In this document: positions 1 to 64,000 of the stretch, piece by piece
Numbering within the stretch: position 1 is the first letter of the stretch
Layout: every line of letters starts with the position of its first letter
Virus record (IMG/VR): IMGVR_UViG_3300024341_000001
Strand: one strand, 5' to 3'
Source of the DNA: a virus
Lineage: Duplodnaviria > Heunggongvirae > Uroviricota > Caudoviricetes
Length of the DNA stretch: 64,000 bases
Translations under genes and position numbers: made by a program
Notes under the pieces: generated by a model
Told to the model about the DNA's origin: nothing
Databases searched by the model: none
The model's input: the letters and a program-made list of their open reading frames with translations, nothing else

Positions 1-175
1 TTATTGGGTTTACACAAGGTCCTTATATGACACATAATATATCTTCACCAGGCAGCTAGAGTCGTCGACTCCATAAATGTATTAAAACCCGAAGTTAACA
101 AATCAAGTTATGTTAATATCTTTGACATTTTTTTACTGGTTCTACAAACTAGCTAGTTATATTACTGGACTATAA

Positions 176-184
176 TCTTATACC
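176..184 (+). repeat. TCTTATACC motif copy 1
   Basis: part of the 14-mer TCTTATACCAAAAT, repeated 69 nt later. Confidence 0.6.
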
Positions 185-244
185 AAAATCCCCACCCTCC
201 TACCACCGCATCTCCGATGCCGCTCCCGTTCTTGGAAACATGAT

Positions 245-253
245 TCTTATACC
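245..253 (+). repeat. TCTTATACC motif copy 2
   Basis: TCTTATACCAAAAT; just before the terminator. Confidence 0.6.
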
Positions 254-261
254 AAAATAGT

Positions 262-294
262 AAAAAAATGTGACGGATATTCGTCACATTTTAC
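262..294. terminator. bidirectional rho-independent terminator
   Basis: A-run, perfect stem GTGACG/CGTCAC with loop, then T-run, immediately after the stop of the 298..1515 gene. Confidence 0.7.
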
Positions 295-297
295 TTA

Positions 298-1515
298 TTA
301 ACCTAGCCGTCGGGTTCTATGTGCCTTAAGTCCCGCAACGGCCATTTTCTTGGTGCCGGTCAACTTAGCAATAGCGTTTGAAGACATAGTAGGATTTTTT
401 TCTACTAAGACCTTCGCCGCCTGCATTTTGTCGCCTGCTTTTAAATGAACTCGTATTGAATCCATAAGTATTCTCCTTTCCGCCTCTTTTTCTTTTCCCA
501 GATCAATACGGGCTTGTATTGTGGGAACTACGTTTCGATCTATAAACCAATCTAGCGCTTCACATATGGTGGACACTAATGCTGCTGTTCCATGATCTAC
601 AATATCTTTTAAGGCTTGCTCTAATGTCTGTATGGTTGCTGGAATATGCATATTTATCATTATTGGAGCAAATGAAAACATATCAATGAACATGGGGCTA
701 GGATTACTATTGTACTTAAATGCAGAGTGATCCATCACACGACGTGGCTGAACTTTGGCTGCCCACAAGAATTTTGCAAGCGCCTCATAGGGAATGTTAT
801 GATCAGCAGCTTTGAGGAATTCTTTTAATAAATCTTGACAATATCTACGTGTCATGTTTACGGCATCCTCTTCTATACATTCCCATGTATCCTCGGAGAT
901 TACATTATTTGTACTTGTTGCTGATATCCGTTCGTGAAATGAATTATCGAATTCCTCTTTATTCATACCGGTCACAAAATCGACTGCATTACAAGGGTAA
1001 TTCTCGGAAAACATGCTTAATACAAAAACACTGACAAGCGCCTCTTTGTTTAAATCTTTATAGATATTTTTCATAAAAGCGTAGGTTTCGGCAGAAAATC
1101 CGTTTTCACGTGCTCCCAAAAAATTAGTGATTACAATACCATCTTTGGCTAAGATATTAGGGGACGTGCCACCAATTTGTGTAAATTGTCCTTGAAAATC
1201 AAGCCACATTACATCAAATACCTGAGTGGTGATTGTTGCGAAATCAGCATAGGTAGTCCTTGGTAATAGATTAAATTTTAACTGTTGCGCAATTTTTTGT
1301 ACTTGAGGATACAGCGAAGGATTACATTCTAAACCATATAAGTTTTCCCTCTTGAACCCTAATGGATCAAAAATTTCAAATACATCATACGCGGTGACCC
1401 CTGGAAGAAATAATACTTTTTTATTCTTAGCATCACCAACAAGGTTGTGCTGAATAAATTTACGAATCTTTTTTCTTGATCGTCGTTTTACGATCATATC
1501 ATAATCTTTTTCCAT
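298..1515 (-). CDS. hypothetical protein (N-terminal region faintly Rossmann/methyltransferase-like)
   Basis: 405-aa ORF ending at a rho-independent terminator; no diagnostic motif recognised. Confidence 0.3.
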   Translation of the reverse strand: MEKDYDMIVKRRSRKKIRKFIQHNLVGDAKNKKVLFLPGVTAYDVFEIFDPLGFKRENLYGLECNPSLYPQVQKIAQQLKFNLLPRTTYADFATITTQVFDVMWLDFQGQFTQIGGTSPNILAKDGIVITNFLGARENGFSAETYAFMKNIYKDLNKEALVSVFVLSMFSENYPCNAVDFVTGMNKEEFDNSFHERISATSTNNVISEDTWECIEEDAVNMTRRYCQDLLKEFLKAADHNIPYEALAKFLWAAKVQPRRVMDHSAFKYNSNPSPMFIDMFSFAPIMINMHIPATIQTLEQALKDIVDHGTAALVSTICEALDWFIDRNVVPTIQARIDLGKEKEAERRILMDSIRVHLKAGDKMQAAKVLVEKNPTMSSNAIAKLTGTKKMAVAGLKAHRTRRLG

Positions 1516-1540
1516 GACTGGTTCTCCTTTCGTTATTTAA

Positions 1541-1549
1541 TCTTATACC
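1541..1549 (+). repeat. TCTTATACC motif copy 3
   Basis: on the minus strand GGTATAAGA sits 13 nt upstream of GGAGA-N7-ATG of gene 298..1515. Confidence 0.6.
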
Positions 1550-1552
1550 CGT

Positions 1553-1590
1553 AAAAAAAATGCACGAGTAACCAGTCAGAAACTCGTGCA
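1553..1590 (-). terminator. rho-independent terminator (minus strand)
   Basis: stem TGCACGAGT...ACTCGTGCA followed on the minus strand by an 8-nt U-run; lies between genes 1648..2607 and 298..1515. Confidence 0.7.
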
Positions 1591-1637
1591 TTAGGAAGGC
1601 TTAGATACACGAAAGGGAGGGTATCGTGTACTTATAT

Positions 1638-1646
1638 TCTTATACC
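1638..1646 (+). repeat. TCTTATACC motif copy 4
   Basis: 1 nt from the stop codon of 1648..2607. Confidence 0.6.
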
Positions 1647-1647
1647 G

Positions 1648-2607
1648 TTACTTAGTGTCTTTCAAATCCAATATAAACATCGGCTCTTTTCCAGCTCCAC
1701 CTACATATGTTTGTGGAGGTTGCCCATTCCACCTTTCGATCCATTTTAGTGCTACTATTTTTGGATTGTTAGTAACAGATTGCCCCTCGATTTGCAATGC
1801 ACGCGCCCGCCCCTCAGCTCCGACTATTGCAATCGATTTATCTATATCGGCTTGTTTCTTGAGTTCGATTTTTTGCTGTGTTACAACCTCAAGACGTAGC
1901 TTTTCTTGTTCTTCAAGTTTTTTCTTGTTTATCATGGCTTCATATGCTTCATTATAAAATACCTCTCTAAGAGATATGCCATCGCAAAGAATATGATATT
2001 CACGGAAACTAGCTTGCATTTTTTTCCAAGCCGCTGCCTGTAAATCTTTACGACGTTCACCATACAGTTCAACAGGGGTAAAATCATTGGCCGACATTTG
2101 TAGAGCCGCAACTGCCATTGGTCGGATAATGTTTTCTTCGATCCACTCAAACCGATCTTTACCATCTTGTTCACTTACATTGGCATAAATCCATGGTGCA
2201 TAATTTGGATCTATACGCCAAGGTACGGTAAGATTAAATCCCATCTTGATACCATCTTTGGTAGGAGCCCATATAGCGTCATACTCACTTTTTGCGCCCT
2301 CATTATGCTTATTTGAAAATGTGTATACCTGTACAGTTTTATCCATAAGAAAAAGATCATACCATATTGGTACAAAGCGCCAGCCGGACTGAACTGCTAC
2401 CGTATCAATACCACTAGGTTTAAATAACACACCAACTTTTTGTCCGTTAACAATCTTGAAATTGATGATAGCAATGAAAACTATAAATCCAATGGCGAGT
2501 ATGGTACGAGGAGCGCGTAATCGAAACTCCGGATTCTTTTTGTTTACAATACCAATTATACCATAAGCCATACCAATACATCCCAATATTCCGATAAATA
2601 CAAGCAT
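1648..2607 (-). CDS. SPFH/band-7 (HflK/C-prohibitin-like) membrane protein
   Basis: N-terminal TM helices; central beta-rich domain; C-terminal coiled coil with ADIDKSIAIVGAEGRARALQIEGQ resembling HflK/C. Confidence 0.45.
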   Translation of the reverse strand: MLVFIGILGCIGMAYGIIGIVNKKNPEFRLRAPRTILAIGFIVFIAIINFKIVNGQKVGVLFKPSGIDTVAVQSGWRFVPIWYDLFLMDKTVQVYTFSNKHNEGAKSEYDAIWAPTKDGIKMGFNLTVPWRIDPNYAPWIYANVSEQDGKDRFEWIEENIIRPMAVAALQMSANDFTPVELYGERRKDLQAAAWKKMQASFREYHILCDGISLREVFYNEAYEAMINKKKLEEQEKLRLEVVTQQKIELKKQADIDKSIAIVGAEGRARALQIEGQSVTNNPKIVALKWIERWNGQPPQTYVGGAGKEPMFILDLKDTK

Positions 2608-2638
2608 AAATTACTCCTTAAAAAATGTGGTTAATATG

Positions 2639-2869
2639 TTAATTAATGATACGATGTGGTAGAATTCGACCTCCCATAGAAACATGCTCATAGTCGCTAT
2701 GGGTACGATGACTTATACTACCAACTTGATTCCCTAGATCACGGGGAATATGTGTTGGCTTTGACGTTAACACGGTTTGAATCACAGGCTTTCCGCACCT
2801 AGGACACGGATCGCCTGGATGTGCATTTTTGCATTCTCCGTGTTTAGAACACATTACATATACCGCCAT
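2639..2869 (-). CDS. small zinc-ribbon protein
   Basis: CSKHGEC...CPRCG paired Cys motifs. Confidence 0.3.
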   Translation of the reverse strand: MAVYVMCSKHGECKNAHPGDPCPRCGKPVIQTVLTSKPTHIPRDLGNQVGSISHRTHSDYEHVSMGGRILPHRIIN

Positions 2870-3374
2870 AGACTACTCCTTTCTTTTGTTTAACAGCTTC
2901 TGCAATCATTTTCATCTTAATTCGTTTACTTGGCCAAGGAATCAAATGCTGGTCCTTTATTATATTGTTACCTTTTTTATGGTTGCATTTAACACATAAT
3001 GTCTGCAAATTTTCTAGGTCATCTTTGCCGCCCAGTGACTTGGGTAATATATGATCTTTAGTAAATAATATTTCTTCATCACCAACACGTGCGTATAAAT
3101 TAAGATGATATCTGGTGTTCTCAACACTGGCATCGTACCCGTGAATATGTTTTTCCACAGCAAAATATTCTCCACGTAGTCCGCAGTGTTTACAGCTTAG
3201 GCTTTGACGAAATACCTTATAACGTATTGACTCCATGTGTATCCATTGTCCACAGATTAATCGATCTGGACGCCCTCGGCCGTCATAAATCTGTGTGAAT
3301 ACCTCATCTATAGGTACTATTCCGAGGCGTATCATAGAAGATAAAATCCCGAGATGAAAGCTAGAATCATACAA
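2844..3374 (-). CDS. HNH homing endonuclease
   Basis: DHILPKSLGGKDDLENLQTLCVKCNHKK = canonical HNH motif; upstream CKHCG Zn knuckle. Confidence 0.75.
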   Translation of the reverse strand: MYDSSFHLGILSSMIRLGIVPIDEVFTQIYDGRGRPDRLICGQWIHMESIRYKVFRQSLSCKHCGLRGEYFAVEKHIHGYDASVENTRYHLNLYARVGDEEILFTKDHILPKSLGGKDDLENLQTLCVKCNHKKGNNIIKDQHLIPWPSKRIKMKMIAEAVKQKKGVVYGGICNVF

Positions 3375-3502
3375 AATATGTGTAGGACTAGCCCCCAGCG
3401 CTTATTTTTGAATAGTATTAATTGTATCGCCAAAAAATCTAATAACAACGCTACAATAAAACCAATTACAGCATAAATATTAACATTTTGCATAATGCTC
3501 CT

Positions 3503-3730
3503 TTAATGATATAGATAATAAGTTTTTATAGAATCAGAAGATATCTTTAAACTGTCGATTGTCTTTTGCATTTGTTTCATACGATCCTTAATTTTTGCTT
3601 TCTCAGCTACATAATCTAGTTGTCGCATTTGTGCTTCAGTGTAATTATCATTTATCTGTAGCTGTTGTTCAAATAATATTACGGCAAAAAGAATAAGTAT
3701 GCCCGTATAAATTATATCTTTGGTACTCAT
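3503..3730 (-). CDS. small membrane protein with coiled-coil tail
   Basis: single TM (GILILFAVILF) then charged helix. Confidence 0.3.
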   Translation of the reverse strand: MSTKDIIYTGILILFAVILFEQQLQINDNYTEAQMRQLDYVAEKAKIKDRMKQMQKTIDSLKISSDSIKTYYLYH

Positions 3731-4008
3731 GTTTTATTTCCTTGCGAGATTATTAAAAACGCGGCTCCAGCAGTAAGCGAGAAGAAAAATATTCCTTCGG
3801 GATTAAGGATGGCGCACCAACATATACAAAAAAGAGATGTCACTAAACATATTACTGCAATCTTAACAAAATTATTTATTTTCATAATGATCTCCAAATT
3901 AACTACTGAACCGACAGTATGTTGTGCTGCCGGTTCAGGAAAGAAGTAACCTAATGGTTCTGGGCATCGGGCTACAATGGGATAGGAGTAAGCTGTTGTA
4001 AAATACAT
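3727..4008 (-). CDS. hypothetical membrane protein
   Basis: two hydrophobic segments; overlapping-stop arrangement with neighbours. Confidence 0.25.
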   Translation of the reverse strand: MYFTTAYSYPIVARCPEPLGYFFPEPAAQHTVGSVVNLEIIMKINNFVKIAVICLVTSLFCICWCAILNPEGIFFFSLTAGAAFLIISQGNKT

Positions 4009-4367
4009 TGATCTAATCGTTCTTTAAAAAAGCTTTCAGGTGGTTGTTCAGGCACAGGCATGCCCCAAGCCCTGAAAAAATGGTGTTTGAAATCTGATAG
4101 AGATCCTATTAATACTTTATTATTAAATTCGATCTCTGCAAACATATGTAACAATAACGACATCGGCATTGGAGCGCCGGTCGCGGCTATTTGTAAATGA
4201 AGATACTTAGGCATTACAGTTCCTTGAAGAACTATTTTTTCAGGAGATACATATATCAACCGTGCCAATGTATGGGCTCTACGATTGAATAGATATATGG
4301 CGGCATCGTTTGGACATATTCCTTCCATACATAATGATGGTGTTAATGATTCTCGAATTGTGATCAT
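3972..4367 (-). CDS. hypothetical protein
   Basis: 131-aa ORF in a compact leftward array. Confidence 0.3.
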   Translation of the reverse strand: MITIRESLTPSLCMEGICPNDAAIYLFNRRAHTLARLIYVSPEKIVLQGTVMPKYLHLQIAATGAPMPMSLLLHMFAEIEFNNKVLIGSLSDFKHHFFRAWGMPVPEQPPESFFKERLDQCILQQLTPIPL

Positions 4368-4552
4368 GGTACACCTATTTCAAAATCATCGCCATTAATT
4401 ATAGCATGTGGTTTGTATTTATTATCATCTGTACGATATACTTTATCGTTCCAGGTATAGAACTCATAACCACTCGCTCTTGCTACTCTTTGAACAGACA
4501 ATATACCTTCCCAACGAACATGGGCAGAACAAAAAACATTTCTCCAGCTCAT
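4364..4552 (-). CDS. hypothetical protein
   Basis: 62-aa ORF with AGGAG 8 nt upstream. Confidence 0.3.
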   Translation of the reverse strand: MSWRNVFCSAHVRWEGILSVQRVARASGYEFYTWNDKVYRTDDNKYKPHAIINGDDFEIGVP

Positions 4553-4569
4553 AAATTACTCCTTTAAAA

Positions 4570-4607
4570 TGGAGGATCCGCTAGGACGATCCTCCAGATT
4601 TTGTTCT
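4570..4607. terminator. stem-loop GGAGGATC/GATCCTCC with flanking U-runs on both strands
   Basis: perfect 8-bp stem; plus strand followed by AGATTTTGTTCTT; minus strand followed by AUUUUAAAGGAG (the SD of gene 4364..4552). Confidence 0.5.
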
Positions 4608-5020
4608 TGGCTGAATCATCTAGTATTCAGAAGTATGTATTTCGATGTACACACTGTACCTTTTCGCCGGTACCCCTCGGCTATCCTAGTAATAGTCCAG
4701 TTCGACCCAACCCTATGTAGATGCATAGACCCAATGTAGGTTGGATGAATTTTTTGTTCGCGCATACCCTTCAGTCATACATTGAATAGGCTGAAAAGAG
4801 TACCTGCTTTTATCATCACCCAAGCAACGACTTTTGCATAGTCATCACCAGTTTGGAGATAATACGTTGTTATCTTCCAACGGTCCCTTTTAGTATATGC
4901 TTCGCGTTAGCATACTACTATTTAGAACCACACTCACGTCCGCAGATTAGAGTAACATGATTTAATCATTAATATGGTTGGTATGCGCCTTCCATATAAT
5001 GATAGCTTTGGTACTTATTA

Positions 5021-5029
5021 TCTTATACC
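5021..5029 (+). repeat. TCTTATACC motif copy 5
   Basis: overlaps the stop codon of 5023..5571; followed (minus direction) by a 470-nt noncoding stretch. Confidence 0.6.
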
Positions 5030-5571
5030 TGAATTAAACATTGCTGTATCTTTTGTTTTGTAATGATTCCGTTTTGCGTAAGTTCGTTAAGTTTTTCAAG
5101 ATCTATATGATCTTCAGCTTTTACCTTAACCTGAATCCACAGTGGTTCATTTGGACGATAATCAAGAAAAGTTTTTGGTTTACACCGTAGTATCTCTGTA
5201 AACATTTGAACTATTCGTTCTCCGGCTTGCTTACATCTTACAAATCCAGCCAAATCATAACCAACACCTCTGGGCGCAAAATATTCCCCCTCGGGAGGTG
5301 GGTTGTCTGGCACTACCAAATTATGTGCTGGAACATGCGCACGTGGATGTGGTGATACCTCTGGAAATACGGCAGGATCACCATGACCTATGGTAGATAC
5401 TGATAGATGATCCGAAACAATATAAAAAGCTTCCTTGCATTCAAGGCATTGTACGCAAGTTGTCCCATTCCCAGAAAGATAACCAGTAGCGGAAGAACAC
5501 CCGCATTGCGGACACCCATATGCATTGAAGTCGGCAAAGTGAATCGCTATATTCATATTATACTCCGACAA
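5023..5571 (-). CDS. hypothetical Zn-ribbon protein with dUTPase-like fragment
   Basis: N-terminal CPQCGC...CVQCLEC; C-terminal GVGYDLAGF...GERIVQMF resembles dUTPase motifs I and IV, but the middle motifs are absent. Confidence 0.3.
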   Translation of the reverse strand: MSEYNMNIAIHFADFNAYGCPQCGCSSATGYLSGNGTTCVQCLECKEAFYIVSDHLSVSTIGHGDPAVFPEVSPHPRAHVPAHNLVVPDNPPPEGEYFAPRGVGYDLAGFVRCKQAGERIVQMFTEILRCKPKTFLDYRPNEPLWIQVKVKAEDHIDLEKLNELTQNGIITKQKIQQCLIQV

Positions 5572-6100
5572 TAAATTTTGCGTAAGAGTTTAATTTAACT
5601 TTAGGCAAATTGGTTAATGGTTTTGGTGTTTTATTAAATACATAATATCTATAGTAAGCTTTTTTTGTTGCCTTACAAAGCTTACCCTTGAAGTGCCTAG
5701 ATATAGTAGCACCGGGTCCTTCATAGTATGAACACATGGCTAACTGCATTGCTTTGCTCGAATCATATCCTAGATAAATATAAAATCCACGCAAATGCAA
5801 TAAGTAGCGTATTCCTATAGTTACGTTGAATAATTTATCTTTCAACATTTCGATAGTTATTGAATATTGACAGAAATCGCTGGCAGTTGATGGCAACACC
5901 TGCATTAATCCTACCGCGCCTTTATGGCTGATAACATGTGGTCGATAAGACGACTCACGGAATATTTGTCGTTTGATCATACTATAGGACACCTGTCTAA
6001 TTTCGCACAGTTCCTGTATAGACGTAATTTTTGGTAATGTGCTGGAATCTATCACGTTATATAAAAGAATCGTGCTAATGAGTAATATTGCGTATTTCAT
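5558..6100 (-). CDS. lytic transglycosylase (SLT domain), secreted/anchored; endolysin candidate
   Basis: ESSYRPHVISHKGAVGLMQVLPSTA matches the SLT catalytic-Glu motif (ES...GA.GLMQ..P.TA); N-terminal signal/TM segment. Confidence 0.7.
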   Translation of the reverse strand: MKYAILLISTILLYNVIDSSTLPKITSIQELCEIRQVSYSMIKRQIFRESSYRPHVISHKGAVGLMQVLPSTASDFCQYSITIEMLKDKLFNVTIGIRYLLHLRGFYIYLGYDSSKAMQLAMCSYYEGPGATISRHFKGKLCKATKKAYYRYYVFNKTPKPLTNLPKVKLNSYAKFIVGV

Positions 6101-6119
6101 AATATACTCCTTTCTATGT

Positions 6120-6128
6120 TCTTATACC
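6120..6128 (+). repeat. TCTTATACC motif copy 6
   Basis: on the minus strand GGTATAAGA-N9-GGAG-N8-ATG of the SLT gene. Confidence 0.6.
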
Positions 6129-6239
6129 ACGGTGAATGGCTATGGGACCACAAGCAGATTTTTTCGTCATTTTATCATATTTTTGACAAAGTCGCGTGAC
6201 AAAATTAAATGGCCGTTTTGGTGTATTTTAAGCAGTTGA

Positions 6240-6820
6240 TTGAAGGCCTTTAAACTTACGTTTTGAAATTAGCGATTTTGGAACAAAATCGCCGTTTAGG
6301 GACCGGTCGCGTTTTTCGCGTTTTTGAGGGATTAAGTTCTTATAAATTAAGCACTTAGCACACCACGCTAAAGTAAAATCTTAAATAAAAATGAGGGTTT
6401 TAGCGTAATATCGATCCTCATTTTTAGGGGTCGTTTTTTAATATTTGAAAATCAATTTTATTTCAACTTTAGAATATTATTACTTTTACTAAAAATAAAT
6501 ATAAATAGGTCTAATTCTGAGTTCACAATTTACTTTAAGCTGATTTCATTGATCGGAAATGCGATTTTTCATGGGACCGGTCGAAGTTGATTTTGAAAAA
6601 AATTTTTCTGGCCCCTGTTTATGCGGGTCCGCTGCTGCACCGGTCATTTTTTGTTGCAAAATCATTGGGGTTTTTGACCAAAAAAGTGTATCAAAATGAG
6701 AATTTTTTGCGAAGGAAAATTTTTTCGGATTTTTTGGGTAAAAAGTTTTTTTGAAAAGTAAAAAATGTACTTTTCAATATTTGCCTGGAGGGTCAGTCCA
6801 GGCAAATATTTAGGTGGCGA
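6240..6820. promoter_or_regulatory. AT-rich repeat-laden noncoding region (candidate replication origin or regulatory hub)
   Basis: 580 nt without a credible ORF; phased T5-7/A5-7 tracts; GGGACCGGTCG twice (about 6298 and 6573) plus near copy GCACCGGTCA (about 6647); several perfect hairpins (GCGATTTTG/CAAAATCGC; ATGAGG/CCTCAT; TTTGCCTGGA/TCCAGGCAAA). Confidence 0.4.
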
Positions 6821-7219
6821 TTATGAGTGAAATTCGCGGTCGTAACTACGTGCACATTTTTCACAAAGACTTAGGGGGATGTCGCTTATATATTTTTTAG
6901 GTAATAGCTGTAAGTCTATGTAAATACTGAGACTTGGTAGGTAGCCTACATTTGTGACAGTGTGCGCATTTTTGGTATGACATATAACACACGTTTCAAT
7001 TGGTATATTTGTATGTTTTACTAACACTTCTTCGTTTATCGCAGTATCCAGGTATTGGTACTGTTGGCCGCATTCTTGACAAAAATCATAATTAGTTAAT
7101 TTCGCACTATCATTCCGTATGCAACCTAGTACACCTTCAGCACAGCATGGACATAAAACACGATACGCCGATATTGTAGACGCGGACTGCAACGCAGAAT
7201 GGAAAAGTTTGATAATCAT
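6821..7219 (-). CDS. Cys-rich zinc-binding protein
   Basis: CPCC, CQEC, CVICH and CEKC motif pairs. Confidence 0.35.
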   Translation of the reverse strand: MIIKLFHSALQSASTISAYRVLCPCCAEGVLGCIRNDSAKLTNYDFCQECGQQYQYLDTAINEEVLVKHTNIPIETCVICHTKNAHTVTNVGYLPSLSIYIDLQLLPKKYISDIPLSLCEKCARSYDREFHS

Positions 7220-7221
7220 AA

Positions 7222-8337
7222 TTAATTCCTTATTGTGAAAAATATAATAGTTATTATTAGTACCATTAACAATAATGAAAGAATAAGTATTTGTATGATT
7301 GGTTCTATTTCTACAGTCAAATAGTCAAATTCCTTAAATTGCCGCCGCTCAAATTTTTGGGCCACTATATCTTTAAGATTAGTCACCGTAGTCAATGGAT
7401 CGAATTTACTTTGAGCTAATATCATAGCTTGTATATCTTCTTTCATATCATTCCGTTTAGTCCATGAGAAGACTTTAGCCCACTGTATTTTGGCCGTATC
7501 GTTAATACTTACACATACAACTACTTCGTTCTTATTACCACCTTTCCAATAGCTTTCTTGATGAACAGCGTATCCATCTGGCCGGTCGTGGAATATTAAT
7601 AACCACATACGTACTTGTTTTACTGATCCGATTAAGCCATTGTAATTTGTCAGCAGCTGATCTGCTTGAGTATAATCCATTATATTCCCTTCTTGCAATA
7701 TCGAAGGACAGGTGTTATTTATCACTTTCGGATAATTAAACAATTTTATATGTGCTGTATCAGGCTGATAGAATTTAAATACACTTGGCGCATGTCGTGT
7801 TTTATTAGTGTATAGTTGTGTACTAATATATGGAATAATAGTATGATCATCGTTATTCCAATGTGTAGTATATTTATCACCATCCTGTGTATAATAATTT
7901 CGGCCTAGGTCTATGTATTGTTTATTTTTCCATATCTTGGTTAAGTAGTTATACATACCCAAATCTACGTCATAATTTTTACCGAGATTTGTAGTTATTT
8001 TATAACTAGGTCCATGACTATCCACATGTGAACAATCATAGTAATATGTGGTATATGTAATATTACCGTCTGAATCAGTCCCCGAAGGAATGTCGCGTGA
8101 ACACATATCATGATGCCATTCATTCCATGGTTCATAGTAATCACATGCTAACGCATATTCGCCGATATATTCAGTTTCTAAAGCTGTTCCATATGTAGCT
8201 ATTAATTGACTACCGAATAAAATTATAAACCCAATATTCAGTAGTATTACATATTTCTGCCAAGACATTTTGTCTTTAAAAAACACAAAACAAACTGCTT
8301 CAGCAATTGCAATAATAACGATTCCGATAAGAATCAT
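7222..8337 (-). CDS. hypothetical membrane protein
   Basis: N- and C-terminal TM helices flanking a Tyr/Asn/Asp-rich extracytoplasmic domain. Confidence 0.35.
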   Translation of the reverse strand: MILIGIVIIAIAEAVCFVFFKDKMSWQKYVILLNIGFIILFGSQLIATYGTALETEYIGEYALACDYYEPWNEWHHDMCSRDIPSGTDSDGNITYTTYYYDCSHVDSHGPSYKITTNLGKNYDVDLGMYNYLTKIWKNKQYIDLGRNYYTQDGDKYTTHWNNDDHTIIPYISTQLYTNKTRHAPSVFKFYQPDTAHIKLFNYPKVINNTCPSILQEGNIMDYTQADQLLTNYNGLIGSVKQVRMWLLIFHDRPDGYAVHQESYWKGGNKNEVVVCVSINDTAKIQWAKVFSWTKRNDMKEDIQAMILAQSKFDPLTTVTNLKDIVAQKFERRQFKEFDYLTVEIEPIIQILILSLLLMVLIITIIFFTIRN

Positions 8338-8380
8338 GATTTATCCTTTCTAAGTATAGTGGGTATATTAGTTATCATAT

Positions 8381-8389
8381 TCTTATACC
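8381..8389 (+). repeat. TCTTATACC motif copy 7
   Basis: abuts the -35 of the 8424 promoter; 44 nt upstream of the minus gene start 8337. Confidence 0.6.
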
Positions 8390-8418
8390 TTGCATTTTTG
8401 AATATACTTTCGTATATT
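8390..8418 (+). promoter_or_regulatory. sigma70-type promoter TTGCAT-N17-TATATT, leaderless start
   Basis: -10 hexamer ends 5 nt before ATG 8424; no SD. Confidence 0.55.
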
Positions 8419-8423
8419 CTTGT

Positions 8424-9695
8424 ATGGAAACTTTTTATGCTAAGGTATTAGAACAGCTGGACGATTATCGATTCAAGGTCAAGCGTATGAATGCAGTTGA
8501 AAGGAGCGAAGCGTCATTAGCTGAAGTAGCAACAGTACTGTCTATGATGCCAACAGGACGAGGTGCTGGATTTCGTGCTGGTGCTAGTAAATGCGATAAT
8601 TTATATGCTGTATGTTTTAAAGATTCTGCATATATGGTTTTTATCCTGGGGTTTGTTCCAGGTAGTTTTGCGCGAGAAATTACTAGATCTGAACCTGGTG
8701 GATTTGTATTAGCTAGTGCAGATAATACACATGTTAAAGCATTCGGTGACGGATCATTAAGTTTATATACATCTGAATATTCACAATTAGTATTAGAGCC
8801 ACGAGCTGAATCGTTATTTGGACAATTCAAAAATGTAACCTTTAAATATTGGACAGGCAGTAATAGTATCAGACCTGGTATATACCGATTCTATTATGCC
8901 AAGGATCAAGATCTTACCGCATTACCTACACACAAAACAGATACTAAGCCAGATAATTTTATAATCGATATTGGTAAATCAGATGAAGCTAAAGGCACTG
9001 TTAACTTTTGGATAAAAGAAAATTATGATTCAACTGGATCTTCCATATATTCATTAACTGGTACAATAGGCGACAAAAATATTATTGCTTTGTCGTTTGC
9101 TGAGACAGATTTAAAAATTACATCAGATATTACATGGACAACCGATGGTGCATTATTATATTCTGTAAAAAACACTGACACAAAAAATAATGTTCAGTGG
9201 AAGTTTGATGAGAAGTCATTGATAAGCACACTGACCTTCAACGATGCTAAAGCTAAAGTTGATCTAATACTGGATTCATCAGTGGACAATCAATTTAGTA
9301 TTATTGGTAGTGGCGAAGGTGCAAGTAAGAAATATTCATTAGCAATGGGCACGGGTTCAAGTGCATTAATACTACGTCTAGCCGATGATAAAGTTAAATT
9401 AGATATTGCCAGTGATGGTGGTATTATATTAGATAATGGTAAATGTGTAATTACTGTTACCGCTAGCGGTGATGTTACGATTAAAGCGGACGGTACAATT
9501 AAGATTGGTGGATCCGGTAATGAACAGCGATTAGTGACAGAAAGTTGGGTCAAGGACGAGTACGCTAAGCATCAACATCAAGCACAAGGCCCGGCATCAC
9601 CTACAAGTACACCTTTTCCATTAGATATGAGTATATATTCACCAGGCTCAGACAGCAGTTCAAATCAATTTACAAATACAACGAGGGCAGAATAA
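8424..9695 (+). CDS. hypothetical beta-rich protein (possible virion/fibre-like)
   Basis: 423 aa; Ser/Thr/Gly-rich beta-strand repeats; leaderless. Confidence 0.35.
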   Translation: METFYAKVLEQLDDYRFKVKRMNAVERSEASLAEVATVLSMMPTGRGAGFRAGASKCDNLYAVCFKDSAYMVFILGFVPGSFAREITRSEPGGFVLASADNTHVKAFGDGSLSLYTSEYSQLVLEPRAESLFGQFKNVTFKYWTGSNSIRPGIYRFYYAKDQDLTALPTHKTDTKPDNFIIDIGKSDEAKGTVNFWIKENYDSTGSSIYSLTGTIGDKNIIALSFAETDLKITSDITWTTDGALLYSVKNTDTKNNVQWKFDEKSLISTLTFNDAKAKVDLILDSSVDNQFSIIGSGEGASKKYSLAMGTGSSALILRLADDKVKLDIASDGGIILDNGKCVITVTASGDVTIKADGTIKIGGSGNEQRLVTESWVKDEYAKHQHQAQGPASPTSTPFPLDMSIYSPGSDSSSNQFTNTTRAE

Positions 9696-9946
9696 TGTCA
9701 TTAAGTGCGAGCGATCTTGTGGTTAAGATAAAAGCTGAGGTCGACAAGAAAAAACAAAAAATAAAATTACGTGATAATTATACTAATGATGAAATGTTTG
9801 AAGCCATTGCAAAAGCTATTATTGATTACTTAACAGCCAACACCGTCGTGTCAGTAACAGCTAATATTGGTGAAATCATGGTAGCAGGTAGTCCGTCAGC
9901 ACAACAAAATGCGGCACCTATTACAATAAAAGGAACAATCAGTTAA
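9695..9946 (+). CDS. hypothetical protein
   Basis: 83 aa; ATGA start-stop overlap with upstream gene. Confidence 0.3.
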   Translation: MSLSASDLVVKIKAEVDKKKQKIKLRDNYTNDEMFEAIAKAIIDYLTANTVVSVTANIGEIMVAGSPSAQQNAAPITIKGTIS

Positions 9947-9985
9947 TACTATTGACATACTCAGATTATTTGAGTAATATTACGT

Positions 9986-10303
9986 ATGAATCTAAATAAA
10001 CTCGGATTTGAAAAGAAAAGAACAGATGACTTAATAGCTGGTGGTACCGCAGGTGCCTTGGCTAATTTAGTTGTCGCCCCTATTGATGCAATCGCAGATT
10101 CACGTCGCGCTGGTACATTTTTAGGACATAAACTTATGTCAAAAACTATTCCGGCGCAGATAAAAGAAATGTATTACATAGGTGGCCCCAAAGGATTTTT
10201 TTCTGGAGCCGGTGTAAAAATGCTTAAAGTAGCACCTGCTTCAGCTCTATCATTTGCACTCTATGGAATTACCAAAGACATACTTCAACGAAAAAATAAG
10301 TGA
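9986..10303 (+). CDS. small Gly/Ala-rich membrane protein
   Basis: LIAGGTAGALANLVVAPI hydrophobic Gly-rich segments. Confidence 0.3.
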   Translation: MNLNKLGFEKKRTDDLIAGGTAGALANLVVAPIDAIADSRRAGTFLGHKLMSKTIPAQIKEMYYIGGPKGFFSGAGVKMLKVAPASALSFALYGITKDILQRKNK

Positions 10304-10994
10304 TCCACAAACACCACTACTGCCCGCAGTTAGTTTAGGTGCAGCTTACGGTATACCCATGGCTATATTATATCAGTTAGCACGTGGGCGCAATGTAGGA
10401 TGGAAAGACGCATTAATAGGTGCGGGTATTGGCGCAGGATCTGCATTAATTGCCAATACGGTAAATCGTAAATATTTTGCAGATGAATGGGATAGATATC
10501 GTGAAGGTAAAAAAATGCAAGAACTAGGATTTCAAAAGACCGCAAAAGACATGCCGTCATTCACCAGCCAGGATCGTCCTGAAAAGGTAAAAGAAATATA
10601 TCGTGCATTAAAACGCGAACACCCAGAATGGTCTGCTGGTAAAAAGGCACGTATTGCTGAAAGCACATATAATAAAATGGCTGCCGTTAGTCCTAAAGCA
10701 TTACGACAGGCATTGGATAAACGAATTACCACAACAAACGAATTGATTTTAAACGGCAATGTACCATTAACAAAACAATTATTGAAACGTAATATATCAC
10801 AGGGGTCTAATCTAATACAAAAGATGACCGCAGAAAAAGCGCCTGCATCTGAAGGAGCTAACGCAATAAGAACGACAGCATTGGCTCCAGCACAATTACA
10901 AGATAAACTAAATTATGTAAATTATTTTGTTAATCGTTCCAAAGAGGCGCTCAACGAATTAAAAATTATACCTTATATAAAGAAAACAAAATGA
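10254..10994 (+). CDS. glycine-zipper membrane protein (start uncertain)
   Basis: GAAYGIPMAILYQ...LIGAGIGAGSALIA glycine-zipper TM; overlaps the upstream ORF by 50 nt in another frame, so the true start is probably an internal ATG. Confidence 0.3.
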   Translation: MHSMELPKTYFNEKISDPQTPLLPAVSLGAAYGIPMAILYQLARGRNVGWKDALIGAGIGAGSALIANTVNRKYFADEWDRYREGKKMQELGFQKTAKDMPSFTSQDRPEKVKEIYRALKREHPEWSAGKKARIAESTYNKMAAVSPKALRQALDKRITTTNELILNGNVPLTKQLLKRNISQGSNLIQKMTAEKAPASEGANAIRTTALAPAQLQDKLNYVNYFVNRSKEALNELKIIPYIKKTK

Positions 10995-12721
10995 CAGATC
11001 TATTTATTAAACCATTAGAATTTGAAAAGACTGCATACCTACGAGTAAGTGAAAATCCTACTGAATGGACTAGAGATGTAATGGAACAGTTCTATGTGGC
11101 ATTTCCTTATTTTATTAATTATCCGGTCAGAGTAGAATTCAAACAAAAAGATGAACAAAAAGGATATGCAATTGGTGCAATCATTGTTGAAAATGGTGGA
11201 GGTGTCGCAGTGCCCATCGTTATTAAAAATCGTGAATTGTATCCATTTGACGTTTGCTTAATTAATGGACAAGTTATACCATTAACTGATTATACAATCA
11301 ATACATATATTGCAGGTAAAACTCCGTTCCTGAAAACGGTGAAACGAGAAACAGGTGATATCACTACATTGTTATTTAGTTCAGGCGGATTGGGATATAT
11401 GAGAGAGGCACCAATCGAAACCTACAAAACTGCTGGTGCAGACGAATCATTATTAGATAAAGTATTGCCTTTAACAACAAAGGCCGAACGTGAAAAGATT
11501 TTGACAGAAATTGAAAACGAGCAAGTAACTGAAGGTTATCGTATGAACGGCACAGCGTCGTGTGTAGTTAAGATTGCCAGTGAATCGCACGAAGATGTGG
11601 TTCTCGAGAAAACTGCAGCACGTGTAAATGATTTACTCGACCGTGATATTTGGTACATTTATAAAAATGGTGAGTTTTCATATCATGGTACATTCGGGAA
11701 TAGTAAGGTTGCCGATACTGCAATTACATTTGATAACATGACCGAAGCAGATGTTGCCGCATTTAAAGGACAGCTTATTAAATGTGCGAAAGCCAAAACA
11801 TTAGAAGCTAAACAGCAATCTAAGCCTGTAGTAATACTACCAATTAAAAATAGTGACACGTCAATTGTGTTACTTGAAAATGGTGACTATGTTCGTATAC
11901 CTAATCACATGTATGTAGATGCACCGGTAAAAATATCAATGGAACCTCCTGGACAGCCGCCTGAATTACATAAATCCGGTATGTTTAAATACGGAGATGG
12001 TACATATAGCGATGTATTAACCGTAGATCGATTACTTGCTATGCGTGATATACAGTATGTGTATGCAAATAATGGAGCCAAGTTTGCGGTGTATAGTGGT
12101 ATTGAAAAGACTGCAAATGTTGATGGGTGGACATGGGTGCCAGAAAATGCATTTGTTAAGTTAGGTTGTGAACAATGCACAGAAAAGAAAGTAAAAAATA
12201 TAAAACATCGTGTTATTAAAACAGCTACTGAATTATCAATAGATGGTGCAACACCAGTCAACCTACATGATGGCATTTGGACGTTAATTCAGAAAGGTGC
12301 ACTAGAGGATGATGTAAAAAAACTTGGATCGTTACGGGATGGTGAAGCCTTAGAGTTTGAATACGAATTTACTGAACCAGTTTCGTCCATTGAAAAGATA
12401 GCATTTGAGTATGACAGTATTGTTGCAAAAGAATTAAGTGATATCCAAAGAGTATCTCGAAATTATGTTAAAGAAGCAAGCGCTATACCTGATGTACCTA
12501 CTGTTGATAAAGTGTTAGCACTAAATTTTGTTAACAAAGATACAATTGCGGTATTTATAGACTCAATCCCGTTATTTGAAAATGCTGTGGCAGCGTTAGC
12601 AGAAATGATTATGAAAGCAAGAATTGGTGTACAGTTAGTAGATGAAGGCGCATTGCGCAAAGTAATGTTTGGTTTGTTAGATATAATTGAAATATTACGT
12701 GGAGTAAAGGGATTAAAATGA
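10991..12721 (+). CDS. hypothetical large protein
   Basis: 576-aa ORF; no recognisable catalytic motif. Confidence 0.4.
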   Translation: MTDLFIKPLEFEKTAYLRVSENPTEWTRDVMEQFYVAFPYFINYPVRVEFKQKDEQKGYAIGAIIVENGGGVAVPIVIKNRELYPFDVCLINGQVIPLTDYTINTYIAGKTPFLKTVKRETGDITTLLFSSGGLGYMREAPIETYKTAGADESLLDKVLPLTTKAEREKILTEIENEQVTEGYRMNGTASCVVKIASESHEDVVLEKTAARVNDLLDRDIWYIYKNGEFSYHGTFGNSKVADTAITFDNMTEADVAAFKGQLIKCAKAKTLEAKQQSKPVVILPIKNSDTSIVLLENGDYVRIPNHMYVDAPVKISMEPPGQPPELHKSGMFKYGDGTYSDVLTVDRLLAMRDIQYVYANNGAKFAVYSGIEKTANVDGWTWVPENAFVKLGCEQCTEKKVKNIKHRVIKTATELSIDGATPVNLHDGIWTLIQKGALEDDVKKLGSLRDGEALEFEYEFTEPVSSIEKIAFEYDSIVAKELSDIQRVSRNYVKEASAIPDVPTVDKVLALNFVNKDTIAVFIDSIPLFENAVAALAEMIMKARIGVQLVDEGALRKVMFGLLDIIEILRGVKGLK

Positions 12722-13125
12722 ACGAAATAGCTAACTTATTTGCAAAAGCAATTAACAAAGTAAGACAATTTCCTCGCACAACTACGGGAATTGCTGGCGG
12801 TGCAGTGGGGGCCGTTGGAGGCAATGTTATCGATGATGGTAATGCACGTGGTACTATTGTGGGCACCGCATTTGGTACTGGAGCAGGCGTGGCATTTGGT
12901 GCTAAATTTAATAAAGCAATAACACCCTTAGTTAATAAAGTACGTGAAACCGTGCCTTCCATGGCTAATATAGCTTTGTCTGAAAAAGAATTGCGTATGA
13001 ATCGAATTCAGCATGCGCAAAATGCACAGGCACACGATAAACGCTTACTTAATTTAAAGAAACAACAGAAACCAGTAGATTCAGCTATTCCCGGCGTAGA
13101 AGGGTTTAGAGTAGTGAAAGGATAA
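12718..13125 (+). CDS. glycine-zipper (SlyB/17-kDa-antigen-like) protein
   Basis: GIAGGAVGAVGGNVIDDGNARGTIVGTAFGTGAGVAFGA. Confidence 0.4.
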   Translation: MNEIANLFAKAINKVRQFPRTTTGIAGGAVGAVGGNVIDDGNARGTIVGTAFGTGAGVAFGAKFNKAITPLVNKVRETVPSMANIALSEKELRMNRIQHAQNAQAHDKRLLNLKKQQKPVDSAIPGVEGFRVVKG

Positions 13126-13128
13126 GTT

Positions 13129-13377
13129 GTGGTAAAACAATCTAGTATAGGTGAATTATTTACACCAGTTGCGAAACACTTAGCAAAAAATCCCAATTTA
13201 GCTGGGGGTGCGATTGGTGCATTAACTGGTGGAATTTTGGGAGCAAACACATTCAATGACACCCCAATTGCCGGAGTATTAGGTGGTGCAATCATGGGAG
13301 GTGCAACGGGTGCATTTATTGCAACAACCAAGCGTGGTAAACAAACAATGAAGGTTTTATTTGGCAAAGGAAAATAA
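13129..13377 (+). CDS. glycine-zipper protein
   Basis: GGAIGALTGGILGA...GVLGGAIMGGATGAFIA. Confidence 0.4.
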   Translation: MVKQSSIGELFTPVAKHLAKNPNLAGGAIGALTGGILGANTFNDTPIAGVLGGAIMGGATGAFIATTKRGKQTMKVLFGKGK

Positions 13378-14116
13378 TAACACACTAACTGGTGTAGCAT
13401 TAGGCACCGGTGGTGGGATAGCTTATACATATGGACGTTCTAGTCTGCCGAAGGTCAGTAAGCCAGTACATATTTCAGCACTGGAAAAAGAAAAATTTAT
13501 ATCCAAGTTGAAACCTGGCGACGTGTTACTAACTGGGGCGTACGACAAGGGTCCATGGGAAAAAGGTTTTGATACATTTCTAAATCGCAATAAACCTGTT
13601 TATCATATTGGTGTATATACTGGCAAGGGGCAATATTCCGAATTTTTATTACGTCATCAACAGCCGGGCGGAGATACAACCAAAAAAGATTTACGACAAG
13701 CACTCACTGAAGAAGCACATGAAGCATGGCGTCCTCACATTACTGATACTGAGCGCAAAAATTTCTTAAAGGGTGTAAATAAACGTTATACTAAGTCTTC
13801 ATACAGCTCTCCCGCTGCTATAAAAGCGTATCTAGCGAACTCATTTGGATTAAAAAATATAAAGTGTGAAGGAGATTTTTGCAGTAATGCTCCAGCCAAA
13901 CATTTACCACAGCGATTATTCAAAGTCAATAAATCAATTGCTATGCCAAAAGATTTCACCAATCCAAAAAAATTTACATTAGTAGCAGAACTAAAGAAAG
14001 TAGAAACACATCTACCAGCATCAAATAAATCATTATTAAAGTATGTCGTAGCTCCTGCTGTAGCATTAGGTGCATTAGGGTTTGCATTAGATCATGCCAA
14101 AAAACGAAAAGAATAA
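13361..14116 (+). CDS. hypothetical protein, possibly permuted papain-like/NlpC-P60-type amidase
   Basis: Gly-rich N-terminus; KPGDVLLTG...VYHIGVYTG resembles YiiX/NlpC-family cores; weak. Confidence 0.25.
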   Translation: MAKENNNTLTGVALGTGGGIAYTYGRSSLPKVSKPVHISALEKEKFISKLKPGDVLLTGAYDKGPWEKGFDTFLNRNKPVYHIGVYTGKGQYSEFLLRHQQPGGDTTKKDLRQALTEEAHEAWRPHITDTERKNFLKGVNKRYTKSSYSSPAAIKAYLANSFGLKNIKCEGDFCSNAPAKHLPQRLFKVNKSIAMPKDFTNPKKFTLVAELKKVETHLPASNKSLLKYVVAPAVALGALGFALDHAKKRKE

Positions 14117-15254
14117 ATATATTATTCCCGGATTAGCCGCAGCCGTAGGCGCTGCAACTTATGCTGTAGCACGTAAAGCATGGAATCCTACAGCATTACA
14201 ACGAGCATCAAAGGGTAAACTTACCTGGGTTAGTGACGCAGGCACGCGAAAAATAATGAGCGGTAAAAATCCACTAAGTAGAACATTAAAGAATATATTC
14301 TACGGCGACATTGATGTTACATCTGTTGATAAGCTCAAGAATGTAAAAAAAGTTGAAGGTGCGTTGTACGCAGACATTGATGTATTAGGCAAAACACCAA
14401 ATTTACCTAAAGCCGATATTGGTCTTAATACGGCATCACATATTATTCGTGAGAAATTACAAAACAAAATAGAGTTTTCAAGACTTAAAGATCCAACACA
14501 CAGTATCGTGCCAGGTCGTGCATTTAGTGAAGCAGTTGGTTCGCCTAAATCAAAGGCAAAATTTTTGGAAGCATTCAGTAAGATTCGTAATAAGCATTAT
14601 ATTAAACCTACTGTTGATTATGCATCCAGACAAGAAGGACATTTTCCGTCATCAGTTATTAGTGAGATTCAAGAGCATTATAAATTAACAGGCGAAGTCC
14701 CAAAACAATATCGTAAAGCAGTCGGACACTTATTTAAGAATCAGTCTAAATATGTTATACAGCCTGAGGTCGATTACGAAAGAATTAGTAGTGGTATGGA
14801 TAAAGGTAAACCAAGACACGAATTTAGAGTTGAGTTTTCTGTACATAAGAATAAAGTTAGTCCGGTTAATATTACCGGACGTAACGCAGATTGGGCTGGT
14901 GGGGTAATACCAATAAATAAATCTCATGCAGATAAAAAATTTATATCATCAACTATGGGATCATTACAAAGGATAGTAAAAGCTAATCCAAAAGTATTCA
15001 AAGAACGCAGTTTCTTGCTTGGTGCTGATGTCATTAAAGATGTGAAAGGCAAAACACGGATAGTAGAAATAAATGATCAAAGCGGTAATTTAGATCCCGC
15101 GATACTAACAGTCAATTATCGTCCAAATACTGCCCACAATTTGTACAAAAAAGTAACTGGTCGCGATACTAAAGTTACAGCAGGCATTAAAGCAATAGCT
15201 ACATCTACCGTTGTAGGTAGCACTGCACTTATAGAACGTAAAGAAAAAGCCTGA
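14094..15254 (+). CDS. hypothetical protein with N-terminal TM anchor
   Basis: 386 aa; IIPGLAAAVGAATYAVA anchor. Confidence 0.35.
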   Translation: MPKNEKNKYIIPGLAAAVGAATYAVARKAWNPTALQRASKGKLTWVSDAGTRKIMSGKNPLSRTLKNIFYGDIDVTSVDKLKNVKKVEGALYADIDVLGKTPNLPKADIGLNTASHIIREKLQNKIEFSRLKDPTHSIVPGRAFSEAVGSPKSKAKFLEAFSKIRNKHYIKPTVDYASRQEGHFPSSVISEIQEHYKLTGEVPKQYRKAVGHLFKNQSKYVIQPEVDYERISSGMDKGKPRHEFRVEFSVHKNKVSPVNITGRNADWAGGVIPINKSHADKKFISSTMGSLQRIVKANPKVFKERSFLLGADVIKDVKGKTRIVEINDQSGNLDPAILTVNYRPNTAHNLYKKVTGRDTKVTAGIKAIATSTVVGSTALIERKEKA

Positions 15255-15275
15255 GATTAATCAGGCTTTTCTCAT
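15243..15275. terminator. bidirectional rho-independent terminator
   Basis: AAAGCCTGA-gattaa-TCAGGCTTT stem with A-run upstream and TTCTCATTT downstream; separates convergent genes. Confidence 0.7.
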
Positions 15276-15299
15276 TTATATCAGCCAGTGTTCTCTGGT

Positions 15300-15905
15300 T
15301 TATGACTCTTTATTTTCCTTTGATGCGGCTGGCTCTTTACTTGAAAGAGCTTTTACCTGATCGGCGATTGATTTATTCTCGTCCTCATCCTCACTCTCAT
15401 CCTCATCATTTTCGATCTGCAGGACCTTTGAGGGGTCAAGAATTTCGATAGCATCGATTTCGTTGAAAGTAAGGAGCAAGTTATATGGCTTGTCGTCGGA
15501 GTCAGTGATAATGCAATTCTCAACGTCACCTTCGGCAACAGCTTCAAAATGAATTATATGATCGTCAGCATATATCTTAGTGACTTTTGCTAACACCACT
15601 GCGTCTGACTCATCATATCCCCCATGCCAGCGTTTACTTATTACTCCCTCATCGAGCAATCGAAGCATCCCTTCGTGTTGCACGTGTAACCGCACGATTT
15701 TGTCGGGCAGTGTATCGCACATGACCTTGAGGACATCATCGGGATTACCTTTTGGATATTGCGGCTTGCTCCATTTAGCACTGTAATTTACAAAAGCACC
15801 AAGTTTGTGAATGCCGCCATCTTTAATCCAGGATAATGGCGCAGCTGCGATTGTGATCGCTTTTAGGGCAAGCATAATGCCACTATTTAATAAAGCGTGT
15901 AACAT
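15300..15905 (-). CDS. hypothetical protein with acidic C-terminal tail
   Basis: 201 aa; DEDESEDEDE tail. Confidence 0.35.
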   Translation of the reverse strand: MLHALLNSGIMLALKAITIAAAPLSWIKDGGIHKLGAFVNYSAKWSKPQYPKGNPDDVLKVMCDTLPDKIVRLHVQHEGMLRLLDEGVISKRWHGGYDESDAVVLAKVTKIYADDHIIHFEAVAEGDVENCIITDSDDKPYNLLLTFNEIDAIEILDPSKVLQIENDEDESEDEDENKSIADQVKALSSKEPAASKENKES

Positions 15906-16007
15906 ATTATTACTCCTTTACCTGTTTATGCATACCCGTTGCAATGGCCCAGGTAGGCCGATTGTTATTGATTTATTGTGAACAATCCGGGTAAATTGCT
16001 CATATTC

Positions 16008-16016
16008 TCTTATACC
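16008..16016 (+). repeat. TCTTATACC motif copy 8
   Basis: divergent gap, 5 nt before the -35 of the 16056 promoter. Confidence 0.6.
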
Positions 16017-16021
16017 ACTAT

Positions 16022-16050
16022 TTGACTTTGTTTAAATAATTTCGTATATT
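16022..16050 (+). promoter_or_regulatory. sigma70-type promoter TTGACT-N17-TATATT, leaderless start
   Basis: -10 ends 5 nt before ATG 16056. Confidence 0.55.
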
Positions 16051-16055
16051 ATACC

Positions 16056-16280
16056 ATGAAATTAAATGATATAAAACTAGCTCTTGTACATCAAGAAGTT
16101 GATATGAAGATGCAAATTGCAGAGTTAGCGGCGCAATTAATCCAGCTTACCGTGCCTGGCGGAGTAGTAACCACAAAAGATTTTTTTGAGTTATACAACG
16201 AGCTTTGCAACGAAATATTGGAATCGTTAATAGAAGCAAAAGACGATGTGGTGTCCCAAATGCAATCAAAAGAAGTTTAG
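16056..16280 (+). CDS. hypothetical protein
   Basis: 74 aa, leaderless. Confidence 0.35.
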   Translation: MKLNDIKLALVHQEVDMKMQIAELAAQLIQLTVPGGVVTTKDFFELYNELCNEILESLIEAKDDVVSQMQSKEV

Positions 16281-16428
16281 GTTGGAACTTATCTGTACTA
16301 CTGAATCAGTAGCAACGGATGAAGCAACTTGCGAAGGATGTGGTTATAAATTTAAAATCACATGGCGATTAAAAAATAGACAAAAATACATATACTCACA
16401 AATTGAAAATTATGAAAAGGGTGGCTGA
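16246..16428 (+). CDS. small zinc-ribbon protein
   Basis: CPKC...CEGCG. Confidence 0.25.
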   Translation: MWCPKCNQKKFRLELICTTESVATDEATCEGCGYKFKITWRLKNRQKYIYSQIENYEKGG

Positions 16429-16450
16429 GGCTGCCCTTTTTCATTTATGT
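16424..16450. terminator. GC-rich hairpin between A-run and T-run in a convergent gap
   Basis: AAAAGGGTGGCTGAGGCTGCCCTTTTT. Confidence 0.5.
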
Positions 16451-16543
16451 AAAAGAGAAGGTGGCGATAGTTACTCGCCTTCCCTTTGTGACAAAAACCG
16501 TGCACGGTGTCGGTTAGAAAGAGGACATCTAATCCTTCTATGT

Positions 16544-16552
16544 TCTTATACC
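16544..16552 (+). repeat. TCTTATACC motif copy 9
   Basis: convergent noncoding gap 16430..16660. Confidence 0.6.
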
Positions 16553-16659
16553 GCATTACTTCCTTCAGCCCTAAAGCACATTACATTCGCCAAAAATAAA
16601 TCAAAAAAATATATCCCCTCATCCTCAAGAAAATAAAAAAAAATAGCCCATGTTCTGAG

Positions 16660-17490
16660 CTATTTTGGCCAATCACTCTTTTCGAGTAAATTGTCATAAA
16701 AACTTTGTAACGCTCCAGCAGCAACAACACCAAAAGCTTCGAATTGACTGCTCGGTACATTTGTAATTAACCAGTTATTAAAATTATCGCGATGTGTATT
16801 TAATATAGTCGGATCGATTGTTTGTAACATCTGAACAAATATGGGCAGCGCTCTTGGATGATATATAGCGCTAAATTTTAGATCAGATGCGTGCAATGTA
16901 CGGGGCACACATTCGAGAATTGGTGCAATTGAAAATAATGGTGCCGAATTTACATAAGCTTCAAATAATTTAAATAGATTTTCATCAACGCCAGCTATTC
17001 GATCTTGAATTATCATAAAAGCAGCGGGGGTCAATATACGTTCATGATCTGCATTTAATATCGTGGTGGCAAATACACCGAAACTATTTAATAACTTGTA
17101 CTGTGTGCTGTATGTATACATGCTTGATTCAAGTATGTCTTTAACGGTGATACTATCTGCCTTGTTATTACGTGTTAATACGTTATATGCGTCTAGTCCG
17201 TACTTATTTAATACTTTGTGCAATTTTAGCGCAGAGTACTCTTCGAAGTATTGTATGGCTCCCGATGCTATAGCTGAATCAGATAGATCTGTGAATGTGA
17301 CATTTAGTGGACTTGAGTGCTGTTCGGTGTATATATATTTAGCTATTATATCGAAACCAAATTCAGTTAAAAATTCACGTGCTTCGTCGCTAGTTAATGC
17401 AATCATAAAATGAGCCTCAACCCGTGATTCCGGTCTTTCGTGTTCAAGGATGCTAGTATGTGGTGAATCAAAGTCAACAGGTTCTCCCAA
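16660..17490 (-). CDS. hypothetical protein
   Basis: 276-aa ORF. Confidence 0.4.
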   Translation of the reverse strand: MGEPVDFDSPHTSILEHERPESRVEAHFMIALTSDEAREFLTEFGFDIIAKYIYTEQHSSPLNVTFTDLSDSAIASGAIQYFEEYSALKLHKVLNKYGLDAYNVLTRNNKADSITVKDILESSMYTYSTQYKLLNSFGVFATTILNADHERILTPAAFMIIQDRIAGVDENLFKLFEAYVNSAPLFSIAPILECVPRTLHASDLKFSAIYHPRALPIFVQMLQTIDPTILNTHRDNFNNWLITNVPSSQFEAFGVVAAGALQSFYDNLLEKSDWPK

Positions 17491-17926
17491 AATTTTTTAA
17501 TTTTTGAATTATTTGCCTATATAAGGGATTTTTTGGTTTTTCCGGCTCATGGGCGCACGGTATTAATTTTTTTCCAATTTTTAATTTGGATGATATTACC
17601 TCTGTATCATTTTTTAAATAAAACGCGCCAAATGGTATAACTGCCATTACATCACGATAAAAAATATTACGAATTTTAAAATGACAACAAAACTTGTCCC
17701 CTTTTTCTGCGGCGTACAGGTAACTATGAATCCAACCCTCTTCGGCATAATGTACAGTTTCTTTATAATTTACTTTAACTTCAGGGCGCTGTGTTACGCC
17801 TGGCTTAATCTGGACTTTCAGCGCCGCGGTATACCATATCCCATCCACAATTTTAATTGCTTTTACAACTTTTATTGGCCACCAGGCCCTCTTCGGTTTT
17901 GCCGGCGATTTCGGATAGAAGCACAT
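17474..17926 (-). CDS. hypothetical protein
   Basis: 150-aa ORF. Confidence 0.35.
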   Translation of the reverse strand: MCFYPKSPAKPKRAWWPIKVVKAIKIVDGIWYTAALKVQIKPGVTQRPEVKVNYKETVHYAEEGWIHSYLYAAEKGDKFCCHFKIRNIFYRDVMAVIPFGAFYLKNDTEVISSKLKIGKKLIPCAHEPEKPKNPLYRQIIQKLKNFGRTC

Positions 17927-18239
17927 TTTTTTTCTCCATAACCATTGATAATATTAAACTATTCTCGAGTACTAAGTTGATTTCACTTTCGTCTACTTCC
18001 TCGAAGCAACTTGCTTGTCGTAATAAGACTTCTTTTCCGGGATATTCACCAGTGTATATAGATCCAACTGCACTTCCTATACGTCCGTCATCCAATAGTA
18101 CAATTGCCTCGGAATCCTCCACACGATACCCTATTATTGGAAAACGATATATGAAATAGGTGCTGTCTTTGTCATCTTCTCCGCGCCAGTATCCATAATA
18201 AGCATGTATATTAGGATTATGATTTTCGATGATTGTCAT
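17853..18239 (-). CDS. hypothetical protein
   Basis: 128-aa ORF. Confidence 0.35.
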   Translation of the reverse strand: MTIIENHNPNIHAYYGYWRGEDDKDSTYFIYRFPIIGYRVEDSEAIVLLDDGRIGSAVGSIYTGEYPGKEVLLRQASCFEEVDESEINLVLENSLILSMVMEKKNVLLSEIAGKTEEGLVANKSCKSN

Positions 18240-18426
18240 CTAATGTTACCTCTCCATGAACCAAGGCACAGCCTGTTTCACTTAAGAAGTGCTCGAGTCC
18301 TGTTGTAATGTTTTTGCAAACTTCCTCTATAGATATCCCAGCTTCTAATTCAATATCGCACACAATTTTCAAACTGGCCTTAGCTTTTATCTTTTGTGGT
18401 TTAACTTTTTTGTTAATGATTGCCAT
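18217..18426 (-). CDS. hypothetical protein
   Basis: 69-aa ORF. Confidence 0.25.
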   Translation of the reverse strand: MAIINKKVKPQKIKAKASLKIVCDIELEAGISIEEVCKNITTGLEHFLSETGCALVHGEVTLDDNHRKS

Positions 18427-18432
18427 CTATTA

Positions 18433-18738
18433 CTAATCCTTATAAATTATCGGTTCTTCTTTGTTTGACAGCCTTTTATAAATAGTTACTAAATATATTA
18501 TTACTGCTATTACAATGGTTATACTAATTATAATAATCCGAATTAGCCAAGGACATAATAAAACAACATACAGAATTAATCCCGCCATGCCTCCATAAAC
18601 TACAATTGTTACCGTCATTATGAGTAACGCACCCGCAAATAGCAGCCTCGATTGATATTTTGTAACGGCTGTTTTCTCCAGGTCCGGAAATACACTTTTT
18701 GAAATAGCATACTTCCAACTTTTACGTGATACATTCAT
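18433..18738 (-). CDS. small multi-TM membrane protein (holin-like?)
   Basis: 2-3 hydrophobic helices in 101 aa. Confidence 0.3.
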   Translation of the reverse strand: MNVSRKSWKYAISKSVFPDLEKTAVTKYQSRLLFAGALLIMTVTIVVYGGMAGLILYVVLLCPWLIRIIIISITIVIAVIIYLVTIYKRLSNKEEPIIYKD

Positions 18739-19100
18739 AAAATTATTTTACTCCCTATACCCAATTTTGATAATATATTTTCTAACATCTTGCTTGTCTC
18801 CATTCGTCCCATTAAAAACATCGGTTCTCCGGTCATAGATATGATCAGTAATGACGGCAGTGCACGTATACCAAGCATCTCAGCTAATTCATAACCAGCA
18901 TCACTAACATCTACTCCATATAAATTTAATTTACCAGTATATTTTTGTGAAATATTTTCTAACATATCAACAGTAGATTTCATAAATGAACACGGTATAT
19001 AAAACAAAATTAACGCCGGCACTAATCCTGAAAATCCAGTATTAACACCGGACACATTATAAATTTTTTCGTTAAACTCTTTCACGTTTAGCGATTGCAT
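18735..19100 (-). CDS. thioredoxin-fold protein (monothiol variant)
   Basis: FYIPCSFMKS at the WCGPCK position; GVDVSDAGYELAEMLGIRALPSLLII matches the thioredoxin beta-alpha-beta core. Confidence 0.35.
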   Translation of the reverse strand: MQSLNVKEFNEKIYNVSGVNTGFSGLVPALILFYIPCSFMKSTVDMLENISQKYTGKLNLYGVDVSDAGYELAEMLGIRALPSLLIISMTGEPMFLMGRMETSKMLENILSKLGIGSKIIL

Positions 19101-19461
19101 TTAATCTCCTTTGTATAAATGTAGCGCGTTTTCGAAATGCCGTTAACAACTCCTCAGGTGTTTTTGCAGACTTGATGTTCTTATAAGTAGAAGAATTTCC
19201 ACAATAAGCTTTCATATATGCATTTTTTGGTCCATTCTTGGGGGCATATATACATAAGGCACATTGGCTGTTTACGGCTTTACATAAACTACATGAATGA
19301 TATCTATTAAATCCAATTAATTTTCGAGCAATCAGCTCTCCATCTATAATTATGGAACATTCATAACAATGCGCGTTCCAAACATCTTTTATAGTTTCTA
19401 ATGTCACAGTTTTATAAAACTTCATTAACTGTCTTGCAGCCGTTATATTTTTAGGATGCAT
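19072..19461 (-). CDS. Cys-rich protein, paralog A
   Basis: 8 Cys; shares N-terminal and C-terminal blocks (SAKTPEEL...IQRRL) with 19937..20323. Confidence 0.4.
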   Translation of the reverse strand: MHPKNITAARQLMKFYKTVTLETIKDVWNAHCYECSIIIDGELIARKLIGFNRYHSCSLCKAVNSQCALCIYAPKNGPKNAYMKAYCGNSSTYKNIKSAKTPEELLTAFRKRATFIQRRLNAIAKRERV

Positions 19462-19675
19462 TTACACCTTCCGTTTTTAACAGCATTGTTTCTTTTTCTA
19501 ATAATACCATAATTTTATTAATGTCTTCTGCAACATGACAGTGCAGTTGGTTATTATTGTCCAAATAAAATACAACATGTTTGTCTGCTGAGTTTTCATG
19601 GATTTCAATCGATATAATTTTATCAACGTTAATAACTGCTGGACGGCGACATCGATCCATTACTACTATAAACAT
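19451..19675 (-). CDS. hypothetical protein
   Basis: 74-aa ORF. Confidence 0.25.
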   Translation of the reverse strand: MFIVVMDRCRRPAVINVDKIISIEIHENSADKHVVFYLDNNNQLHCHVAEDINKIMVLLEKETMLLKTEGVNAS

Positions 19676-19995
19676 TCTATTTCCACCTTTCTTATTTCAG
19701 TAACACCTGGGTACTTGATCGAGAACTCGCGCATAGTATACATTCCAAAGTATACTTCTGTACCACCGCTTATACCATTAAGTGTTATATTTATTTGAAC
19801 ACTTACTGCGGTATCTTTGAGATTCTTTGCTTCACCGGACACAAGGACATGGTCGGCCCCCATGGTTATTCGTAAATTTTGTATTTGGATTTTTGGATCA
19901 TTCTTTGATGGAGCAGGAGCTTCTAACAATCCGCAGCTATATAATAGCATACTTACCACTAACATCATCATCCATTTCATATTCGCACCTTTCAA
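19666..19995 (-). CDS. lipoprotein
   Basis: signal peptide with LYSC lipobox. Confidence 0.4.
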   Translation of the reverse strand: MKGANMKWMMMLVVSMLLYSCGLLEAPAPSKNDPKIQIQNLRITMGADHVLVSGEAKNLKDTAVSVQINITLNGISGGTEVYFGMYTMREFSIKYPGVTEIRKVEIECL

Positions 19996-20323
19996 TAAGT
20001 TGTTGTATATAGTTCATTCTTGCTTTATAGGCCAAGTATAATTTTTCTGGTGTATCTGCGCTGGCGATTGCACGATAAGTTTTCTCATTAACACCCGCTG
20101 TGCAATGTTCTTCAGCTACTTGCATGTAAAAGCAATCTATACATGTGTCCGCAATAGCACAAATTATACATTCATTGGTATCACCAAACCCTGTTAACGC
20201 CCTAGCGACATCTTTAACACCATAAGTCTTAAACGCGTTCTCTACTTGTACGCATGTAAGATCTCGATACAGCTGAGCTAGTCTCTTAGCTGCATTTAAT
20301 GCTGGTATACTAAATGCCTTCAT
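19937..20323 (-). CDS. Cys-rich protein, paralog B
   Basis: SADTPEKL...IQQLI block shared with 19072..19461; AGGAGA SD. Confidence 0.4.
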   Translation of the reverse strand: MKAFSIPALNAAKRLAQLYRDLTCVQVENAFKTYGVKDVARALTGFGDTNECIICAIADTCIDCFYMQVAEEHCTAGVNEKTYRAIASADTPEKLYLAYKARMNYIQQLIERCEYEMDDDVSGKYAII

Positions 20324-20378
20324 ATTTGCTTTTCTCCTAAATTTTATGTATATTATATATGTAAATGCATAACAAATA

Positions 20379-20387
20379 TCTTATACC
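20379..20387 (+). repeat. TCTTATACC motif copy 10
   Basis: 3 nt before ATG 20391; 55 nt upstream of the minus gene start 20323. Confidence 0.6.
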
Positions 20388-20390
20388 ATA

Positions 20391-20660
20391 ATGCCAGTAA
20401 CTATAGACGATTTAGAATTATTAGCCACTACTCGAATTGCGTCGGAAATATCACAATATGTCAATATGCAATACGATGCTGGTAAGATATTATGTATTCA
20501 AAACAATGTACGACACGTTACAGATAAAATTTTTAGCAGAGCGGTTGCTAGTCGGATCGTGCGTATTTTTCAAAAACAATACAACACCGCAAACTATCCA
20601 GACACTTTAAAGATCGATGATGAGTACACCTTCTCTTGGCAGTCCGATATTAAGTGGTAA
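20391..20660 (+). CDS. hypothetical protein
   Basis: 89-aa ORF. Confidence 0.3.
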   Translation: MPVTIDDLELLATTRIASEISQYVNMQYDAGKILCIQNNVRHVTDKIFSRAVASRIVRIFQKQYNTANYPDTLKIDDEYTFSWQSDIKW

Positions 20661-21180
20661 TATATATAGTATAAATACTGGTATTTCTTTGACCGCTGAT
20701 TTAAGAGAAAAAGGCCGTCAGGTTTTATTGGTATTAAATACATTATTTAAGGGCCGTGTTATAATAGCTCGAAATACATTTTATAAATTTTCTTCCAGAC
20801 TTCTTACAAAAGATGAAGCCACTAATTATATCGAAAAGCTGTTTCCGGAAAAACTTTTTCAACGGGTAATAAATAAAGATATTTATGCAGTATCTCCGGC
20901 AGAGATACTAAAATACTACGAAGCTTACGATCAAACGTCTTGTTTTGATATTCGTTTTCCAAAAACATCTGCTGAAGCACCCGAGGCTATCGTAGTAATA
21001 GAAAAAATAATATTTTATAATGAATTATACTTAGAATTCAACGCCGCACAAGCGCAGTTTAATCCATTACCATCTACAAACAAATTATACATGTACCCTC
21101 CATTAATATTTACTGATAATACAGATAGACCGCCTGACGCACCGGTGTCGATAAATTATGACCAAACAAAAACAAACTAA
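20617..21180 (+). CDS. hypothetical protein
   Basis: 187-aa ORF. Confidence 0.35.
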   Translation: MMSTPSLGSPILSGNIYSINTGISLTADLREKGRQVLLVLNTLFKGRVIIARNTFYKFSSRLLTKDEATNYIEKLFPEKLFQRVINKDIYAVSPAEILKYYEAYDQTSCFDIRFPKTSAEAPEAIVVIEKIIFYNELYLEFNAAQAQFNPLPSTNKLYMYPPLIFTDNTDRPPDAPVSINYDQTKTN

Positions 21181-21667
21181 TGGTAACAATGGCTTTCGAT
21201 TTTCATTGAAGGCTCTCGTAACAAATAAAATAAAAAGATTCAGTGACGATATTTCGAAACGTAACGGTAAAAGTAACATCACTGAAGAATGGCTTTACAA
21301 TCGACTCAAGCAATTATTACTCCCAGGCAATTTTATAGCCTGCGAGACATGCGGCATGCCAATGACGTGGGATGCCCTGACGATCGATCACAAAGTTCCT
21401 CGATCGTACTATAAACGATACCGTGGTAATATACATAATACTGATAATTTAAATATTATATGCCCGGCTTGTAATAGTTTAAAAGGTCAACGTACCTTAC
21501 CACAATTTCTAACGGTATTACGTGCCAGAAATGATGAGATACAAAAAATGGCCGCTCCTTATCGTAACCAACCACAACCTCCTATTATAGCCCCGATGTA
21601 TCCAGATATCGGATTAGGTCTAAAAATATTTGGACCAGATAAAGCGCATAAACGATTGAAACAGTAA
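21158..21667 (+). CDS. HNH homing endonuclease
   Basis: CETCG...DHKVPRS...NLNIICPACNSLKG. Confidence 0.7.
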   Translation: MTKQKQTNGNNGFRFSLKALVTNKIKRFSDDISKRNGKSNITEEWLYNRLKQLLLPGNFIACETCGMPMTWDALTIDHKVPRSYYKRYRGNIHNTDNLNIICPACNSLKGQRTLPQFLTVLRARNDEIQKMAAPYRNQPQPPIIAPMYPDIGLGLKIFGPDKAHKRLKQ

Positions 21668-21703
21668 AAAAAAAGACCCGGGTCATCATCTCGGGTCTTT
21701 TAG
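21666..21703. terminator. bidirectional rho-independent terminator
   Basis: A9-GACCCG...CGGGTC-TTTT between convergent genes. Confidence 0.7.
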
Positions 21704-21706
21704 TTT

Positions 21707-21922
21707 CTAGCGCGGTTTACTACATAATTCACGAATTCGGTCTGATTCCAGCAATGCAAGTTGTTTACGTGATTCTTCTGCAGATAGATACGGTTTCTTA
21801 CTGTTGCCGCATTGATCAGTTTCAGGCAAACATAAATAGGTCGACCCAACCACTCGATCAGGTAGCACCAAAAAATCGTTGTGTGTTTTATTAAGCGCTT
21901 CTAAGTCTTTCGGGGTAAGCAT
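21707..21922 (-). CDS. hypothetical protein
   Basis: 71-aa ORF. Confidence 0.3.
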   Translation of the reverse strand: MLTPKDLEALNKTHNDFLVLPDRVVGSTYLCLPETDQCGNSKKPYLSAEESRKQLALLESDRIRELCSKPR

Positions 21923-21926
21923 ATTA

Positions 21927-22562
21927 CTATCCTATGATACCATAATGTAATTCAATAGTGGCGACCTTATGTAGTCGTACCAATAACGCCTGAAAAGCCG
22001 GTGTATATTTTTCCCATTCGGGTGGCAATGCCTGATTTTTTGGCACTACGCACATGGCATCTTCATGGATCCATGCTTCTTCACCATCAACATATGGTGT
22101 GAGTTTGCTTATCGTAACCACATTTTGGTCTTGGTAGGCCTTTAATACCATTAATGTTGGGGCATCAAAAATCGCACGATGTCCGCCGGGAGCTACGTAT
22201 CCGCCTTTTACTTTGGCGAAATCTACGATTGGCCTTAATTTGTTTCCTTCGAGATCTGTTACAACCTGTGCAAATGATCCCGAACCCTTGGAAAATGGTC
22301 CGCACTCATTTGCTTGGATATGTAATGTTGCTCCTTTTACCTCTGGGTAAAATTTACGGCGATCTGATCCAGGTGCAACTCGATCCTTCAACACCACAAC
22401 AATGCGGCGCTTATCAAGACTCGAGTACACATTGGTGAGCAAGGCTTTTTTCAGTTCTTGCCTTCGCATATCATGCACGCGCGCGAAAGCCCGAAATTCG
22501 GCCACCAATTGTGTGGGAACTAACGGAAGTTGACTCATGTGAATCTCCTTAAATATTAACAA
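21927..22562 (-). CDS. hypothetical protein
   Basis: 211-aa ORF; AAGGAG SD supports start. Confidence 0.4.
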   Translation of the reverse strand: MLIFKEIHMSQLPLVPTQLVAEFRAFARVHDMRRQELKKALLTNVYSSLDKRRIVVVLKDRVAPGSDRRKFYPEVKGATLHIQANECGPFSKGSGSFAQVVTDLEGNKLRPIVDFAKVKGGYVAPGGHRAIFDAPTLMVLKAYQDQNVVTISKLTPYVDGEEAWIHEDAMCVVPKNQALPPEWEKYTPAFQALLVRLHKVATIELHYGIIG

Positions 22563-22624
22563 CAGTTCGACTAAGATAGGAAGTCGAACACATAAGTAAT
22601 AAAACCCTATCTTAAAAGTAAAAT

Positions 22625-22633
22625 TCTTATACC
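22625..22633 (+). repeat. TCTTATACC motif copy 11
   Basis: 5 nt after the stop of 22639..23121 (minus); followed by a hairpin and the SD of the next minus gene. Confidence 0.6.
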
Positions 22634-22638
22634 ATAAA

Positions 22639-23121
22639 TTAAAAGAAGAAACAACCTATTTTATCGGCTTTGCCAAAGTATGTAAGTATATATGCATAAT
22701 CAGCAAATGTTATGCCTTCCATTGGATTTATACAAAGCATATTACTACCATACTCTTCTTTCATACAGGCATCATCCAAGATAATCCATCTTTCTGGTTG
22801 AAATGTTAGCAGTCCATAATTGACGCGATTTTTGCGCCCACGTACATCGATACCGCCAATAACCGGAGCATTTGCCCACCCATATTTCTCTAACGCAGCA
22901 ACAAAATATTCAGTGTCGTATATACCGTCATGCCACCACGTACTGTGTATGAATATTTTTAAGTCGCATATTTCACACACCCGCTGAAGCAATTTTACTG
23001 ATGTCGGATCAAAATTAACATCTGTTGCACGACTCGGTTGTCCAATATCATGTAGATCGTGCGCAATACAACCACGTGCGTTAATTAATACACCGTCAAT
23101 GTCTAAAAATAATAAGTTCAT
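22639..23121 (-). CDS. HAD-superfamily hydrolase/phosphatase
   Basis: LFLDIDGVLI = HAD motif I (hhhDxDGTL). Confidence 0.45.
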   Translation of the reverse strand: MNLLFLDIDGVLINARGCIAHDLHDIGQPSRATDVNFDPTSVKLLQRVCEICDLKIFIHSTWWHDGIYDTEYFVAALEKYGWANAPVIGGIDVRGRKNRVNYGLLTFQPERWIILDDACMKEEYGSNMLCINPMEGITFADYAYILTYFGKADKIGCFFF

Positions 23122-23216
23122 AAATACACCTTTTCCAATGTTTAAAGGTCATATGCCAATTTATTACTTTTATCACTTGTGGCATACTAGTATACCCGCT
23201 AATCATGACATCTTCT

Positions 23217-23534
23217 TTAATGAATATCATTTATCGCCTGACTTATCTTTGTGAAACAACGAATGAACGTCTCTAGCACTTCTTCTAACAATGTGTCTGG
23301 AGAATAAAAATTAGTTGAAATTACGGGATTTGTATAATACGAAGTTTTATAACACCAAGCACGGAAGCCATATTCAGTTTGTATAATAGTGAAATCTAAG
23401 ATCTCTGCTCCAACTATTGAACAGGTAATAGAACGCAAAGCACTATGTGTCCAATCACTTTTATAAAGGTTTATTCCTTTATAAGTCTTGGGCAATTCTA
23501 CCTTGTCGTCAAATATATCACGTAGCTTTATCAT
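23217..23534 (-). CDS. hypothetical protein
   Basis: 105-aa ORF. Confidence 0.3.
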   Translation of the reverse strand: MIKLRDIFDDKVELPKTYKGINLYKSDWTHSALRSITCSIVGAEILDFTIIQTEYGFRAWCYKTSYYTNPVISTNFYSPDTLLEEVLETFIRCFTKISQAINDIH

Positions 23535-23694
23535 TTACCACCTTTTTAGCAAAGAGCGTTTTAATACTATCAACCATATCTGTACTTCTAATTATTTTTT
23601 TCCTATTATTCAAAATATTTATTTCGTACAGGTTTTTATGTTTTCCATGTTTCCAAAAGGCTTTCGCCTTATTACGAATTTTGCGGATCATTCG

Positions 23695-23928
23695 TTAGCA
23701 AACCCTATAAGATTGAACTACGTTTCCTTGTAGATCTACAATATCTACCTGATCCGCGCCTTGATCACTTATACACCCGGCATATTGTTCTTGTACAAAT
23801 GCGTCGGCTTCTAGTATCGTATCAAATTCTGCCATTTCTAAAGTGCGCCAATCCTTTGTGATTAGAATGGTTTCATTATCGAATGTATCCCAATGGTATA
23901 CTCCGAATTGTTTTTTATGTTTGATCAT
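23695..23928 (-). CDS. hypothetical protein
   Basis: 77-aa ORF. Confidence 0.25.
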   Translation of the reverse strand: MIKHKKQFGVYHWDTFDNETILITKDWRTLEMAEFDTILEADAFVQEQYAGCISDQGADQVDIVDLQGNVVQSYRVC

Positions 23929-24154
23929 GTATATTAAATTCTAATTCCGCTCTAACGGGTTGTAATGGTTTATTAAACGTTAACTGGTGCCAATATAACT
24001 TTGCACCAAACAATATTTTCAGGCGGTCACGCCAATTAAATTCCCAACAGCTAATAACTTCGCCATCTAATTTTTTATGTACATGCAGAGGCAGGTACTC
24101 AGGCTGGTCTTTAGCGTAAATGCAGTTACATCCTTTAAAACATATTGGTTTCAT
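23915..24154 (-). CDS. hypothetical protein
   Basis: 79-aa ORF. Confidence 0.25.
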   Translation of the reverse strand: MKPICFKGCNCIYAKDQPEYLPLHVHKKLDGEVISCWEFNWRDRLKILFGAKLYWHQLTFNKPLQPVRAELEFNIHDQT

Positions 24155-24188
24155 GCTAAACTAAACTCTATATAAGTATGAATGTGGT

Positions 24189-24461
24189 TCAATAACTCTT
24201 ACTTTTCGCGTCATTATATTTTCCTTTTAATTTAAATTTTAATCTTTTTTGCGACGATGGTTCGCCCCGAAGAACTTCAACTTTTGTATGTGCGCTTGCA
24301 TGATAGATTGTTCCGTCATATGTAGCACAAACAGAATACATGCCATCGAGATGATAAAAATTCAGTACCATTCCTTTATATATAGGTAATGCGCCTATTG
24401 GTGTCACGACATCTTCTAGGACGCGAATTCTGGCCGGACCTTTTAATTCGTATAAATACAT
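24189..24461 (-). CDS. hypothetical protein
   Basis: 90-aa ORF; GGAGA SD. Confidence 0.3.
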   Translation of the reverse strand: MYLYELKGPARIRVLEDVVTPIGALPIYKGMVLNFYHLDGMYSVCATYDGTIYHASAHTKVEVLRGEPSSQKRLKFKLKGKYNDAKSKSY

Positions 24462-24487
24462 ATAGTCTCCTTTCTATAAACTGTATA

Positions 24488-24496
24488 TCTTATACC
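24488..24496 (+). repeat. TCTTATACC motif copy 12
   Basis: on the minus strand GGTATAAGA-N17-GGAGA-N4-ATG (gene 24189..24461); 6 nt before the -35 of the 24537 promoter. Confidence 0.6.
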
Positions 24497-24502
24497 ATAC
24501 TA

Positions 24503-24531
24503 TTGACATTTATATTAAATATGCGTAAATT
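24503..24531 (+). promoter_or_regulatory. sigma70-type promoter TTGACA-N17-TAAATT, leaderless start
   Basis: -10 ends 5 nt before ATG 24537; first promoter of the long rightward operon. Confidence 0.5.
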
Positions 24532-24536
24532 TCTCT

Positions 24537-25001
24537 ATGAAATGGAGTGCATATGTTTTAATCCAAAAAGACAAAGGTTACACTCCCGAACAGATAGTGG
24601 AGGAAGCCGGCGATCCGTTGATTTCGTTACAGTATGTGAAAGACGTTATATTTCAAGATCAGAAGTGGCATCCAAAACCAAGATGGGGTCGTAGATGTCC
24701 CGGTGTTTTGCGTCGTCAACCACAGAGTTCTGAAAATAAAAAATTGTTAGAATACTATAATACAATTGGTAAGGAAGCATTTTTTAAAGAACTGCGGGAA
24801 TGTACGTACAAAGGCATGGCGCAAAAGCATGGCATTCCGCTTAGCAAGTTTGTTAATTTTGTTCGTAGATACCTCATGGGAGAAAAGAGACCCTATTGGC
24901 TTGGGAATCGTACCAATTACGAAGTTAAGCTGAGAAAAGAAGGAAAGTTAAAACGTAAACCCAAACCAGTCACTATACAAGACGTGAAAAACTTATGGTA
25001 A
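24537..25001 (+). CDS. hypothetical protein
   Basis: 154-aa basic protein. Confidence 0.35.
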   Translation: MKWSAYVLIQKDKGYTPEQIVEEAGDPLISLQYVKDVIFQDQKWHPKPRWGRRCPGVLRRQPQSSENKKLLEYYNTIGKEAFFKELRECTYKGMAQKHGIPLSKFVNFVRRYLMGEKRPYWLGNRTNYEVKLRKEGKLKRKPKPVTIQDVKNLW

Positions 25002-25891
25002 AGAAAATTATACGTGTACCTGAAAAGCTTTATATACAAACATTAATCGCAGGAGGATTCAAGCCTGAGATGGTGTTGGAAGATTGTAAATTGCATAATA
25101 TAGAGTTAGACTTAGCAACTTTAGCACCTATTGTAGATCAGCTCCGCGAGACTTCTGCGAATTTACAATTCGATGATATCGAGCTTGAAGATTTGCAGTT
25201 ATCTCCGATGTATTATTATCGCTTTAAAAAACCAGCACCGGCTAAGACCAGTATCGACGGGTGCGAGGGAGCTTTTGAAATATTAGCAGATTCTAGATTA
25301 CGAAAAATTATTACAGCACTGGCGTTATCTGGAATTAATCCCATGGATATTGAATTACTGGTAAACGGCCGCTATGAAGTGTCACACGACTCGCCTGATT
25401 TTCAAAACTTCTTAAAATATTTTGCTAACTTCGAAGAATGGGGTTATGCTGACCGAGAATTTTTTGTAGAGTCTCAGCGTGACGCTGAATTCAAAATGAT
25501 TCTAAAGAAAGCAGCATTAAAGGGTGACAGACATTATTTGGTATGGAAGTTAGGTCTTGGCACCGATCCTCATATGTCATTAGAACAAGTATTTTCTGAT
25601 ATGTTGTCTGATGCATATTTTACCTTTAAAGAAAATGTACGTTTACGTCCGGATGATGCGCAGAAGTTTGCACAATTAGCATTAAAGATAGCCGATCGAT
25701 TAGATTCAAGCGATGCGCGCAAGAAGGAAAGTCATAACTTATTGGATGAACTTAAAATTAAACTGGTCGTAGAAAATACTTCTGATAAAACTGAGTCCAA
25801 AATAACCGACATTAGCGAAGTTCCCGTCGAGTTGCCCAAACGTGGCACTGGTGGCACCAGTATAGCTTTAGATAAATTAAAATTTGAATAA
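24995..25891 (+). CDS. hypothetical protein
   Basis: 298-aa ORF. Confidence 0.4.
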   Translation: MVKKIIRVPEKLYIQTLIAGGFKPEMVLEDCKLHNIELDLATLAPIVDQLRETSANLQFDDIELEDLQLSPMYYYRFKKPAPAKTSIDGCEGAFEILADSRLRKIITALALSGINPMDIELLVNGRYEVSHDSPDFQNFLKYFANFEEWGYADREFFVESQRDAEFKMILKKAALKGDRHYLVWKLGLGTDPHMSLEQVFSDMLSDAYFTFKENVRLRPDDAQKFAQLALKIADRLDSSDARKKESHNLLDELKIKLVVENTSDKTESKITDISEVPVELPKRGTGGTSIALDKLKFE

Positions 25892-25900
25892 ATTAATATT

Positions 25901-26605
25901 ATGGGAATACTAGATCCTCCACGACATGTTTTAAATCCATATATATTCGAAAACGAGACTGTTCGTCCTGAAGTAAAAGAATGGATATTTGATCATTTAT
26001 CAACTTTCTTCCCTCTCACTAAATTATATAATGCCGTTATGCAGGGTAGTAATGTGACATTGCAGTATAGCGATGATTCCGATATTGATGTACAAATTAT
26101 GTCTACCAAGGAAGAAGAGTTTGATAAGTGGCATCCTTTATTTAAAGAATTTAATCGGCAGGAAGTATTACTGCCGGGCACTAACCACCCACTACAATTT
26201 TTCTTTATTGAATATATACCCCCAGATAAAATTACCCGCGGGTGGGAGCGATCACTAGGCGCTTATGATCTTATGACTGATCGTTGGTTAAAACGCCCCA
26301 CACCATATGATAAAATAAAAGACCCTGAAGTCGAGTACGCAAGTGAAATTGCGTATGTTAAAATGATGATGATTATGATCGAAAGTGAAATTGATAGTGT
26401 GCGTACGGCCATCCGAAATAAAGACTATGATAAGGCGCTCACATCGCTTAAAACCTTGCAAAGGTTTTTTAAACGTATAGACGAAGATTCTAAGGACGCA
26501 TATAGATGGGGTGCAGGCACTCCTAATAAAGAAGAAGATCACGTAATATTTAAACTTCTATCACGCGGACCGTACGGCAAATTACTGAAAGACCTGGTTG
26601 GATGA
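25901..26605 (+). CDS. putative nucleotidyltransferase-fold protein
   Basis: MQGSNVTLQYSDDSDIDVQIM fits the Pol-beta-type GS-x(9-13)-DxD signature. Confidence 0.3.
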   Translation: MGILDPPRHVLNPYIFENETVRPEVKEWIFDHLSTFFPLTKLYNAVMQGSNVTLQYSDDSDIDVQIMSTKEEEFDKWHPLFKEFNRQEVLLPGTNHPLQFFFIEYIPPDKITRGWERSLGAYDLMTDRWLKRPTPYDKIKDPEVEYASEIAYVKMMMIMIESEIDSVRTAIRNKDYDKALTSLKTLQRFFKRIDEDSKDAYRWGAGTPNKEEDHVIFKLLSRGPYGKLLKDLVG

Positions 26606-26822
26606 TAATACCGATTACATCGCAAAGCGAATTAAATAAATATTATCAATATCACGGAGGTGGTTGGCACGAAATGCCAAAATATCCAGCTCGAACATTC
26701 ACTGGTTCAGCAATAACTGCTACACGGTTTAAGGCATTTACAAAAATACAATTACGAGCAGCTATGTTAGCACGAAATTTGTTTTTACGCACAGGTAATA
26801 TTCAAACATTATTGGTGAAGGT

Positions 26823-27557
26823 ATGAATAAATACATTCTTCCAGCAGCAGCAGCTGGTTTTTTAATAGGTGCTGGGTTTGGTTACGCCAACAGAGATAAG
26901 ATCAAACAACACGTCGGCTATGCTGGATATTTGCTTCCACATAAATGGTACACGGGAAAAGCTATGCTCGAGATGAATTTGCCGTTAGTGCAGGCTATAA
27001 CACATGACAGTACTAAATTTCGTCCATCCGAGTGGTCTGCTTATTCTGCATGGTTCAATGGACCAGAAGGATTACAAGGGGCCAAGGATCCTAAGTTATA
27101 TATGCAATGGCGTGATGTAGTACAACAACATTATCATCGAAATCCTCATCATTGGCGGGCATTACATAAACATCCAAAGGATGTACCGACAAAATACAAA
27201 TTAGAGGCCATAGCAGATTGGTATGGAGTGAATCGGGCCAAAGGACTTACTAATAAATCCTTTAAGGATTGGTTTGAAGAACGTAAAAATAGATTTCCTA
27301 TAGACAAAGGTACAATTATGGACGCAGAACAAAGATTAAAAATAGCGGCTAAAAAAGAAAATAAATATACATCACTTGAATATACAATTGCCTCAGGTGA
27401 CCCCTTAGTAAAAGCTTTGACCAGAAATATGGCGGTAGATAAACAAAAAGCTGTGTGGAAACGATATGCGCAGATTGTGTTGCGTAATCGTAATTATGGG
27501 CGATCAGCTAAAGTGCCTGGCGAATATATAAAAAACAAGGAAAGCACCCATGTTTGA
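26823..27557 (+). CDS. membrane-anchored hypothetical protein
   Basis: N-terminal Gly-zipper TM (AAAGFLIGAGFGYA). Confidence 0.35.
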   Translation: MNKYILPAAAAGFLIGAGFGYANRDKIKQHVGYAGYLLPHKWYTGKAMLEMNLPLVQAITHDSTKFRPSEWSAYSAWFNGPEGLQGAKDPKLYMQWRDVVQQHYHRNPHHWRALHKHPKDVPTKYKLEAIADWYGVNRAKGLTNKSFKDWFEERKNRFPIDKGTIMDAEQRLKIAAKKENKYTSLEYTIASGDPLVKALTRNMAVDKQKAVWKRYAQIVLRNRNYGRSAKVPGEYIKNKESTHV

Positions 27558-27921
27558 CGAAATAAAAAAATATATCGGTAAAAAATGGACGCTAATAATT
27601 TCATTCATTGCCTTTGGATTTATTGTAGCAACGACGTATACAAATTTTTTAGTAACTCCCGAAGTAATGGCACAAGAAGTTAAACGATTAGAACTTAAAC
27701 TTGATACAAATATAGCATCGTTAAAAATAGCTAATGGTGACCTCGAAGTTTCGTTACTGAAAAAAGAGAAAAATGAATTGTTGGATTTAATCGACTCAGG
27801 CAAGGCAAAGCAACGTCATCGCGAACGTTTAGAGGAAGTTAAGAAACGTATTGACTTTTTAGAAGCAACTAAAGTGCAACTAAACAAGATTCTCGAAGGA
27901 AGTAATGATAAAGCAAAGTAA
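27550..27921 (+). CDS. TM + coiled-coil protein
   Basis: 123 aa. Confidence 0.3.
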   Translation: MFDEIKKYIGKKWTLIISFIAFGFIVATTYTNFLVTPEVMAQEVKRLELKLDTNIASLKIANGDLEVSLLKKEKNELLDLIDSGKAKQRHRERLEEVKKRIDFLEATKVQLNKILEGSNDKAK

Positions 27922-28025
27922 CGCTCCATATAAAGGCGGAAGTAAGAAAAATACTCGTCAAGGAGCTGGTACATTTACAAAAATAGGTCGGCATAAAGGC
28001 AGTATTTGTAAATATCGGGGACAGG

Positions 28026-28535
28026 GTGGAAGACGCAAATCAGTTAAACATTAATAAAGACGCCGGTCTTAAATCTAAGGCCATTACTTTAGGATTAGCG
28101 GCAGCACTAGCTGCCAATCCGGCAAAAGCGCAGTTTACCAAGAAATTATTTGCGCCAATAGTTGAGAAACTCATGGGTTCACATAAAATACCTGAACTCA
28201 TGAATACATTTTCATCCAAATCAGGCGTTCGCTGGATTTCTAAAGAACATCCGTTATATGCAGGATTCATGGACGAACTGAAATCAAGTATGAATGACAC
28301 CACATTAAAATTCAAAGATCTTGCTGTAGACACAGCTGAGGCCGGTAAAGAGTTCCACATTAATGTTTTTGGCACCGATGAGAAAGGTAATATCACTCAT
28401 AGATTATTTCGAAGAGAACCGGCAATAAAACGTTATCCACATCTGATAAATCGCGAGCAATGGGTTGATGAAATCGCTGACGCTGACGCAAGAAAATTTA
28501 TAGATACACGTACTAAATCATTGGCAAGGAGATAA
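28026..28535 (+). CDS. hypothetical protein
   Basis: 169 aa. Confidence 0.35.
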   Translation: MEDANQLNINKDAGLKSKAITLGLAAALAANPAKAQFTKKLFAPIVEKLMGSHKIPELMNTFSSKSGVRWISKEHPLYAGFMDELKSSMNDTTLKFKDLAVDTAEAGKEFHINVFGTDEKGNITHRLFRREPAIKRYPHLINREQWVDEIADADARKFIDTRTKSLARR

Positions 28536-28536
28536 T

Positions 28537-28812
28537 ATGACAAAAGCAGAGATTGTAATGGAGAAATTAGCGTTAAGTTCAGAATTATATGAGCGTGCTT
28601 TTTTAAAGGCTCAGCGAATAGGTAATAAACGGCAGATGCGGCTTTTTCGTAAAGCACAAGATAAAGCGTTGGACCGCGAGATTAAAACATTATTAGGCCC
28701 TGATTTTGTAAAACGACAAGGTGAAAATAAAGTCCGACAAAAAAAGCTATATGGCACAGACGGTGTGTCAGAATGGAATAGTGTTGGCGGTACGTTTATA
28801 AATAGAAAATAA
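28537..28812 (+). CDS. putative small terminase subunit
   Basis: 91-aa basic helical protein immediately upstream of TerL; position-based only. Confidence 0.25.
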   Translation: MTKAEIVMEKLALSSELYERAFLKAQRIGNKRQMRLFRKAQDKALDREIKTLLGPDFVKRQGENKVRQKKLYGTDGVSEWNSVGGTFINRK

Positions 28813-28814
28813 TT

Positions 28815-31475
28815 ATGTTACAATTTAAATTATCAGACTTCGTACAAAAGTTTTTTTATCTTAATAATGAACCATTCAGTTTGGATGACTATCCACACAT
28901 GAAATTGATTTATGATATTGATCCAATGAAGTTGTGTTTACATACGAGTCGCCAAGTCGCTAAATCTACCACGCTGTCAAATTTCATGTTAGCTAAATGT
29001 ATTTTAATGCCATATGTTAGCAACAGGCATAAGGGTGGATTTAAAATTTTGGCAGTATCGCCCACTGTTGAACAGGTACGCGTATTTTCATATGATCGTG
29101 TTGATACTGTTATAGAACAAAGCCCGATATTTAAAAAATATTTTGTAAGTAGTTCCACAATTCAAAACGTATTCCAAAAACGTTTCCTTAATGGTAGTGT
29201 TATTTATTTACGTTATGGATCTGCAACTGCCGATCGTATTCGTGGTATATCTGCTGACATGAATTGTTTTGATGCAAATACAGAAATTCTCACCGAGAAT
29301 GGTTGGAAATTATTTAAAAATCTTCTCGACGATGAAAGAGTTGCTACAGTAAATGACAAAACGGGAATGGTAGAATATCATTTACCCGATATGTATATCC
29401 AAAAAGCATATCAAGGTAAACTAGTTAAATTTACGCAGCGCAGTTTTAATCTTTGCGTGACCCCTGATCATATAATGAACGTATCACAGGAATTAAGTAC
29501 TGGTTACTATCAGAATCCAAAAGTTAAAGGCTGGTTTAATATAAAAGCACAACAGTTAGCAGGAAAAAATTTTAAATTAGGTGTTAGGGGAAATTGGGAG
29601 TCAGCCAATCCCGTCGATTTTTAATTACCTGAACAAATTGTTGCAAATAAGTTAGACGGATCTCCGTATAAATATCCCAAAAAGATACCCAGTTTTTCAG
29701 CGCCATTGAAAATTTTCATGCAATTTATGGGGTGGTTTTTAGCTGAGGGGTATATATCTCCTGCGGGACAAATACGTATAATACAAAACGAAGGTGCATA
29801 CTCAGACGAAATTCGACATTGCTTAACAGCAATGGGAGTTAAATGGGGCGTTGTTGCCAGACATAATAAAAATGCTGTATGTAATACATTTTACTTTGCA
29901 AACGCTGCTTTATCTAGATACTTATATGCTTTGGGCACCTCGCATGATAAATATATACCTAGGGAATTATTAAATTACATACAATATCTACCGGACCTTT
30001 TAAATGCCTTATATAAAGGAGATGCCATGCATGTACAAGACTTCGGTCATAACGGGGGACAGTTAGTTACAGCATCAATCGAGTTAGCAAATACAGTACA
30101 GGAGGCATGGCTTCGCTTGGGGTATCTTTGTAGTATTAGAAGTCGAAAACCAGCATATAACGGAACAATTTTATATAACGTCGGACGCTATAAAAAAGAC
30201 AGCATAATATTTTGGAACGGATATACAAATAATTCGCGCATCGAATATATAGATTACATTGGACCAGTTTATTGTGTCGGCGTAAAGAATCACTTGATTT
30301 TTGTAAGAGATGCGATAGAAAAGTTACCTATAGTGTGTCATCAGTGTCTGGACGAAATCCAAGATATTCCCGATGATAACATCGATGTCATTGAACAAAC
30401 AATGGCGCGATCATTTTACAAACATTCGATATATGCAGGAACTCCAAAACATATTATCGGGCCATTAGCAAATCGATGGCGTCAGACTACTAGAAATGAA
30501 TGGATTGCAAAATGCCAGCATTGTGAGAAACAAAACTTTCTTGACGAAGAAAACATTCAACCATGGGGGCTTGCTTGTAGATATTGCAAAATGTCTCTAG
30601 ACGCGCGCAACGGACAATGGGTGCGTACAAATCCCGAATCAGACAAATCTATTCATGATGGATCGTACTTGTTTGAGGGGTTTAGAGTTAGTGTTTTAAT
30701 GTTTGCCCACGCGCCTTGGGTAAATTGGCAGACGGATGTTTATATACCATTTCAAACAAAATCCAAAGGCGTATTTTTTAACGAGTATCTAGGGCTACCA
30801 TATGATGCCGGTGTCGCTCCAGTAACCGAAGAGGAAATTAAAGCATGTTGCACTGGTGGGCCAATGATTCAGGAACCAGATCGTCGCACCAGAGATTATC
30901 CCACGTTTATGGGAATGGACTGGGGGCCAATTAACAGCGAAATGTCAAAAACGTTGATGACAATTTCGCAACGTCGCGGTGATGTTACAGAAATAATCTA
31001 CCTACATAAGTATGAAGGTAAAGAAGCTGATTATGCTTATCTACATGAGCATATACCGGCAGAATATTACAGATGGGGCTGTGCATTAATAGGAGCTGAT
31101 GCCGGTTTTGGTGAGGCAGTGAATGCTGAAGTACGAAATCGTATAAATGATAAAACCAGATTAATAGCATTTCAACATGTGCCGAATCAAAAACAACGTG
31201 GTCAGTTCAATGGGCATATTCAGGCATATACCTTATCTCGCAACACCGTGATGACTGATTTATTTACTAAGATAAAACAGCGGAAGATCGTTTTCCCGCA
31301 ATGGAGTGACTTTCAATATTATGCGAAAGATATACTGGCTATTGCGATTGAATATAACGAAGAAAAGAACACGTACAGATATATTAAGTCTGCCGCCGAC
31401 GACACCTTCCATAGCATTTTGTATGGAGACCTGGCTGCAGAATTATATTACCGTGCCTCTGCATTTAATAATTAA
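28815..31475 (+). CDS. terL: terminase large subunit (ATPase-nuclease), interrupted by an intein
   Basis: Walker A TSRQVAKSTT. The spliced junction ...ISADMN|CLDEIQD restores the Walker B hhhhDE motif. The C-extein carries a nuclease-type domain. N-extein = 28815..29264, C-extein = 30345..31475. There is an in-frame TAA at 29622..29624 inside the intein. Confidence 0.85.
29265..30344 (+). mobile_element. intein with LAGLIDADG homing-endonuclease domain (C-terminal Gln variant)
   Basis: Block A CFDANTEILTENGW (Cys1). Block B LCVTPDHIMNV (TxxH). LAGLIDADG motifs FMGWFLAEGYI and LLNALYKGDAM. Block G VYCVGVKNHLIFV, ending CHQ followed by the +1 Cys. 1080 nt = 360 codons. Confidence 0.8.
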
Positions 31476-31486
31476 TAAAGAACTAT

Positions 31487-31864
31487 ATGAAGACACCTAT
31501 TAAACGTTTTTCAAGGCTTACCGATACTTCCGGCAACGCGGTAAATGAAAGATTAACTAAACTTTATCTAAACACAAAAAGGACCGAAGCGCATCAACCA
31601 TTAGCTACTCCTAAAACAGTGCTAGAGTCAGCTAAACAAATAGCTAACGTATTTCACAACTTAAACCCCGAAGAACGGGAAGTAGCAAAAAAAGTGGTAT
31701 TTTCATACGCAGGTGTCGAAAAAATAGGTAGTAATAATCGTACTACTCCTGGCTGTATTAATGCTATTGGTATGAAACGCACTGCTCCCGGGTTTAAAGG
31801 TATAAATGCAAGCAAGATCGCTGCATTCAAAACAGAATTACTTAAGGTCTTGACTGAGAGTTAA
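31487..31864 (+). CDS. hypothetical protein
   Basis: 125 aa. Confidence 0.35.
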   Translation: MKTPIKRFSRLTDTSGNAVNERLTKLYLNTKRTEAHQPLATPKTVLESAKQIANVFHNLNPEEREVAKKVVFSYAGVEKIGSNNRTTPGCINAIGMKRTAPGFKGINASKIAAFKTELLKVLTES

Positions 31865-31900
31865 GATTTTTGTATAATCTACTATAGGAGAATCAATTAC

Positions 31901-32848
31901 ATGGTATCAAGTTATGAATTAGAACTCTTTGCTAAACAAGCAGCAACAGAGTACCTGAAAGACGGAAAGTCGCTAAATGAGTCGATCATAAAAATTGCGG
32001 CGGATAATGGATTAAATCAAGCACAAGTAGCTAGGGTAATCGAAGCTGCCAACACCGATGTGTATATGAATTTATTTAACAAGAGTGATGAGAAATATAT
32101 ACAATTTGATACTGCAGATCCAATAGCTATTCAGGCCGCAACTACATCGACAAAGACGGCCGAAACTAAAAATTATAATATCGATTATTACGAAGCTCCA
32201 GAATACGAAGTTCCTGAGTTTGCACCTATTTTTGAAAAGGTCGCAGAAACTCAGCCGCAAGAAGCTGCAGATGCTAAGTTAAAAGACTATTGGCGTTTTA
32301 AGGCAGCTGAAGCAACTATATTGGGAATGATTACTGATGGTCAATTATTGTTTGCAAAGGAAGCGTGCGTTCTGGAAGACATGATAAAACAAGCAGTACT
32401 TGGTGGCACAAGTTATAACGATATTAGTGCGGCACTTAGTATAAATAATGACCCGATATTTGTTGAAACGTTAAAGGAAGTGGAAACCAGGTTAACTTCC
32501 AATATGCCGATTGGATCTATGACAAAAACAGCGGATGTGGCTTATACACATCCGGTAAACACACGCCATCCTTTGTTTCAACAATCGTTATTGTTAATAA
32601 AGATTGCTAATGAGTATAAAACACTGCAAGATAAACTTGCACAACTATACGAAGAATGGGAACTTTATAAACTTGGTGGAGTAATTGGTGAGACAGTGAA
32701 AAAAGTTTTAAAGCACCCAGCAGTATTTGGTACTGGTCTAGCTGTTGGTACTGGAATAGGCGCATTAGCACTTCCAGTTGTGGCTAAGGAAACAATAAAA
32801 CGAGAAAATAGCCCGTTACACAATATTCCAGTAAACTATCGAGGATAA
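31901..32848 (+). CDS. hypothetical virion-module protein with C-terminal Gly-zipper TM
   Basis: AGGAGA SD; AVFGTGLAVGTGIGALALPVV. Confidence 0.35.
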   Translation: MVSSYELELFAKQAATEYLKDGKSLNESIIKIAADNGLNQAQVARVIEAANTDVYMNLFNKSDEKYIQFDTADPIAIQAATTSTKTAETKNYNIDYYEAPEYEVPEFAPIFEKVAETQPQEAADAKLKDYWRFKAAEATILGMITDGQLLFAKEACVLEDMIKQAVLGGTSYNDISAALSINNDPIFVETLKEVETRLTSNMPIGSMTKTADVAYTHPVNTRHPLFQQSLLLIKIANEYKTLQDKLAQLYEEWELYKLGGVIGETVKKVLKHPAVFGTGLAVGTGIGALALPVVAKETIKRENSPLHNIPVNYRG

Positions 32849-32849
32849 T

Positions 32850-33422
32850 ATGTCAGCACTAGGAAAATTTATTGAATTATATAAAGCCGGAAAAATTCGC
32901 CCAAGCACAATGGCGAAGGCAGCTGCATTTAAAGAGGAACTAGAAAAAGTTGCGACACCAGACATATCGACCTTTTTACGTTATCTGGCCACTGGATTGG
33001 CAGTAAGTACTGGACTAGGATTAGCAGCAGGTGCGGCAAAGATTGGTATAGGACTTTATGAAAAAAGTGTTATTGAATCTCAAAAAGATACCCTCTTTAA
33101 AGAAGTATTAAAACTACATCCTGATTTAACCAGTAATAAAGAACGTGCCAAATTATATTTTGAAGCATTGATACACTTTTCACCGGCTGTTGCACAGAAC
33201 CCACTTACCGCTGGTGCATACATTCGACAAGCACTGCAATATGATCATGTTGCAGGAGGTCCATTACCGGCAAGTGTTGGTGAACTAACACAGATACAAA
33301 AACAAACTATGGAAGCAAAAAAGAATGCACCACCATCAATACTAGGTTCAGTATTAAGCGGTTTGACTGAGGCACCGAGTAAATCAGTGCCAAGTTTTAT
33401 GACGTATCATGATTTTCAATAA
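32850..33422 (+). CDS. hypothetical protein with Gly-zipper TM
   Basis: LATGLAVSTGLGLAAGAAKIGIGL. Confidence 0.3.
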   Translation: MSALGKFIELYKAGKIRPSTMAKAAAFKEELEKVATPDISTFLRYLATGLAVSTGLGLAAGAAKIGIGLYEKSVIESQKDTLFKEVLKLHPDLTSNKERAKLYFEALIHFSPAVAQNPLTAGAYIRQALQYDHVAGGPLPASVGELTQIQKQTMEAKKNAPPSILGSVLSGLTEAPSKSVPSFMTYHDFQ

Positions 33423-33425
33423 CCT

Positions 33426-35192
33426 ATGATAAAATTTACAAGTTTTGATTTACATAACGATTCCGGAACTTTTATTCAATTCTGGTCAGACTCGTTAACG
33501 AAGACTGCTGAATATTCACAAGAACTCCGTGATCGTGTAAAAGGGCTCGAAAAGAAAGCAAGCAAGACGTATGTGCTTGTTAACGCAATGGGATCTGGCG
33601 AATTCTGGGGTCCAAATCGCAATGGCGATTATTTCCCCGACTTGTCGTTATGTCGTGATCACAAGACATTTGAAAAACTTGGGCACGCATACAAGCATCA
33701 TGTGAACAAAGATCCCTTGAAAAGTTTTGGTCAGGTAAAGATCGCGGTATTCAATCCCGATATGCATCGTGTCGAACTAGTGCTTGAGCTTGACAATGAA
33801 CGGGCAAAAGAAATTCTTGATCGTATAGAAAAAGGCGAATATCCAGCAGTGTCTATGGGGGTAAAAGTTCCCTTTGACACATGCAGTATATGTAAGAAAA
33901 AAAGCAAGCGCGTGTCTGACTATTGTGATCATTTAAAAAATCAAATGGGCATTACATTACCAGACGGTCAAAAAATTTACGCTATAAATGATACTGATTT
34001 GAAATTTTTTGATATTAGTTTTGTACGAATTCCAGCCGATCGTACCGCTAGTGTACTTAGTAAAATTGCATCTGTACAAGCTGAAATTCCATCAGCAGTA
34101 ATAGCGCAACAGTTCTTCAAAGAATCAGGTGTAAAAGAATCAGCTATAAATAAATTGGTTGATGGTACAATAGCGGCTGTTGATGCGGATCCGAAGCGTT
34201 TAATATACGCATCACAACAACCGATGCCTAAAGAAGAATTAAAAGAAGTAGTAGCAAAATATGCATCTAATGAAATTCTTTCGACTATGTTGGGTATGCG
34301 TATAGTTCCGACTCCGACAGAATTTCAATACATTATTCTATCAAAGGGCGGGCAAGAAAAATTAGCCGAGTCGTGTTACGACTCTAACATATCATTAATG
34401 GATATGGATGAAGATCCTGAATTTCCAAATGATATATCACTTCAAAACTTTAATGACGAACTAGCCCAAAAAATTGCTCATTGGGCACCAGGTATGTCAT
34501 TAACAGTTCCTCATGTTATAAAACGTGTTTTGATAAAACGGGCCGAACTCACTACAGAGTCATCGCCCGTAGCAATTACTATTAATCCAGGAGTTCATGC
34601 CCCAACCTTGAAACGTCCGGCGGAATCTACTTTTGCTCCTATAAAAAATCCGTTGATGCCGTTATTGGGTTTGGGCGCATTGTATATTGGTTACAATGCC
34701 TTGATGGATAAGATTGGGCTGACTGGAAAAACTCTTGCGGAAACGGGAAACTTTGAAAAATTTCTCCTATCAAAACCATGGCTTATTCCTATCGTGTTGG
34801 GTGCGGCAGCAGCCGGCACTGTTGGAATCCAAGATCTTATGTTTAATAAGACCGCGGCTATCATACGTCCACATTTTTTGAAACGTTTGCTTATGGCTGT
34901 GCCAGCATCGTATATCTATGCTGGATCACAAGAAGCAAAACTTCAGAAAGGTGAGCCGATAACTGAATTTGGAGACTTCGTACGACGTCATCCATTTCTA
35001 GCTGGCGCGGGCGGCACATTTACCCTAGGCCAGCTTCACAAGATAATGAAAATGCCCCCTATCGGGGTCATGGCAAAAACATCCGAATACTCTTTGGATG
35101 CAATAGATCGTCTTATCTTGGGATTGAAGCCAGACAAACTAGAAAAATTTTACAACGACGTTATAGATTACATCCCTATTGACATTAAGTAA
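33426..35192 (+). CDS. large head-morphogenesis protein (portal or protease/scaffold-fusion candidate)
   Basis: 588 aa; lies between terminase and scaffold-like genes; CSIC...CDH Zn knuckle; no diagnostic motif. Confidence 0.3.
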   Translation: MIKFTSFDLHNDSGTFIQFWSDSLTKTAEYSQELRDRVKGLEKKASKTYVLVNAMGSGEFWGPNRNGDYFPDLSLCRDHKTFEKLGHAYKHHVNKDPLKSFGQVKIAVFNPDMHRVELVLELDNERAKEILDRIEKGEYPAVSMGVKVPFDTCSICKKKSKRVSDYCDHLKNQMGITLPDGQKIYAINDTDLKFFDISFVRIPADRTASVLSKIASVQAEIPSAVIAQQFFKESGVKESAINKLVDGTIAAVDADPKRLIYASQQPMPKEELKEVVAKYASNEILSTMLGMRIVPTPTEFQYIILSKGGQEKLAESCYDSNISLMDMDEDPEFPNDISLQNFNDELAQKIAHWAPGMSLTVPHVIKRVLIKRAELTTESSPVAITINPGVHAPTLKRPAESTFAPIKNPLMPLLGLGALYIGYNALMDKIGLTGKTLAETGNFEKFLLSKPWLIPIVLGAAAAGTVGIQDLMFNKTAAIIRPHFLKRLLMAVPASYIYAGSQEAKLQKGEPITEFGDFVRRHPFLAGAGGTFTLGQLHKIMKMPPIGVMAKTSEYSLDAIDRLILGLKPDKLEKFYNDVIDYIPIDIK

Positions 35193-35239
35193 ATTTTTCG
35201 TTAATATTTAACACAATTTAATTAGGAGAACTTTCTACT

Positions 35240-35806
35240 ATGCCTATCGATTTACAAGAAATCATCAATCGCATCACTTTAGAAAAGAATGCGCAAGAAG
35301 CAGTTCCTGAACCAGTACCAGCAGCAACAGAGCCAGCACCAGTAGTTGCGGAGCCGGCACCAGTTGTACCGGCGGCAACACCAGCACCAGTACCGGCACC
35401 AGCTGTAACAGAACCAACTTTAGAAGAACAACAGAAAGTTGCAGCAGAGATGGACGAAGCAGGCCGAGTAATGGCACGTGCATTTCACGATGAACTGTAT
35501 AAATTGGCAGTCGGCGCACATGGATATGTTGAAACCAAAGCCGAAGATCCAGCCAGTCCAGCGCAAATTTCTTTGAAACCAGAGAGACAAGAAAATGCGA
35601 TGAAAGCAGTTTCTATTATTCAGCAACTAACTGCGGGTGAAAGACTAAAAGGACCCGAGGGCTACATCCAAGTAAATGGTCAACCAACAGTACCAACCGC
35701 ACCTGAATTGCCAGTTGAAGAACATCCAACTGCATATGATCAATCAAAGAATGCAAGTGCAAAAATTATCACGGCCGTTTATAACAAGTTTTTCGGAGGT
35801 AACTAA
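35240..35806 (+). CDS. scaffolding-like acidic protein with Pro/Ala/Val repeat
   Basis: AGGAG SD; PAPV low-complexity repeats; EEQQKVAAEMDEAGRVMARAF motif shared with the next gene. Confidence 0.4.
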   Translation: MPIDLQEIINRITLEKNAQEAVPEPVPAATEPAPVVAEPAPVVPAATPAPVPAPAVTEPTLEEQQKVAAEMDEAGRVMARAFHDELYKLAVGAHGYVETKAEDPASPAQISLKPERQENAMKAVSIIQQLTAGERLKGPEGYIQVNGQPTVPTAPELPVEEHPTAYDQSKNASAKIITAVYNKFFGGN

Positions 35807-36107
35807 TATGGGTTTACTTCAAGTTCACGAACAGATGCTGAAAGAAGCAGCAGAAAAAGAACAACAGACAAAATTAGCCGAAGAGCGCGTACGTATTATT
35901 GAGAAATACGCATCTGCTGCTAAAGATCTTATGGTCCAGAATTATCCAAAGGATCATACTGACGAAGATGTTGCGCAATTAACTGAACTCATGATCAACC
36001 ATGATTTACAGGTTGAGGAAGAGCAACAGAAGGTTGCCGAACTCGAAGAAGCAGGTCGCATCATGGCACGTGCTTTTGTTGAGGAAGTAACAAAAGAAGG
36101 TAAGTAA
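35807..36107 (+). CDS. scaffolding-like protein, paralog of 35240..35806
   Basis: GGAGG SD then ATG at about 35807 (coordinate +/-1); EEEQQKVAELEEAGRIMARAF duplicates the upstream motif; the ORF-track entry 35676.. is an upstream extension of this frame. Confidence 0.4.
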
Positions 36108-36109
36108 TC

Positions 36110-36484
36110 ATGCTTTCTGTAGAAAATCAAGAAGCCGTTATAGTAAAGGCCTTTTTTCAGGAATTTGAAAAAACAGCTGGACCTAAATGGAATTTATTTA
36201 AAACTCGAGTATTCGGTACGATAGCGGATGTTGCCGCTGCAAAGCAACAAAAAGTAAAAGGTAAAGTACAAACTTTTATAAATGAAGTGCAAAAGGAATT
36301 AAATGAGACACCAACTTTTGTACAAAGAAGCAAGGTTATCGAGGAACAAGAGAAGAAAAATAAAAATCTATTAGGTACTGCAGCTGCTCTTGGTTTGGGT
36401 GCAGCGGGTTTTGGTTATTATCAATACAAGAGGGATTTAAATGATAGACTTGCAACAAATTATCCGCAAGTCAGCCGAGGCTAA
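36110..36484 (+). CDS. hypothetical head-module protein
   Basis: 124 aa; C-terminal Gly-zipper. Confidence 0.3.
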   Translation: MLSVENQEAVIVKAFFQEFEKTAGPKWNLFKTRVFGTIADVAAAKQQKVKGKVQTFINEVQKELNETPTFVQRSKVIEEQEKKNKNLLGTAAALGLGAAGFGYYQYKRDLNDRLATNYPQVSRG

Positions 36485-36647
36485 ACCTCAACCTCTTGCC
36501 TCTACACCAGACGAAGATGTAGAGAAACTAGCAGAAGCTTTGGAAGCATTTGCTGAAGAAGACACGCTGCTAGACAAGTTAGCAGAATTAGCAGTTGTAG
36601 CCGATTATTTAGAAGGAAAGTATAATGGTCGACAAACAACTACTTAA
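36441..36647 (+). CDS. small acidic protein
   Basis: 68 aa. Confidence 0.25.
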   Translation: MIDLQQIIRKSAEAKPQPLASTPDEDVEKLAEALEAFAEEDTLLDKLAELAVVADYLEGKYNGRQTTT

Positions 36648-36957
36648 AACTGCAGCGAACACTTTACGTACTTTAAGTCGTGAACGTAATGAAGCGATTC
36701 AAAAACTTGCACGATATGAAAAGGCGGAGGAGCTGATTCGAAAGTTGTTGACTACTCAGGAATTTGAAGCAAGTGATGTTTTGCAAAAGGTTTCTGAGTT
36801 CAAGCAAATGGCTCTGGAAGAGTTGGAGACAGCGATAAAAGCGCTTGACATGATAAAAGGCGGTACATTAAAGTTAGGATCGCTTACTGAAACACCAGCT
36901 CCCGGAGGTCAAATAGACAATCTAACTTATTATTTATTATATGGAGACAGTAATTAA
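36625..36957 (+). CDS. coiled-coil protein
   Basis: 110 aa. Confidence 0.3.
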   Translation: MVDKQLLKTAANTLRTLSRERNEAIQKLARYEKAEELIRKLLTTQEFEASDVLQKVSEFKQMALEELETAIKALDMIKGGTLKLGSLTETPAPGGQIDNLTYYLLYGDSN

Positions 36958-36959
36958 CT

Positions 36960-37403
36960 ATGTTTAAAATATTCAGCGATATTTCGTTAGTTCTTAGAAA
37001 AGAATTAACATTATCACAATCAGGCGCTGGTCAAGTGTTATCTTCGGGTGTTCAGGGATCATGGGTTACACTAAACGCTAGTAATGAAGCGACCCTGACA
37101 CAAGCTGCCACAGGATTAGCATGGCCTATTTGGAACGAATCATATCGAACCGGCTTAGTAGGCTGGACACCAGATGTGGTTAACACCAAAAAAGTGACTG
37201 TCATTGTTGGTAAAGTATTTGCAACGACAGATCAATATTTATCAACTCCAAGTTTAGGTGATCCTCTAAAGACTGGCGCGGGTGGAAAACTTGCAACAGC
37301 AACTTTAGGAACAGATCACATTGTGGCTTTTTGCGTGAAAGCCCCGTATTCACTCACGTACCTCGGAACAACGTATACCGTTATCGATATTCAGACTGTC
37401 TAA
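36960..37403 (+). CDS. hypothetical head protein (decoration/Ig-like?)
   Basis: 147 aa, beta-rich. Confidence 0.3.
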   Translation: MFKIFSDISLVLRKELTLSQSGAGQVLSSGVQGSWVTLNASNEATLTQAATGLAWPIWNESYRTGLVGWTPDVVNTKKVTVIVGKVFATTDQYLSTPSLGDPLKTGAGGKLATATLGTDHIVAFCVKAPYSLTYLGTTYTVIDIQTV

Positions 37404-37415
37404 GGAGATTAGAAA

Positions 37416-38330
37416 ATGGAAAGTGTAAACACTAAAGCATTGAACGAAATTTTCGTTAACCGCCTTGATACTGAATTAGAGAAGGTGGCACAAGAGGTTG
37501 GTCAGTATATTCGTACCAAATTGCGTGAGAACGCATTTTCTCGCAAAATTATTAACCCACAATATGTAACTAAGGCTGATTTACAGCGTACTACATTACA
37601 CGAGCAATTAGTTAAAATCGTTGACATCGAACCGGATGCAGGTGCAATGATGATTACTCTACGCGGACAACCAGACGTTCAATACGTTGAAGGCGACCGT
37701 GCAGAGGTTTCTTTCTTTGGTATTAGTTCGAAAGAATTCCAAAAGGTTGAAGAAGAGCTATTAGCATATGAAATGCCAATAACTGAACTAGTTGAACGTA
37801 ATGCAGTAAAAGAGATCATGAAGATTGAAGATACAGCATTCATGACTGCAGTAGCAGCAGCAGTTGCAGCTTCGAGTAAGACGGTAACGTACACAACCAC
37901 AACTTCAGGAATTATGGAGTTGAACATGTTCACAAAACTATTCAACAAGATGGAAGATTCCACAACTGGAACAAATCCATTGGTAGTTGATGTAGTGTTA
38001 ATGAACCAAGCAGATTACAATAAACTAGCTACACTACCTGCAACGACAGTAGGTTCGCCGGCTGCAAGTGAAGTGTATATTAACGGTTTTAAATACGCAA
38101 CAATTTTGGGCAAAAAGTTCGTAACGACAATTAAGGGCGATTTGGTTCCAGAAGGCACAATGTATGCGTTCGCACCTCAGGAATTTATGGGTAAATTCTA
38201 TGTCCTAAACGATGTTAAATTCTGGATAGAGAAGAAACGTAACCTGATTAAGTGGTCCGCATATGAGACCATTGGTATGGCTATTATCAACAACAAGGCA
38301 GTTGCAAAATTAACTTGGTCAAATGCATAA
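37416..38330 (+). CDS. major capsid protein candidate
   Basis: Strong AAGGAG SD. 304 aa. Downstream of the scaffold genes. Followed by a strong terminator. Fits the portal-scaffold-capsid order. Confidence 0.5.
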   Translation: MESVNTKALNEIFVNRLDTELEKVAQEVGQYIRTKLRENAFSRKIINPQYVTKADLQRTTLHEQLVKIVDIEPDAGAMMITLRGQPDVQYVEGDRAEVSFFGISSKEFQKVEEELLAYEMPITELVERNAVKEIMKIEDTAFMTAVAAAVAASSKTVTYTTTTSGIMELNMFTKLFNKMEDSTTGTNPLVVDVVLMNQADYNKLATLPATTVGSPAASEVYINGFKYATILGKKFVTTIKGDLVPEGTMYAFAPQEFMGKFYVLNDVKFWIEKKRNLIKWSAYETIGMAIINNKAVAKLTWSNA

Positions 38331-38356
38331 CATTTGGTAAAAGCGGTACATTATTT

Positions 38357-38388
38357 TAAAGGCCAACAGATTTGTTGGCCTTTTTTAT
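38357..38388 (+). terminator. rho-independent terminator
   Basis: GGCCAACA-gatt-TGTTGGCC followed by TTTTTTA. Confidence 0.75.
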
Positions 38389-38391
38389 TAG

Positions 38392-38420
38392 TTGACATTT
38401 ATATAATTTTTTAGTATATT
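38392..38420 (+). promoter_or_regulatory. consensus sigma70-type promoter TTGACA-N17-TATATT
   Basis: perfect -35, 17-nt spacer, then AGGAG SD and ATG 38434. Confidence 0.65.
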
Positions 38421-38433
38421 AATAGGAGAACAA

Positions 38434-38814
38434 ATGCAAGATATTAAAAATATCGATGATTTTACTATTGGTGACACGTATTCTTTAACCCGCACGTTGA
38501 GTACAGTGCCTGGCAGCCATATTGTAACAGATGCTTTCTGGACCGTTAAATCTGATGTTGATCTTCCTGATGTAGATGCTGTATTTTCAATTCATATAAC
38601 AAGGTATACGACAGCCTCGGGTATAGGTGAGGTTACAAATAACGCTGACGGTTCAGCACAATTACAATTTATTGCAGAGCCCACTGTGTCGCTATTAATG
38701 GATGGAGCCAGTGTATATTATTATGATATACATATCAACTTAGACTCCGGCGAAAAGTATATGGTGGAGAATGGCAAGTTATTTACCAATAGGATTGTTC
38801 GTCGTACACATTAA
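38434..38814 (+). CDS. small, probably highly expressed virion protein
   Basis: 126 aa, beta-rich; own strong promoter plus SD. Confidence 0.35.
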   Translation: MQDIKNIDDFTIGDTYSLTRTLSTVPGSHIVTDAFWTVKSDVDLPDVDAVFSIHITRYTTASGIGEVTNNADGSAQLQFIAEPTVSLLMDGASVYYYDIHINLDSGEKYMVENGKLFTNRIVRRTH

Positions 38815-38822
38815 GAGGCACT

Positions 38823-39299
38823 ATGGCATATACAACTTACGAAGAAGCTGCAAAAGCATTAAGACGCTATCTGAACGATCAGCCACAACTCAACGAATTA
38901 GACGAAGATTTTGAATCCACTGATGATGAGTTAGCTGATTTTATAAAACAATCTTTAAACACCATCAACATGGAATTTTCACCAATTACTTATTGGACTA
39001 TCGCAGATGTGGTAGTTGAACCAGGTGAGAATGGCTATATGCCTTGGAGTACAGTTAGATTAGGAGCTATATTAGAATTACTGACCGCAAAGGGAATCAG
39101 CTCGGCTAGAAATATGCTGGCTTTTTCTGATGCTGGTGGAGTACAAATAAGCCATCACGATAAATGGGGACGTTATATTAATTATTATAATGTAATGAGA
39201 CCAAAATTTGAGAAAGCAGTGGAGACTGCAAAAATTCGCTTTAATGTTAATCAAGCTTATGGCGGTTTTAGTTCTCCATTTTCTTTTGACGTATATTAA
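38823..39299 (+). CDS. hypothetical virion protein
   Basis: 158 aa. Confidence 0.3.
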   Translation: MAYTTYEEAAKALRRYLNDQPQLNELDEDFESTDDELADFIKQSLNTINMEFSPITYWTIADVVVEPGENGYMPWSTVRLGAILELLTAKGISSARNMLAFSDAGGVQISHHDKWGRYINYYNVMRPKFEKAVETAKIRFNVNQAYGGFSSPFSFDVY

Positions 39300-40081
39300 T
39301 GATAAAGATTCTTGATACCGCATTGGCGCAAGTGTCGCCGTCGTTTATAACTGTTAGTTGGACATTGGAACCAACAACTGAAAGTTTCTTAGATTATCAT
39401 ATTGATATTTATAGAAGCGAATTACCTTCCCTGCAAGCAGCGGATTATGATTTAGTTGCGTCAGGTATTTCTCCGTATTATCATGGATCGTATAATGATA
39501 TAACCATTTCTGGTCTAACTACAAAGTACGCCACATACAATTATAAAATAGCCGTAATAAATAATACTACTGAAGAGACTGTTTATTCTTTGCCAAAGGG
39601 TCTTTCAGTAACATCCGACAACGATGCTAGGTATATTATTAAACATCGTGAATTGGTGCTTAATCGATTAAGTGGTGCAGATTTTATATTATTAAAACGC
39701 AAGACTTTTGGAACTTTTTGCACCGCATGTTATGATGAGACTTTGCAGCGTCAATCTGACTCTAAATGCACAGTTTGCTTTGATACCAAGTATACTGGAG
39801 GTTATTATCTTCCACACAGGTTCAGAGCTCAAATGAATAATAATCCTCCCAGACATGTGTTAACAACATATGGTGACTGGCAGGATAGTGATGCTATAAT
39901 AACGATGAGTAACACCCCTGTTTTAAGTCCCACCGATATAATCGTCGATAGATTAGGTGTCAGATGGCGTGTAGTAACTATAAAAACAGTTAATAAAGCA
40001 ATGTTTTTGATATCACAGCAGGCACAAGTTAGACAGGTAGAAATTGACAATATCGTATATTCTTTTCCTATTTCTTGGTAA
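39299..40081 (+). CDS. hypothetical virion protein with Cys knuckles
   Basis: 260 aa; CTACYDE...CTVCFD. Confidence 0.3.
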   Translation: MIKILDTALAQVSPSFITVSWTLEPTTESFLDYHIDIYRSELPSLQAADYDLVASGISPYYHGSYNDITISGLTTKYATYNYKIAVINNTTEETVYSLPKGLSVTSDNDARYIIKHRELVLNRLSGADFILLKRKTFGTFCTACYDETLQRQSDSKCTVCFDTKYTGGYYLPHRFRAQMNNNPPRHVLTTYGDWQDSDAIITMSNTPVLSPTDIIVDRLGVRWRVVTIKTVNKAMFLISQQAQVRQVEIDNIVYSFPISW

Positions 40082-40084
40082 AGT

Positions 40085-40117
40085 AAAAAAAGTTTTAGGT
40101 CCTTTCGGACCCAAAAC
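40085..40117. terminator. hairpin terminator (clearest on minus strand)
   Basis: GTTTTAGGTCC-tttc-GGACCCAAAAC; the minus strand is followed by a U7 run. Confidence 0.55.
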
Positions 40118-40311
40118 TAATTTGACCCAAAGGCTACATTTAGATTTTCATCATAAAATACAGGACGTACTTGTCCACCATCTGTTCTTGTTAGTCTTGG
40201 ATCGCGCAAGTTCGCAAGTGTTATTGTATCTTCACTAGGTAAAACCTTATACGACTGTAGTGCTTTTATATGAAAATTAGAAAACTTTTTCTTTCTACGA
40301 CGTTTAGCCAT
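40117..40311 (-). CDS. small basic protein
   Basis: MAKRRRKKK N-terminus; GGAGA SD. Confidence 0.3.
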   Translation of the reverse strand: MAKRRRKKKFSNFHIKALQSYKVLPSEDTITLANLRDPRLTRTDGGQVRPVFYDENLNVAFGSN

Positions 40312-40363
40312 AGTTCTCCTTTTTTAGAGTTTTTGTTTGAAGAAAGCTTCTAAATTATAACTA

Positions 40364-40372
40364 TCTTATACC
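40364..40372 (+). repeat. TCTTATACC motif copy 13
   Basis: 9 nt before ATG 40382; 53 nt upstream of the minus gene start 40311. Confidence 0.6.
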
Positions 40373-40381
40373 GGAAAAAAC

Positions 40382-40789
40382 ATGTTAAAGTCTGCATTAT
40401 TTACAATAAAACAAGACGAATTATTATCAAAAGATAAGCCACTTGAATTCATTTCAACATCTATACTACATGCTTTTAAACAAGTCAATCCAAAAATCAC
40501 AAAAGAATTAATAACAGTTTTTACCCAATTAAAAGGTGATTCAATGTCTTTTTGGGGCGAAGTAGATGAACGCCCATTACTAAAAGAAGATATATTGCAA
40601 ACAGTGGCCAACGCTGTGGATCATATTGGTCCAAATGGTGAAGGGCTCAAAGCACAAATTACGAAGACTGGTACTGAAGTGTGTATAGTAATAGGTTTTG
40701 TTTATAAAGAAATTACACCTGAATTGTTGGAAAAAGAAAATCCACAACACCATAAAAATGTACAAAGATGGATGGAGATAGGCACATAA
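40382..40789 (+). CDS. hypothetical protein
   Basis: 135 aa. Confidence 0.35.
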   Translation: MLKSALFTIKQDELLSKDKPLEFISTSILHAFKQVNPKITKELITVFTQLKGDSMSFWGEVDERPLLKEDILQTVANAVDHIGPNGEGLKAQITKTGTEVCIVIGFVYKEITPELLEKENPQHHKNVQRWMEIGT

Positions 40790-41052
40790 AGCGCACTAAA
40801 ATATTTACATCTGTGCTCGAGAAAGTTAAAAGTGACAATATAAACAAATACGGAGTATTGACATGCGAAATATGCAAACAGCAAATAGAACACGAGATAT
40901 ACCATTTTGATCATATAATACCAGTATCACGGTATTCCAAAAAACGTACTCCCTTTCGTATGAATGGTGTTCGTAATTTACAAATTACGTGTGAGCGATG
41001 CAATTTAAAGAAAAGTAATAAAATAAAGAAAGTGAAATTTAAGACATTATGA
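40768..41052 (+). CDS. HNH homing endonuclease
   Basis: CEICK...HFDHIIPVSR...NLQITCERCNLKKS. Confidence 0.7.
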   Translation: MDGDRHIKRTKIFTSVLEKVKSDNINKYGVLTCEICKQQIEHEIYHFDHIIPVSRYSKKRTPFRMNGVRNLQITCERCNLKKSNKIKKVKFKTL

Positions 41053-41891
41053 AGATATTTGAATTTCGTAGAAATGAATGGGGTATAGCTTTTAAACGCA
41101 TTTCAGATGCGTTGCATAGGTATGCGCCTGATTGGGTCGAATGGACCAACTATGAAAATTGTGACATTATGATTGTTCATGTAGTTGGAGGCGGAGAAAT
41201 TCCTGCATTAGAGATGCCTAAACCGAAAGTGGTGATTCAACATTGTTATTTTACCGCCAGTGCGCATGAAATAGATTACGCAAAATATTGGGCACAATCT
41301 ATTATGGCCGTTTCATTTCATGACTTACGTAAATATACTGATAAAGATATCCCTTATTATGGTATGCCATGGGGTGCAGACGATAATGTTTTTTGTCGCA
41401 CAAATACGGGTAATCGTGCCATTAAAGTAATTGCTACGGGGCATATCGCTGAAACTGAGGCCATAGATAAAGTATATGAAGCAGTCAAACAATTAAAACA
41501 AACTTTATATCATACCGGACAAAATTTTGGATGGGACAAACGATTCTACAGATACTTAGATTATATGCCAGATAATGAGTTCGCTGAGGTACTTAATGGC
41601 ACACAATATATATCAGCGTTACGTTTTATTGAAGGCTTCGAATTAATGGCAATTGAAGGCTTGTTTTGCGGGGCACGCCCGATTATACCAGATGATCCAA
41701 CTTATGATTGGTATCGGGAACATGCATATACAATAGTCAAGGACAAAGATATAGTAGAACAATTAGTTGAAATTCTAAAAGATACCCCGCGACCAATGGA
41801 TGAAAATGAACGCTTAGTGATTGTAAATAAATTTAAATGGTCTCATTTAATTGGAGACTTTTTTACCACTTTAAAACAAAGGATAAATTAA
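41049..41891 (+). CDS. GT-B fold glycosyltransferase (GT4-like)
   Basis: EGFELMAIEGLFCGARPI matches the E-x7-E donor-binding motif EGFGLxxLEAMAxGxPVI. Confidence 0.5.
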   Translation: MKIFEFRRNEWGIAFKRISDALHRYAPDWVEWTNYENCDIMIVHVVGGGEIPALEMPKPKVVIQHCYFTASAHEIDYAKYWAQSIMAVSFHDLRKYTDKDIPYYGMPWGADDNVFCRTNTGNRAIKVIATGHIAETEAIDKVYEAVKQLKQTLYHTGQNFGWDKRFYRYLDYMPDNEFAEVLNGTQYISALRFIEGFELMAIEGLFCGARPIIPDDPTYDWYREHAYTIVKDKDIVEQLVEILKDTPRPMDENERLVIVNKFKWSHLIGDFFTTLKQRIN

Positions 41892-42322
41892 TGGAGGCTC
41901 AAACACGTTACTATGTACCTACTTTTGCCGAACTTATAGATCGTCTTAGTATAGTTATCTTGAAGTCAATATTCGCATCTGAGAATTCTGCAGCATACGA
42001 AGAAGAACAAAAACTTATCATGGCCGATATCAATATGTTATTAACTACAACACCGTCAGTTAGTGCTGATATGATTCGTGCTATATTAATAGTTATGCTA
42101 ACCAATAGGTATATATGGGAGAACGAAAGCAAGGCGCGTGCTGGTGGTTCAGAACAAGATAAACTTTTAAAATTGACGCACTCGATAAATGGTGTACGTA
42201 ATACAGCTAAGAATGTTATTTCGCGTGAACGCGGAGAGCGTGTAGACTTAAAAATAGATGCGCTGGCTGCAGGGTTAATTCAGGAGTTCGGTAATTGGAA
42301 TATATTTAAAGGCGACAAATGA
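41891..42322 (+). CDS. hypothetical protein of the sugar island
   Basis: ATG at 41891 overlaps the upstream stop (TAATG); the track ORF 41837.. is an upstream extension. Confidence 0.3.
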   Translation: MEAQTRYYVPTFAELIDRLSIVILKSIFASENSAAYEEEQKLIMADINMLLTTTPSVSADMIRAILIVMLTNRYIWENESKARAGGSEQDKLLKLTHSINGVRNTAKNVISRERGERVDLKIDALAAGLIQEFGNWNIFKGDK

Positions 42323-43167
42323 AATTAACTGCCGTCGCAACTTGTAGAAATGATGGTTATCGGGGTGATTTACATTTACGAGTACCATTTAGTATTAATG
42401 CATTGACCGCCACATTCGATGAAGTAATTTATGTTGATTGGAATTCACCGTCAGGTATAGACTTGATAACAGCGCTTGGAGATGCCATAAATAAAACAGG
42501 TAAATTACGAGTATTAAAAGTAAATAAGGCACAAACAGATCAAGTCACAAAGAACGATCCTGGTGCGCCGGCAAGTTGTGGGTTACTAGGTAATAATATG
42601 GCAATACGTAGGTCCACAGGAGACTGGATATTAATAACATCATTAGATTCGATTGTACCCGATCGAGCATCATTTGAAAAATTAACCGCAGACCCAAAAA
42701 TAGGTTGGGTCATTTCTAGGCATGATGTAGATTTTGCGGAATTAAAACAATTTAATGCTAAAGATATAGAAGTTGTTCAAAGGTATTTTAGGGAAAATCT
42801 ACCAAGATATGGTGGGCACGGTTTTAGTGGGGCCTGCGCTGGTGATGTGTGGTCTATCCTTGATTGTTGTGGTGATTTTCAGTTTTTTCATAAAGACGTT
42901 TTATTTGAAATACGTGGTTATGAAGAAGAATATTTTTATAAAGGGTACACTGATAGTAATTTAAATAAGAAAGCTATTCTCGCAGGATATCCCGTAAAAC
43001 CATGTTTTGATATCGCTACCATGCATATGAGTCATCCGGGATATGGTTTCGGTGGAACCGGCTCACGAATAAATGACATCTACGGTTGTTTAATAAATGC
43101 AGGTGCTACCAAGAACGCCGCCACATGGGGCGCGTCTCCATTTACATTAGAAGAATTTACTGTATGA
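42319..43167 (+). CDS. GT-A fold glycosyltransferase (GT2-like)
   Basis: IYVDWNSPSG and LITSLDSIVPD resemble the GT2 nucleotide-binding/DXD motifs; RGYEEEYFYKG region. Confidence 0.4.
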   Translation: MKLTAVATCRNDGYRGDLHLRVPFSINALTATFDEVIYVDWNSPSGIDLITALGDAINKTGKLRVLKVNKAQTDQVTKNDPGAPASCGLLGNNMAIRRSTGDWILITSLDSIVPDRASFEKLTADPKIGWVISRHDVDFAELKQFNAKDIEVVQRYFRENLPRYGGHGFSGACAGDVWSILDCCGDFQFFHKDVLFEIRGYEEEYFYKGYTDSNLNKKAILAGYPVKPCFDIATMHMSHPGYGFGGTGSRINDIYGCLINAGATKNAATWGASPFTLEEFTV

Positions 43168-44525
43168 AAATTTTGTTCTGTATATATGAATTGGATTATG
43201 CTGATCATATAGCGATAGCGCACTTATCCGCTATTGCTAAAAAACGTGATCATCAGACATTTTTCTGTGCTTTAACAGATTATCCAACTGTTTTGAATTC
43301 ATATAAACCGGACATTGTAGCTTATTCTTTAAATGTTTATGGATATAAAGAAATGATTGATGCACATAAATTAGCGAAAACAAAACACAATTTTTTATCT
43401 ATAGCTGGTGGGCCTCAGATTACTTTTGCACCGCAAGATTTCGAAAACACGGCCATCGACGCTTTCTGTGTTGGCGAGGGAGATCTTGTATTTGATGACT
43501 TTCTTAAATGTGTAGAAAATAATGAATCCTACGACAATGTTTTAAATATAATAACAAAAGAAAAGATAAATCCTATACGACCACTCATTAGTGACTTAAA
43601 TATTTTGCCCGAAGCGGACAGGGATTTGGTGTTGAATAATTCCTTCTTAAAGAATACTCCTAAAAAAACCTTTTACGCTACAAGGGGATGCCCGTTCTTT
43701 TGTCATTATTGTGCAAATAGCGCGTATCGTGCTTTGTATAAAGGGAAGGGTAAATCTGCTAGACGGTTTTCACCAGATCGAATTATTGATGAAATACAAC
43801 GTGTTCGTAAAAATTATCGCACAGAGTTCATAAAATTCGGGGACGATCTTTTCGCATTAAAAGCAGATAGTTGGCTTGATGCGTTTACCCGTAGATATAA
43901 GAAGGAAGTAGATTTGCCGTTCAATTGCTATTTACGCATTGACCACGTAGATAAAGATTTACTTGCTATGTTGAAGTCCGCCAATTGCTACTCCGTTCAT
44001 CTATCCGTTGACAGTATGTCAGAACATGTGCGCGAAGCAGTATTGGGACGACATATGCAAAAGATCGATGTAACGAAAACAGCGCGTATGATCGCAGATA
44101 CAGGAATACGCACGTGGGTTAATTTTATGTTGGCGGCTCCTGAATCTACGGTGAAAGATGATATGGATATCATTGATTTTGGTTATAAAGGTAAGGTTAC
44201 ATATTTGGCCTGTTCAACTACAGTACCAATGAATGGTACCAAACTTTATGAATATAGTTTACAAAAAGGTATTCTTGATCCAACATATGTAGGAGATATG
44301 ACAGACTGTTCAAAGAAATCCCCGTACAAGTCTTTTTCTGAACGTGAAAAAGAAATACGCTATAATATTTTCTTACTTGGAAGTTTTGCGGCTAAATTAC
44401 CTAATCCATTACGCGCGTGTATGAAATTACTTATACGCTATATAAAACCTAATAAATTATTTATATTTGTCAGAGATAAGTATTACAAGTATAGTATAGA
44501 AAACAGAATTTTTAAATTAGCATAA
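43164..44525 (+). CDS. B12-binding radical SAM enzyme (class-B rSAM, methyltransferase-like)
   Basis: CPFFCHYCAN = CxxxCxxC radical-SAM cluster; N-terminal cobalamin-binding-like domain; ATG 43164 overlaps the upstream stop (ATGA). Confidence 0.6.
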   Translation: MKILFCIYELDYADHIAIAHLSAIAKKRDHQTFFCALTDYPTVLNSYKPDIVAYSLNVYGYKEMIDAHKLAKTKHNFLSIAGGPQITFAPQDFENTAIDAFCVGEGDLVFDDFLKCVENNESYDNVLNIITKEKINPIRPLISDLNILPEADRDLVLNNSFLKNTPKKTFYATRGCPFFCHYCANSAYRALYKGKGKSARRFSPDRIIDEIQRVRKNYRTEFIKFGDDLFALKADSWLDAFTRRYKKEVDLPFNCYLRIDHVDKDLLAMLKSANCYSVHLSVDSMSEHVREAVLGRHMQKIDVTKTARMIADTGIRTWVNFMLAAPESTVKDDMDIIDFGYKGKVTYLACSTTVPMNGTKLYEYSLQKGILDPTYVGDMTDCSKKSPYKSFSEREKEIRYNIFLLGSFAAKLPNPLRACMKLLIRYIKPNKLFIFVRDKYYKYSIENRIFKLA

Positions 44526-44527
44526 TT

Positions 44528-45181
44528 ATGGAATTATTTAGAGAAAAACAAAGAGAAATAACTATTACAAAACAAGAGCTCATTGATTTTGAAAGTGATG
44601 TCGCTGCTCGATGGGAACAAGGGCAAATAAAAGCTCCTGTTCACCTGTCTTTTAATAATGAGGATTATTTGATCGAATTATTTCAATTTATTCATCCAGA
44701 TGACTGGGTGTTTACAACTTGGCGAAATCATTATCATGCATTATTACACGGAGTTCCCAAAGATGAGTTATTAAATAAAATATTGGCAGGCCAAAGCATA
44801 TCATTTCAATCTCCACAACATCATCTTTATACGTCAGCTATCGTTGGTGGTATACTACCTATTGCAGTTGGTGCGGCGGCTGGACTGAAACTAAATCTTA
44901 ACACAACTCGCATGGTGTGGTGCTTTGTTGGTGATATGGCCAGTGAAAGTGGTATCTTTTACGAAGCAGTGAAGTATTCGGTACGTAATGATCTTCCTAT
45001 TCATTTTGTTATAGAAGATAATGGATTAAGCACAAATACGCCAACACAGGAAGCATGGGGTAAATTACGATCGGCCGAATTATTTGTAGATATTGAATCC
45101 CCCGAAAAATATATATCATATTTTAGTTATAAACGTGAACGCTATCCGCATGTAGGGATAGGGAAATGGATACATTTCTAA
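44528..45181 (+). CDS. TPP-dependent enzyme, PP-domain subunit (E1-alpha/transketolase-N-like)
   Basis: GDMASESGIFYEA...N...FVIEDNG = GDG-x(25-30)-N thiamine-diphosphate fold. Confidence 0.55.
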   Translation: MELFREKQREITITKQELIDFESDVAARWEQGQIKAPVHLSFNNEDYLIELFQFIHPDDWVFTTWRNHYHALLHGVPKDELLNKILAGQSISFQSPQHHLYTSAIVGGILPIAVGAAAGLKLNLNTTRMVWCFVGDMASESGIFYEAVKYSVRNDLPIHFVIEDNGLSTNTPTQEAWGKLRSAELFVDIESPEKYISYFSYKRERYPHVGIGKWIHF

Positions 45182-45726
45182 TGGACTATTTTGATGAATT
45201 AAAGCGAGCAATGAAGTATTTGGGCGAACAATCAAATACAAAGTTTATCGGACAATCAGTGGTGTGGGACGGTCATGCCTTATTTAAAAGTTTAGTAGAT
45301 GTGCCAATGGAAAAACGTATTGAATTACCAGTATTCGAAGATTTCCAGATGGGGCTTAGTATTGGTATGGCCTTGGAAGGAATAGTTCCAATCAGTATTT
45401 ATCCAAGAGCCGACTTTTTAATCATAGCTGCGAATCAAATAACTAACCATTTGGCAAATATACGTAAAGTATCCGAAGGCGGGTATAAACCTAAAATTAT
45501 AATACGAACTAGCGTCGGCGCTATCGAGCCGCTATATCCTGGTCCTCAACATTGTCAGGATCATACTGAGGCATTGAAGTTATTATGTCGCGGAGAAATT
45601 GAGGTTGTCCAATTAAAAAGTAAGTATGATATATTATATGCTTATTATATTGCATATACCCGAGAAGATGGTAAGTCTACAATATTAATTGAATACGGTG
45701 ATCTATATCATAAGGTGGAGGCATGA
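45166..45726 (+). CDS. TPP-dependent enzyme, pyrimidine-binding subunit (E1-beta/transketolase-C-like)
   Basis: FIGQSVVWDG...FEDFQMGLSIGMALEG transketolase-type Pyr domain; overlaps the partner gene. Confidence 0.5.
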   Translation: MDTFLMDYFDELKRAMKYLGEQSNTKFIGQSVVWDGHALFKSLVDVPMEKRIELPVFEDFQMGLSIGMALEGIVPISIYPRADFLIIAANQITNHLANIRKVSEGGYKPKIIIRTSVGAIEPLYPGPQHCQDHTEALKLLCRGEIEVVQLKSKYDILYAYYIAYTREDGKSTILIEYGDLYHKVEA

Positions 45727-46436
45727 TCGAGGTAAGTATTTTTGGTGCGGCAATACGTACTAATATTTGGCTTGAGTTATACGAGAATTTTCGCAAGGCA
45801 GGCGTTTCCTTTGAAATGATATTTGCTGGTCCTAACATACCATCATATACTTTACCCGATAATTTTAAACACATTCATACGTCGGTTAAACCCGCACAGG
45901 CAATTGAGATTACCAGACGAGCCTGCACCGGTCGATTTATAATGAATACGGCTGATGATATGTGTTATCCTGACGATATGTTAGCTAGATTTGTAGACGC
46001 GTGGGAAAAAGCACCGAATAAAAAAACAATGTTTTCGGGTAGATATGCCTCCGCAGATCTTATAAGTATTGAGAGTATACAACATTACAATATGAATGTT
46101 ATGACTAGTCCGTTAGTGCCCTTAAATGGATTCTTATCTAGAGAAACATCGGATGAAATCGGAGGGCTTGATACTAATTTTATAGGATTATATTGGGACC
46201 TGGATCGAGCATTACGTCTTTATGAATTAGGCGGACTTGTGCAAATTTTGTGGGATATCGCTGCATATGAAACACAGCCACATCAATTGTTAAATAATTA
46301 TGGTGCGGCAGATCGTATGTATTTAAATTTTCTTTATGGGGAATATGGGAAACAGAAAAGAAAGAAACCAGTAGATCATTATAAGGATAATGATCTATTA
46401 ACAATATCACAGGGGCAAAAAGGAAGCTGGACATGA
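45723..46436 (+). CDS. hypothetical protein of the sugar island
   Basis: 237 aa. Confidence 0.3.
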   Translation: MIEVSIFGAAIRTNIWLELYENFRKAGVSFEMIFAGPNIPSYTLPDNFKHIHTSVKPAQAIEITRRACTGRFIMNTADDMCYPDDMLARFVDAWEKAPNKKTMFSGRYASADLISIESIQHYNMNVMTSPLVPLNGFLSRETSDEIGGLDTNFIGLYWDLDRALRLYELGGLVQILWDIAAYETQPHQLLNNYGAADRMYLNFLYGEYGKQKRKKPVDHYKDNDLLTISQGQKGSWT

Positions 46437-47386
46437 AAAAAATATTAGTTTGTGGTTGCACAGGATTTATGGGGTATAATATTTCGTATTATTTTAGACA
46501 CGATTACGAAGTAGTGGGCGTTGCTCATACTAAAGCAAATTGTCCTGATAATATAAAATTATTATCGTGCGATCTAACAACGCAAAAAGGCGTAGATCAT
46601 GTGATGAGTTATGGCCCATATGATGTAATAATTCAAGCAGCCGCAACAACATCTGGATCGAAAGATATAACAACAAAACCTTACATACATGTAACTGACA
46701 ATGCTGTAATGAACTCATTGTTATTACGTGCGGCTTATGAACACAGTGTACCGCAGTTTATATTCCTGAGTTGTGGGGTGATGTATCAACCTGGGGACAC
46801 GCCGAGAAAAGAAACGGACTATGATGAATCGGATAAAATAGTACCGGCTTATTTTGGTGTCGGGTGGACTAAGGTATATATCGAAAAAATGTGTTAATTT
46901 TATTCAAGATTAGGTCGTACTAAACATATGGTTATACGACATTCGAATACTTTTGGACCACAAGATAAATATGATTATGAGCACTCACATGTATTCGGCG
47001 CCACGGTTAGAAAAGTAATGGATGCGGAGTACGGAGACACGATTACGGTGTGGGGTAATGGCACTGATACAGCACGCGATTTGATCTATGTCGACGATGT
47101 AGTACATTTTATTGATTTGGCTATTAACTTACAACATAAACCATACGATTTAGTGAATGTGTCTTATGGCAAAGCTATAACTGTAAAAGAAATGGTTGAA
47201 AGTATTATAGTGCAATCAGGCAAGGATTTAAAAATAACATATGACACTTCTAAACCCGCGATTCCAACTATTCTAGCGTTAGATAATAATAAAGCATTAG
47301 TTGACTATGGATGGAAGCCGCTACATACATTTTCACAGGGTATTTTTAAAACAATGAAATGGTATGGATCTGAATTTAAAGGCTAA
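46433..47386 (+). CDS. NAD-dependent epimerase/dehydratase interrupted by one in-frame TAA (46895..46897)
   Basis: GCTGFMG Rossmann motif. YFGVGWTKVYIEKMC = YxxxK block. The TAA sits in frame at one residue position of the conserved segment, and ...RHSNTFGP continues in the same frame (46928..47386 in the track). Confidence 0.5.
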
Positions 47387-48143
47387 ACAATTACGTAAGA
47401 AAATGTTTGAGACTGCGGTAAGGGCTGGTCGCGGTCATCTTGGCGGTGCGTTGTCATGCATGGACATATTAGTGTCGTTATATTATGGCGATATTGTTAC
47501 AAATGATACTAAATTTATTTTAAGTAAAGGCCATTCTGGGATTGCTTTATATACTGTACTTGCGGAACGTAACATTATATCTAACACCGAATTACATACA
47601 TTCTGCAAAAATGGTAGTTTGTTATCAGAGCATCCTAACAATCATATTCCTGGAATCATAACTATAACAGGATCGTTAGGTAATGGACTTGGTATTGGCG
47701 CAGGAATAGCTTTTGCCAAAAAACTTAATAATACTCCGGACAATGTTTTTGTATTAATGGGAGATGGCGAGTGCAATGAGGGGTCAGTGTGGGAAGCCGT
47801 ACGTTTTGCAGCTGTTCATGCCCTAACAAATTTACGAGTCATTGTTGATTGCAATGGATTTCAGTCCACCGATGCTGTGGATAAAAACACCACATATAGA
47901 CAGTTAATGAAAATATGGTCGGCATTTGGATGGATGTCGTATGTTGTGGATGGACACAATATTTTGCATTTGATAGAAGCCTATAAAAATGCATCTATAG
48001 TAACACCGACAGTTTATATAGCTCGTACAGTAAAAGGTAAAGGAATATCCTTTATGGAGAATAATGTAACAAGTCACCACGGATTACCAAATAAGGGTGA
48101 TACAATTTCTGCATTGGAGGAATTATCATATGGACTTGCGTGA
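47364..48143 (+). CDS. transketolase, N-terminal subunit
   Basis: GHLGGALSCMDI, SKGH, GSLGNGLGIGAGIA, MGDGECNEGSVWEA, IVDCNG. Confidence 0.7.
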   Translation: MDLNLKAKQLRKKMFETAVRAGRGHLGGALSCMDILVSLYYGDIVTNDTKFILSKGHSGIALYTVLAERNIISNTELHTFCKNGSLLSEHPNNHIPGIITITGSLGNGLGIGAGIAFAKKLNNTPDNVFVLMGDGECNEGSVWEAVRFAAVHALTNLRVIVDCNGFQSTDAVDKNTTYRQLMKIWSAFGWMSYVVDGHNILHLIEAYKNASIVTPTVYIARTVKGKGISFMENNVTSHHGLPNKGDTISALEELSYGLA

Positions 48144-49008
48144 TGCTATTTTTAATGAATTAATATTATTGGCAGATACATCTAAAGATGTATTTATATT
48201 ATCAGCCGACATGGGTGCTACCGAATTAGACAAATTTAAAGCAAAATATCCAAAACAATTTGTCAATGTTGGTATATCAGAACAGAATCTCATAAACGTT
48301 GCTGCCGGCATGGCAATGGAAGGTAAGAGAATATATGTATACACTATTGCCGCATTTCTTATTCAACGTGCCTTAGAACAGATAAAAGTAAATCTATGTG
48401 CTATGAAGTTACCTGTTACGTTAATAGGCATCGGTGGTGGGATGAGTTATAGTTATGATGGATTAACACATCATATACCACAAGACATAGGAATCTTGAA
48501 TACATTACCTAATATTGAAATTTTTGTACCTTTTGATGAAAGTAGTATGAGGAATTCGGTACATATTCTCAAGAACTCAACGACACCTCGGTATATTCGA
48601 CTTGACAAAGGAATTTATCCAGACTTACCAGCAATAACTTCCAATAATTATGTTCATGTTTTGAGGCAAGGAAGAACTCGGGCCGTTTTAACTTATGGCA
48701 CTTTAACGCACGAAGCATTGGATACTTTTCCGGAGGCTGGATGCATTTGTGTAGAGCGATTAAAACCATTAGATGAGGGTGAATTTCTGAAAGCCATAAA
48801 ACCATATCAAGAATTAATAGTATATGAGGAACATTCAAAAATAGGTGGATTAGCCTCTATTGTAGCATCGCTTTTATTACAACATGGGTTGGACAAGAAA
48901 TTAAATGTTTATGCGTTTGAAGATGAATATTGTAATATAGCGGGAGATCGTATTTATATCAATAATAAATTTTTAAAGAAAGTGGAGAGTAATAATGTCG
49001 TGGACTGA
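48097..49008 (+). CDS. transketolase, C-terminal subunit
   Basis: GISEQNLINVAAGMAMEG pyrimidine-binding motif plus C-terminal domain. Confidence 0.7.
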   Translation: MIQFLHWRNYHMDLRDAIFNELILLADTSKDVFILSADMGATELDKFKAKYPKQFVNVGISEQNLINVAAGMAMEGKRIYVYTIAAFLIQRALEQIKVNLCAMKLPVTLIGIGGGMSYSYDGLTHHIPQDIGILNTLPNIEIFVPFDESSMRNSVHILKNSTTPRYIRLDKGIYPDLPAITSNNYVHVLRQGRTRAVLTYGTLTHEALDTFPEAGCICVERLKPLDEGEFLKAIKPYQELIVYEEHSKIGGLASIVASLLLQHGLDKKLNVYAFEDEYCNIAGDRIYINNKFLKKVESNNVVD

Positions 49009-49699
49009 TCATGGTGCCGTGAATACAATTAAGGGGTTAGCAAGGGAATTTAAAGTAGAAACATATATAGAAACAGGCACATTTCGAGGACAAGGAATAC
49101 AAATAGCGGCGCGTTATTTTAAACACGCTTATTCATGTGAAATCATTGAGGATTTTTATACTGATGTTGTGTTAAGAACTATAAATAAACATAATATAAA
49201 AATTTTCCACATGGATAGTTCAAAATTCTTAAAATATATATCTACAACATTAAATGAACCGCTCATTTATTATTTGGATGCTCATTTTTACGATCCCAGT
49301 CTACCTAAAGAATTACGTTTTGTTGTAAAACAAGAATTAGCATCAATGGCCCCATCCAATAACTGTATCATTATAATACATGATTTTGATACTAGAAACG
49401 GATTAGGCCATATTACATATGACGGCATACCTTTGGATTTTGAGATAGTGCGTGATAACCTTTTGAAGATAAATCCGCGATTTTCTTTTTATACCAATTA
49501 TAAAGAAGCCTGCGATATAGTAACCGAGAAAGACTTCATAGATGGTAAAATGGATCCGTTGTTGCTTGACGATGAAATGAGAGATACGTTAAAATTCATA
49601 TGGTCAGCCCCACAGAAAACTTATCGTGGGCTATTGTACTGTATACCTAGAGATGTAAATGCATCTAAATATCATTTAAGAAAGGTGAATTGGAGATGA
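48995..49699 (+). CDS. putative SAM-dependent methyltransferase (FkbM/TylF-like)
   Basis: YIETGTFRGQG glycine-rich motif-I-like segment. Confidence 0.35.
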   Translation: MSWTDHGAVNTIKGLAREFKVETYIETGTFRGQGIQIAARYFKHAYSCEIIEDFYTDVVLRTINKHNIKIFHMDSSKFLKYISTTLNEPLIYYLDAHFYDPSLPKELRFVVKQELASMAPSNNCIIIIHDFDTRNGLGHITYDGIPLDFEIVRDNLLKINPRFSFYTNYKEACDIVTEKDFIDGKMDPLLLDDEMRDTLKFIWSAPQKTYRGLLYCIPRDVNASKYHLRKVNWR

Positions 49700-50421
49700 A
49701 TGTACTAATAACTGGCGGAACGCATGGTATCGGATGGGCCATCGCTAACAGATTTGCTATCGACGACCGTAACGAACATATTTATATAGCTGCTCGACAT
49801 GTAGATGATTTAGCTCATTCCTATGTATATGAAGGTATACAAGCCGATTTTACGAACACAGTAGATATAGGAAAAGTTGCTGAACAGATAAAGAATCTAC
49901 ATATCGACATTCTTATAAATAATGTAGGAGGTGGAGGGCGTTGGGGTACAGATGATGTTTTAACAACTCCCGAAGAATCTTGGGATGGTGTGATATTAAA
50001 AAATTATGAAACGGCACGACAGTTAACCCTGGCCGCGTTGCCGTGGATGAAACAAAATAATTTTGGCCGCGTTGTTACTATTTCGTCCATCTATGGTAAG
50101 GAATCCGGAGGACGTCCGTGGTTCACTGTAGCAAAAGCAGCTGAGATTGCGTTAATGAAATCGTTAGCGATACGAAAAGAACTGGTTCGACATAATATTA
50201 CATTTAATACGGTATGTCCTGGTGCGATAGCAATTCCTGGGACGGGATGGGATAAATTAACGCCGGAAGAAAGAAGTACATTCGAGGAAACATTACCGTT
50301 AGGGCGTATGGGAACGCCGGAAGAAGTTGCCGCTTTGGTTTGCTTCTTATGTTCGGAAGAGGCGAGTTTAATAAATGGAGCATGTATAACCGCAGATGGC
50401 GGAGAAAGCAGGAGTTTTTAA
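49690..50421 (+). CDS. short-chain dehydrogenase/reductase (SDR)
   Basis: LITGGTHGIGWAIA = TGxxxGIG; catalytic Ser/Tyr/Lys region. Confidence 0.6.
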   Translation: MEMNVLITGGTHGIGWAIANRFAIDDRNEHIYIAARHVDDLAHSYVYEGIQADFTNTVDIGKVAEQIKNLHIDILINNVGGGGRWGTDDVLTTPEESWDGVILKNYETARQLTLAALPWMKQNNFGRVVTISSIYGKESGGRPWFTVAKAAEIALMKSLAIRKELVRHNITFNTVCPGAIAIPGTGWDKLTPEERSTFEETLPLGRMGTPEEVAALVCFLCSEEASLINGACITADGGESRSF

Positions 50422-51419
50422 TGTTGAGACAATCAGAATACGATGAATTTAGAGGAAAGAAAGTTTTGGTAATAGGCGGCACAGGATTAATAGGTCGTCC
50501 TGTTGTTGATATTTTAGTTAACGCCGGCGCCATCGTTACTGTGGTATCATTAGACGATCTTCAGCCAAATCGATTAGCAGAATATGTATATTTGGATCTA
50601 CGATATTTCAATGCCGCAGAGTTTATAACTAAAGGAATGGATTATGTATTTCATTTGGCGGGTATCAAAGGATCGATTGAAGTTACAAAAACGAAACCAG
50701 CTAGTTTTTTTGTGCCCTTGTTACAATTTAATACAAACATACTTGAAGCATGTCGTATTAATAACGTAAAAAAAGTCGCCTTCACTAGTTCTATTGGCGC
50801 ATACGAAAGTGCTGAAATATTTCACGAAGACGGTATAACGCAAGGGCTACCGATGGATATGTATCCAGGTTGGGCAAAGCGCATGGCTGAGTTACAAATA
50901 CAGGCTTATAAAGAACAATACGGTATTAAAAATTTTGTCGTATTGCGTCCTTGTAATGTCTATGGTCCTGGAGATAACTTCGATCCAAATAATGCAATGG
51001 TTGTGCCTTCGTTGATGTATCGTATTGCTTCGGGCGAGAACCCTGTAAAAATATGGGGGGATGGTTCAGCAATTCGTGACTTTGCTTATAATGTAGATGT
51101 AGCTGAGGGTATTATACAAGCAATGCATTATATGCCAGATGTAAATTATATTAATTTGGGCAGTGGCAAGGATTATACAATAAAAAATTTAGTTGATACA
51201 CTACATGAGTTTATTGATTTCAATCATGAATGGGATACAACAAAATCAAACGGATTTCCAAAACGCGTTATGGATATAACGAAAGCGCGTATGTTAATAA
51301 ACTTTGAACCTATCACTACATTACGCGATGGATTAGAACATACGTGGAAATGGTTTTTAGCAAACAAAGAAGAGTATTTAAAGAGAAAGAATTATTTTAA
51401 TGAAGATAATAGACACTAA
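50421..51419 (+). CDS. NAD-dependent NDP-sugar epimerase/reductase
   Basis: VLVIGGTGLIGRPV Rossmann; YPGWAKRMAE YxxxK; ATG 50421 overlaps the SDR stop (TAATG); the track start 50340 is an extension. Confidence 0.55.
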   Translation: MLRQSEYDEFRGKKVLVIGGTGLIGRPVVDILVNAGAIVTVVSLDDLQPNRLAEYVYLDLRYFNAAEFITKGMDYVFHLAGIKGSIEVTKTKPASFFVPLLQFNTNILEACRINNVKKVAFTSSIGAYESAEIFHEDGITQGLPMDMYPGWAKRMAELQIQAYKEQYGIKNFVVLRPCNVYGPGDNFDPNNAMVVPSLMYRIASGENPVKIWGDGSAIRDFAYNVDVAEGIIQAMHYMPDVNYINLGSGKDYTIKNLVDTLHEFIDFNHEWDTTKSNGFPKRVMDITKARMLINFEPITTLRDGLEHTWKWFLANKEEYLKRKNYFNEDNRH

Positions 51420-51909
51420 ATTTGAAAAAGCAAAATTAATTATACCAGAGGTATTCTATGATTTTCGTGGCGAATACTTAGAGACCTTCAACAAAGAGAA
51501 CTACAAAGCATTAAATGTACCAGATGAATTTATACAAGATGATATTTCAATTTCATACAAGCATGTCCTTCGAGGATTCCACGGTGATTTTAAAACATGG
51601 AAATTGGTACAATGTGTGTACGGCAGTATATACGTTGTTATTATTGATAATAACAAAGAGTCTAAAACATATTATCAATGGCAAGCATTTACACTAAATG
51701 ACAAAAATCGTTATCAGTTATTAGTGCCGCCAGGATTCGGCAATAGTCTGCTAGCTATGACGGACATTATCGTGTATAGTTATAAGCAGACTACATATTA
51801 TGAACGTGCGTCGCAGTTTACTATAGCTCCATTTAATCCTTATCTAGGAATTTACTGGCCGATAGCAAAAGAGAACATTATTATATCAGAAAGGGATAGA
51901 AATGCCTAA
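51400..51909 (+). CDS. dTDP-4-dehydrorhamnose 3,5-epimerase-like (RmlC cupin)
   Basis: DFRGEYLETF, VLRGFHGD, KLVQCVYGSIYVVIID, LLVPPGFGNS follow the RmlC motif order. Confidence 0.65.
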   Translation: MKIIDTKFEKAKLIIPEVFYDFRGEYLETFNKENYKALNVPDEFIQDDISISYKHVLRGFHGDFKTWKLVQCVYGSIYVVIIDNNKESKTYYQWQAFTLNDKNRYQLLVPPGFGNSLLAMTDIIVYSYKQTTYYERASQFTIAPFNPYLGIYWPIAKENIIISERDRNA

Positions 51910-52927
51910 TTATCTTATAACCGGTGCCACTGGATTTGTTGGTTCACATATGATTGATTATTTATTAGCTAATACTGATGGCATGATTTACGCTTCTAGA
52001 CGTTGGCGCAGTCGTGACGAGAATATAGTACATTTGTACGGTAATCCGCGAGTCAATTTCATAGAGGCGGATCTGATGGATCGTGGCAGTCTAAGTTTGT
52101 TATTGCGAAAAGCAAAACCAGATATTATTTGGCATTTTGCCGCCCAGAGTTTTCCTGAAACGAGTTTTATTTATCCGATACATACTTTACAAACAAATAT
52201 CATTGGAACTGCCAATTTATTAGATGAAATACATCTTGCGGTATTAGATGGCCGTATAGATCCGATTATAGTAAGTGTTAGTTCCAGCGAAGTATATGGT
52301 ATGCCGGATCCTTCAGAAGTGCCTATAAAAGAAACTAACCCAATTAGAGCGGCAAATCCATATAGTATATCAAAAGTCGGACACGATCTGATGTCACAGT
52401 ATTATCATAAAGCATTTGGATTAAAAATAATAACTACCAGGATGTTTAGTCACGAAGGTGCACGCCGGGGAAGGAAATTTGCATTATCTAGTTTTGCATA
52501 TCAAATTGTACAAGGCGAAATGCAGTATAGACAAGATATAAATAATCGCTCTTATGGAAATTCAAAATATATAATTCGTGTGGGAAATCTTAATTCTGTG
52601 CGCACTTATGCTCATATAGACGATGCTGTACATGCTTATTGGTTAGCCGCCAATAAATGTACAGTCGGCGAAGTTTATAATATAGGTGGCAATCACACAT
52701 GTACTGTCGGTGAAGCATTAAATGATTTAATATCTAAAAGTTATATACAACCAACTGATTTCAAAATAGAAATAGATTTAGCATTAATCAGGCCTACTGA
52801 TATTACACTACAAATACCCGATTGTACTAAATTTATGCAAGCTACTGGATGGAAACCAACAAAAGGTCTTGATGATATAAATAAGGATCTTTTAATTTAT
52901 TGGAGAAACGTATTGCGCCGGTCGTAA
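51902..52927 (+). CDS. NDP-sugar 4,6-dehydratase/epimerase (extended SDR)
   Basis: ITGATGFVGSHMIDYLL; SSSEVYG; YSISKVGHD YxxxK. Confidence 0.6.
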   Translation: MPNYLITGATGFVGSHMIDYLLANTDGMIYASRRWRSRDENIVHLYGNPRVNFIEADLMDRGSLSLLLRKAKPDIIWHFAAQSFPETSFIYPIHTLQTNIIGTANLLDEIHLAVLDGRIDPIIVSVSSSEVYGMPDPSEVPIKETNPIRAANPYSISKVGHDLMSQYYHKAFGLKIITTRMFSHEGARRGRKFALSSFAYQIVQGEMQYRQDINNRSYGNSKYIIRVGNLNSVRTYAHIDDAVHAYWLAANKCTVGEVYNIGGNHTCTVGEALNDLISKSYIQPTDFKIEIDLALIRPTDITLQIPDCTKFMQATGWKPTKGLDDINKDLLIYWRNVLRRS

Positions 52928-52946
52928 TTTTTTAGTATTATTAGAT

Positions 52947-54980
52947 ATGATAGTACATAGAAAAGACGGTTGGCACGTATTGTCCGAAAAAGGCAAGAAT
53001 TTGGGCGGGCCGTATTCATCACGTTCAGCGGCTGTACATAGACTTCAACAGGTTGAATATTTTAAGCATAAAGGAAAAGCAGGTGCTTTAGGTATTCCTG
53101 ATCGGGACGTAAAAACACGTCCACGCGAATTCTCTACACCAGAAAATTGGCACTTTAATGTGCAACAGCATAAAGCGCATAAGGCTGGAGAACATTTCGA
53201 TTTACGACTTGTTGATCCACGTACCGGAATTGCACATAGTTGGGCCGCTCGTAACTTACCTAAGTTTCCAGGCGAAAAAGTTCTTGCTGTGCATCAACCT
53301 GATCATACTGCAGAGTACTCGGCATGGTCTGGTGAAATCAAATCAGGTTACGGCGCTGGAACAGTAAAGTTATTCTCAGCGGATAAGGTTGAAGTTACTA
53401 AAAGTACACCTGATCATGTATCTTTTAATGTGTATAAGTCTAATGGCGACACTGAAAAATATACTTTAATACATACTGGTGGGGATGATTGGCTGTTTAT
53501 GAACTCTACACCTACGCGAGATACTCGACCAGAAGTTAACATTTCGAAACCTAAATTTCAAAGTATAAAGCCTGAATCCATCGATGTAACAAAGTCGACC
53601 GAGATATTAGCACCGAAGTATGATGGAGCAATGAATGCGTTTTTGCTTAGACGTGGAATGCCTATTGAAATATACTCTTATCGTCCAAGCAAGAAAGGAC
53701 CTGCAAAGTTAATTAATCATACGTTTCGTACTGGACTTCATACTGCAATAGTTCCGGAGAGTATGCCAGGCAAAACAGTATTATTAGGAGAACTATTTGC
53801 AAAAGATAGAACATCTGGTAATGTTTTATCATCAAGAGACACTGCAGCTAGATTATTGTCAAATGTATGGCGTTCAAGAGAACTCCAAGAAAACGCGCCG
53901 CTTGATCATGTAGTTTTTGATGTGGTTCGTTATCAAGGTAAAGATGTAAGTAGTCATCCATATAGTGAAAAACTCGAGATACTAAAAAATATTTCAAAAG
54001 AAATACCAGAATTAAAAATGCCGCCGCTAGCGACGACTATAAATGAAAAACAAGTATTACTAGATGAAATACGTTCTGGCAACCATCCGTTAACACAAGA
54101 GGGCGTTGTAGTATATGATTTAAATAAGTCGGTACCATTGAAGGCAAAATTATTCAAAGATTATGATGTACGTATAATGTCGGTATTTCCGGGGGAAGGA
54201 AAATATAAAAATAAAGCTGCTGGTGGATTTACTTATTCATACAATGGTAAAGAGGAAATTGGTCGGGTTGGTAGTGGATTCACAGATCAAATGAGAAAAG
54301 AAATGTTTGAACTTCCAAATAAATATGTAGGACAGGTAGCGCGTGTGCTGGCGCAGGAGAAATTACCAAGTGGTGCACTTCGTATGCCTGTATACAAAGA
54401 CATTAGAAGTGAAACTTGGCCAAGACGCAAACAAGCTGCATTACTTGAACCGTTTCACAAAAAAGCACCGGATCCAAAAATACATAAAGGTTTAAAGACT
54501 GTTCAGACAGCTACATTAAACGATACATCTGCACCAATGCCTGTATTAGGAGATTCTATGAGTAATTATCATCCAGCATTTACTAAGACTGGATTAATTA
54601 AACTGAAATTTAAACCAACAAGACCAGATGCGCAATTAAACATAGCCAGATTAAAGGAAATGCGTATACCGCCGGACGATCCACAACAAATGCAAACCGA
54701 AGATAGTATACCGATTCTGGGTGATAATTTGGCAAATATGCCAAAGACGGGCGGAATAGATTGGAAACATATGACAAAAGAATATTTGTTACCATCATTG
54801 GTTGCTGGCCCTGTAATTGGTACTGCGGTAACTGCAGCCACCTCATCGAAAAATGAGTTTAATAAAAATATTGGAAAAGGAATAGCCACTGGTATAGGTA
54901 TCGACCTAGCCACTGGATTAAGTATGGGATTATGGAATCAACGGAAGAATCTGAAGAAACTATTCAAGACAAAACTATAA
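52947..54980 (+). CDS. LigD-like 3'-phosphoesterase + ATP-dependent DNA ligase fusion with Gly-zipper C-terminus
   Basis: PE domain: HKAGEHFDLRLV, SWAARNLPK, LAVHQPDHTAEY, GYGAGTVKLF match the LigD PE H-x-D-x-R/H/Y core. Ligase motifs: KYDGAM (I), LLGELF (III), EGVVVYD (IV), KAKLFKDYD (V). C-terminal VAGPVIGTAVTAA...GIATGIGIDLATGLSMGL. Confidence 0.65.
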   Translation: MIVHRKDGWHVLSEKGKNLGGPYSSRSAAVHRLQQVEYFKHKGKAGALGIPDRDVKTRPREFSTPENWHFNVQQHKAHKAGEHFDLRLVDPRTGIAHSWAARNLPKFPGEKVLAVHQPDHTAEYSAWSGEIKSGYGAGTVKLFSADKVEVTKSTPDHVSFNVYKSNGDTEKYTLIHTGGDDWLFMNSTPTRDTRPEVNISKPKFQSIKPESIDVTKSTEILAPKYDGAMNAFLLRRGMPIEIYSYRPSKKGPAKLINHTFRTGLHTAIVPESMPGKTVLLGELFAKDRTSGNVLSSRDTAARLLSNVWRSRELQENAPLDHVVFDVVRYQGKDVSSHPYSEKLEILKNISKEIPELKMPPLATTINEKQVLLDEIRSGNHPLTQEGVVVYDLNKSVPLKAKLFKDYDVRIMSVFPGEGKYKNKAAGGFTYSYNGKEEIGRVGSGFTDQMRKEMFELPNKYVGQVARVLAQEKLPSGALRMPVYKDIRSETWPRRKQAALLEPFHKKAPDPKIHKGLKTVQTATLNDTSAPMPVLGDSMSNYHPAFTKTGLIKLKFKPTRPDAQLNIARLKEMRIPPDDPQQMQTEDSIPILGDNLANMPKTGGIDWKHMTKEYLLPSLVAGPVIGTAVTAATSSKNEFNKNIGKGIATGIGIDLATGLSMGLWNQRKNLKKLFKTKL

Positions 54981-55295
54981 AAATTAATATCGTAGGCATC
55001 AAACGCATGAAATCTACACATGTGTGGAGATTGGAATTAGATATATACGAGGAAGATAGTCCAAAAGTGAAAGCGTTAGTTGATCAAGTGGATAAGGATT
55101 TTCATATGCTTTTAGTGCCTATTGACAATCAGCAGAATAATACGTAATATATGAATATTAAAGTGCGATTGGAGCCAAAAGTACATCAAACTGATGTGCA
55201 ATTGGCCCAAAAAATGCGAAAAGAAGCAGAGGATAAAATAAAACCGAAGAAAGAAAAATCTTTGGAAGAGTTGTTGTTTGGAGAGGAAAAGATAG

Positions 55296-56123
55296 ATGAG
55301 TCTATCTCTAAACATTAAACGTACATTTTTATCTTTTGCGCAACATTATTTTAGGGACGTGCCAAATAAGTATACTTGGAACGTAAATCCTAAATTAACA
55401 GGTATTTTCATAGGCGATAAATTTTCGGCTGTAGCCGGCACCAATGAAAAGTATCCAGCAATAATATTAACCGAAAATACTAAACGTTGGGCACGCACTT
55501 CCATCGATCAACGCGAGGCGTTTCCTGGTCTTGGCATTGATAACAAAACAAAAGTTAGATCCGATTTGGTAGTTGGATCTGTGACTTATCAATGTATCTC
55601 GCCTAATGGTATTGAGGCAAATTTAGTTGCAGATGTTCTTTTTAATGCCTTAGTAGCTTACAAAGATGATTTTCGAAAGAATGAAATTCATCAATTGTTA
55701 GATATACAAATGGGCGAAGAATCGTTAATTCGATTAGATGTAATTGGTCGCGCAGTAGTAGTTCCAGTCACAGTATATTATTCGAAACAAAGTGTCATAG
55801 CTACTGTAGCGGGTAATTACGATATAAGAATTTATACAGGCGGGTTTGGCACTGCTTACTTACAATCGATCATCGGATATGATGAAGTTGCAGATTATGC
55901 AACGTATACTGTATCTGGCCAATATATTTGGTTCACACGTCCATTAGTATCAGGGTTAACAGTTTATGCAAGATTTTTAGATGGTATTACATTACAAGAA
56001 AAAACGGAAGAGTTAGGCCCAGGTAATGGTATAGATAGGTTGTTTACATTAAGCGGTGCACCATATATGTATGATACATTATTGCATTACATTGAATTCA
56101 CTACAACCACAGAAATTACATGA
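55296..56123 (+). CDS. hypothetical virion protein
   Basis: 275 aa. Confidence 0.35.
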   Translation: MSLSLNIKRTFLSFAQHYFRDVPNKYTWNVNPKLTGIFIGDKFSAVAGTNEKYPAIILTENTKRWARTSIDQREAFPGLGIDNKTKVRSDLVVGSVTYQCISPNGIEANLVADVLFNALVAYKDDFRKNEIHQLLDIQMGEESLIRLDVIGRAVVVPVTVYYSKQSVIATVAGNYDIRIYTGGFGTAYLQSIIGYDEVADYATYTVSGQYIWFTRPLVSGLTVYARFLDGITLQEKTEELGPGNGIDRLFTLSGAPYMYDTLLHYIEFTTTTEIT

Positions 56124-57010
56124 TAAAAGAAGCAAATCCTTTAGCAGCACTTTTTGGTAAGATAGCCCCCAGATTAATAAATCTGAGTTCAAAGGCAATT
56201 AATCCTATTACTGCAAAAGCGGTTGGTTCCACCGCCGGAGCTTTGGGTGGTGGAATACTTGGCGCTAGTCAGGCGCCTGAAGGGGAAAAATCAAAAGGGT
56301 TTCTAGTAGGAGCGACCGCAGGCGGGCTAGCCGGATATTTTGGCGGGAAAACATATGCAGGATTTGGTGCAGGTGGCGCGGATTCGGCAAGAATATTGGG
56401 GTTAGGTAATAATCTAAAGCAATTAGCAACCGAAGGCGGTACAATAAAGGATAGTGTTCGTGGAGCAGCAAAATATATTTCTCAAAATTGGGCAACTCCG
56501 GAACATTTAAGACCAATACCAACTAAAAAAATAGATGGTCCTCTAAATAGACCGATGTTATCATTTACGAAAAAAGCTCCGATACAACAAATGAGTGTCC
56601 CACAAGGATCTGCGGTTACACGCGCAATTGGTAATGCATTTCGTGGTGGAATGGCCATTGCAGATCCGGCGACTGCCGCTGAATTGGGAATAAAAGGAAA
56701 TGTCGCAACACGTACAATGAAAGTTTTAGGACGTGAAGCAAATGAGTCCATGCATTATATAAAAGATGGTTATCGTTATCGCCGTTCGTTGTTAGGTAAA
56801 GCGCTTGGTGCCGGGATGGGATCAGGCATAGGTTTTGGTGTACTCGAGGGTGCGACGACTACAAATCCGGATGGAAGTCCAGCACCATTACATAAAAAAT
56901 TATTTAAAGGCACCTCTACAGCATTAGGCTGGGGACTAGCTAGTCCAATCATGGGTGCGAAGATGCTAGCATATGATGTACCAAAAACATTAATTAATCC
57001 AGAAAGTTAA
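56120..57010 (+). CDS. Gly-rich virion/internal protein
   Basis: repeated GxxxG zippers throughout. Confidence 0.35.
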   Translation: MIKEANPLAALFGKIAPRLINLSSKAINPITAKAVGSTAGALGGGILGASQAPEGEKSKGFLVGATAGGLAGYFGGKTYAGFGAGGADSARILGLGNNLKQLATEGGTIKDSVRGAAKYISQNWATPEHLRPIPTKKIDGPLNRPMLSFTKKAPIQQMSVPQGSAVTRAIGNAFRGGMAIADPATAAELGIKGNVATRTMKVLGREANESMHYIKDGYRYRRSLLGKALGAGMGSGIGFGVLEGATTTNPDGSPAPLHKKLFKGTSTALGWGLASPIMGAKMLAYDVPKTLINPES

Positions 57011-57015
57011 CTATT

Positions 57016-58659
57016 ATGGCATATAATCCGCCTCAAGTAGAGGTAAATCAAATTCAAAAGACAGTTTCTCCAACACTAATTCAGCCAGATTTAGTACCGG
57101 CTGTTATTGGCCCAGCGTACCATGTAGAAGCATTAGATTCAACCAAAGACAGTGATTATGCTGTATTTGATGGCTCACAGACAACTTATACATTGCATGG
57201 TTTTGAAGCAGGAATGGCTTTAGATTCGACGTCAGTCTATGTTGATCTAGTTATGAAAGCTACTGGTACAGTGACCAATCCAGTGGGATCTCGTCTTATT
57301 ATAGCAAGTGGACTGACGATAGATGCGAATGCCGGCACAGTGACCGTTCCGGCTAATGCTGATTGGAATGGCGCCTCTGTGTTTATCGGTTATCGCGCAT
57401 TACGTTCAGATCTGATGTCGGTAGAATTATATGAATCTTTACAAGCCGTTGTAGATGAAATGACAGATGTATCGGCGCTGAATCCGTTGGGATTTGCGTT
57501 GGTCGAGACTTTGAATAACGGTAACGCAGCTACATATGCATACGGAACTGTTGTTGACGATTTTGCATCTATTACTTGTAATGTGTCAGGTATTGCAACT
57601 GCCTCAGCAAGTCACACGTTGGCTATGACAGATTTAGAAGCAAAAGAAGTGTACGCGTTAGCGCCATTAACTTATGATACAGCAATTATTGCAAATTATA
57701 AAACACATGTAAACGCTATGTCGTTATCGACAGCTAAGAAAGAGCGAATAGTGTTTGGTGGGCCTAAGATTCCTTGGGGTGCATCAAAAGCAGCTACTGC
57801 GACCGCTTATTCTGCAATGTCGGCCGGCGTAGGCGCAAAACGCGTTATTTACGTTTTCCCTGATGTAGCATTTATAAGAGAACTAAGACATATCTCAACA
57901 TTGAGACCCCAGTATATTAGTGATTTATATACGAGCGGTTATAGTGTAACTGTAAATGCATACATCGATCAATTAGTAACATTTAGTGCCACCAATTCAC
58001 AAACAGCTTACCGAAATTACACAGTTCGTCCAGTTGCTGGACTTGGTGTAGAAATAACTGAAGCACTATGGTTGGCATTAAGAGCGCATGCTATGGAAAC
58101 TGGTGATGTGTTCTTTTATGCTTATGTACCAGTACCTATTTCAGTAATAGGTGTGCCAGCAGTAGCAGGCATGATTGCGGGAAATACACCACAACAACCA
58201 ATGACGAACCTTTCGTTAGCAAACATTAATTCACTAAAATATAGTTCCGATTATTTCACTGAAGCACAATTAAATACAATCGCACAAGGCGGAACTTATA
58301 TTTTGAAGCAATCAAAACTCACGTCTCCTATCGTATGTCGTCATCAGTTATCGACCGACATGAGTTCGATAGAAAAACGTGAAGTAAGTATTACAAAAAC
58401 TGTAGATTATACAGCGAAATTTGTACGTAGTGCCGTAGAGCCATTTATTGGTAGATATGTAATTAATCGTGCTACATTAGATATGATTACAATCGCGATA
58501 AAGGGCGCCGGTAGCTTGTTAATACGTGATGGAATTTTGAATGATTTTGTTGTAGCATCTGTTGCACAGGATACTGTAAGCAGGGATACTGTGTTGGTAA
58601 GTATAACAATATTACCACCATATCCAGTAAATTATATTAAGATCGATTTGATATTCTAA
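57016..58659 (+). CDS. large structural protein (tail/fibre candidate)
   Basis: 547 aa, beta-rich. Confidence 0.35.
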   Translation: MAYNPPQVEVNQIQKTVSPTLIQPDLVPAVIGPAYHVEALDSTKDSDYAVFDGSQTTYTLHGFEAGMALDSTSVYVDLVMKATGTVTNPVGSRLIIASGLTIDANAGTVTVPANADWNGASVFIGYRALRSDLMSVELYESLQAVVDEMTDVSALNPLGFALVETLNNGNAATYAYGTVVDDFASITCNVSGIATASASHTLAMTDLEAKEVYALAPLTYDTAIIANYKTHVNAMSLSTAKKERIVFGGPKIPWGASKAATATAYSAMSAGVGAKRVIYVFPDVAFIRELRHISTLRPQYISDLYTSGYSVTVNAYIDQLVTFSATNSQTAYRNYTVRPVAGLGVEITEALWLALRAHAMETGDVFFYAYVPVPISVIGVPAVAGMIAGNTPQQPMTNLSLANINSLKYSSDYFTEAQLNTIAQGGTYILKQSKLTSPIVCRHQLSTDMSSIEKREVSITKTVDYTAKFVRSAVEPFIGRYVINRATLDMITIAIKGAGSLLIRDGILNDFVVASVAQDTVSRDTVLVSITILPPYPVNYIKIDLIF

Positions 58660-58673
58660 GGAGATAAATTATC

Positions 58674-59345
58674 ATGGCAGTAGAAACAACGTCAACCGTT
58701 GCACAATGGGAGTTTAAAACGAAGCATGCACAACAGCAGGATATTTTATTACCTGATGGAAAACTCAATAATTTTATTTCTGCAGAATCTATAGTACTTG
58801 CCGCAGGTCCGGCAGTCTTTAGTGGGAACGTAACCGACTTAGTTCCAATCGGGCTTACTGACTCAGCGTCTATACAGCAGAATAAAAATATTATTCAATT
58901 ATTTGAATTAGGGTCACGTGTACCTTACTTGTTACCAGGTCGAACCTATGCACAAATACAATTGAATAGAGTAGTATTCAATGGAAATTCGTTGTTGGGA
59001 GCTATAACTGATAAATCAACTGCAGTTACTCCAACAACTAGAGACGATGCACCTGGATTTGAACAAGCATATAATGCATCGGATCCATCAGTTGAAACAG
59101 GCGGTAAATTCTATATGAACTTAGCATCATCATTCTTTAATACACCTTTTGGATTGGCCATTTTGTATCAAAGCAGCGACACTGTTACACAAATTGCTGA
59201 AGGTGCCGGTCCATGGGTCGCAGCTTTTTATGCAGAGAATTGCATGATTCAAAGTCATCAAATGACAATACAAGGACAACAATATATTGTTATGGAAAGT
59301 GCATTAGTACGCTGTACAAAAATTATACCTATAGAATTACCTTAA
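58674..59345 (+). CDS. structural protein
   Basis: AAGGAG SD; 223 aa; last gene before the terminator. Confidence 0.35.
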   Translation: MAVETTSTVAQWEFKTKHAQQQDILLPDGKLNNFISAESIVLAAGPAVFSGNVTDLVPIGLTDSASIQQNKNIIQLFELGSRVPYLLPGRTYAQIQLNRVVFNGNSLLGAITDKSTAVTPTTRDDAPGFEQAYNASDPSVETGGKFYMNLASSFFNTPFGLAILYQSSDTVTQIAEGAGPWVAAFYAENCMIQSHQMTIQGQQYIVMESALVRCTKIIPIELP

Positions 59346-59350
59346 TTAGG

Positions 59351-59392
59351 TAAAAAAAATAAACCCCGATAGTTATCTACCGGGGTTTATTG
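59351..59392. terminator. bidirectional rho-independent terminator
   Basis: A8-AAACCCCG...CGGGGTTT-ATTGTTTAT between convergent operons. Confidence 0.7.
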
Positions 59393-59393
59393 T

Positions 59394-59771
59394 TTATACT
59401 TTAGGTCTTTTACTATGTCCGATGTCATCAAGTTCTACAGGCAGTTCTCCATTGTTGATACGTTCCAATGTATGTAAATATGCGAACATATTCCAACTTA
59501 CTGCACTAACATGATCCTCGTCAGTTTGTCCCTCCATGACACATATTAAGTGTCTGAAAGCACTATCTAGATAACGGCCTAATGGCTGACCTTTTTCCCA
59601 GTTACGATCACCATATTTTACAGCACCGTTTTCGTAATGTCTTGCTAATCTACGCAGAGGTATTGTGGGTATTAGATCAAAACGTCCTTTACCTTCACGA
59701 GTATCTCTCCGTGAGCCAGTGACAAACTCTTCCCGTACTCCGTTGTCTTTTACTGAATTAAATTCTTGCAT
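59394..59771 (-). CDS. hypothetical protein
   Basis: 125 aa. Confidence 0.3.
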   Translation of the reverse strand: MQEFNSVKDNGVREEFVTGSRRDTREGKGRFDLIPTIPLRRLARHYENGAVKYGDRNWEKGQPLGRYLDSAFRHLICVMEGQTDEDHVSAVSWNMFAYLHTLERINNGELPVELDDIGHSKRPKV

Positions 59772-60064
59772 TAATTTTTATAGAAAAATTTTGATATATT
59801 TTCGATGTCTTTTGCTATATAAGCCAGACTGGTACTTGAATACCGATCGTTCAACTTATTCAGCTCCGCTGGTATAGAACTTAATGCACCAGTCAATACG
59901 CGAAAGCTATCTGTTAAGTCACATAATGCCATTCCTTGCGCATATTTTGTTGCTATATTGTAACGCTCATATTCTGTTAATTTAGTACCTTCTGTCAGTT
60001 CTAATCCCTTCATGAAATAATATTGAAATCCATTCATTATTTCTTCCAATAGGGGGCTATGCAT
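59771..60064 (-). CDS. hypothetical protein
   Basis: 97 aa. Confidence 0.3.
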   Translation of the reverse strand: MHSPLLEEIMNGFQYYFMKGLELTEGTKLTEYERYNIATKYAQGMALCDLTDSFRVLTGALSSIPAELNKLNDRYSSTSLAYIAKDIENISKFFYKN

Positions 60065-60834
60065 GATTCAACTTTTATTTTTACGTTTTTTACGTAAAGC
60101 TCACCTGCTTCTAACATGCATTTTCGAAGCATAGCTTCGGCTTCTTCAGCCTGAGATTTTTTCACGTTTAGTATAATCTCATCATGAATTGTGCAAATAA
60201 TCTTTGCAGTTGATTTACTTTTTTTTATTTCTTCGCGTATGTGTGTAAGAGCAATTTTTGTTATACTAGCATTTCCCGACTGCATCGGAAAATTCATTGT
60301 CATATTACGCACGCGAGCGCGCTCTTTATTGGAATCGAAATCGAATCCTTCTAGCCAGCGCAATCTATTATCATATGGCGAACGCACACATCTATTAGTT
60401 ATGCACTTCGCAACATATGCGTCAAAGAAGTTTTTGACGTTTGGGAAACTAGCCCAATAACTATTAATTATTTGTCGGGCCTCCGCAAAAGGTATTTTTG
60501 CTTCTCTCGCGAGTTTTTGTGCCCCCATTCCATATGAAATTCCGAAATTAAGCGATTTTACAATTTTGCGTAATTCAAGATTTTCACCTGGGTCGTCGGG
60601 CCCATTAGTACCTTTTAGTCGTATAGGTTTTCCCATAACTACGGAACCAATTTCGCAGTGCATATCTAAATTCTTTTCAAAAATTTCCATCCATTTAGGT
60701 TCTTTTGAAAGGTCTGCGAGAATTCGCAATTCCATATTTGAGTAGTCAGCATCTACTAACAAATCTTCGTCCGTGTGAGCAACAAATGCTTCACGGTATA
60801 GCGATGTATCTTTTACAGGTATATTTTGTAAGTT
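60037..60834 (-). CDS. polA: family-A DNA polymerase, exon 2 (palm/fingers: motifs A, B, C)
   Basis: NLQNIPV...DYSNMELRILA (motif A), RKIVKSLNFGISYGMG (motif B), CTIHDEII (motif C); the ORF-track ATG 60837..60835 is the last 3 nt of the intron. Confidence 0.85.
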   Translation of the reverse strand, partial: NLQNIPVKDTSLYREAFVAHTDEDLLVDADYSNMELRILADLSKEPKWMEIFEKNLDMHCEIGSVVMGKPIRLKGTNGPDDPGENLELRKIVKSLNFGISYGMGAQKLAREAKIPFAEARQIINSYWASFPNVKNFFDAYVAKCITNRCVRSPYDNRLRWLEGFDFDSNKERARVRNMTMNFPMQSGNASITKIALTHIREEIKKSKSTAKIICTIHDEIILNVKKSQAEEAEAMLRKCMLEAGELYVKNVKIKVESCIAPYWKK

Positions 60835-61107
60835 CATTTTGTTCGAGGTAATGCGTTAAATTACCTCCGGAATATTTTCCAGCTATATATTACTATATAG
60901 ATCAGACTATTTCATCACAAATGTGAGGTGTATTTCGCGATACTTATCGCTACGTCTTTCGACTAGTCGTTACACGTTTCTTAAGTCGGTGTTTAGATTT
61001 CCACAAAGATAAAACAATCTTCTTAAGTTTAGCTCGAGATTGGCTCTTTGAGCGTTTCCTCGAATTAGCACCTTTTTGTTTAATTTTCATTAAACCCCCA
61101 ATATTTT
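60835..61107 (-). mobile_element. group I self-splicing intron (no ORF) splitting polA
   Basis: Splits the invariant TGRxSSxxPNLQNIP motif. Exon 1 ends ...AAAAACCCU. The intron has an IGS GGGGGUUU giving a 7-bp P1 with U.G at the splice site. P7-like GACUA...UAGUC pair about 55 nt apart. GNRA-capped hairpin CTATATAgtaaTATATAG. The last intron nucleotide is G. Confidence 0.75.
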
Positions 61108-62106
61108 AGGGTTTTTACTGCTATACCTGCCGGTATCAGTTTCGGCTTGATTAAATTCAGTATGTATTAATCCAGTTAGTTCGTGTATATTTTTTAAAAA
61201 CGCTTCACCATAAGTAGTTACACGTTTTTCCATTCCACGATAATATAACAACGCATCGATAATGGGATGACTAATTTCTTTCAATTCCCCTTCACGAGTC
61301 GTTGTGATATTTTTGTCGACAGCCGTTTGTAGCACGTTAAGTAACTGTTTTGGGCTGTTATAATTAATAATAGGTCTTCCAAAAATGTCATTTTCGATAT
61401 ACGGTATCAGCATTTTATCTAACTTATCTAAGGCAACAGTTCTTTCACGTTTTGCCACAGCTTCAGCTGCTAGCCATTTGGTACGGTCTATTTTCATACC
61501 ATTTAATTCCATATCACCAGTAGCCATAATAACACCCATCTCAGTATTTATAACCTGTTGCAAATTATCTCTAATTATAAGTTTTTGTTGGGCGTCCATT
61601 ATTGCTGCCAAATGCTTTATATCACCTGCCGCATATTCAACTTGTGGGGTACTTATTGCATCCCCGTAAGACATATTTTGAAACGTCTGGCGTACTGTTT
61701 TATTTAACAAAACACCGGTATATTTTTCACTTACTACATCTAATCCGAACCCGGACATTTTTCGCCCTTTTTGTAACAATTGTTCGGCTAACATAGTATC
61801 AAATATATTTTCTGTTTCTATACCCAGGTCTCTTTTTAGGAATTTATAATCAAATTTTGCGTTATGCATTATTTTCGTTATGCTTTGACTCTCAAAGAAG
61901 GGGCGTAATAACTGGATGCTATCATGTAAACGTGCGACATCAAAGACATATTGTTGATACATATTTCCCATTTGTATTAACAATATTTTATCACGTATGG
62001 CATCAATGCCTGTAGTCTCTGTATCTACGTTTATTACTTTCAAAGTCTTTAGAAAAGTTAATGCCTCATCGAATTCTTTCCCTGTGGTTTTTATAAAATG
62101 TACCAT
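61108..62106 (-). CDS. polA: family-A DNA polymerase, exon 1 (3'-5' exonuclease + N-terminal polymerase region)
   Basis: VDTETTG (Exo I), YAAGDI (Exo III), ...QAETDTGRYSSKNP ends at the splice point; the intron-encoded tail KILGV* follows in the raw ORF. Confidence 0.85.
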
Positions 62107-62907
62107 TTAATCTTTCAGATTCTCGAGTTTTCGTCTACGGTTTAATCTACGTAGATCTTTTATAGCTTTGTTTCTTAATTGTCTTATACGTTCTCTGGTA
62201 AGACCTAGTTTTTCACCTATTTCTTCCAGTGTATAAGTTCGTTGTGCATCGAAACCATAATACATTTTTAATATAGTACGTTCTCGTGTAGGAATCAATG
62301 CCAACACATGACGTATTTCTTGTTTCAATGCATCTTTTAATAAAGCCGCATCAGGAGATTCGCCGTCTGGATTAGGTAGCAAATCAATAAGCATAGTACC
62401 CTCATCTATGATGGTATGGTAACTTACACTTGATTGACGCACAAGATCTTCGGCTTCCAATCCCAACTCTGCCAATACTTCACCCGAAGACACCTCTCTA
62501 TTCAACTCCTGTTCCATCTGCATTATCGCTTTATTGTATTGTTGTAATATACCAATTCGATTGGCTGGCAACCGAATTTGTCTATTGTGTTCAGCTAAAG
62601 CAAATAATATAGATTGTCTGATCCACCATGCGGCATAAGTCAGGAATTTAGTACCTTGATCTGGATCGAAGCGATCAATAGCTTTTAAAATACCTAAATT
62701 TCCTTCGGCAATTAGATCTTCTAACGGTATTCCTTGTCCTACATATTGACGAGCCACTGAAATGACGAATTTCAGATTGGACGCAACGAGATGATGCTGC
62801 GCTTTTTTATCTCCCTGTTGTGCACTCAGCACCATCTCTGTTTGTTTATCTGCGTCTAATACCCCATATTTTGAAACATCTTTAAAATAGGTATTTAATG
62901 CGTTCAT
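62107..62907 (-). CDS. sigma-70 family (RpoD/RpoS-like) sigma factor
   Basis: Region 2 LVASNLKFVISVARQY...DLIAEGNLGILKAIDRFD...TYAAWWIRQSI. Region 3 IRLPANRIGIL. Region 4.2 YTLEEIGEKLGLTRERIRQLRNKAIKDLRR. Confidence 0.85.
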   Translation of the reverse strand: MNALNTYFKDVSKYGVLDADKQTEMVLSAQQGDKKAQHHLVASNLKFVISVARQYVGQGIPLEDLIAEGNLGILKAIDRFDPDQGTKFLTYAAWWIRQSILFALAEHNRQIRLPANRIGILQQYNKAIMQMEQELNREVSSGEVLAELGLEAEDLVRQSSVSYHTIIDEGTMLIDLLPNPDGESPDAALLKDALKQEIRHVLALIPTRERTILKMYYGFDAQRTYTLEEIGEKLGLTRERIRQLRNKAIKDLRRLNRRRKLENLKD

Positions 62908-62909
62908 AT

Positions 62910-63557
62910 TTAATATTTGTTATTGTACAACCACGCTCCTATGACCTTTGGAGCAAAATTATATGTTTCTCGGTTTGTAAATTCTATATGCCAAAAATTC
63001 TTAGTTTGAAATATTTTGGCATGTGTTGCAACACCGGTTTCGCCTCCATTATAAGCGAATAGTACCGCCGCAACATCTCCACTATATAGGGAATCCAAAA
63101 AAATCAGATATTTTATAGCGCATTGTGTAGCTTTTGCTGGCTCATACATATCATTTGGTTTATACCCATATCGTTTTGCAGTGTTAGGCATTATTTGCCA
63201 TAATCCCATGGCGCCACGATGCGAAATGGCAGAGGGTTTCCACAGACTTTCTACATCAGGTATTTCTGCGTAGATTTCTGCACGTTCCCTAGGAATCTTA
63301 CTATTAGCGAGCATATTAGTTATAGCCGTAAAATAAAATTCCCTGCTCTTTCTAGTTTCCAAGGATCTGGTCTGTACAACTTCATAATAATGTTTCCATT
63401 GTTGTACCCGTGTATTTTTTGAATACATATCTATAAACGTATTCTTTTGTACACCTTTTATATCTGTTGTTGTATTCGATGTTGATACAAATATCACTAA
63501 TGCTGTTACCAAAATACATGCACAGATAATTAAAATTATTTTAAGTCTAGTTGCCAT
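62910..63557 (-). CDS. membrane-anchored lytic transglycosylase (SLT domain)
   Basis: N-terminal TM; ESLWKPSAISHRGAMGLWQIMPNTA SLT motif. Confidence 0.7.
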   Translation of the reverse strand: MATRLKIILIICACILVTALVIFVSTSNTTTDIKGVQKNTFIDMYSKNTRVQQWKHYYEVVQTRSLETRKSREFYFTAITNMLANSKIPRERAEIYAEIPDVESLWKPSAISHRGAMGLWQIMPNTAKRYGYKPNDMYEPAKATQCAIKYLIFLDSLYSGDVAAVLFAYNGGETGVATHAKIFQTKNFWHIEFTNRETYNFAPKVIGAWLYNNKY

Positions 63558-63708
63558 TTTCTCCTCTTATATATAAACTTTATATAATATGACTTGGCGA
63601 ACTAAATTAGTCCGCCAAGCGTTATAACCTAATAGGTGTGAAAATTTTTTTTGTTGGCGGCAACCCAACAAATATATTCAACTTGTTCCAATTATATAAA
63701 GGATTTCC

Positions 63709-63999
63709 TTAAAATCGTCTCACAAAGGAAGCGGTATTTTGCTCTCCGCGGACCACATTAAGGAGGTATTGAGCCCCGATATTAGCAACTATACGATTAC
63801 CCAGTTGTACAATACCGGCTGATAGTTCGAAAGCTAATTGACAGCTTCCCGAACCCGAATCTTCTGCCGAACCTAAGGTGTTTTTAAGTTCAGCTAAAGT
63901 ATTTTTCGGATTTTTTGCGAAGACTGCTATTGATTTTCCTTCTGATCTTAGATCTATCCATTGCTTATCAGTATGCTCATCCATGTATTCAAATAACAT
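63709..63999 (-). CDS. hypothetical protein (may extend beyond window)
   Basis: 96-aa ORF starting 1 nt from the window edge. Confidence 0.25.
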   Translation of the reverse strand: MLFEYMDEHTDKQWIDLRSEGKSIAVFAKNPKNTLAELKNTLGSAEDSGSGSCQLAFELSAGIVQLGNRIVANIGAQYLLNVVRGEQNTASFVRRF

Positions 64000-64000
64000 C

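Follow-up and report, generated by a model that had tools for sequence, protein, structure and literature searches.

A phage-borne deoxysugar cassette with a truncated E1-type thiamine diphosphate enzyme and a B12-type radical-SAM protein that probably help make an unusual branched sugar

Introduction

In a large uncultivated phage, a radical-SAM (rSAM) gene is followed immediately by two very short genes for thiamine diphosphate (ThDP) enzyme subunits, which raises the question of what such shortened proteins may still do and on which substrate. The locus lies in a 64,000-nt stretch of DNA (hereafter the window; IMG/VR record IMGVR_UViG_3300024341_000001). A sequence-only reading had placed an rSAM gene and two overlapping short ThDP genes at 43164-45726, with a split transketolase downstream. 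All four elements (rSAM, alpha, beta and split transketolase) were recovered at these positions, all on the + strand.

Two-subunit ThDP enzymes are known from deoxysugar pathways. AviB1/B2, Pau11/12 (= Plm8/9) and EvdU5/EvdS3 are full-length E1-like pairs. Gene knockouts, heterologous complementation with deoxysugar genes and homology have led to their assignment as enzymes that build a two-carbon branch from pyruvate onto C-4 of 4-keto sugars, with ketoreduction proposed to follow (PMC4425429, PMC4802897, PMC10338323); Pau11 and Pau12 measure 325 and 345 aa (PMC4425429). In the biosynthesis of yersiniose A, YerE/YerF place a pyruvate-derived two-carbon branch on a 4-keto-3,6-dideoxyhexose in a ThDP-dependent step and then reduce it (cited in PMC4425429, PMC10338323); YerE is described there as a single-chain, acetolactate-synthase (ALS)-type flavoprotein.

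What is shown here by direct computation is the identity of the domains, the extent of truncation, the conservation of catalytic residues, the gene fusion and the gene-neighbourhood statistics. We explain the region 41049-52927 as a 12-kb phage-borne cassette for the tailoring and transfer of an NDP-6-deoxysugar, a full explanation that we hold to be somewhat better than even, in which the short ThDP pair (mini-E1) and the B12-type rSAM protein probably help make an unusual branched sugar. Both protein families are common in metagenomes, and no characterised member was found for either.

Results and discussion

Gene content of the cassette

All cassette genes lie on the + strand. The first encodes a putative glycosyltransferase (41049-41891, 280 aa) with a weak PHROG match (phrog_2170, 1.5e-4) and no match in the Pfam scan; an HNH endonuclease gene (40768-41052) lies immediately 5' of it. 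It is followed by a small DUF4254-like protein (41891-42322, 143 aa; sub-threshold Pfam match, 1.8e-3), a recurrent partner of the pair whose homologues are found at most 10 kb from mini-E1 alpha in 50/97 loci, and by a 282-aa protein of no assigned family (42319-43167), which gave nothing in Pfam, NCBIfam or PHROG and has homologues in 16/97 mini-E1 loci. The latter gene overlaps the start of the rSAM gene (43164-44525, 453 aa) by 4 nt (ATGA). Next come mini-E1 alpha, the diphosphate-binding (PP) subunit (44528-45181, 217 aa), and mini-E1 beta, the pyrimidine-binding (Pyr) subunit (45166 or 45181 to 45726, 186 or 181 aa).

Downstream of the pair, a GT2-like (GT-A fold) glycosyltransferase (45723-46436, 237 aa) was recognised by family alignment: 15 of 25 members match Pfam Glycos_transf_2, D78-D79 is invariant, and the family profile matches the PDB glycosyltransferase 6p61 at 6.5e-5. 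One cassette gene bears a nonsense codon in the window, namely that of an Fcl-like SDR epimerase/reductase (46433-47386, 317 aa in sister assemblies; Pfam Epimerase in both halves; top NCBIfam match GDP-L-fucose synthase, 118 bits, under cutoff). It is broken by a TAA at 46895-46897, of which a single base is T here and G in four other assemblies. The split transketolase consists of an N-terminal PP subunit (47364-48143, 259 aa; Pfam Transketolase_N 6e-25, NCBIfam transketolase 3.5e-68) and a C-terminal subunit with Pyr and C-domains (48130-49008, 292 aa; Pfam Transket_pyr 2.3e-26, Transketolase_C 3.9e-9), the latter gene call being adopted from sister contigs. It is thus present as first read, but starts 1.6 kb past beta instead of the 2 kb given earlier.

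The next product (48995-49699, 234 aa) has no match in the Pfam scan; its family profile gave weak PDB matches (E 0.05-0.6), mostly to methyltransferases around motif I, so that it possibly has a class-I methyltransferase-like fold. Its homologue lies between E1beta and a FabG-like SDR in two further loci (L184, L133). The cassette ends with a FabG-like short-chain ketoreductase (49696-50421, 241 aa; Pfam adh_short_C2 1.3e-38), a second Fcl-like NDP-sugar epimerase/reductase (50421-51419, 332 aa; Pfam Epimerase 4.9e-43; top NCBIfam match GDP-L-fucose synthase, 151 bits, under cutoff), an RmlC-like NDP-4-keto-6-deoxysugar 3,5-epimerase (51400-51909, 169 aa; Pfam dTDP_sugar_isom 1.1e-42; 137 bits with NCBIfam rmlC, whose cutoff is 155.75) and an NDP-hexose 4,6-dehydratase (51902-52927, 341 aa; Pfam GDP_Man_Dehyd 9e-64; NCBIfam dTDP-Glc, LegB, Gmd and CDP-Glc dehydratase models 95-131 bits, all sub-cutoff). 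The second Fcl-like protein is 59-64% identical to the product of the gene immediately 5' of the rSAM gene in bacterial cassettes of the L098/L099 type. Neither a nucleotidyltransferase nor a DegT gene was found in the window.

The short pair is a truncated E1

The proteins encoded at 44528-45726 represent a shortened E1 of the 2-oxoacid-dehydrogenase type and do not belong with the sulfo- or phosphonopyruvate decarboxylases. Alpha matches Pfam E1_dh (3.8e-15) and TPP_enzyme_C (6.2e-6) and NCBIfam PDH E1 alpha (9.8e-22), covering only profile positions 16-180 of 315; beta matches Pfam Transket_pyr (1.8e-3) and NCBIfam PDH E1 beta (5.3e-7). Profile matches to PDB entries are led by human E1p alpha (9.7e-18) for alpha and lie between 1.4e-11 and 7e-9 against E1beta for beta. 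AF2 models of the single chains agree: the alpha model (pLDDT 87.5, with the last 40 C-terminal residues poorly predicted at pLDDT 40-73) has human E1p alpha as top Foldseek match (2.5e-11; TM 0.69-0.72 by query, 0.43-0.45 by target), and the beta model (pLDDT 93) matches E1beta (1.8e-11; TM to its Pyr domains 0.81-0.83 by query, 0.46-0.49 by target). Since the target TM is just 0.43-0.49, each chain lacks about half of its E1 counterpart, which bears out the earlier remark that both chains are far shorter than E1 or transketolase subunits. Alpha lacks the C-terminal third of E1alpha (~110-150 C-terminal and ~30 N-terminal residues are absent), and beta lacks the entire C-terminal (transketolase_C/E2-binding) domain of E1beta.

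As judged from alignments, the predicted catalytic apparatus has been retained in full, without variation among 41-42 diverse homologues. The family-invariant residues of alpha are H39, W65-R66-x-H68, G135-D136-M137 and N165. Its metal motif, previously given as GDG-N, reads G135-D136-M137 ... E163-D164-N165 and hence departs from a literal GDG. In beta, the invariant E58 stands at the position of the cofactor-activating Glu in the E1beta 'PISE' motif, and Q128-H129 fall on 'QHSQ'. Mini-E1 therefore resembles heterotetrameric E1 enzymes (PDH, BCKDH, AcoA/AcoB) in fold, catalytic core, metal motif, activating Glu and beta His, but differs in its nucleotide-sugar context; no E2/E3 family appeared in the Pfam scans of the island. 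The E1alpha C-terminal region that is absent here carries an active-site histidine in E1, and the E1alpha phosphorylation/active-site loops also fall in the part removed by truncation, so that catalysis by mini-E1 may differ.

Two halves of one enzyme from an abundant family

The sequence-only reading took the two small ORFs for one ThDP enzyme, and two observations agree with it. Beta adjoins alpha in 94/97 loci, and both are joined in a single 402-aa ORF of cyanophage S-SM2 (SSM2_198, 'transketolase central region-containing protein'), of which residues 7-198 match alpha (5e-42, 39% identity) and 234-402 match beta (9e-27, 33% identity). The fused form also occurs in cyanophage P-TIM68, and phrog_34187 ('unknown function') covers both halves. 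The S-SM2 and P-TIM68 proteins belong to the same family as mini-E1; SSM2_198 likewise sits in a phage glycan-gene island, but is fused, has a canonical GDG metal motif and has no rSAM gene nearby. Sequence comparison thus supports the two ORFs as halves of one ThDP enzyme. The start of beta is probably ATG 45181 (the second Met) because it is there that the consensus of the family and the alignment with S-SM2 begin; alpha and beta then overlap by one base (TAATG) and not by the 16 nt noted before, which correspond to ATG 45166.

The pair is not confined to this island. Alpha is encoded by 465 IMG/VR contigs, the pair also occurs in SAR11 single-cell genomes, and hundreds of homologues with 50-78% identity are just as short (~200-220 and 175-190 aa), none of them characterised as far as we found. 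Among these related, non-independent contigs, the pair is nearly always found amid NDP-hexose 4,6-dehydratase, RmlC-like and SDR genes: 4,6-dehydratase homologues are present in 72/97 loci, an RmlC-like gene lies ~0.5 kb 5' of the pair in 67/88, and SDR epimerases occur in 80/88. A DegT gene follows immediately 3' in 47/88 loci, and its top NCBIfam match is RfbH, the 3-dehydrase of 3,6-dideoxyhexose pathways.

The radical-SAM protein

The rSAM protein matches Pfam Radical_SAM (4.3e-15), with a CxxxCxxC motif that reads C-PFF-C-HY-C behind a B12-domain-like N-terminus. This architecture, an N-terminal B12-like Rossmann region with a CxxxCxxC core, is shared with TokK, GenK, Fom3 and HpnR, but the rSAM protein approaches no curated class-B cutoff: the best NCBIfam score is 81 bits against 360 (TIGR04072), followed by HpnR with 62, PhpK with 59 and AprD4 with 49 (cutoff 500). 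The cobalamin domain assigned to it earlier holds as a B12-like region, but the Pfam B12-binding match (8.6e-6, 26 bits) stays below the gathering score of 32.1. The best sequence match among solved structures is AprD4 (6fd2, 3e-12), restricted to residues 139-374 of the rSAM core; TokK follows at 6.8e-7, its cobalamin domain aligning with the N-terminal region. AprD4, the diol dehydratase of apramycin C3' deoxygenation, is also a sugar-modifying rSAM enzyme with a B12-like N-terminal domain, and it acts as a dehydratase that is not known to use cobalamin.

By sequence, the protein is assigned to a large bacterial family (~455 aa) for which we found no characterised member, with 1213 representative homologues at E <= 1e-30, including full-length bacterial proteins at 53-60% identity. 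Besides CxxxCxxC, four more cysteines (C35, C102, C255, C275) are invariant in this family; such additional cysteines are not known to be standard in class-B methylases. No characterised class-B enzyme in an NDP-deoxysugar glycan cassette was found in the literature searched. Since rSAM, alpha and beta each have hundreds to thousands of full-length homologues, chance can be discounted for these ORFs.

Mini-E1 in the place of a full-length E1

Close homologues of the rSAM protein served as anchors for 39 non-redundant loci, of which 21 contain an E1-type pair; the number rises to 29 when loci with a split transketolase are counted too. The earlier pairing of rSAM with ThDP enzymes thus stands at the family level, but not for the mini pair itself: their adjacency is particular to this lineage, since among 86 non-redundant mini-E1 loci this phage alone has a close rSAM homologue, and distant, non-adjacent B12-rSAMs occur in 14. 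The conserved cassette of the rSAM family, present in bacteria and in other large phage contigs, normally has full-length E1alpha/beta genes (~320 and 350 aa, with PF02780) and a FabG-like reductase. Its homologues of the window's proteins share 54-58% identity for rSAM, 59-64% for the Fcl-like protein, 49-51% for the FabG-SDR, 46-48% for RmlC and 45% for the dehydratase; a 219-kb viral contig (L184) has a near-identical gene set with a full-length E1. From its position, mini-E1 appears to occupy the full-length E1 slot in this phage. Its identity to the cassette E1s is only 28-31%, and equal function is therefore suggested by position, not orthology. In the rSAM-anchored loci the FabG-SDR occurs solely with an E1 pair (14/21 vs 0/18, p = 8e-6), a pairing consistent with reduction of an acyl branch that has just been added, and an aldo-keto reductase goes with the split transketolase (7/15 vs 2/24).

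Alternative readings

One alternative is that the small pair is a split enzyme of the sulfopyruvate/phosphonopyruvate-decarboxylase type which, together with the B12-rSAM, serves a phosphonate route like that of Fom2/Fom3. Subunits of ~170-220 aa split into PP and Pyr chains bring to mind ComDE and Ppd-type enzymes, and a ThDP decarboxylase and a class-B rSAM enzyme also occur together in fosfomycin biosynthesis. We give this scarcely any credence: no such decarboxylase model of NCBIfam is reached at E <= 0.01, E1alpha and E1beta rank first by at least five orders of magnitude in sequence and fold, the split decarboxylase AzcB/C matches at just 2.6e-6 with lower TM, the conserved neighbours are all nucleotide-sugar enzymes, and no PEP mutase family appeared in general Pfam scans of the island genes and 10 other large ORFs. 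Decay of an E1 operon into remnants with no catalytic role, suggested by the heavy shortening of both subunits and by the nonsense codon in the adjacent-region SDR, is very improbable, as the same short lengths with invariant catalytic residues recur in hundreds of homologues and 465 viral contigs encode alpha, cultured cyanophages carry the in-frame fusion, and the AF2 models are confident and compact.

For the rSAM protein, cobalamin-dependent C-methylation was the function first proposed, yet its best structure match is a dehydratase. It is possible, though rather doubtful, that it is an AprD4-like radical dehydratase/deoxygenase or another rearrangement enzyme that yields a deoxy-keto sugar, replacing the RfbH-like PMP-dependent 3-dehydrase of marine mini-E1 loci. 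AprD4 outranking TokK, the sub-gathering B12 match and the four extra cysteines point this way, as does the distribution of RfbH-like DegT, found in 46/85 E1 loci without a close rSAM and in 1/22 with one (p = 1.7e-5) and missing here. However, the AprD4 model scores below TIGR04072, HpnR and PhpK, the N-terminal domain is alignable to the TokK cobalamin domain, and the anticorrelation with DegT, from non-independent loci, may reflect two cluster lineages (marine phage and anaerobe). Unlikely, too, is a different use of mini-E1, either as a transketolase-/acetoin-cleaving-type transferase with hydroxypyruvate, 2-oxobutyrate or a ketose as donor, or as a decarboxylase of a sugar 2-keto acid (nonulosonic or octulosonic acid). 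E1-type donor specificity cannot be read from alignments, the window's second two-carbon-transfer enzyme means that donors may differ, and two mini-E1 loci (L008, L009) carry NeuB-like and CMP-sugar synthetase (CTP_transf_3) genes. Nevertheless, the strongest and closest neighbours of the pair are RmlC-like, 4,6-dehydratase, RfbH-like and SDR genes and not ulosonic-acid genes, NeuB and CMP-transferase are absent from the scanned island genes, and the FabG-like pairing suits an acyl branch.

Proposed pathway and comparison with known systems

The best reading of mini-E1 is an E2-independent ThDP carboligase that would branch a 4-keto-6-deoxysugar, with the rSAM protein presumably tailoring the same sugar by methylation or dehydration. 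From gene content and homology we infer the functions, including substrate, donor, product, quaternary state, cobalamin use and glycosylation target. The 4,6-dehydratase would oxidise and dehydrate a host-supplied NDP-hexose to an NDP-4-keto-6-deoxysugar, which the RmlC-like enzyme would epimerise. The 44528-45726 proteins would assemble, probably as alpha2beta2, into a pared-down ThDP enzyme descended from E1, which may act alone as a decarboxylase/carboligase because the parts for acyl hand-over to a lipoyl-E2 are all lost. A 2-oxoacid, most likely pyruvate, would be decarboxylated to hydroxyethylidene-ThDP and the two-carbon unit joined to the sugar keto carbon, giving a C-acetyl branched sugar whose acetyl branch the FabG-like reductase would turn into a 1-hydroxyethyl branch, following YerE/YerF and AviB1/B2 logic. 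On the same NDP-sugar scaffold the rSAM protein would abstract a hydrogen atom, leading either to cobalamin-dependent C-methylation of an unactivated carbon or to AprD4-type radical dehydration to a deoxy-keto position. A second two-carbon unit could come from the split transketolase, and the glycosyltransferases (41049-41891, 45723-46436) would pass the product to an acceptor.

By description, mini-E1 and the AviB1/B2-type pairs are both two-subunit E1-type ThDP enzymes in a deoxysugar cluster, and full-length pairs of the AviB1/B2 size class occur in those bacterial cassettes that have rSAM, reductases and RmlC in common with the window. Mini-E1 differs in length (alpha 217 aa, beta 181-186 aa) and in having no transketolase_C, and it belongs to a phage glycan island, whereas the AviB1/B2-type pairs belong to actinomycete secondary metabolism. 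With YerE it would share the chemistry, a resemblance in mechanism and not family membership, as mini-E1 matches E1_dh and Transket_pyr and not the ALS-type Pfam domains. The marine mini-E1 loci add an RfbH-like 3-dehydrase, in keeping with the 3,6-dideoxy logic of the YerE pathway.

A truncated E1-type enzyme encoded by two small genes

Two consecutive plus-strand genes of the sugar island encode an E1alpha-type PP subunit of 217 aa (44528-45181) and an E1beta-type Pyr subunit of 186 aa (45166-45726), both assigned with sequence profiles and together named mini-E1. The overlap of the two genes described in the sequence-only reading is probably TAATG: a start at 45166 is less likely, and beta most likely begins at the ATG at 45181, resulting in a protein of 181 aa. 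At the sequence level, the profile matches of mini-E1 comprise E1alpha and E1beta families only. The alpha subunit matches TIGR03182 at 9.8e-22, covering just profile positions 16-180 of 315, and the alpha family profile matches human E1p alpha (1ni4_A) at 9.7e-18 across residues 43-211 of 365. The beta family profile matches E1beta over the first ~175 residues of the latter. The AF2 single-chain models, both of high confidence (alpha, pLDDT 87.5; beta, pLDDT 93), have E1alpha (2.5e-11) and E1beta (1.8e-11), respectively, as best PDB fold matches. The TM-scores of these matches are 0.7-0.83 for the query and only 0.43-0.45 (alpha) and 0.46-0.49 (beta) for the target, and therefore approximately half of each E1 subunit is absent from mini-E1.

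The missing parts can be located. Mini-E1 alpha is devoid of ~30 N-terminal and 110-150 C-terminal residues of E1alpha, whereas E1alpha subunits generally count ~320-400 aa and include C-terminal active-site/regulatory loops. The beta chain ends after the Pyr domain with no match to PF02780 (transketolase_C), unlike the full-length E1beta subunits of the bacterial cassettes discussed below, which carry this domain. In E1 complexes, the transketolase_C domain of beta is the E2-docking part. No 2-oxoacid_dh, biotin_lipoyl or E3 families were found among the Pfam matches of the island genes (41049-52927).

The metal motif of alpha reads G135-D136-M137 ... E163-D164-N165. The G, D and N of the GDG-N motif that was initially proposed are thus present, invariant in 42 homologues and aligned with human E1alpha GDGAANQG...ENN, but the third residue is Met and not Gly (GDM...EDN). 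Mini-E1 thereby retains the catalytic core: across these diverse homologues (n = 42), H39, W65-R66-x-H68, G135-D136 and N165 of alpha are invariant. In beta, E58 (PVFE) aligns with the cofactor-activating Glu of human E1beta (PISE) and Q128-H129-C-Q aligns with human E1beta QHSQ, both being invariant in 41 homologues.

Membership of the small pair in the sulfopyruvate/phosphonopyruvate decarboxylases, or a role in phosphonate metabolism, was rejected on the combined profile and fold ranking. The split decarboxylase AzcB/C is a fold match at 2.6e-6, five orders of magnitude lower than E1beta at 1.8e-11, and no NCBIfam or Pfam model of sulfopyruvate or phosphonopyruvate decarboxylase matches at E <= 0.01. 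The outcome that the sequence-only reading had named as refuting, a firm placement in these families, therefore did not occur. A PEP-mutase family is likewise missing from the Pfam matches of the island genes. A BFVD structure search returned no informative match. Bit scores from two different methods, namely 80 bits (BLAST) against the full-length E1alpha of sugar cassettes and 39 bits (phmmer) against any PDB E1alpha, are suggestive of a higher score of alpha against the sugar-cassette subunits.

Distribution and natural fusion of the mini-E1 family

Beta directly follows alpha in 94/97 loci, and both are fused in two cyanophages, P-TIM68 and S-SM2 (SSM2_198, annotated as 'transketolase central region-containing protein'). 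In the fusion, alpha corresponds to residues 7-198 (39% identity, 5e-42) and beta to residues 234-402 (33%, 9e-27), and phrog_34187 ('unknown function') covers alpha and beta both. The two ORFs are one enzyme. The small size is a family trait: the best 120 database matches of alpha are all short homologues of ~200-220 aa, and for beta (511 homologues) nearly all of the 120 matches listed measure 170-205 aa.

Alpha is encoded on 465 IMG/VR contigs, in SAR11 single-cell genomes and in one Desulfomonile MAG. In its architecture the pair is therefore unusual, yet it is not rare, and a restriction to this one island is not supported. Since SAR11 genomes carry the pair, the family is cellular as well as viral. 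No characterised member was found. Mini-E1 does not appear in the pelagimyophage paper, where glycan islands are mentioned.

Several carriers deserve a separate description. In four Pelagibacteraceae single-cell genome loci (L014-L017), a mini-E1 pair with 46-49% identity is accompanied by RmlC-like and DegT genes and, ~3 kb upstream, by a gene for a distantly related B12-rSAM. The closest non-identical mini-E1 (69-75% identity; L005-L007) is located on contig Ga0376279_0000024 (164,629 bp), named 'Candidatus Omnitrophica bacterium' in NCBI and binned as an Omnitrophica MAG. This contig is probably a mis-binned large phage because it carries NrdD, a UvsW-like helicase and further phage-like genes. 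Additional genes in its island encode a PanB-like hydroxymethyltransferase, an aldo-keto reductase and an ALS-type ThDP enzyme, the last of which brings the ThDP enzymes of this one sugar island to three. On contig JGI24729J20445_1000001 (419,765 bp), one locus with a radical-SAM gene and a mini-E1 pair occurs three times (L165, L166 and L167), with repeats at offsets of 109,258 and 218,516 bp. This spacing suggests that a ~109-kb element is concatenated in the contig, either as assembly artefact or as true concatemer, and this element would be another carrier of both genes.

Mini-E1 in a conserved deoxysugar cassette

The ORFs around alpha were clustered in 88 loci. An RmlC-like epimerase is found ~0.5 kb upstream of alpha in 67 of these loci, SDR epimerases/reductases in 80 (about three per locus) and a DegT-family protein directly 3' of beta in 47. 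The best NCBIfam match of the latter is RfbH (226 bits, below cutoff), the 3-dehydrase of 3,6-dideoxyhexose pathways. In some mini-E1 loci a 2OG-Fe(II) oxygenase follows beta instead. Furthermore, a 4,6-dehydratase is present in 72/97 mini-E1 loci and a DUF4254-like protein in 39-50 loci. Such a neighbour set is what the attachment of a carbon branch to a 4-keto-6-deoxy or 3,6-dideoxy sugar would require.

A related cassette with full-length E1 subunits was defined from three bacterial contexts and 80 metagenome loci. Its core consists of a 4,6-dehydratase, E1alpha (~320 aa), E1beta (~350 aa, with PF02780), the class-I methyltransferase u308, a FabG-like SDR, an Fcl-like reductase, the radical-SAM protein (rSAM), an RmlC-like epimerase and a second Fcl-like reductase. 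Some loci additionally have a split transketolase with an aldo-keto reductase, a GHMP kinase, a NUDIX protein or Methyltransf_21. The window proteins share 59-64% (Fcl-like reductase), 54-58% (rSAM), 49-51% (SDR), 46-48% (RmlC) and 45% (dehydratase) identity with their cassette counterparts, and mini-E1 only 28-31% with the full-length E1s. Close rSAM homologues occur on eight IMG/VR contigs. One of these (L184, from a 219-kb contig) has nearly the gene set of the window with a full-length E1 pair, and mini-E1 therefore occupies the slot that is taken elsewhere by the full-length pair.

Co-occurrence was evaluated around rSAM in a non-redundant set of 39 loci anchored on this gene, each 9 kb or longer. 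An E1 pair is present in 21/39 loci (mini in three, L133, L138 and L165), a split transketolase in 15/39 and either of both in 29/39. As the tests were run on related contigs, their p-values are indicative only: the FabG-like SDR is restricted to loci with an E1 pair (14/21 vs 0/18, p = 8e-6) and the aldo-keto reductase goes with the transketolase (7/15 vs 2/24, p = 0.015). This suggests that the cassette is built of modules combining a ThDP C-C enzyme with a ketoreductase. In the window, the split transketolase comprises a Transketolase_N chain (47364-48143, + strand; PF00456, 6e-25) and a Transket_pyr plus Transketolase_C chain (48130-49008, + strand; PF02779, 2.3e-26 and PF02780, 3.9e-9). 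The anatomy first read from the sequence (rSAM, small PP and Pyr pair, split transketolase) was right according to Pfam and NCBIfam, apart from small corrections.

The slot between E1beta and the FabG-like SDR is variable. In bacterial cassettes it holds the class-I SAM methyltransferase u308 (L098, 5487-6413; alignment A6), and in several phage-type cassettes a 234-aa protein (u234; window 48995-49699, alignment A5) with a weak methyltransferase-like motif I. Both are unrelated occupants of one slot. The product of window 45723-46436 (u237) was also considered as a u308 homologue and rejected as unrelated. Single-sequence PDB searches of u237 and u234 yielded noise only; family profiles are GT2-like for u237, class-I methyltransferase for u308 and weakly methyltransferase-like for u234.

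The radical-SAM protein

The gene at 43164-44525 (+ strand) encodes an rSAM of 453 aa (Radical_SAM, PF04055, 4.3e-15) with the motif CPFFCHYC, of which C176-x3-C180-x2-C183 is invariant in family alignment A3. The family is large, with 1213 representative homologues at E <= 1e-30, and full-length members (455-460 aa, 53-60% identity) occur in Desulfobacterales, Syntrophales, Verrucomicrobia, Omnitrophota, Parcubacteria and one alphaproteobacterium. Besides CxxxCxxC, C35, C102, C255 and C275 are invariant in 28 homologues (A3); a second metal/Fe-S site or a structural role is possible for these cysteines.

The cobalamin-dependent C-methylation originally assigned to this protein is not supported as a specific claim: the N-terminal match to the B12-binding domain PF02310 (26 bits) is below the Pfam gathering score of 32.1, and the best solved relative is the radical dehydratase AprD4 (3e-12). 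AprD4 has a B12-type domain and is not known to use cobalamin. In the N-terminal region, rSAM residues 47-223 align with residues 64-246 of the B12 methylase TokK at 6.8e-7, and rSAM homologues carry precomputed PF02310 matches. In NCBIfam, the AprD4 model NF033070 scores 49.2 bits (cutoff 500) and the class-B models are all far below cutoff (best 81 bits vs 360). We consider methylation and dehydration/rearrangement comparably likely.

A close rSAM homologue and an RfbH-like DegT are nearly never found together. When mini-E1 loci (L019-L097) are contrasted with rSAM loci (L098-L180), DegT is present in 1/22 E1-containing loci with rSAM vs 46/85 without. This mutual avoidance is compatible with rSAM as an alternative deoxygenation, and equally compatible with two separate cluster lineages. 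Literature searches on B12-rSAM with nucleotide sugars or O-antigen, and on caryophyllose and transketolase, gave nothing relevant.

Proposed chemistry and significance

Mini-E1 would act as an E2-independent minimal E1, i.e. as a decarboxylase/carboligase on an NDP-4-keto-6-deoxysugar, which we consider the best-supported mechanism and slightly favour over the sum of its alternatives. The general idea of ThDP two-carbon chemistry together with a radical-SAM step on a deoxysugar, put forward in the sequence-only reading, is supported by comparative genomics. The full-length E1alpha/beta-like pairs AviB1/B2, Pau11/12 (= Plm8/9) and EvdU5/S3 of antibiotic deoxysugar clusters are assigned the C-4 attachment of a pyruvate-derived C2 unit (PMC4425429, PMC4802897, PMC10338323). 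As in these AviB1/B2-type systems, the window combines an E1alpha/beta-like pair with a ketoreductase in a deoxysugar cluster, but Pau11 and Pau12 count 325 and 345 aa (PMC4425429) against 217 and 181-186 aa for the window subunits. The neighbour gene set of mini-E1 matches the C-branching logic of both the yersiniose enzymes YerE/YerF and the AviB-type systems. Mini-E1 would represent a new architecture of a known enzyme type, and we found no characterised example of such a cassette.

More speculatively, and in our estimation less likely than not as a whole, mini-E1 may be the founding example of a family of autonomous, E2-independent minimal E1-type ThDP carboligases, a family that is abundant in marine and freshwater phages and SAR11. 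Together with a new sugar-specific B12-type rSAM branch, it would yield deoxysugars with C-branches and further carbon modifications, with which phages would decorate the surface of hosts or virions. If true, branched-sugar chemistry would have a major reservoir in phages, and the substrate of rSAM, as a radical-SAM enzyme of the cobalamin type, would be a nucleotide-sugar intermediate in glycan synthesis, a combination for which we found no characterised precedent.

Rare as a class, C-branched deoxysugars are a source of antibiotic activity and of serological specificity. To our knowledge, the E1-type enzymes thought to install sugar branches have genetic support only. A minimal enzyme of 400 residues, either two-chain or naturally fused, would be attractive for structural and mechanistic work and as a biocatalyst of C-C bond formation on sugars. 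The rSAM family (> 1,200 representative clusters), being tied to the cassette, places an uncharacterised class-B-like branch of radical-SAM enzymes in a defined substrate context. With mini-E1 in hundreds of phage contigs, cultured cyanophages and SAR11, knowledge of its product would clarify the output of the large marine myophage glycan islands, which are usually assumed to serve host surface remodelling against superinfection (PMC7029224).

The island in its phage genome

The window is a segment of an uncultivated myovirus-like genome. Besides HNH and LAGLIDADG genes, it includes a gene for a tail-sheath-like protein (57016-58659), and contigs of up to 215 kb carry exact copies of its proteins. 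The island is bounded by the HNH gene on one side (40768-41052) and by a LigD-like DNA ligase on the other (52947-54980). It comprises 15 closely spaced genes, which are without exception encoded on the + strand and of which many have 4-nt start/stop overlaps. Neither megablast with the 12-kb island nor tblastn with rSAM matched GenBank phages. Across the whole window, no nucleotidyltransferase, kinase, DegT, AKR or ALS-like genes and, by tRNA scan, no tRNAs were found. The 4,6-dehydratase is equidistant from the dTDP, GDP, CDP and LegB types, and glycosyl transfer is probably performed by the GT2-like 45723-46436 product and the weakly GT-like 41049-41891 product.

Homologues of the GT2-like protein form tandem arrays upstream of an rSAM homologue in three other loci (L181, 5786-9833; L182, 4954-10001; L186, 6781-9996), with up to 9 paralogues per 21-kb locus, which hints at the assembly of a long or complex glycan. 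In the window gene 46433-47386, position 46895 is T vs G in four independent assemblies (L001-L004), changing GAA to TAA and splitting a 317-aa Fcl-like SDR into ORFs of 154 and 152 aa. This T is the sole difference from L001, L002 and L004 over the window overlaps (12.8-20.7 kb), and the TAA could reflect either a genuine nonsense variant or an error of sequencing or assembly.

The HNH endonuclease at the upstream edge of the island (40768-41052) is free-standing, and a LAGLIDADG-like domain lies within a 589-aa ORF (29706-31475); both may be mobile elements that mark the island boundary. At the other edge, the 677-aa ligase (52947-54980) consists of LigD 3'-phosphoesterase, ATP-dependent DNA ligase and OB domains and has a Gly/Ala-rich hydrophobic C-terminal tail, whose membrane-like appearance is odd for a ligase. 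Finally, the - strand at 1648-2607 codes for a member of the SPFH/Band-7 family (Pfam, 9.2e-20).

Follow-up and report, generated by a model that had tools for sequence, protein, structure and literature searches.

An in-frame TAA in the epimerase gene of a jumbo phage is private to one assembly and most likely technical in origin

Introduction

Is a TAA codon that interrupts a conserved phage enzyme read as an amino acid, or is the gene intact in the phage and broken only in the sequence at hand? The question is raised by a sugar-nucleotide epimerase gene in a 64,000-nucleotide stretch of a tailed-phage genome (hereafter the window), where two open reading frames in the same frame are separated by a single TAA. 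A preliminary description of the window proposed that the two frames form one protein in which the stop is either a substituted sense codon or a decoded TAA, and pointed to a second such case within the intein of the terminase gene. The features concerned are listed below.

46433..47386, + strand: extended-SDR NDP-sugar epimerase/reductase, 317 codons, recognised by Pfam PF01370, by homologs and by an intact counterpart (P0242); interrupted in the present assembly only
46433..46897, + strand: N-terminal fragment ORF, 154 aa, from the Rossmann motif through the helix with catalytic Lys147; on record as P0121
46895..46897, + strand: in-frame TAA with T at base 46895, against G (GAA, Glu155) in 6/6 other assemblies covering the site
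46928..47386, + strand: C-terminal fragment ORF, 152 aa, with an internal ATG start; on record as P0241
28815..31475, + strand: terminase large subunit with intein, 886 codons if intact; an intact 886-aa form (P0243) is present in JGI, Logan and ENA
29265..30344, + strand: LAGLIDADG intein, 360 codons, CFDANTE...PIVCHQ and then Cys+1; absent from the related terminases of L060 and L061
29622..29624, + strand: second in-frame TAA with T at base 29622, against A (AAA, Lys270) in 3/3 other assemblies covering it (L072, L073, L074)

Results

One epimerase, interrupted at a single residue

The two epimerase ORFs lie in one frame and their open stretches are parted only by the TAA at 46895-46897. 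When both halves were joined with X at the stop, the 317-aa product gave a single PF01370 (Epimerase) match that runs unbroken across the stop, residues 4-241 aligning with profile positions 1-237 of 240 (E=4e-34), and the N-terminal GxxGxxG Rossmann motif is present as G8-C-T-G11-F-M-G14. Protein searches returned thousands of full-length relatives of ~320 aa, the best of the full-length matches listed being 67-68% identical. In an alignment with 25 full-length homologs (55-68% identity, ~320 aa) the stop column is gap-free, is occupied by Glu in 23 homologs and by Gln in the other 2, and sits in the nearly invariant stretch YFGVGWTKVYIEKMC-E-FYSRLGRTKH. The preliminary description was thus right to treat the two frames as one contiguous family member in which the stop takes up one residue position with no change in length; the possibility that the halves belong to different proteins is answered by the one PF01370 stretch and by the intact P0242.

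Judged by sequence, the gene belongs to the extended SDR epimerase/dehydratase family, within a subfamily whose active-site stretch is the non-canonical Y-F-G-V-G-W-T-K (residues 140-147, window 46850-46873). The canonical YxxxK is absent from this subfamily: Val143 is nearly invariant and Tyr140, Phe141, Gly142 and Lys147 are invariant. The best match among solved structures was E. coli GDP-L-fucose synthase GMER (1e7q, E=2e-19), also known as GDP-4-keto-6-deoxymannose epimerase-reductase (PDB 1e7q, 1bsv), which has the extended-SDR fold layout in common with the phage enzyme although the similarity is distant. GMER catalytic Lys140 aligns with phage Lys147, and the position of its canonical catalytic Tyr is Val143 in the phage subfamily. 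Across the homolog and GMER alignments, Ser113 is invariant and the invariant Tyr140 lies three residues before the canonical Tyr position. Since the stop column aligns with GMER Glu148, eight residues past the catalytic Lys, a product ending at the TAA would be without the remainder of the Rossmann fold and the entire substrate-binding domain.

The genomic setting also differs from that of GMER in that the phage epimerase adjoins a split transketolase pair and does not have a GDP-mannose dehydratase as its neighbour. The surrounding sugar-nucleotide cluster of ~10 kb (43164-52927, + strand) has the major head protein (37416-38330) to its left and the tail sheath (57016-58659) to its right. 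It comprises a B12-binding radical SAM enzyme, a split TPP-dependent E1-like enzyme, the epimerase, the split transketolase, SDRs, an RmlC-like 3,5-epimerase and a 4,6-dehydratase, and next to it on the 3' side comes an ATP-dependent DNA ligase that carries a LigD phosphoesterase domain (52947-54980). Portions of this cassette recur in unrelated viral contigs, for example L010.

The stop is confined to one assembly

Searching with the N-terminal half returned P0121 (154 aa, 100% identical), whose one source is a JGI contig of 214,965 bp. Clustering at 90% groups P0121 with two other proteins, the 152-aa C-terminal half from the same contig (P0241) and the 317-aa P0242, which equals the joined window protein with Glu at the stop and is otherwise identical. 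Genes for P0242 occur on 15 contigs of JGI, Logan and ENA assemblies; the longest measures 215,168 bp, and seven belong to the 0.2-1 Mb class. Many assemblies exist of the phage, a jumbo phage with a genome of ~215 kb, and at least eight other samples yielded it independently, at 99.9-100% identity. For four assemblies from four different runs (L066, L068, L070 and L071, 8.6-21 kb), the sole difference from the window is base 46895, G instead of T; L067 and L069 also have G, giving GAA in every one of the six assemblies that cover the site. Apart from the TAA, the gene is base-for-base identical to the intact alleles. A decayed pseudogene was accordingly rejected as a candidate, there being no further disabling lesions or relaxed constraint after the first stop.

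The relatives in IMG/VR are distant only (68% aa identity for the epimerase, 84% for the terminase), exact-pattern scans around the stop recovered L065 only, a 68%-identical relative with GAA at the site, and a megablast search of phage records with the epimerase region and 20 kb of the structural module gave no match.

A survey of the 64-kb window for further same-frame ORF pairs (each of at least 60 aa) yielded two split genes only, the epimerase and the terminase. The second case is real and its local context is as had been described, tttTAAtta in the terminase and tgtTAAttt in the epimerase. The terminase stop falls within the intein, after the N-terminal splicing region and ahead of the endonuclease domain. 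Over this site P0243 reads ...NPVDFKLPEQ... and the gene is called as one 886-aa protein, and the two terminase halves (P0244 and P0245) are recorded solely from the 214,965-bp contig. The bounds of the intein were set by its absence from the related terminases in L060 and L061. It is inserted at the Walker B region of the terminase (...GISADMN / CFDANTE...PIVCHQ / CLDEIQ), and its C-terminal end is His-Gln instead of His-Asn, with Cys at +1, a position at which the L060 and L061 terminases have Leu.

Against the independent assemblies covering positions 1-64000, the private differences of the window amount to two substitutions, both making TAA, and no indels. Both are purine-to-T changes (G>T at 46895 and A>T at 29622), both come from the one 214,965-bp contig, and neither TAA allele is found in any other assembly covering the respective site. 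The alignment of assemblies shows the stops as private to the present one, with GAA and AAA as the wild-type codons, and by the same comparison the epimerase TAA is not a property of the phage. Of the two options originally offered, substitution stands (GAA>TAA) and decoding does not, sense codons being present in all other assemblies that cover the sites. A sense codon at 46895, which the preliminary description had sought in raw reads as evidence against recoding, is found in the closest available form, that is in other assemblies and not in reads; independent assemblies of the same genome settled the epimerase case without reads.

Differences among assemblies are dominated by G:C>T:A and look unselected

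Pooling the differences between assemblies gave 37 distinct variants, of which 30 are G:C>T:A, 2 are A>T and 5 are transitions, four of these last falling in one 47-nt patch. The coding effects of the 32 changes to T:A were compared with those of random substitutions of the G:C>T:A and A>T types in this sequence. Missense changes number 24 (75%, expected 73%), synonymous changes 3 (9.4%, expected 11%), nonsense changes 3 (9.4%, expected 9.7%) and non-coding changes 2 (6.3%, expected 5.7%), and many of the missense variants are radical (Pro>His, Gly>Cys, Asp>Tyr). Because the classes match random expectation, the pooled variation is without purifying selection and looks unselected. The probability that both of two private changes are nonsense is ~0.009 with the observed spectrum and 0.0024 with a uniform one, values that are inflated by ascertainment since it was the stops that drew attention to the window; over all assemblies taken together, a nonsense fraction of 3/32 is unremarkable.

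The ENA MEGAHIT assembly (ERZ27250200; L067 and L085) carries ~1 G:C>T:A-type change per kb. Here too the terminase is in two pieces (P0247 and P0248), P0247 ending after residue 414. Since the next wild-type codon, GGA, becomes a stop by G>T only, we infer that the break is a GGA>TGA change at window-equivalent position 30057, which would be an independent third nonsense change. Assemblies of this phage demonstrably acquire purine-to-T changes irrespective of coding effect, even in an essential gene. The G:C>T:A pattern looks like oxidative-damage noise in libraries, C>A/G>T being a documented signature of oxidative damage during library preparation (PMC3616734).

Differences that are almost exclusively G:C>T:A were seen in L067 and L085 (ENA ERZ27250200), in L075 and L084 (JGI 3300024300) and in L069, L074 and L077 (SRR7616076). 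The 47-nt patch is of another kind. It spans 6946-6992 in an ORF at 6821-7219 (- strand) and holds five substitutions that are common to the ENA and SRR7616076 assemblies. Unlike the scattered G>T changes, it probably reflects a true polymorphism between strains or a short recombined segment.

Stop usage and the search for a suppressor

Among 90 likely genes in the window, TAA is the terminator of 63 (~70%), TGA of 20 and TAG of 7. Global reassignment of TAA, already judged unlikely in the preliminary description because most genes end in this codon, is excluded by these counts. The commonest terminator signal in the window is TAAT, the tetranucleotide at both in-frame stops, and in E. coli this signal ranks as the strongest. 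In ~82 kb of the ~215-kb genome (the window plus flanks of 10 kb on the left and 8 kb on the right) no tRNA with anticodon UUA was found, ARAGORN found no tRNA within the 64-kb window, and no Rfam element was found at the epimerase stop. Three tRNA genes (Met-CAT, Val-TAC and Ser-GCT) lie 2.4-3.9 kb past the right end of the window (L079 4202-5635), with an HNH endonuclease gene among them.

As a recoding candidate the epimerase TAA fails each testable defining feature. An in-frame stop that is kept in close relatives is not what is seen at either site, GAA standing at 46895-46897 in 6/6 and AAA at 29622-29624 in 3/3 other assemblies; nor is the codon depleted as a terminator and present in many in-frame copies, since TAA is the main terminator and just two split genes were found in 64 kb. 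Recoded phages (TAG>Gln, code 15, and TGA>Trp, code 4; Borges et al., bioRxiv 10.1101/2021.08.26.457843) have in common with the present case in-frame stops in conserved genes of large phages, including a structural or packaging gene. In them, however, many such stops are kept across relatives, the recoded codon seldom ends a gene and suppressor tRNAs are common, whereas here there are two TAA codons that are private to one assembly and no suppressor was found in ~82 kb. The same surveys describe recoding of TAG and TGA, with TAA as the preferred stop.

Discussion

Origin of the two stops

We consider that the epimerase and terminase TAAs are private, unselected base changes that reached the consensus of one contig and are most likely technical, and would give this reading a probability of about three in four. 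In the phage the gene is normally an intact 317-codon epimerase, the full-length enzyme being made from the GAA codon with nothing decoding TAA. The epimerase stop is a G>T change of GAA (Glu155) to TAA in one metagenomic assembly, and the terminase-intein stop would be of the same origin, an A>T change of the Lys codon AAA. Possible sources are DNA damage, library preparation, sequencing, assembly, or lesions and mutations on very few template molecules. We infer that the cause is technical and not a real mutation in the sample, and the assembly-error alternative of the preliminary description fits the finding that both stops are private to one assembly. The change at 46895 is of the type expected from oxidative damage (8-oxoG), and it resembles the artefacts reported by Costello et al. 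2013 (PMC3616734) in being G>T; among the assemblies of the phage, the spectrum is likewise dominated by G:C>T:A and the coding effects look unselected. Those artefacts, however, are described at low allelic fraction, whereas the phage change sits in a consensus contig, and the second stop is unlike them; being A>T, the change at 29622 is not of the classic 8-oxoG type. The length of the contig (215 kb) suggests reasonable coverage, at which low-fraction artefacts should be outvoted. Both points speak against a technical origin, as does, subject to the ascertainment noted above, the low probability that both private changes are nonsense. The shared TTAATT context after mutation is, on present evidence, a coincidence. 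At both stops the new T copies the preceding base, which would, speculatively, fit a phasing-type miscall. Two further candidates were discarded: a methylation-motif basecalling error at RAATT, given that such sites are abundant and only two are changed, and a diversity-generating retroelement, given that one of the changes is at G.

The stops might instead be real and recent nonsense mutations (GAA>TAA in the epimerase, an accessory gene, and AAA>TAA in the terminase intein), the defective genome being kept by co-infection with intact ones, or few virions having been sampled; we regard this as unlikely, although it is the alternative that deserves most weight. The split proteins come from a public JGI assembly as long as the full genome, true oxidative or apurinic-site mutagenesis likewise yields G>T and A>T, and very recent mutations would show no purifying selection, just as the pooled variants do not. 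What disfavours real mutants is that the companion change truncates the essential terminase and that the two disabling changes stand alone, with no neutral private one beside them. Truncation of the terminase would be expected to kill the phage, and a nonsense codon in such a gene should not survive selection as a real majority allele; neither allele, moreover, occurs in any other assembly. Classical ochre (UAA) phage mutants are likewise single-base sense-to-TAA changes that truncate a phage protein, and are viable only with suppression or complementation. They were selected in the laboratory on suppressor hosts, and no sign of such selection is seen here.

Ochre suppression or programmed readthrough, in which a phage or host suppressor tRNA would decode TAA (for example as Glu, Gln or Lys) and full-length proteins would be made, appears highly improbable. 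It would suit the replacement of single residues in otherwise intact and conserved genes, the phage does encode tRNAs just beyond the window, and ~133 kb of the genome lies beyond the ~82 kb scanned for tRNAs. The low-level suppression or readthrough that had been suggested for this phage is nevertheless not supported, all independent assemblies covering the epimerase (six) and the terminase (three) sites having sense codons there. No tRNA(UUA) was found in the window or its flanks, TAA with TAAT is the usual way in which genes end here, no Rfam element marks the stop, and surveyed recoded phages recode TAG or TGA and keep TAA as their stop of choice (bioRxiv 10.1101/2021.08.26.457843). Since even genomes that are 99.99% identical lack the stops, a suppressor would at most account for tolerance of the TAA alleles and not for a programmed feature. 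A readthrough-stimulating RNA structure was set aside, the downstream sequence being identical in genomes without the stop. Least credible of all is a functional two-piece enzyme, made by restart at the ATG at 46928 and reassembly of the fragments, with the terminase restored by trans-splicing of intein halves. This ATG is 10 codons 3' of the stop, and the intein is cut between its N-terminal splicing region and its endonuclease domain, where natural split inteins are divided. Against this, no recognisable ribosome-binding site was seen before 46928, the epimerase is cut inside its Rossmann fold just past the catalytic Lys, and the sequence equals that of the unsplit genomes save for one base, with no adaptation to the split state.

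Implications

A lone in-frame stop in a phage genome assembled from a metagenome can be a consensus error private to that assembly. The G:C>T:A noise in several public assemblies, including another artificial terminase stop, is a warning for pseudogene, split-gene and alternative-code calls that are made from single assemblies. We hold it very improbable that the TAA alleles are real in a viable lineage, either through ochre suppression by a tRNA(UUA) of the host or of the ~133 kb of phage genome beyond the scanned part, or as a nascent trans-splicing split intein in the terminase; if they were, natural decoding of TAA would be seen for the first time in a phage, or a split intein would be caught at its birth.

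Neighbouring features

Several other features of the window and its flanks were recorded. The family-A DNA polymerase is in two ORFs on the - strand (61090-62106 and 60037-60837), whose Pfam matches meet at profile positions 128 and 127 of 381. In the gap between the ORFs sits a group I intron (60883-61117, - strand; Rfam RF00028, E=2e-17, 69.4 bits where the gathering score is 50), which was missed by the whole-window Rfam scan at the gathering threshold and found by a local scan by E-value. Directly upstream of the polymerase, in the same frame, is a phage sigma-70 family factor with regions 2, 3 and 4 (62107-62907, - strand). Also adjoining the polymerase is a 125-aa protein (59394-59771, - strand) with a dATP/dGTP diphosphohydrolase N-terminal domain (PF18909, E=9e-19). 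In phages with modified bases, such enzymes have been linked to editing of the nucleotide pool; nothing PurZ-like was seen among the genes of the ~82 kb examined. On the left flank, ~2.4-5.2 kb from the window (L085 13576-16448), a PARP-like protein (PF00644, with a weak WGR match) is encoded near an NAD synthase-family protein, and beyond this pair lie an RNA ligase and a ClpP-like protease.

Follow-up and report, generated by a model that had tools for sequence, protein, structure and literature searches.

A predicted td-like group IA2 intron with a probable endonuclease remnant in a family-A DNA polymerase gene from an uncultivated tailed phage

The family-A DNA polymerase (PolA) gene of an uncultivated tailed phage of ~215 kb is very probably interrupted by a group I intron. 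This intron splits the PNLQNIP motif in phase 0, after its Pro and before its Asn codon, and probably once carried an endonuclease gene; we infer its splicing from the sequence. The intron was located within a stretch of 64,000 nucleotides, hereafter called the window, where the polymerase gene is found on the minus strand in the following arrangement.

62106..61108, minus strand: PolA exon 1, 333 codons (999 nt), ending ...TDTGRYSSKNP
61107..60835, minus strand: predicted group I intron of subgroup IA2, 273 nt from A 61107 to G 60835, with P1 to P9.2 all present
60834..60037, minus strand: PolA exon 2, 798 nt (265 codons and a stop), starting NLQNIPV

Polymerase exons and splice boundaries

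The boundaries of the intron are exact. Exon 1 ends with U 61108, which is the 5' splice site, the intron occupies 61107..60835 and exon 2 starts with the AAC codon at 60834. A preliminary description of this DNA had placed a 273-nt group I intron inside the motif TGRxSSxxPNLQNIP, with exon 1 ending in U and the intron ending in G. All of this is borne out by the exact boundaries (U 61108 and G 60835), by the phase-0 split between P and N and by the unbroken Pfam match obtained when the two exons are joined.

Exon 1 encodes the 3'-5' exonuclease domain (Pfam DNA_pol_A_exo1) followed by the N-terminal portion of the polymerase domain (DNA_pol_A positions 29-128), and exon 2 encodes motif A (DYSNMELR) together with the remaining polymerase domain (DNA_pol_A positions 127-380 of 381). 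The matches of the two pieces taken singly, 29-128 and 127-380, are thus abutting. Both exons, at 999 and 798 nt, divide into whole codons, and the insertion is of phase 0, between P and N. Joining of the exons gives a 598-aa family-A polymerase which reads ...TDTGRYSSKNP/NLQNIPVKDTS... across the junction and which matches DNA_pol_A in one unbroken stretch (29-380 of 381, 287 bits) with the exonuclease domain ahead of it.

When the gene is read without splicing, the upstream ORF (62106..61090) ends ...TDTGRYSSKNPKILGV followed by a stop, as the frame continues through five intron codons (KILGV) and then meets TAA. The downstream ORF (60837..60037) starts MNLQNIPV, where the ATG is formed by the last three bases of the intron (AUG, with the G being the terminal guanosine). 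An intron-less relative, L057, has a PolA that is 71% identical over the full length and reads ...AGTAATCCT/AACCTACAAAATATACC... (AGTAATCCT/AACCTACAA) unbroken at the same point.

No isolated phage has a PolA that reaches 32% identity with that of the present phage, and many relatives are found in metagenomes. Among its best 81 homologues, six end at the Pro/Asn site, including the exon-1 product of the window itself, and about 70 run across the site, of which about nine are cut further downstream.

Same-site relatives and distribution

Homologous introns were found at the same codon boundary in L006/L007, L008 and L009. The L008 intron (270 nt) is without an endonuclease and those of L006/L007 (684 nt) and L009 (694 nt) both carry an endonuclease ORF. 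The loop of P6a is 36 nt long in the window, 24 nt in L008, 441 nt in L006 and 440 nt in L009. By exon 1, the PolA of the window is 66% identical to that of L006 and 59% identical to that of L008. For L006 itself, the nearest PolA is the one of the intron-less L057 (72%).

The sequence of the window recurs on 17 contigs carrying the exon-1 protein, all of which are of this type and eight of which are longer than 200 kb. In all five contigs that were inspected, which come from different samples, the intron is identical base for base. No spliced or intron-less version of this PolA was found in 5.8 billion protein clusters, the best full-length match being 71% identical, and the exact 30-mer of the ligated exons was not found in JGI metagenome contigs, a result that says nothing on RNA. 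The intron therefore appears to persist in every sampled copy.

Evidence for a group I ribozyme

An Rfam scan of 60700..61250 (551 nt) gave a match to Intron_gpI (RF00028, gathering score 50 bits) at 61117..60883 on the minus strand, with 69.4 bits, an E-value of 1.3e-17 and coverage of model positions 1-253 of 253. Scans of the whole 64-kb window, at gathering as well as E-value thresholds, gave no Intron_gpI match, as the intron is AT-rich (35% G+C) and is discarded by the speed filters. An Rfam covariance search had been proposed as a check of the intron, with a score below noise counting against it. The narrow scan gives a clear match, and the empty whole-window scan has to be read as a false negative in this respect. 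The minimum-free-energy fold taken by itself is modestly better than those of shuffled sequences (z = -2.9).

Covariation was assessed on a hand-made, N-padded structural alignment (A3) of the four same-site introns (window, L006, L008 and L009). This alignment contains 14 helices and 72 pairs, where 98.2% of the cells are paired and 31 of the 72 pairs have changed on both sides. When the pairing partners were slid by 1-3 columns, one to four compensatory pairs were left, and none of 500 shuffles reached the observed values. A3 replaced a plain MAFFT alignment (A1) in which P1 and P8 were misaligned and a strand of P3 was wrongly paired by RNAalifold. The unguided MAFFT and RNAalifold run on the four introns (A1) gave 24 compensatory pairs out of 68. 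Both A3 and the 30-member alignment described below were fitted to the structure and their paired percentages are inflated as a result, a concern which is lessened by the slid controls and the unguided run.

A covariance model (R1) was built from A3. Within the window, R1 gives 230 bits for this intron, near the best member of the family, and this is the sole significant match. No second intron of the same subfamily was found there by R1 with default filters, the next match having 6.6 bits (E 0.91); introns of other group I subtypes may exist. A motif search of the window returned this intron and one match with three mismatches at 43988, which is compatible with chance. A core motif was used to fetch 46 IMG/VR phage contigs, in which R1 finds dozens of related introns. 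None of the introns on these 46 contigs lies inside PolA, and the contigs were used for covariation only. For the 30 best R1 family members, pairing extends to 93.9% of the cells and covariation to 65 of 67 pairs; the covariation score is 0.589, compared with 0.05-0.10 when slid. Since the related IMG/VR introns sit outside PolA, the ribozyme lineage is widespread, with different guides in different genes.

In three of the four same-site homologues, a single position of P4 is non-canonical. P7 never varies and therefore the covariation counts say nothing on it. Judged by sequence and predicted structure, the region 61107..60835 is a group I intron.

Anatomy of the intron

The predicted structural elements of the intron, in 5' to 3' order, are listed below.

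61093..61113, minus strand: P1, AACCCU (61113..61108) with the guide GGGGUU (61098..61093), loop AAAAUAUUG
61081..61092, minus strand: P2 hairpin, UAAU-GAAA-AUUA
60974..61073, minus strand: 5' half of the core, with the 5' strand of P3, P4, P5, P6 and P6a
60986..61021, minus strand: loop of P6a, 36 nt
60905..60968, minus strand: 3' half of the core, with P7, P7.1, G-U-A, P7.2, the 3' strand of P3, P8 and J8/7
60835..60900, minus strand: 3' peripheral domain, with P9, P9.1, P9.2 and the tail CGAACAAAAUG ending in the terminal guanosine

In P1, U 61108 is located opposite G 61098 to form the wobble pair. Neither this U.G pair nor three C-G pairs of P1 change among the four same-site homologues, and P1 was observed to covary with the host exon in same-family introns of other genes. 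The internal guide had been described as lying nine nucleotides into the intron, and indeed GGGGGUUU at intron nt 9-16 pairs with AAACCCU through the U.G wobble. Three of the four pairs of P2 are compensatory; this hairpin can be extended to UUUAAU/AUUAAA, where it overlaps P1, and the ATG of the remnant ORF discussed below (61090..61088) is found here.

The core contains P3, which is formed by AGGUG (61073..61069) with CACCU (60930..60926) and has compensatory changes in three of its five pairs, P4 (UCGAGG/UCUCGA), P5 (GCUC-AAA-GAGC), P6 (GC/GU) and P6a (CUUAAG/CUUAAG, four of six pairs compensatory). P7 is formed by GACUA (60968..60964) with UAGUC (60909..60905) and is invariant among the same-site homologues. 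These two strands had previously been described as flanking a hairpin; the pairing itself stands as P7, but it encloses P7.1, P7.2, the 3' strand of P3 and P8 rather than one hairpin. The segment 60963..60937 consists of P7.1 (GUC-GAAA-GAC), the linker G-U-A (60953..60951) and P7.2 (GCGAU-AAGU-AUCGC), and both helices covary. Compensatory changes were found in four of five pairs of P7.2 and in four of six pairs of P8 (CAC-AUUU-GUG), and J8/7 reads AUGAAA.

The 3' peripheral domain is made up of P9 (CUAUAUA-GUAA-UAUAUAG), P9.1 (CUGGAA-AAUA-UUCCGG) and P9.2 (60866..60846, AGGUAAU-UUAACGC-AUUACCU). The hairpins in this region had been described as GNRA-capped, which is correct for P9 (GUAA) but not for P9.2, where the loop is the seven-nucleotide UUAACGC. 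A P10 helix conserved across the four same-site introns was not found: L006 has a 6-bp pairing (UGUAGA/UUUACA) that is absent in the window, L008 and L009.

The joining of P7.1 and P7.2 by G-U-A is the criterion for subgroup IA2 (PMC3428280). Because G-U-A joins P7.1 and P7.2 here, R1 matches the td intron and the 3' end is identical to that of td to a large extent by blastn (see below), the intron is assigned from its predicted structure to subgroup IA2 with a td-like core.

The remnant of an HNH endonuclease

A short reading frame was found inside the intron.

61090..60950, minus strand: putative remnant ORF MKIKQKGANSRKRSKSQSRAKLKKIVLSLWKSKHRLKKRVTTSRKT, 46 codons, corresponding to the N-terminal 34 and C-terminal 12 codons of an HNH_3 ORF

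This ORF is highly basic and has neither a nuclease core nor a Pfam match. Its counterparts in L006 (182 aa) and L009 (178 aa) are HNH_3 ORFs that are 60% identical to each other, and an intact intron endonuclease is also present on contig P0061. In L006 and L009 the HNH_3 ORF starts at an ATG in or just after P2, reads through P3-P6 into the P6a loop (~440 nt) and ends at a TAG which is made up of the G-U-A linker and the first base of P7.2. The same stop is used by the remnant in the window. Over its full length, the L006 endonuclease shares 34% identity with the characterised nickase I-PfoP3I (E 1e-23).

With the L006 HNH protein as query, tblastn aligned residues 4-34 with 61084..60992 and residues 170-182 with the adjoining 60991..60953, and the predicted deletion junction is accordingly located at 60992/60991, inside the P6a loop. 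The loop of the window encodes KIVLSLWKSK..HR, which resembles endonuclease codons ~25-34 (KVLKYWKTSK in L009 and KIIKYWHTRK in L006) and has an end like that of L006 (..LHQ). An intact homing endonuclease is absent from the intron of the window, where codons 35-169 of the HNH_3 ORF are missing, and a free-standing copy of the lost HNH_3 gene was not found in the 64-kb window. Another HNH_3 match in the window, weak and in frame (E 0.002), was noticed in the ORF at 8424..9695, which is without a Pfam match.

The intron had been called ORF-less. This holds in that no intact endonuclease is present, but the tblastn alignment reveals a 46-codon in-frame HNH remnant. It is likely that the 46-codon ORF is what an in-frame deletion has left of an HNH endonuclease gene, and that the intron is not primitively empty; this scenario rests on ~12 loop codons beyond the helices that are constrained by the RNA. 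As the endonuclease core would have been lost, the intron would no longer home by itself. The pattern of short-loop, endonuclease-carrying and empty states agrees with the classical homing cycle, where gain of the intron, loss of its endonuclease and loss of the intron itself follow one another repeatedly.

Comparison with known introns

The closest RNA is the td-type intron of T4. R1 matches the td intron of the T4-like phage HP3 over its full length with 115 bits (E 8e-37), and the last 83 nt of the intron (nt 191-273) are 76.5% identical by blastn to the td intron of T4-like phages. The 3' splice sites also align, with ...UGAACAUAAUG before the site in td and ...CGAACAAAAUG in the window. 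Both introns have the same helices, including P7.1, P7.2, P9.1 and P9.2 with a UAACGA-type loop. The td intron differs in its host gene and its guide, and identity is low outside the core. In T4, the P6a loop of the td intron holds the gene for the GIY-YIG endonuclease I-TevI, not an HNH gene.

The insertion site is one that has been observed before. The intron of Pf-WMP3 is located between Pro363 and Asn364, and those of SPO1, SP82 and Bastille are at the same place (PMC3428280). We checked the Pf-WMP3 sequence (EF537008) directly and found ..TRLSSSKP/NIQQIPS, in phase 0 and with an insertion point identical to that of the window. The Pf-WMP3 intron belongs to IA2, with P7.1 and P7.2 joined by G-U-A and with an endonuclease ORF in P6a that reads on through P7-P7.2, and both its splicing and its nicking activity have been demonstrated experimentally (PMC3428280). 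Its unspliced RNA likewise leads to a fragment with the exonuclease only (PMC3428280). However, the Pf-WMP3 intron is without P2 and its ORF starts in P6a (PMC3428280), compared with a start at P2 in the lineage of the window. Furthermore, its ribozyme is only distantly similar (30 bits with R1), the copy in the window is without the endonuclease core, and Pf-WMP3 is a 43-kb T7-like podovirus whereas the phage of the window is ~215 kb and has a tail sheath.

The preliminary description had named SPO1 as having an intron at exactly this PolA position, and rightly so: the SPO1-type phage SPO1L5 reads ..TGRLSSNEP/NAQQFPR with an I-HmuI-like ORF in between, in agreement with PMC3428280. The introns of SPO1, SP82 and Bastille share the PolA site; they are group I introns which splice themselves and encode nicking endonucleases of the HNH type (I-HmuI, I-HmuII and I-BasI), but all of them carry an intact ORF, unlike the intron of the window. 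R1 has no match in the SPO1L5 locus at E-values up to 1, and the SPO1-type intron therefore represents a different RNA lineage.

A parallel for the loss of the endonuclease is the T4 nrdB intron, where a truncated I-TevIII is a defunct endonuclease (PMC2790892, PMC1865063). Like the intron of the window, it combines a competent ribozyme (competence being predicted for the window copy) with an endonuclease ORF inactivated by deletion, and it is immobile without help in trans. The two introns differ in host gene and in endonuclease family.

Proposed mechanism and alternative explanations

Group I introns splice in a well-established way: a guanosine attacks at the U.G pair of P1, P7 then takes up the terminal guanosine, and ligation of the exons follows. 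In the present intron, the guide GGGGUU would pair with the exon end AACCCU to form P1, placing the U.G wobble at the cleavage site, and free guanosine held in P7 would attack after U 61108. The terminal G 60835 would then enter the guanosine site and the 3'-OH of exon 1 would attack after G 60835. Ligation would give ...CCU/AAC... (...AAAAACCCU/AACUUACAA...), an mRNA for a single 598-aa polymerase, and the spliced product would contain the junction-spanning peptide SSKNPNLQNIPVK. Unspliced RNA would yield only a 338-aa fragment with the exonuclease domain because TAA lies five codons into the intron.

The ancestor would have been a mobile intron with the gene for an HNH nicking endonuclease, a homologue of I-PfoP3I. 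An in-frame deletion in the P6a loop would have removed codons 35-169, i.e. the nuclease core, leaving the 46-codon stub and an intact ribozyme. We infer this order of events, from endonuclease-carrying to deleted, and the intron would now be carried vertically in all sampled copies. It is possible, though rather unlikely, that the intron is kept because it benefits the phage and not simply because it is difficult to lose. It would then be a resistance allele, where the occupied Pro/Asn site destroys the recognition sequence of an I-PfoP3I-type nickase from co-circulating relatives of the L006/L009 type; likewise with low probability, the 46-aa stub could still be translated or splicing could gate the timing of polymerase synthesis. 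The site of I-PfoP3I is known to span the insertion point (PMC3428280), and interference between co-infecting phages via an intron endonuclease has been described for PhiPA3 and PhiKZ (PMC11620839).

The two coding pieces might also be read as a truly split polymerase, with the 338-aa exonuclease-plus-thumb piece and a 266-aa piece from ATG 60837 acting as subunits on either side of an intergenic spacer. Gene callers do give two ORFs, the second with an ATG start, and public annotations of other phages keep such pieces separate (examples are Pf-WMP3, with gp5.1, and phage HP3, with two CDS for thymidylate synthase). We regard this as exceedingly improbable, as the break lies inside an invariant motif with the Pfam matches abutting at 128/127 and the spacer constitutes a complete group I ribozyme that is backed by covariation. 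In addition, the ATG at the junction is not conserved, since the introns of L006 and L008 end ...AAGG and have no ATG there, and no Shine-Dalgarno sequence is found at a usable distance, the nearest GGAGG being ~30 nt upstream and buried in the P9.1/P9.2 stems. A relic that no longer splices, with PolA a pseudogene replaced by a polymerase elsewhere in the 215-kb genome, or splicing that depends entirely on a protein cofactor, is slightly less remote and still very improbable. The degenerate endonuclease does correspond to the stage of the homing cycle before decay of the intron, J8/7 is AUGAAA compared with AUGAUA or AUAAUA in the three same-site homologues, and the survey covers 64 kb of the ~215-kb genome. 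Against this, both exons are intact and open, all core helices are intact with pairing in the sequence of the window itself, and R1 places this copy near the best family member (230 bits). The J8/7 variant GAAAUAGUCU also occurs in the family members L033 and L042, and contigs longer than 200 kb from independent samples carry the sequence without change, as expected of a viable phage.

A further alternative accepts the intron and concerns its history: the short P6a loop could be ancestral, with the HNH gene having invaded later in the lineages of L006 and L009. It is accepted that mobile group I introns arise when an endonuclease gene invades a peripheral loop, and much of the tblastn alignment (residues 4-24 and 170-182) falls on P2-P6a and P6a-P7.1, where the sequence would be conserved by RNA structure alone. 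However, the loop of the window still encodes codons specific to the endonuclease (KIVLSLWKSK..HR), and the loops of the window and L008 differ (36 versus 24 nt) in a way that looks like independent erosion. Compared by exon 1, the PolA of the window also has more in common with L006, which carries the endonuclease (66%), than with L008, which has the short loop (59%), and the homologue I-PfoP3I, which a distant cyanophage encodes in the same loop at this PolA site, points to an old association of intron and endonuclease. An intron that never had an endonuclease is therefore considered improbable, and loss by deletion is preferred.

Other elements of the window and significance

The three HNH genes that had been reported in the window were confirmed. 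For an intein in the window the support is indirect and comes from the ORF at 29706..31475 (589 aa), which has a LAGLIDADG_3 match. No tRNA genes were found in the window.

Both the class of this intron and the site it occupies are well known; it is an ordinary case and leaves the current understanding of group I introns unchanged. What is added here is the td-like IA2 assignment, the I-PfoP3I-type lineage with its putative remnant, the three states of the site and the failure of the Rfam filters. The last of these has a practical side, as a genuine group I intron scoring 19 bits above the threshold can go unnoticed in default Rfam scans of ~64-kb windows. Annotations of the public contigs of this phage should merge the 46-aa ORF and both PolA ORFs into one spliced gene. 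With this intron, an uncultivated clade of large phages joins the phages whose family-A polymerase has been invaded at the Pro/Asn hotspot, and the one clade would display three stages of the homing cycle, namely the empty site, the intron with an endonuclease and the intron from which the endonuclease has probably been deleted.

Interruptions of PolA in other phages

PolA of the relatives L006 and L008, which carry the homologous intron at the same site as the window, was observed to be interrupted a second time downstream of the first intron (L006, 4990..5628; L008, 3148..3993), and this second interruption is missing from the window. The interruption in L006 contains a partial match at 5011-5122 to R1, the covariance model built from four PolA-site introns, which suggests that it is also a group I intron. 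That in L008 contains a LAGLIDADG_2 ORF at 3241-3915. About nine other PolA homologues are broken 96-140 aa downstream of the first site. The first site itself may be interrupted in the Staphylococcus phages 184DA (OR885926.1) and CUB-M (OR495701.1) because the tblastn matches of the junction peptide begin precisely at the Asn of NLQNIP in both phages.

P1 and the exon end

The exon residue at position -4 (window 61111) was found to be C in all four intron-containing alleles (exon end ACCCT), where its partner is a guide-sequence G, and T in the intron-less allele of the relative L057 (exon end AATCCT). This C/T difference could be due to either co-conversion or selection for the strength of P1, but it remains an anecdotal observation, since the intron-less state was read from a single allele. 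The endonuclease ORF, of which the window has only a remnant, starts at an ATG that is preceded, at a distance of 4-8 nt, by the guide sequence GGGGG (window 61099..61088). We speculate from this arrangement that GGGGG might double as the ribosome-binding site of the endonuclease ORF, in which case the formation of P1 would hide the site.

Annotated start codons at intron ends

The second thymidylate synthase CDS annotated in Escherichia phage HP3 (NC_041919.1) begins at an AUG (1281..1283 of the td locus, L059) which forms the final three bases of the HP3 td intron. The start of this CDS is an annotation artefact, as is that of the 'MNLQNIP' ORF in the window.

Other ORFs of the window

Three ORFs with HNH motifs, a LAGLIDADG_3 ORF and a carrier-like ORF were located in the window:

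2844..3374, minus strand: small free-standing ORF with an HNH motif, 176 aa
21158..21667, plus strand: small free-standing ORF with an HNH motif, 169 aa
40768..41052, plus strand: small free-standing ORF with an HNH motif, 94 aa
29706..31475, plus strand: LAGLIDADG_3 ORF, 589 aa (Pfam match at residues 99-164, E 1e-5)
9986..10303, plus strand: Mito_carr (mitochondrial carrier) ORF, 105 aa (Pfam, E 9.3e-14, ORF sweep)

The Pfam sweep of ORFs gave three HNH/HNH_5 members in the window, in agreement with the three HNH genes of the preliminary description, and none of the three free-standing HNH ORFs is homologous to the HNH_3 gene that the intron has lost. The 589-aa ORF, which matched no Pfam family other than LAGLIDADG_3, is probably the gene earlier described as containing an intein. 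The position of the Mito_carr ORF was found by phmmer using a bovine ADP/ATP carrier sequence as the query; a single-repeat carrier-like protein, as predicted here, is unusual in a tailed phage genome.

Detection and spread of the introns

The Rfam Intron_gpI model was observed to overlook a genuine 69-bit intron at both thresholds when the whole 64 kb was scanned at once, and further introns of this phage genome could be similarly overlooked. At each of four loci outside PolA in IMG/VR phage contigs (L014, L021, L031 and L046), 3 to 6 separate matches to R1 were found within a few kb. Some phage genes therefore appear, as judged by these model matches, to be riddled with introns of the IA2 subfamily that R1 represents.
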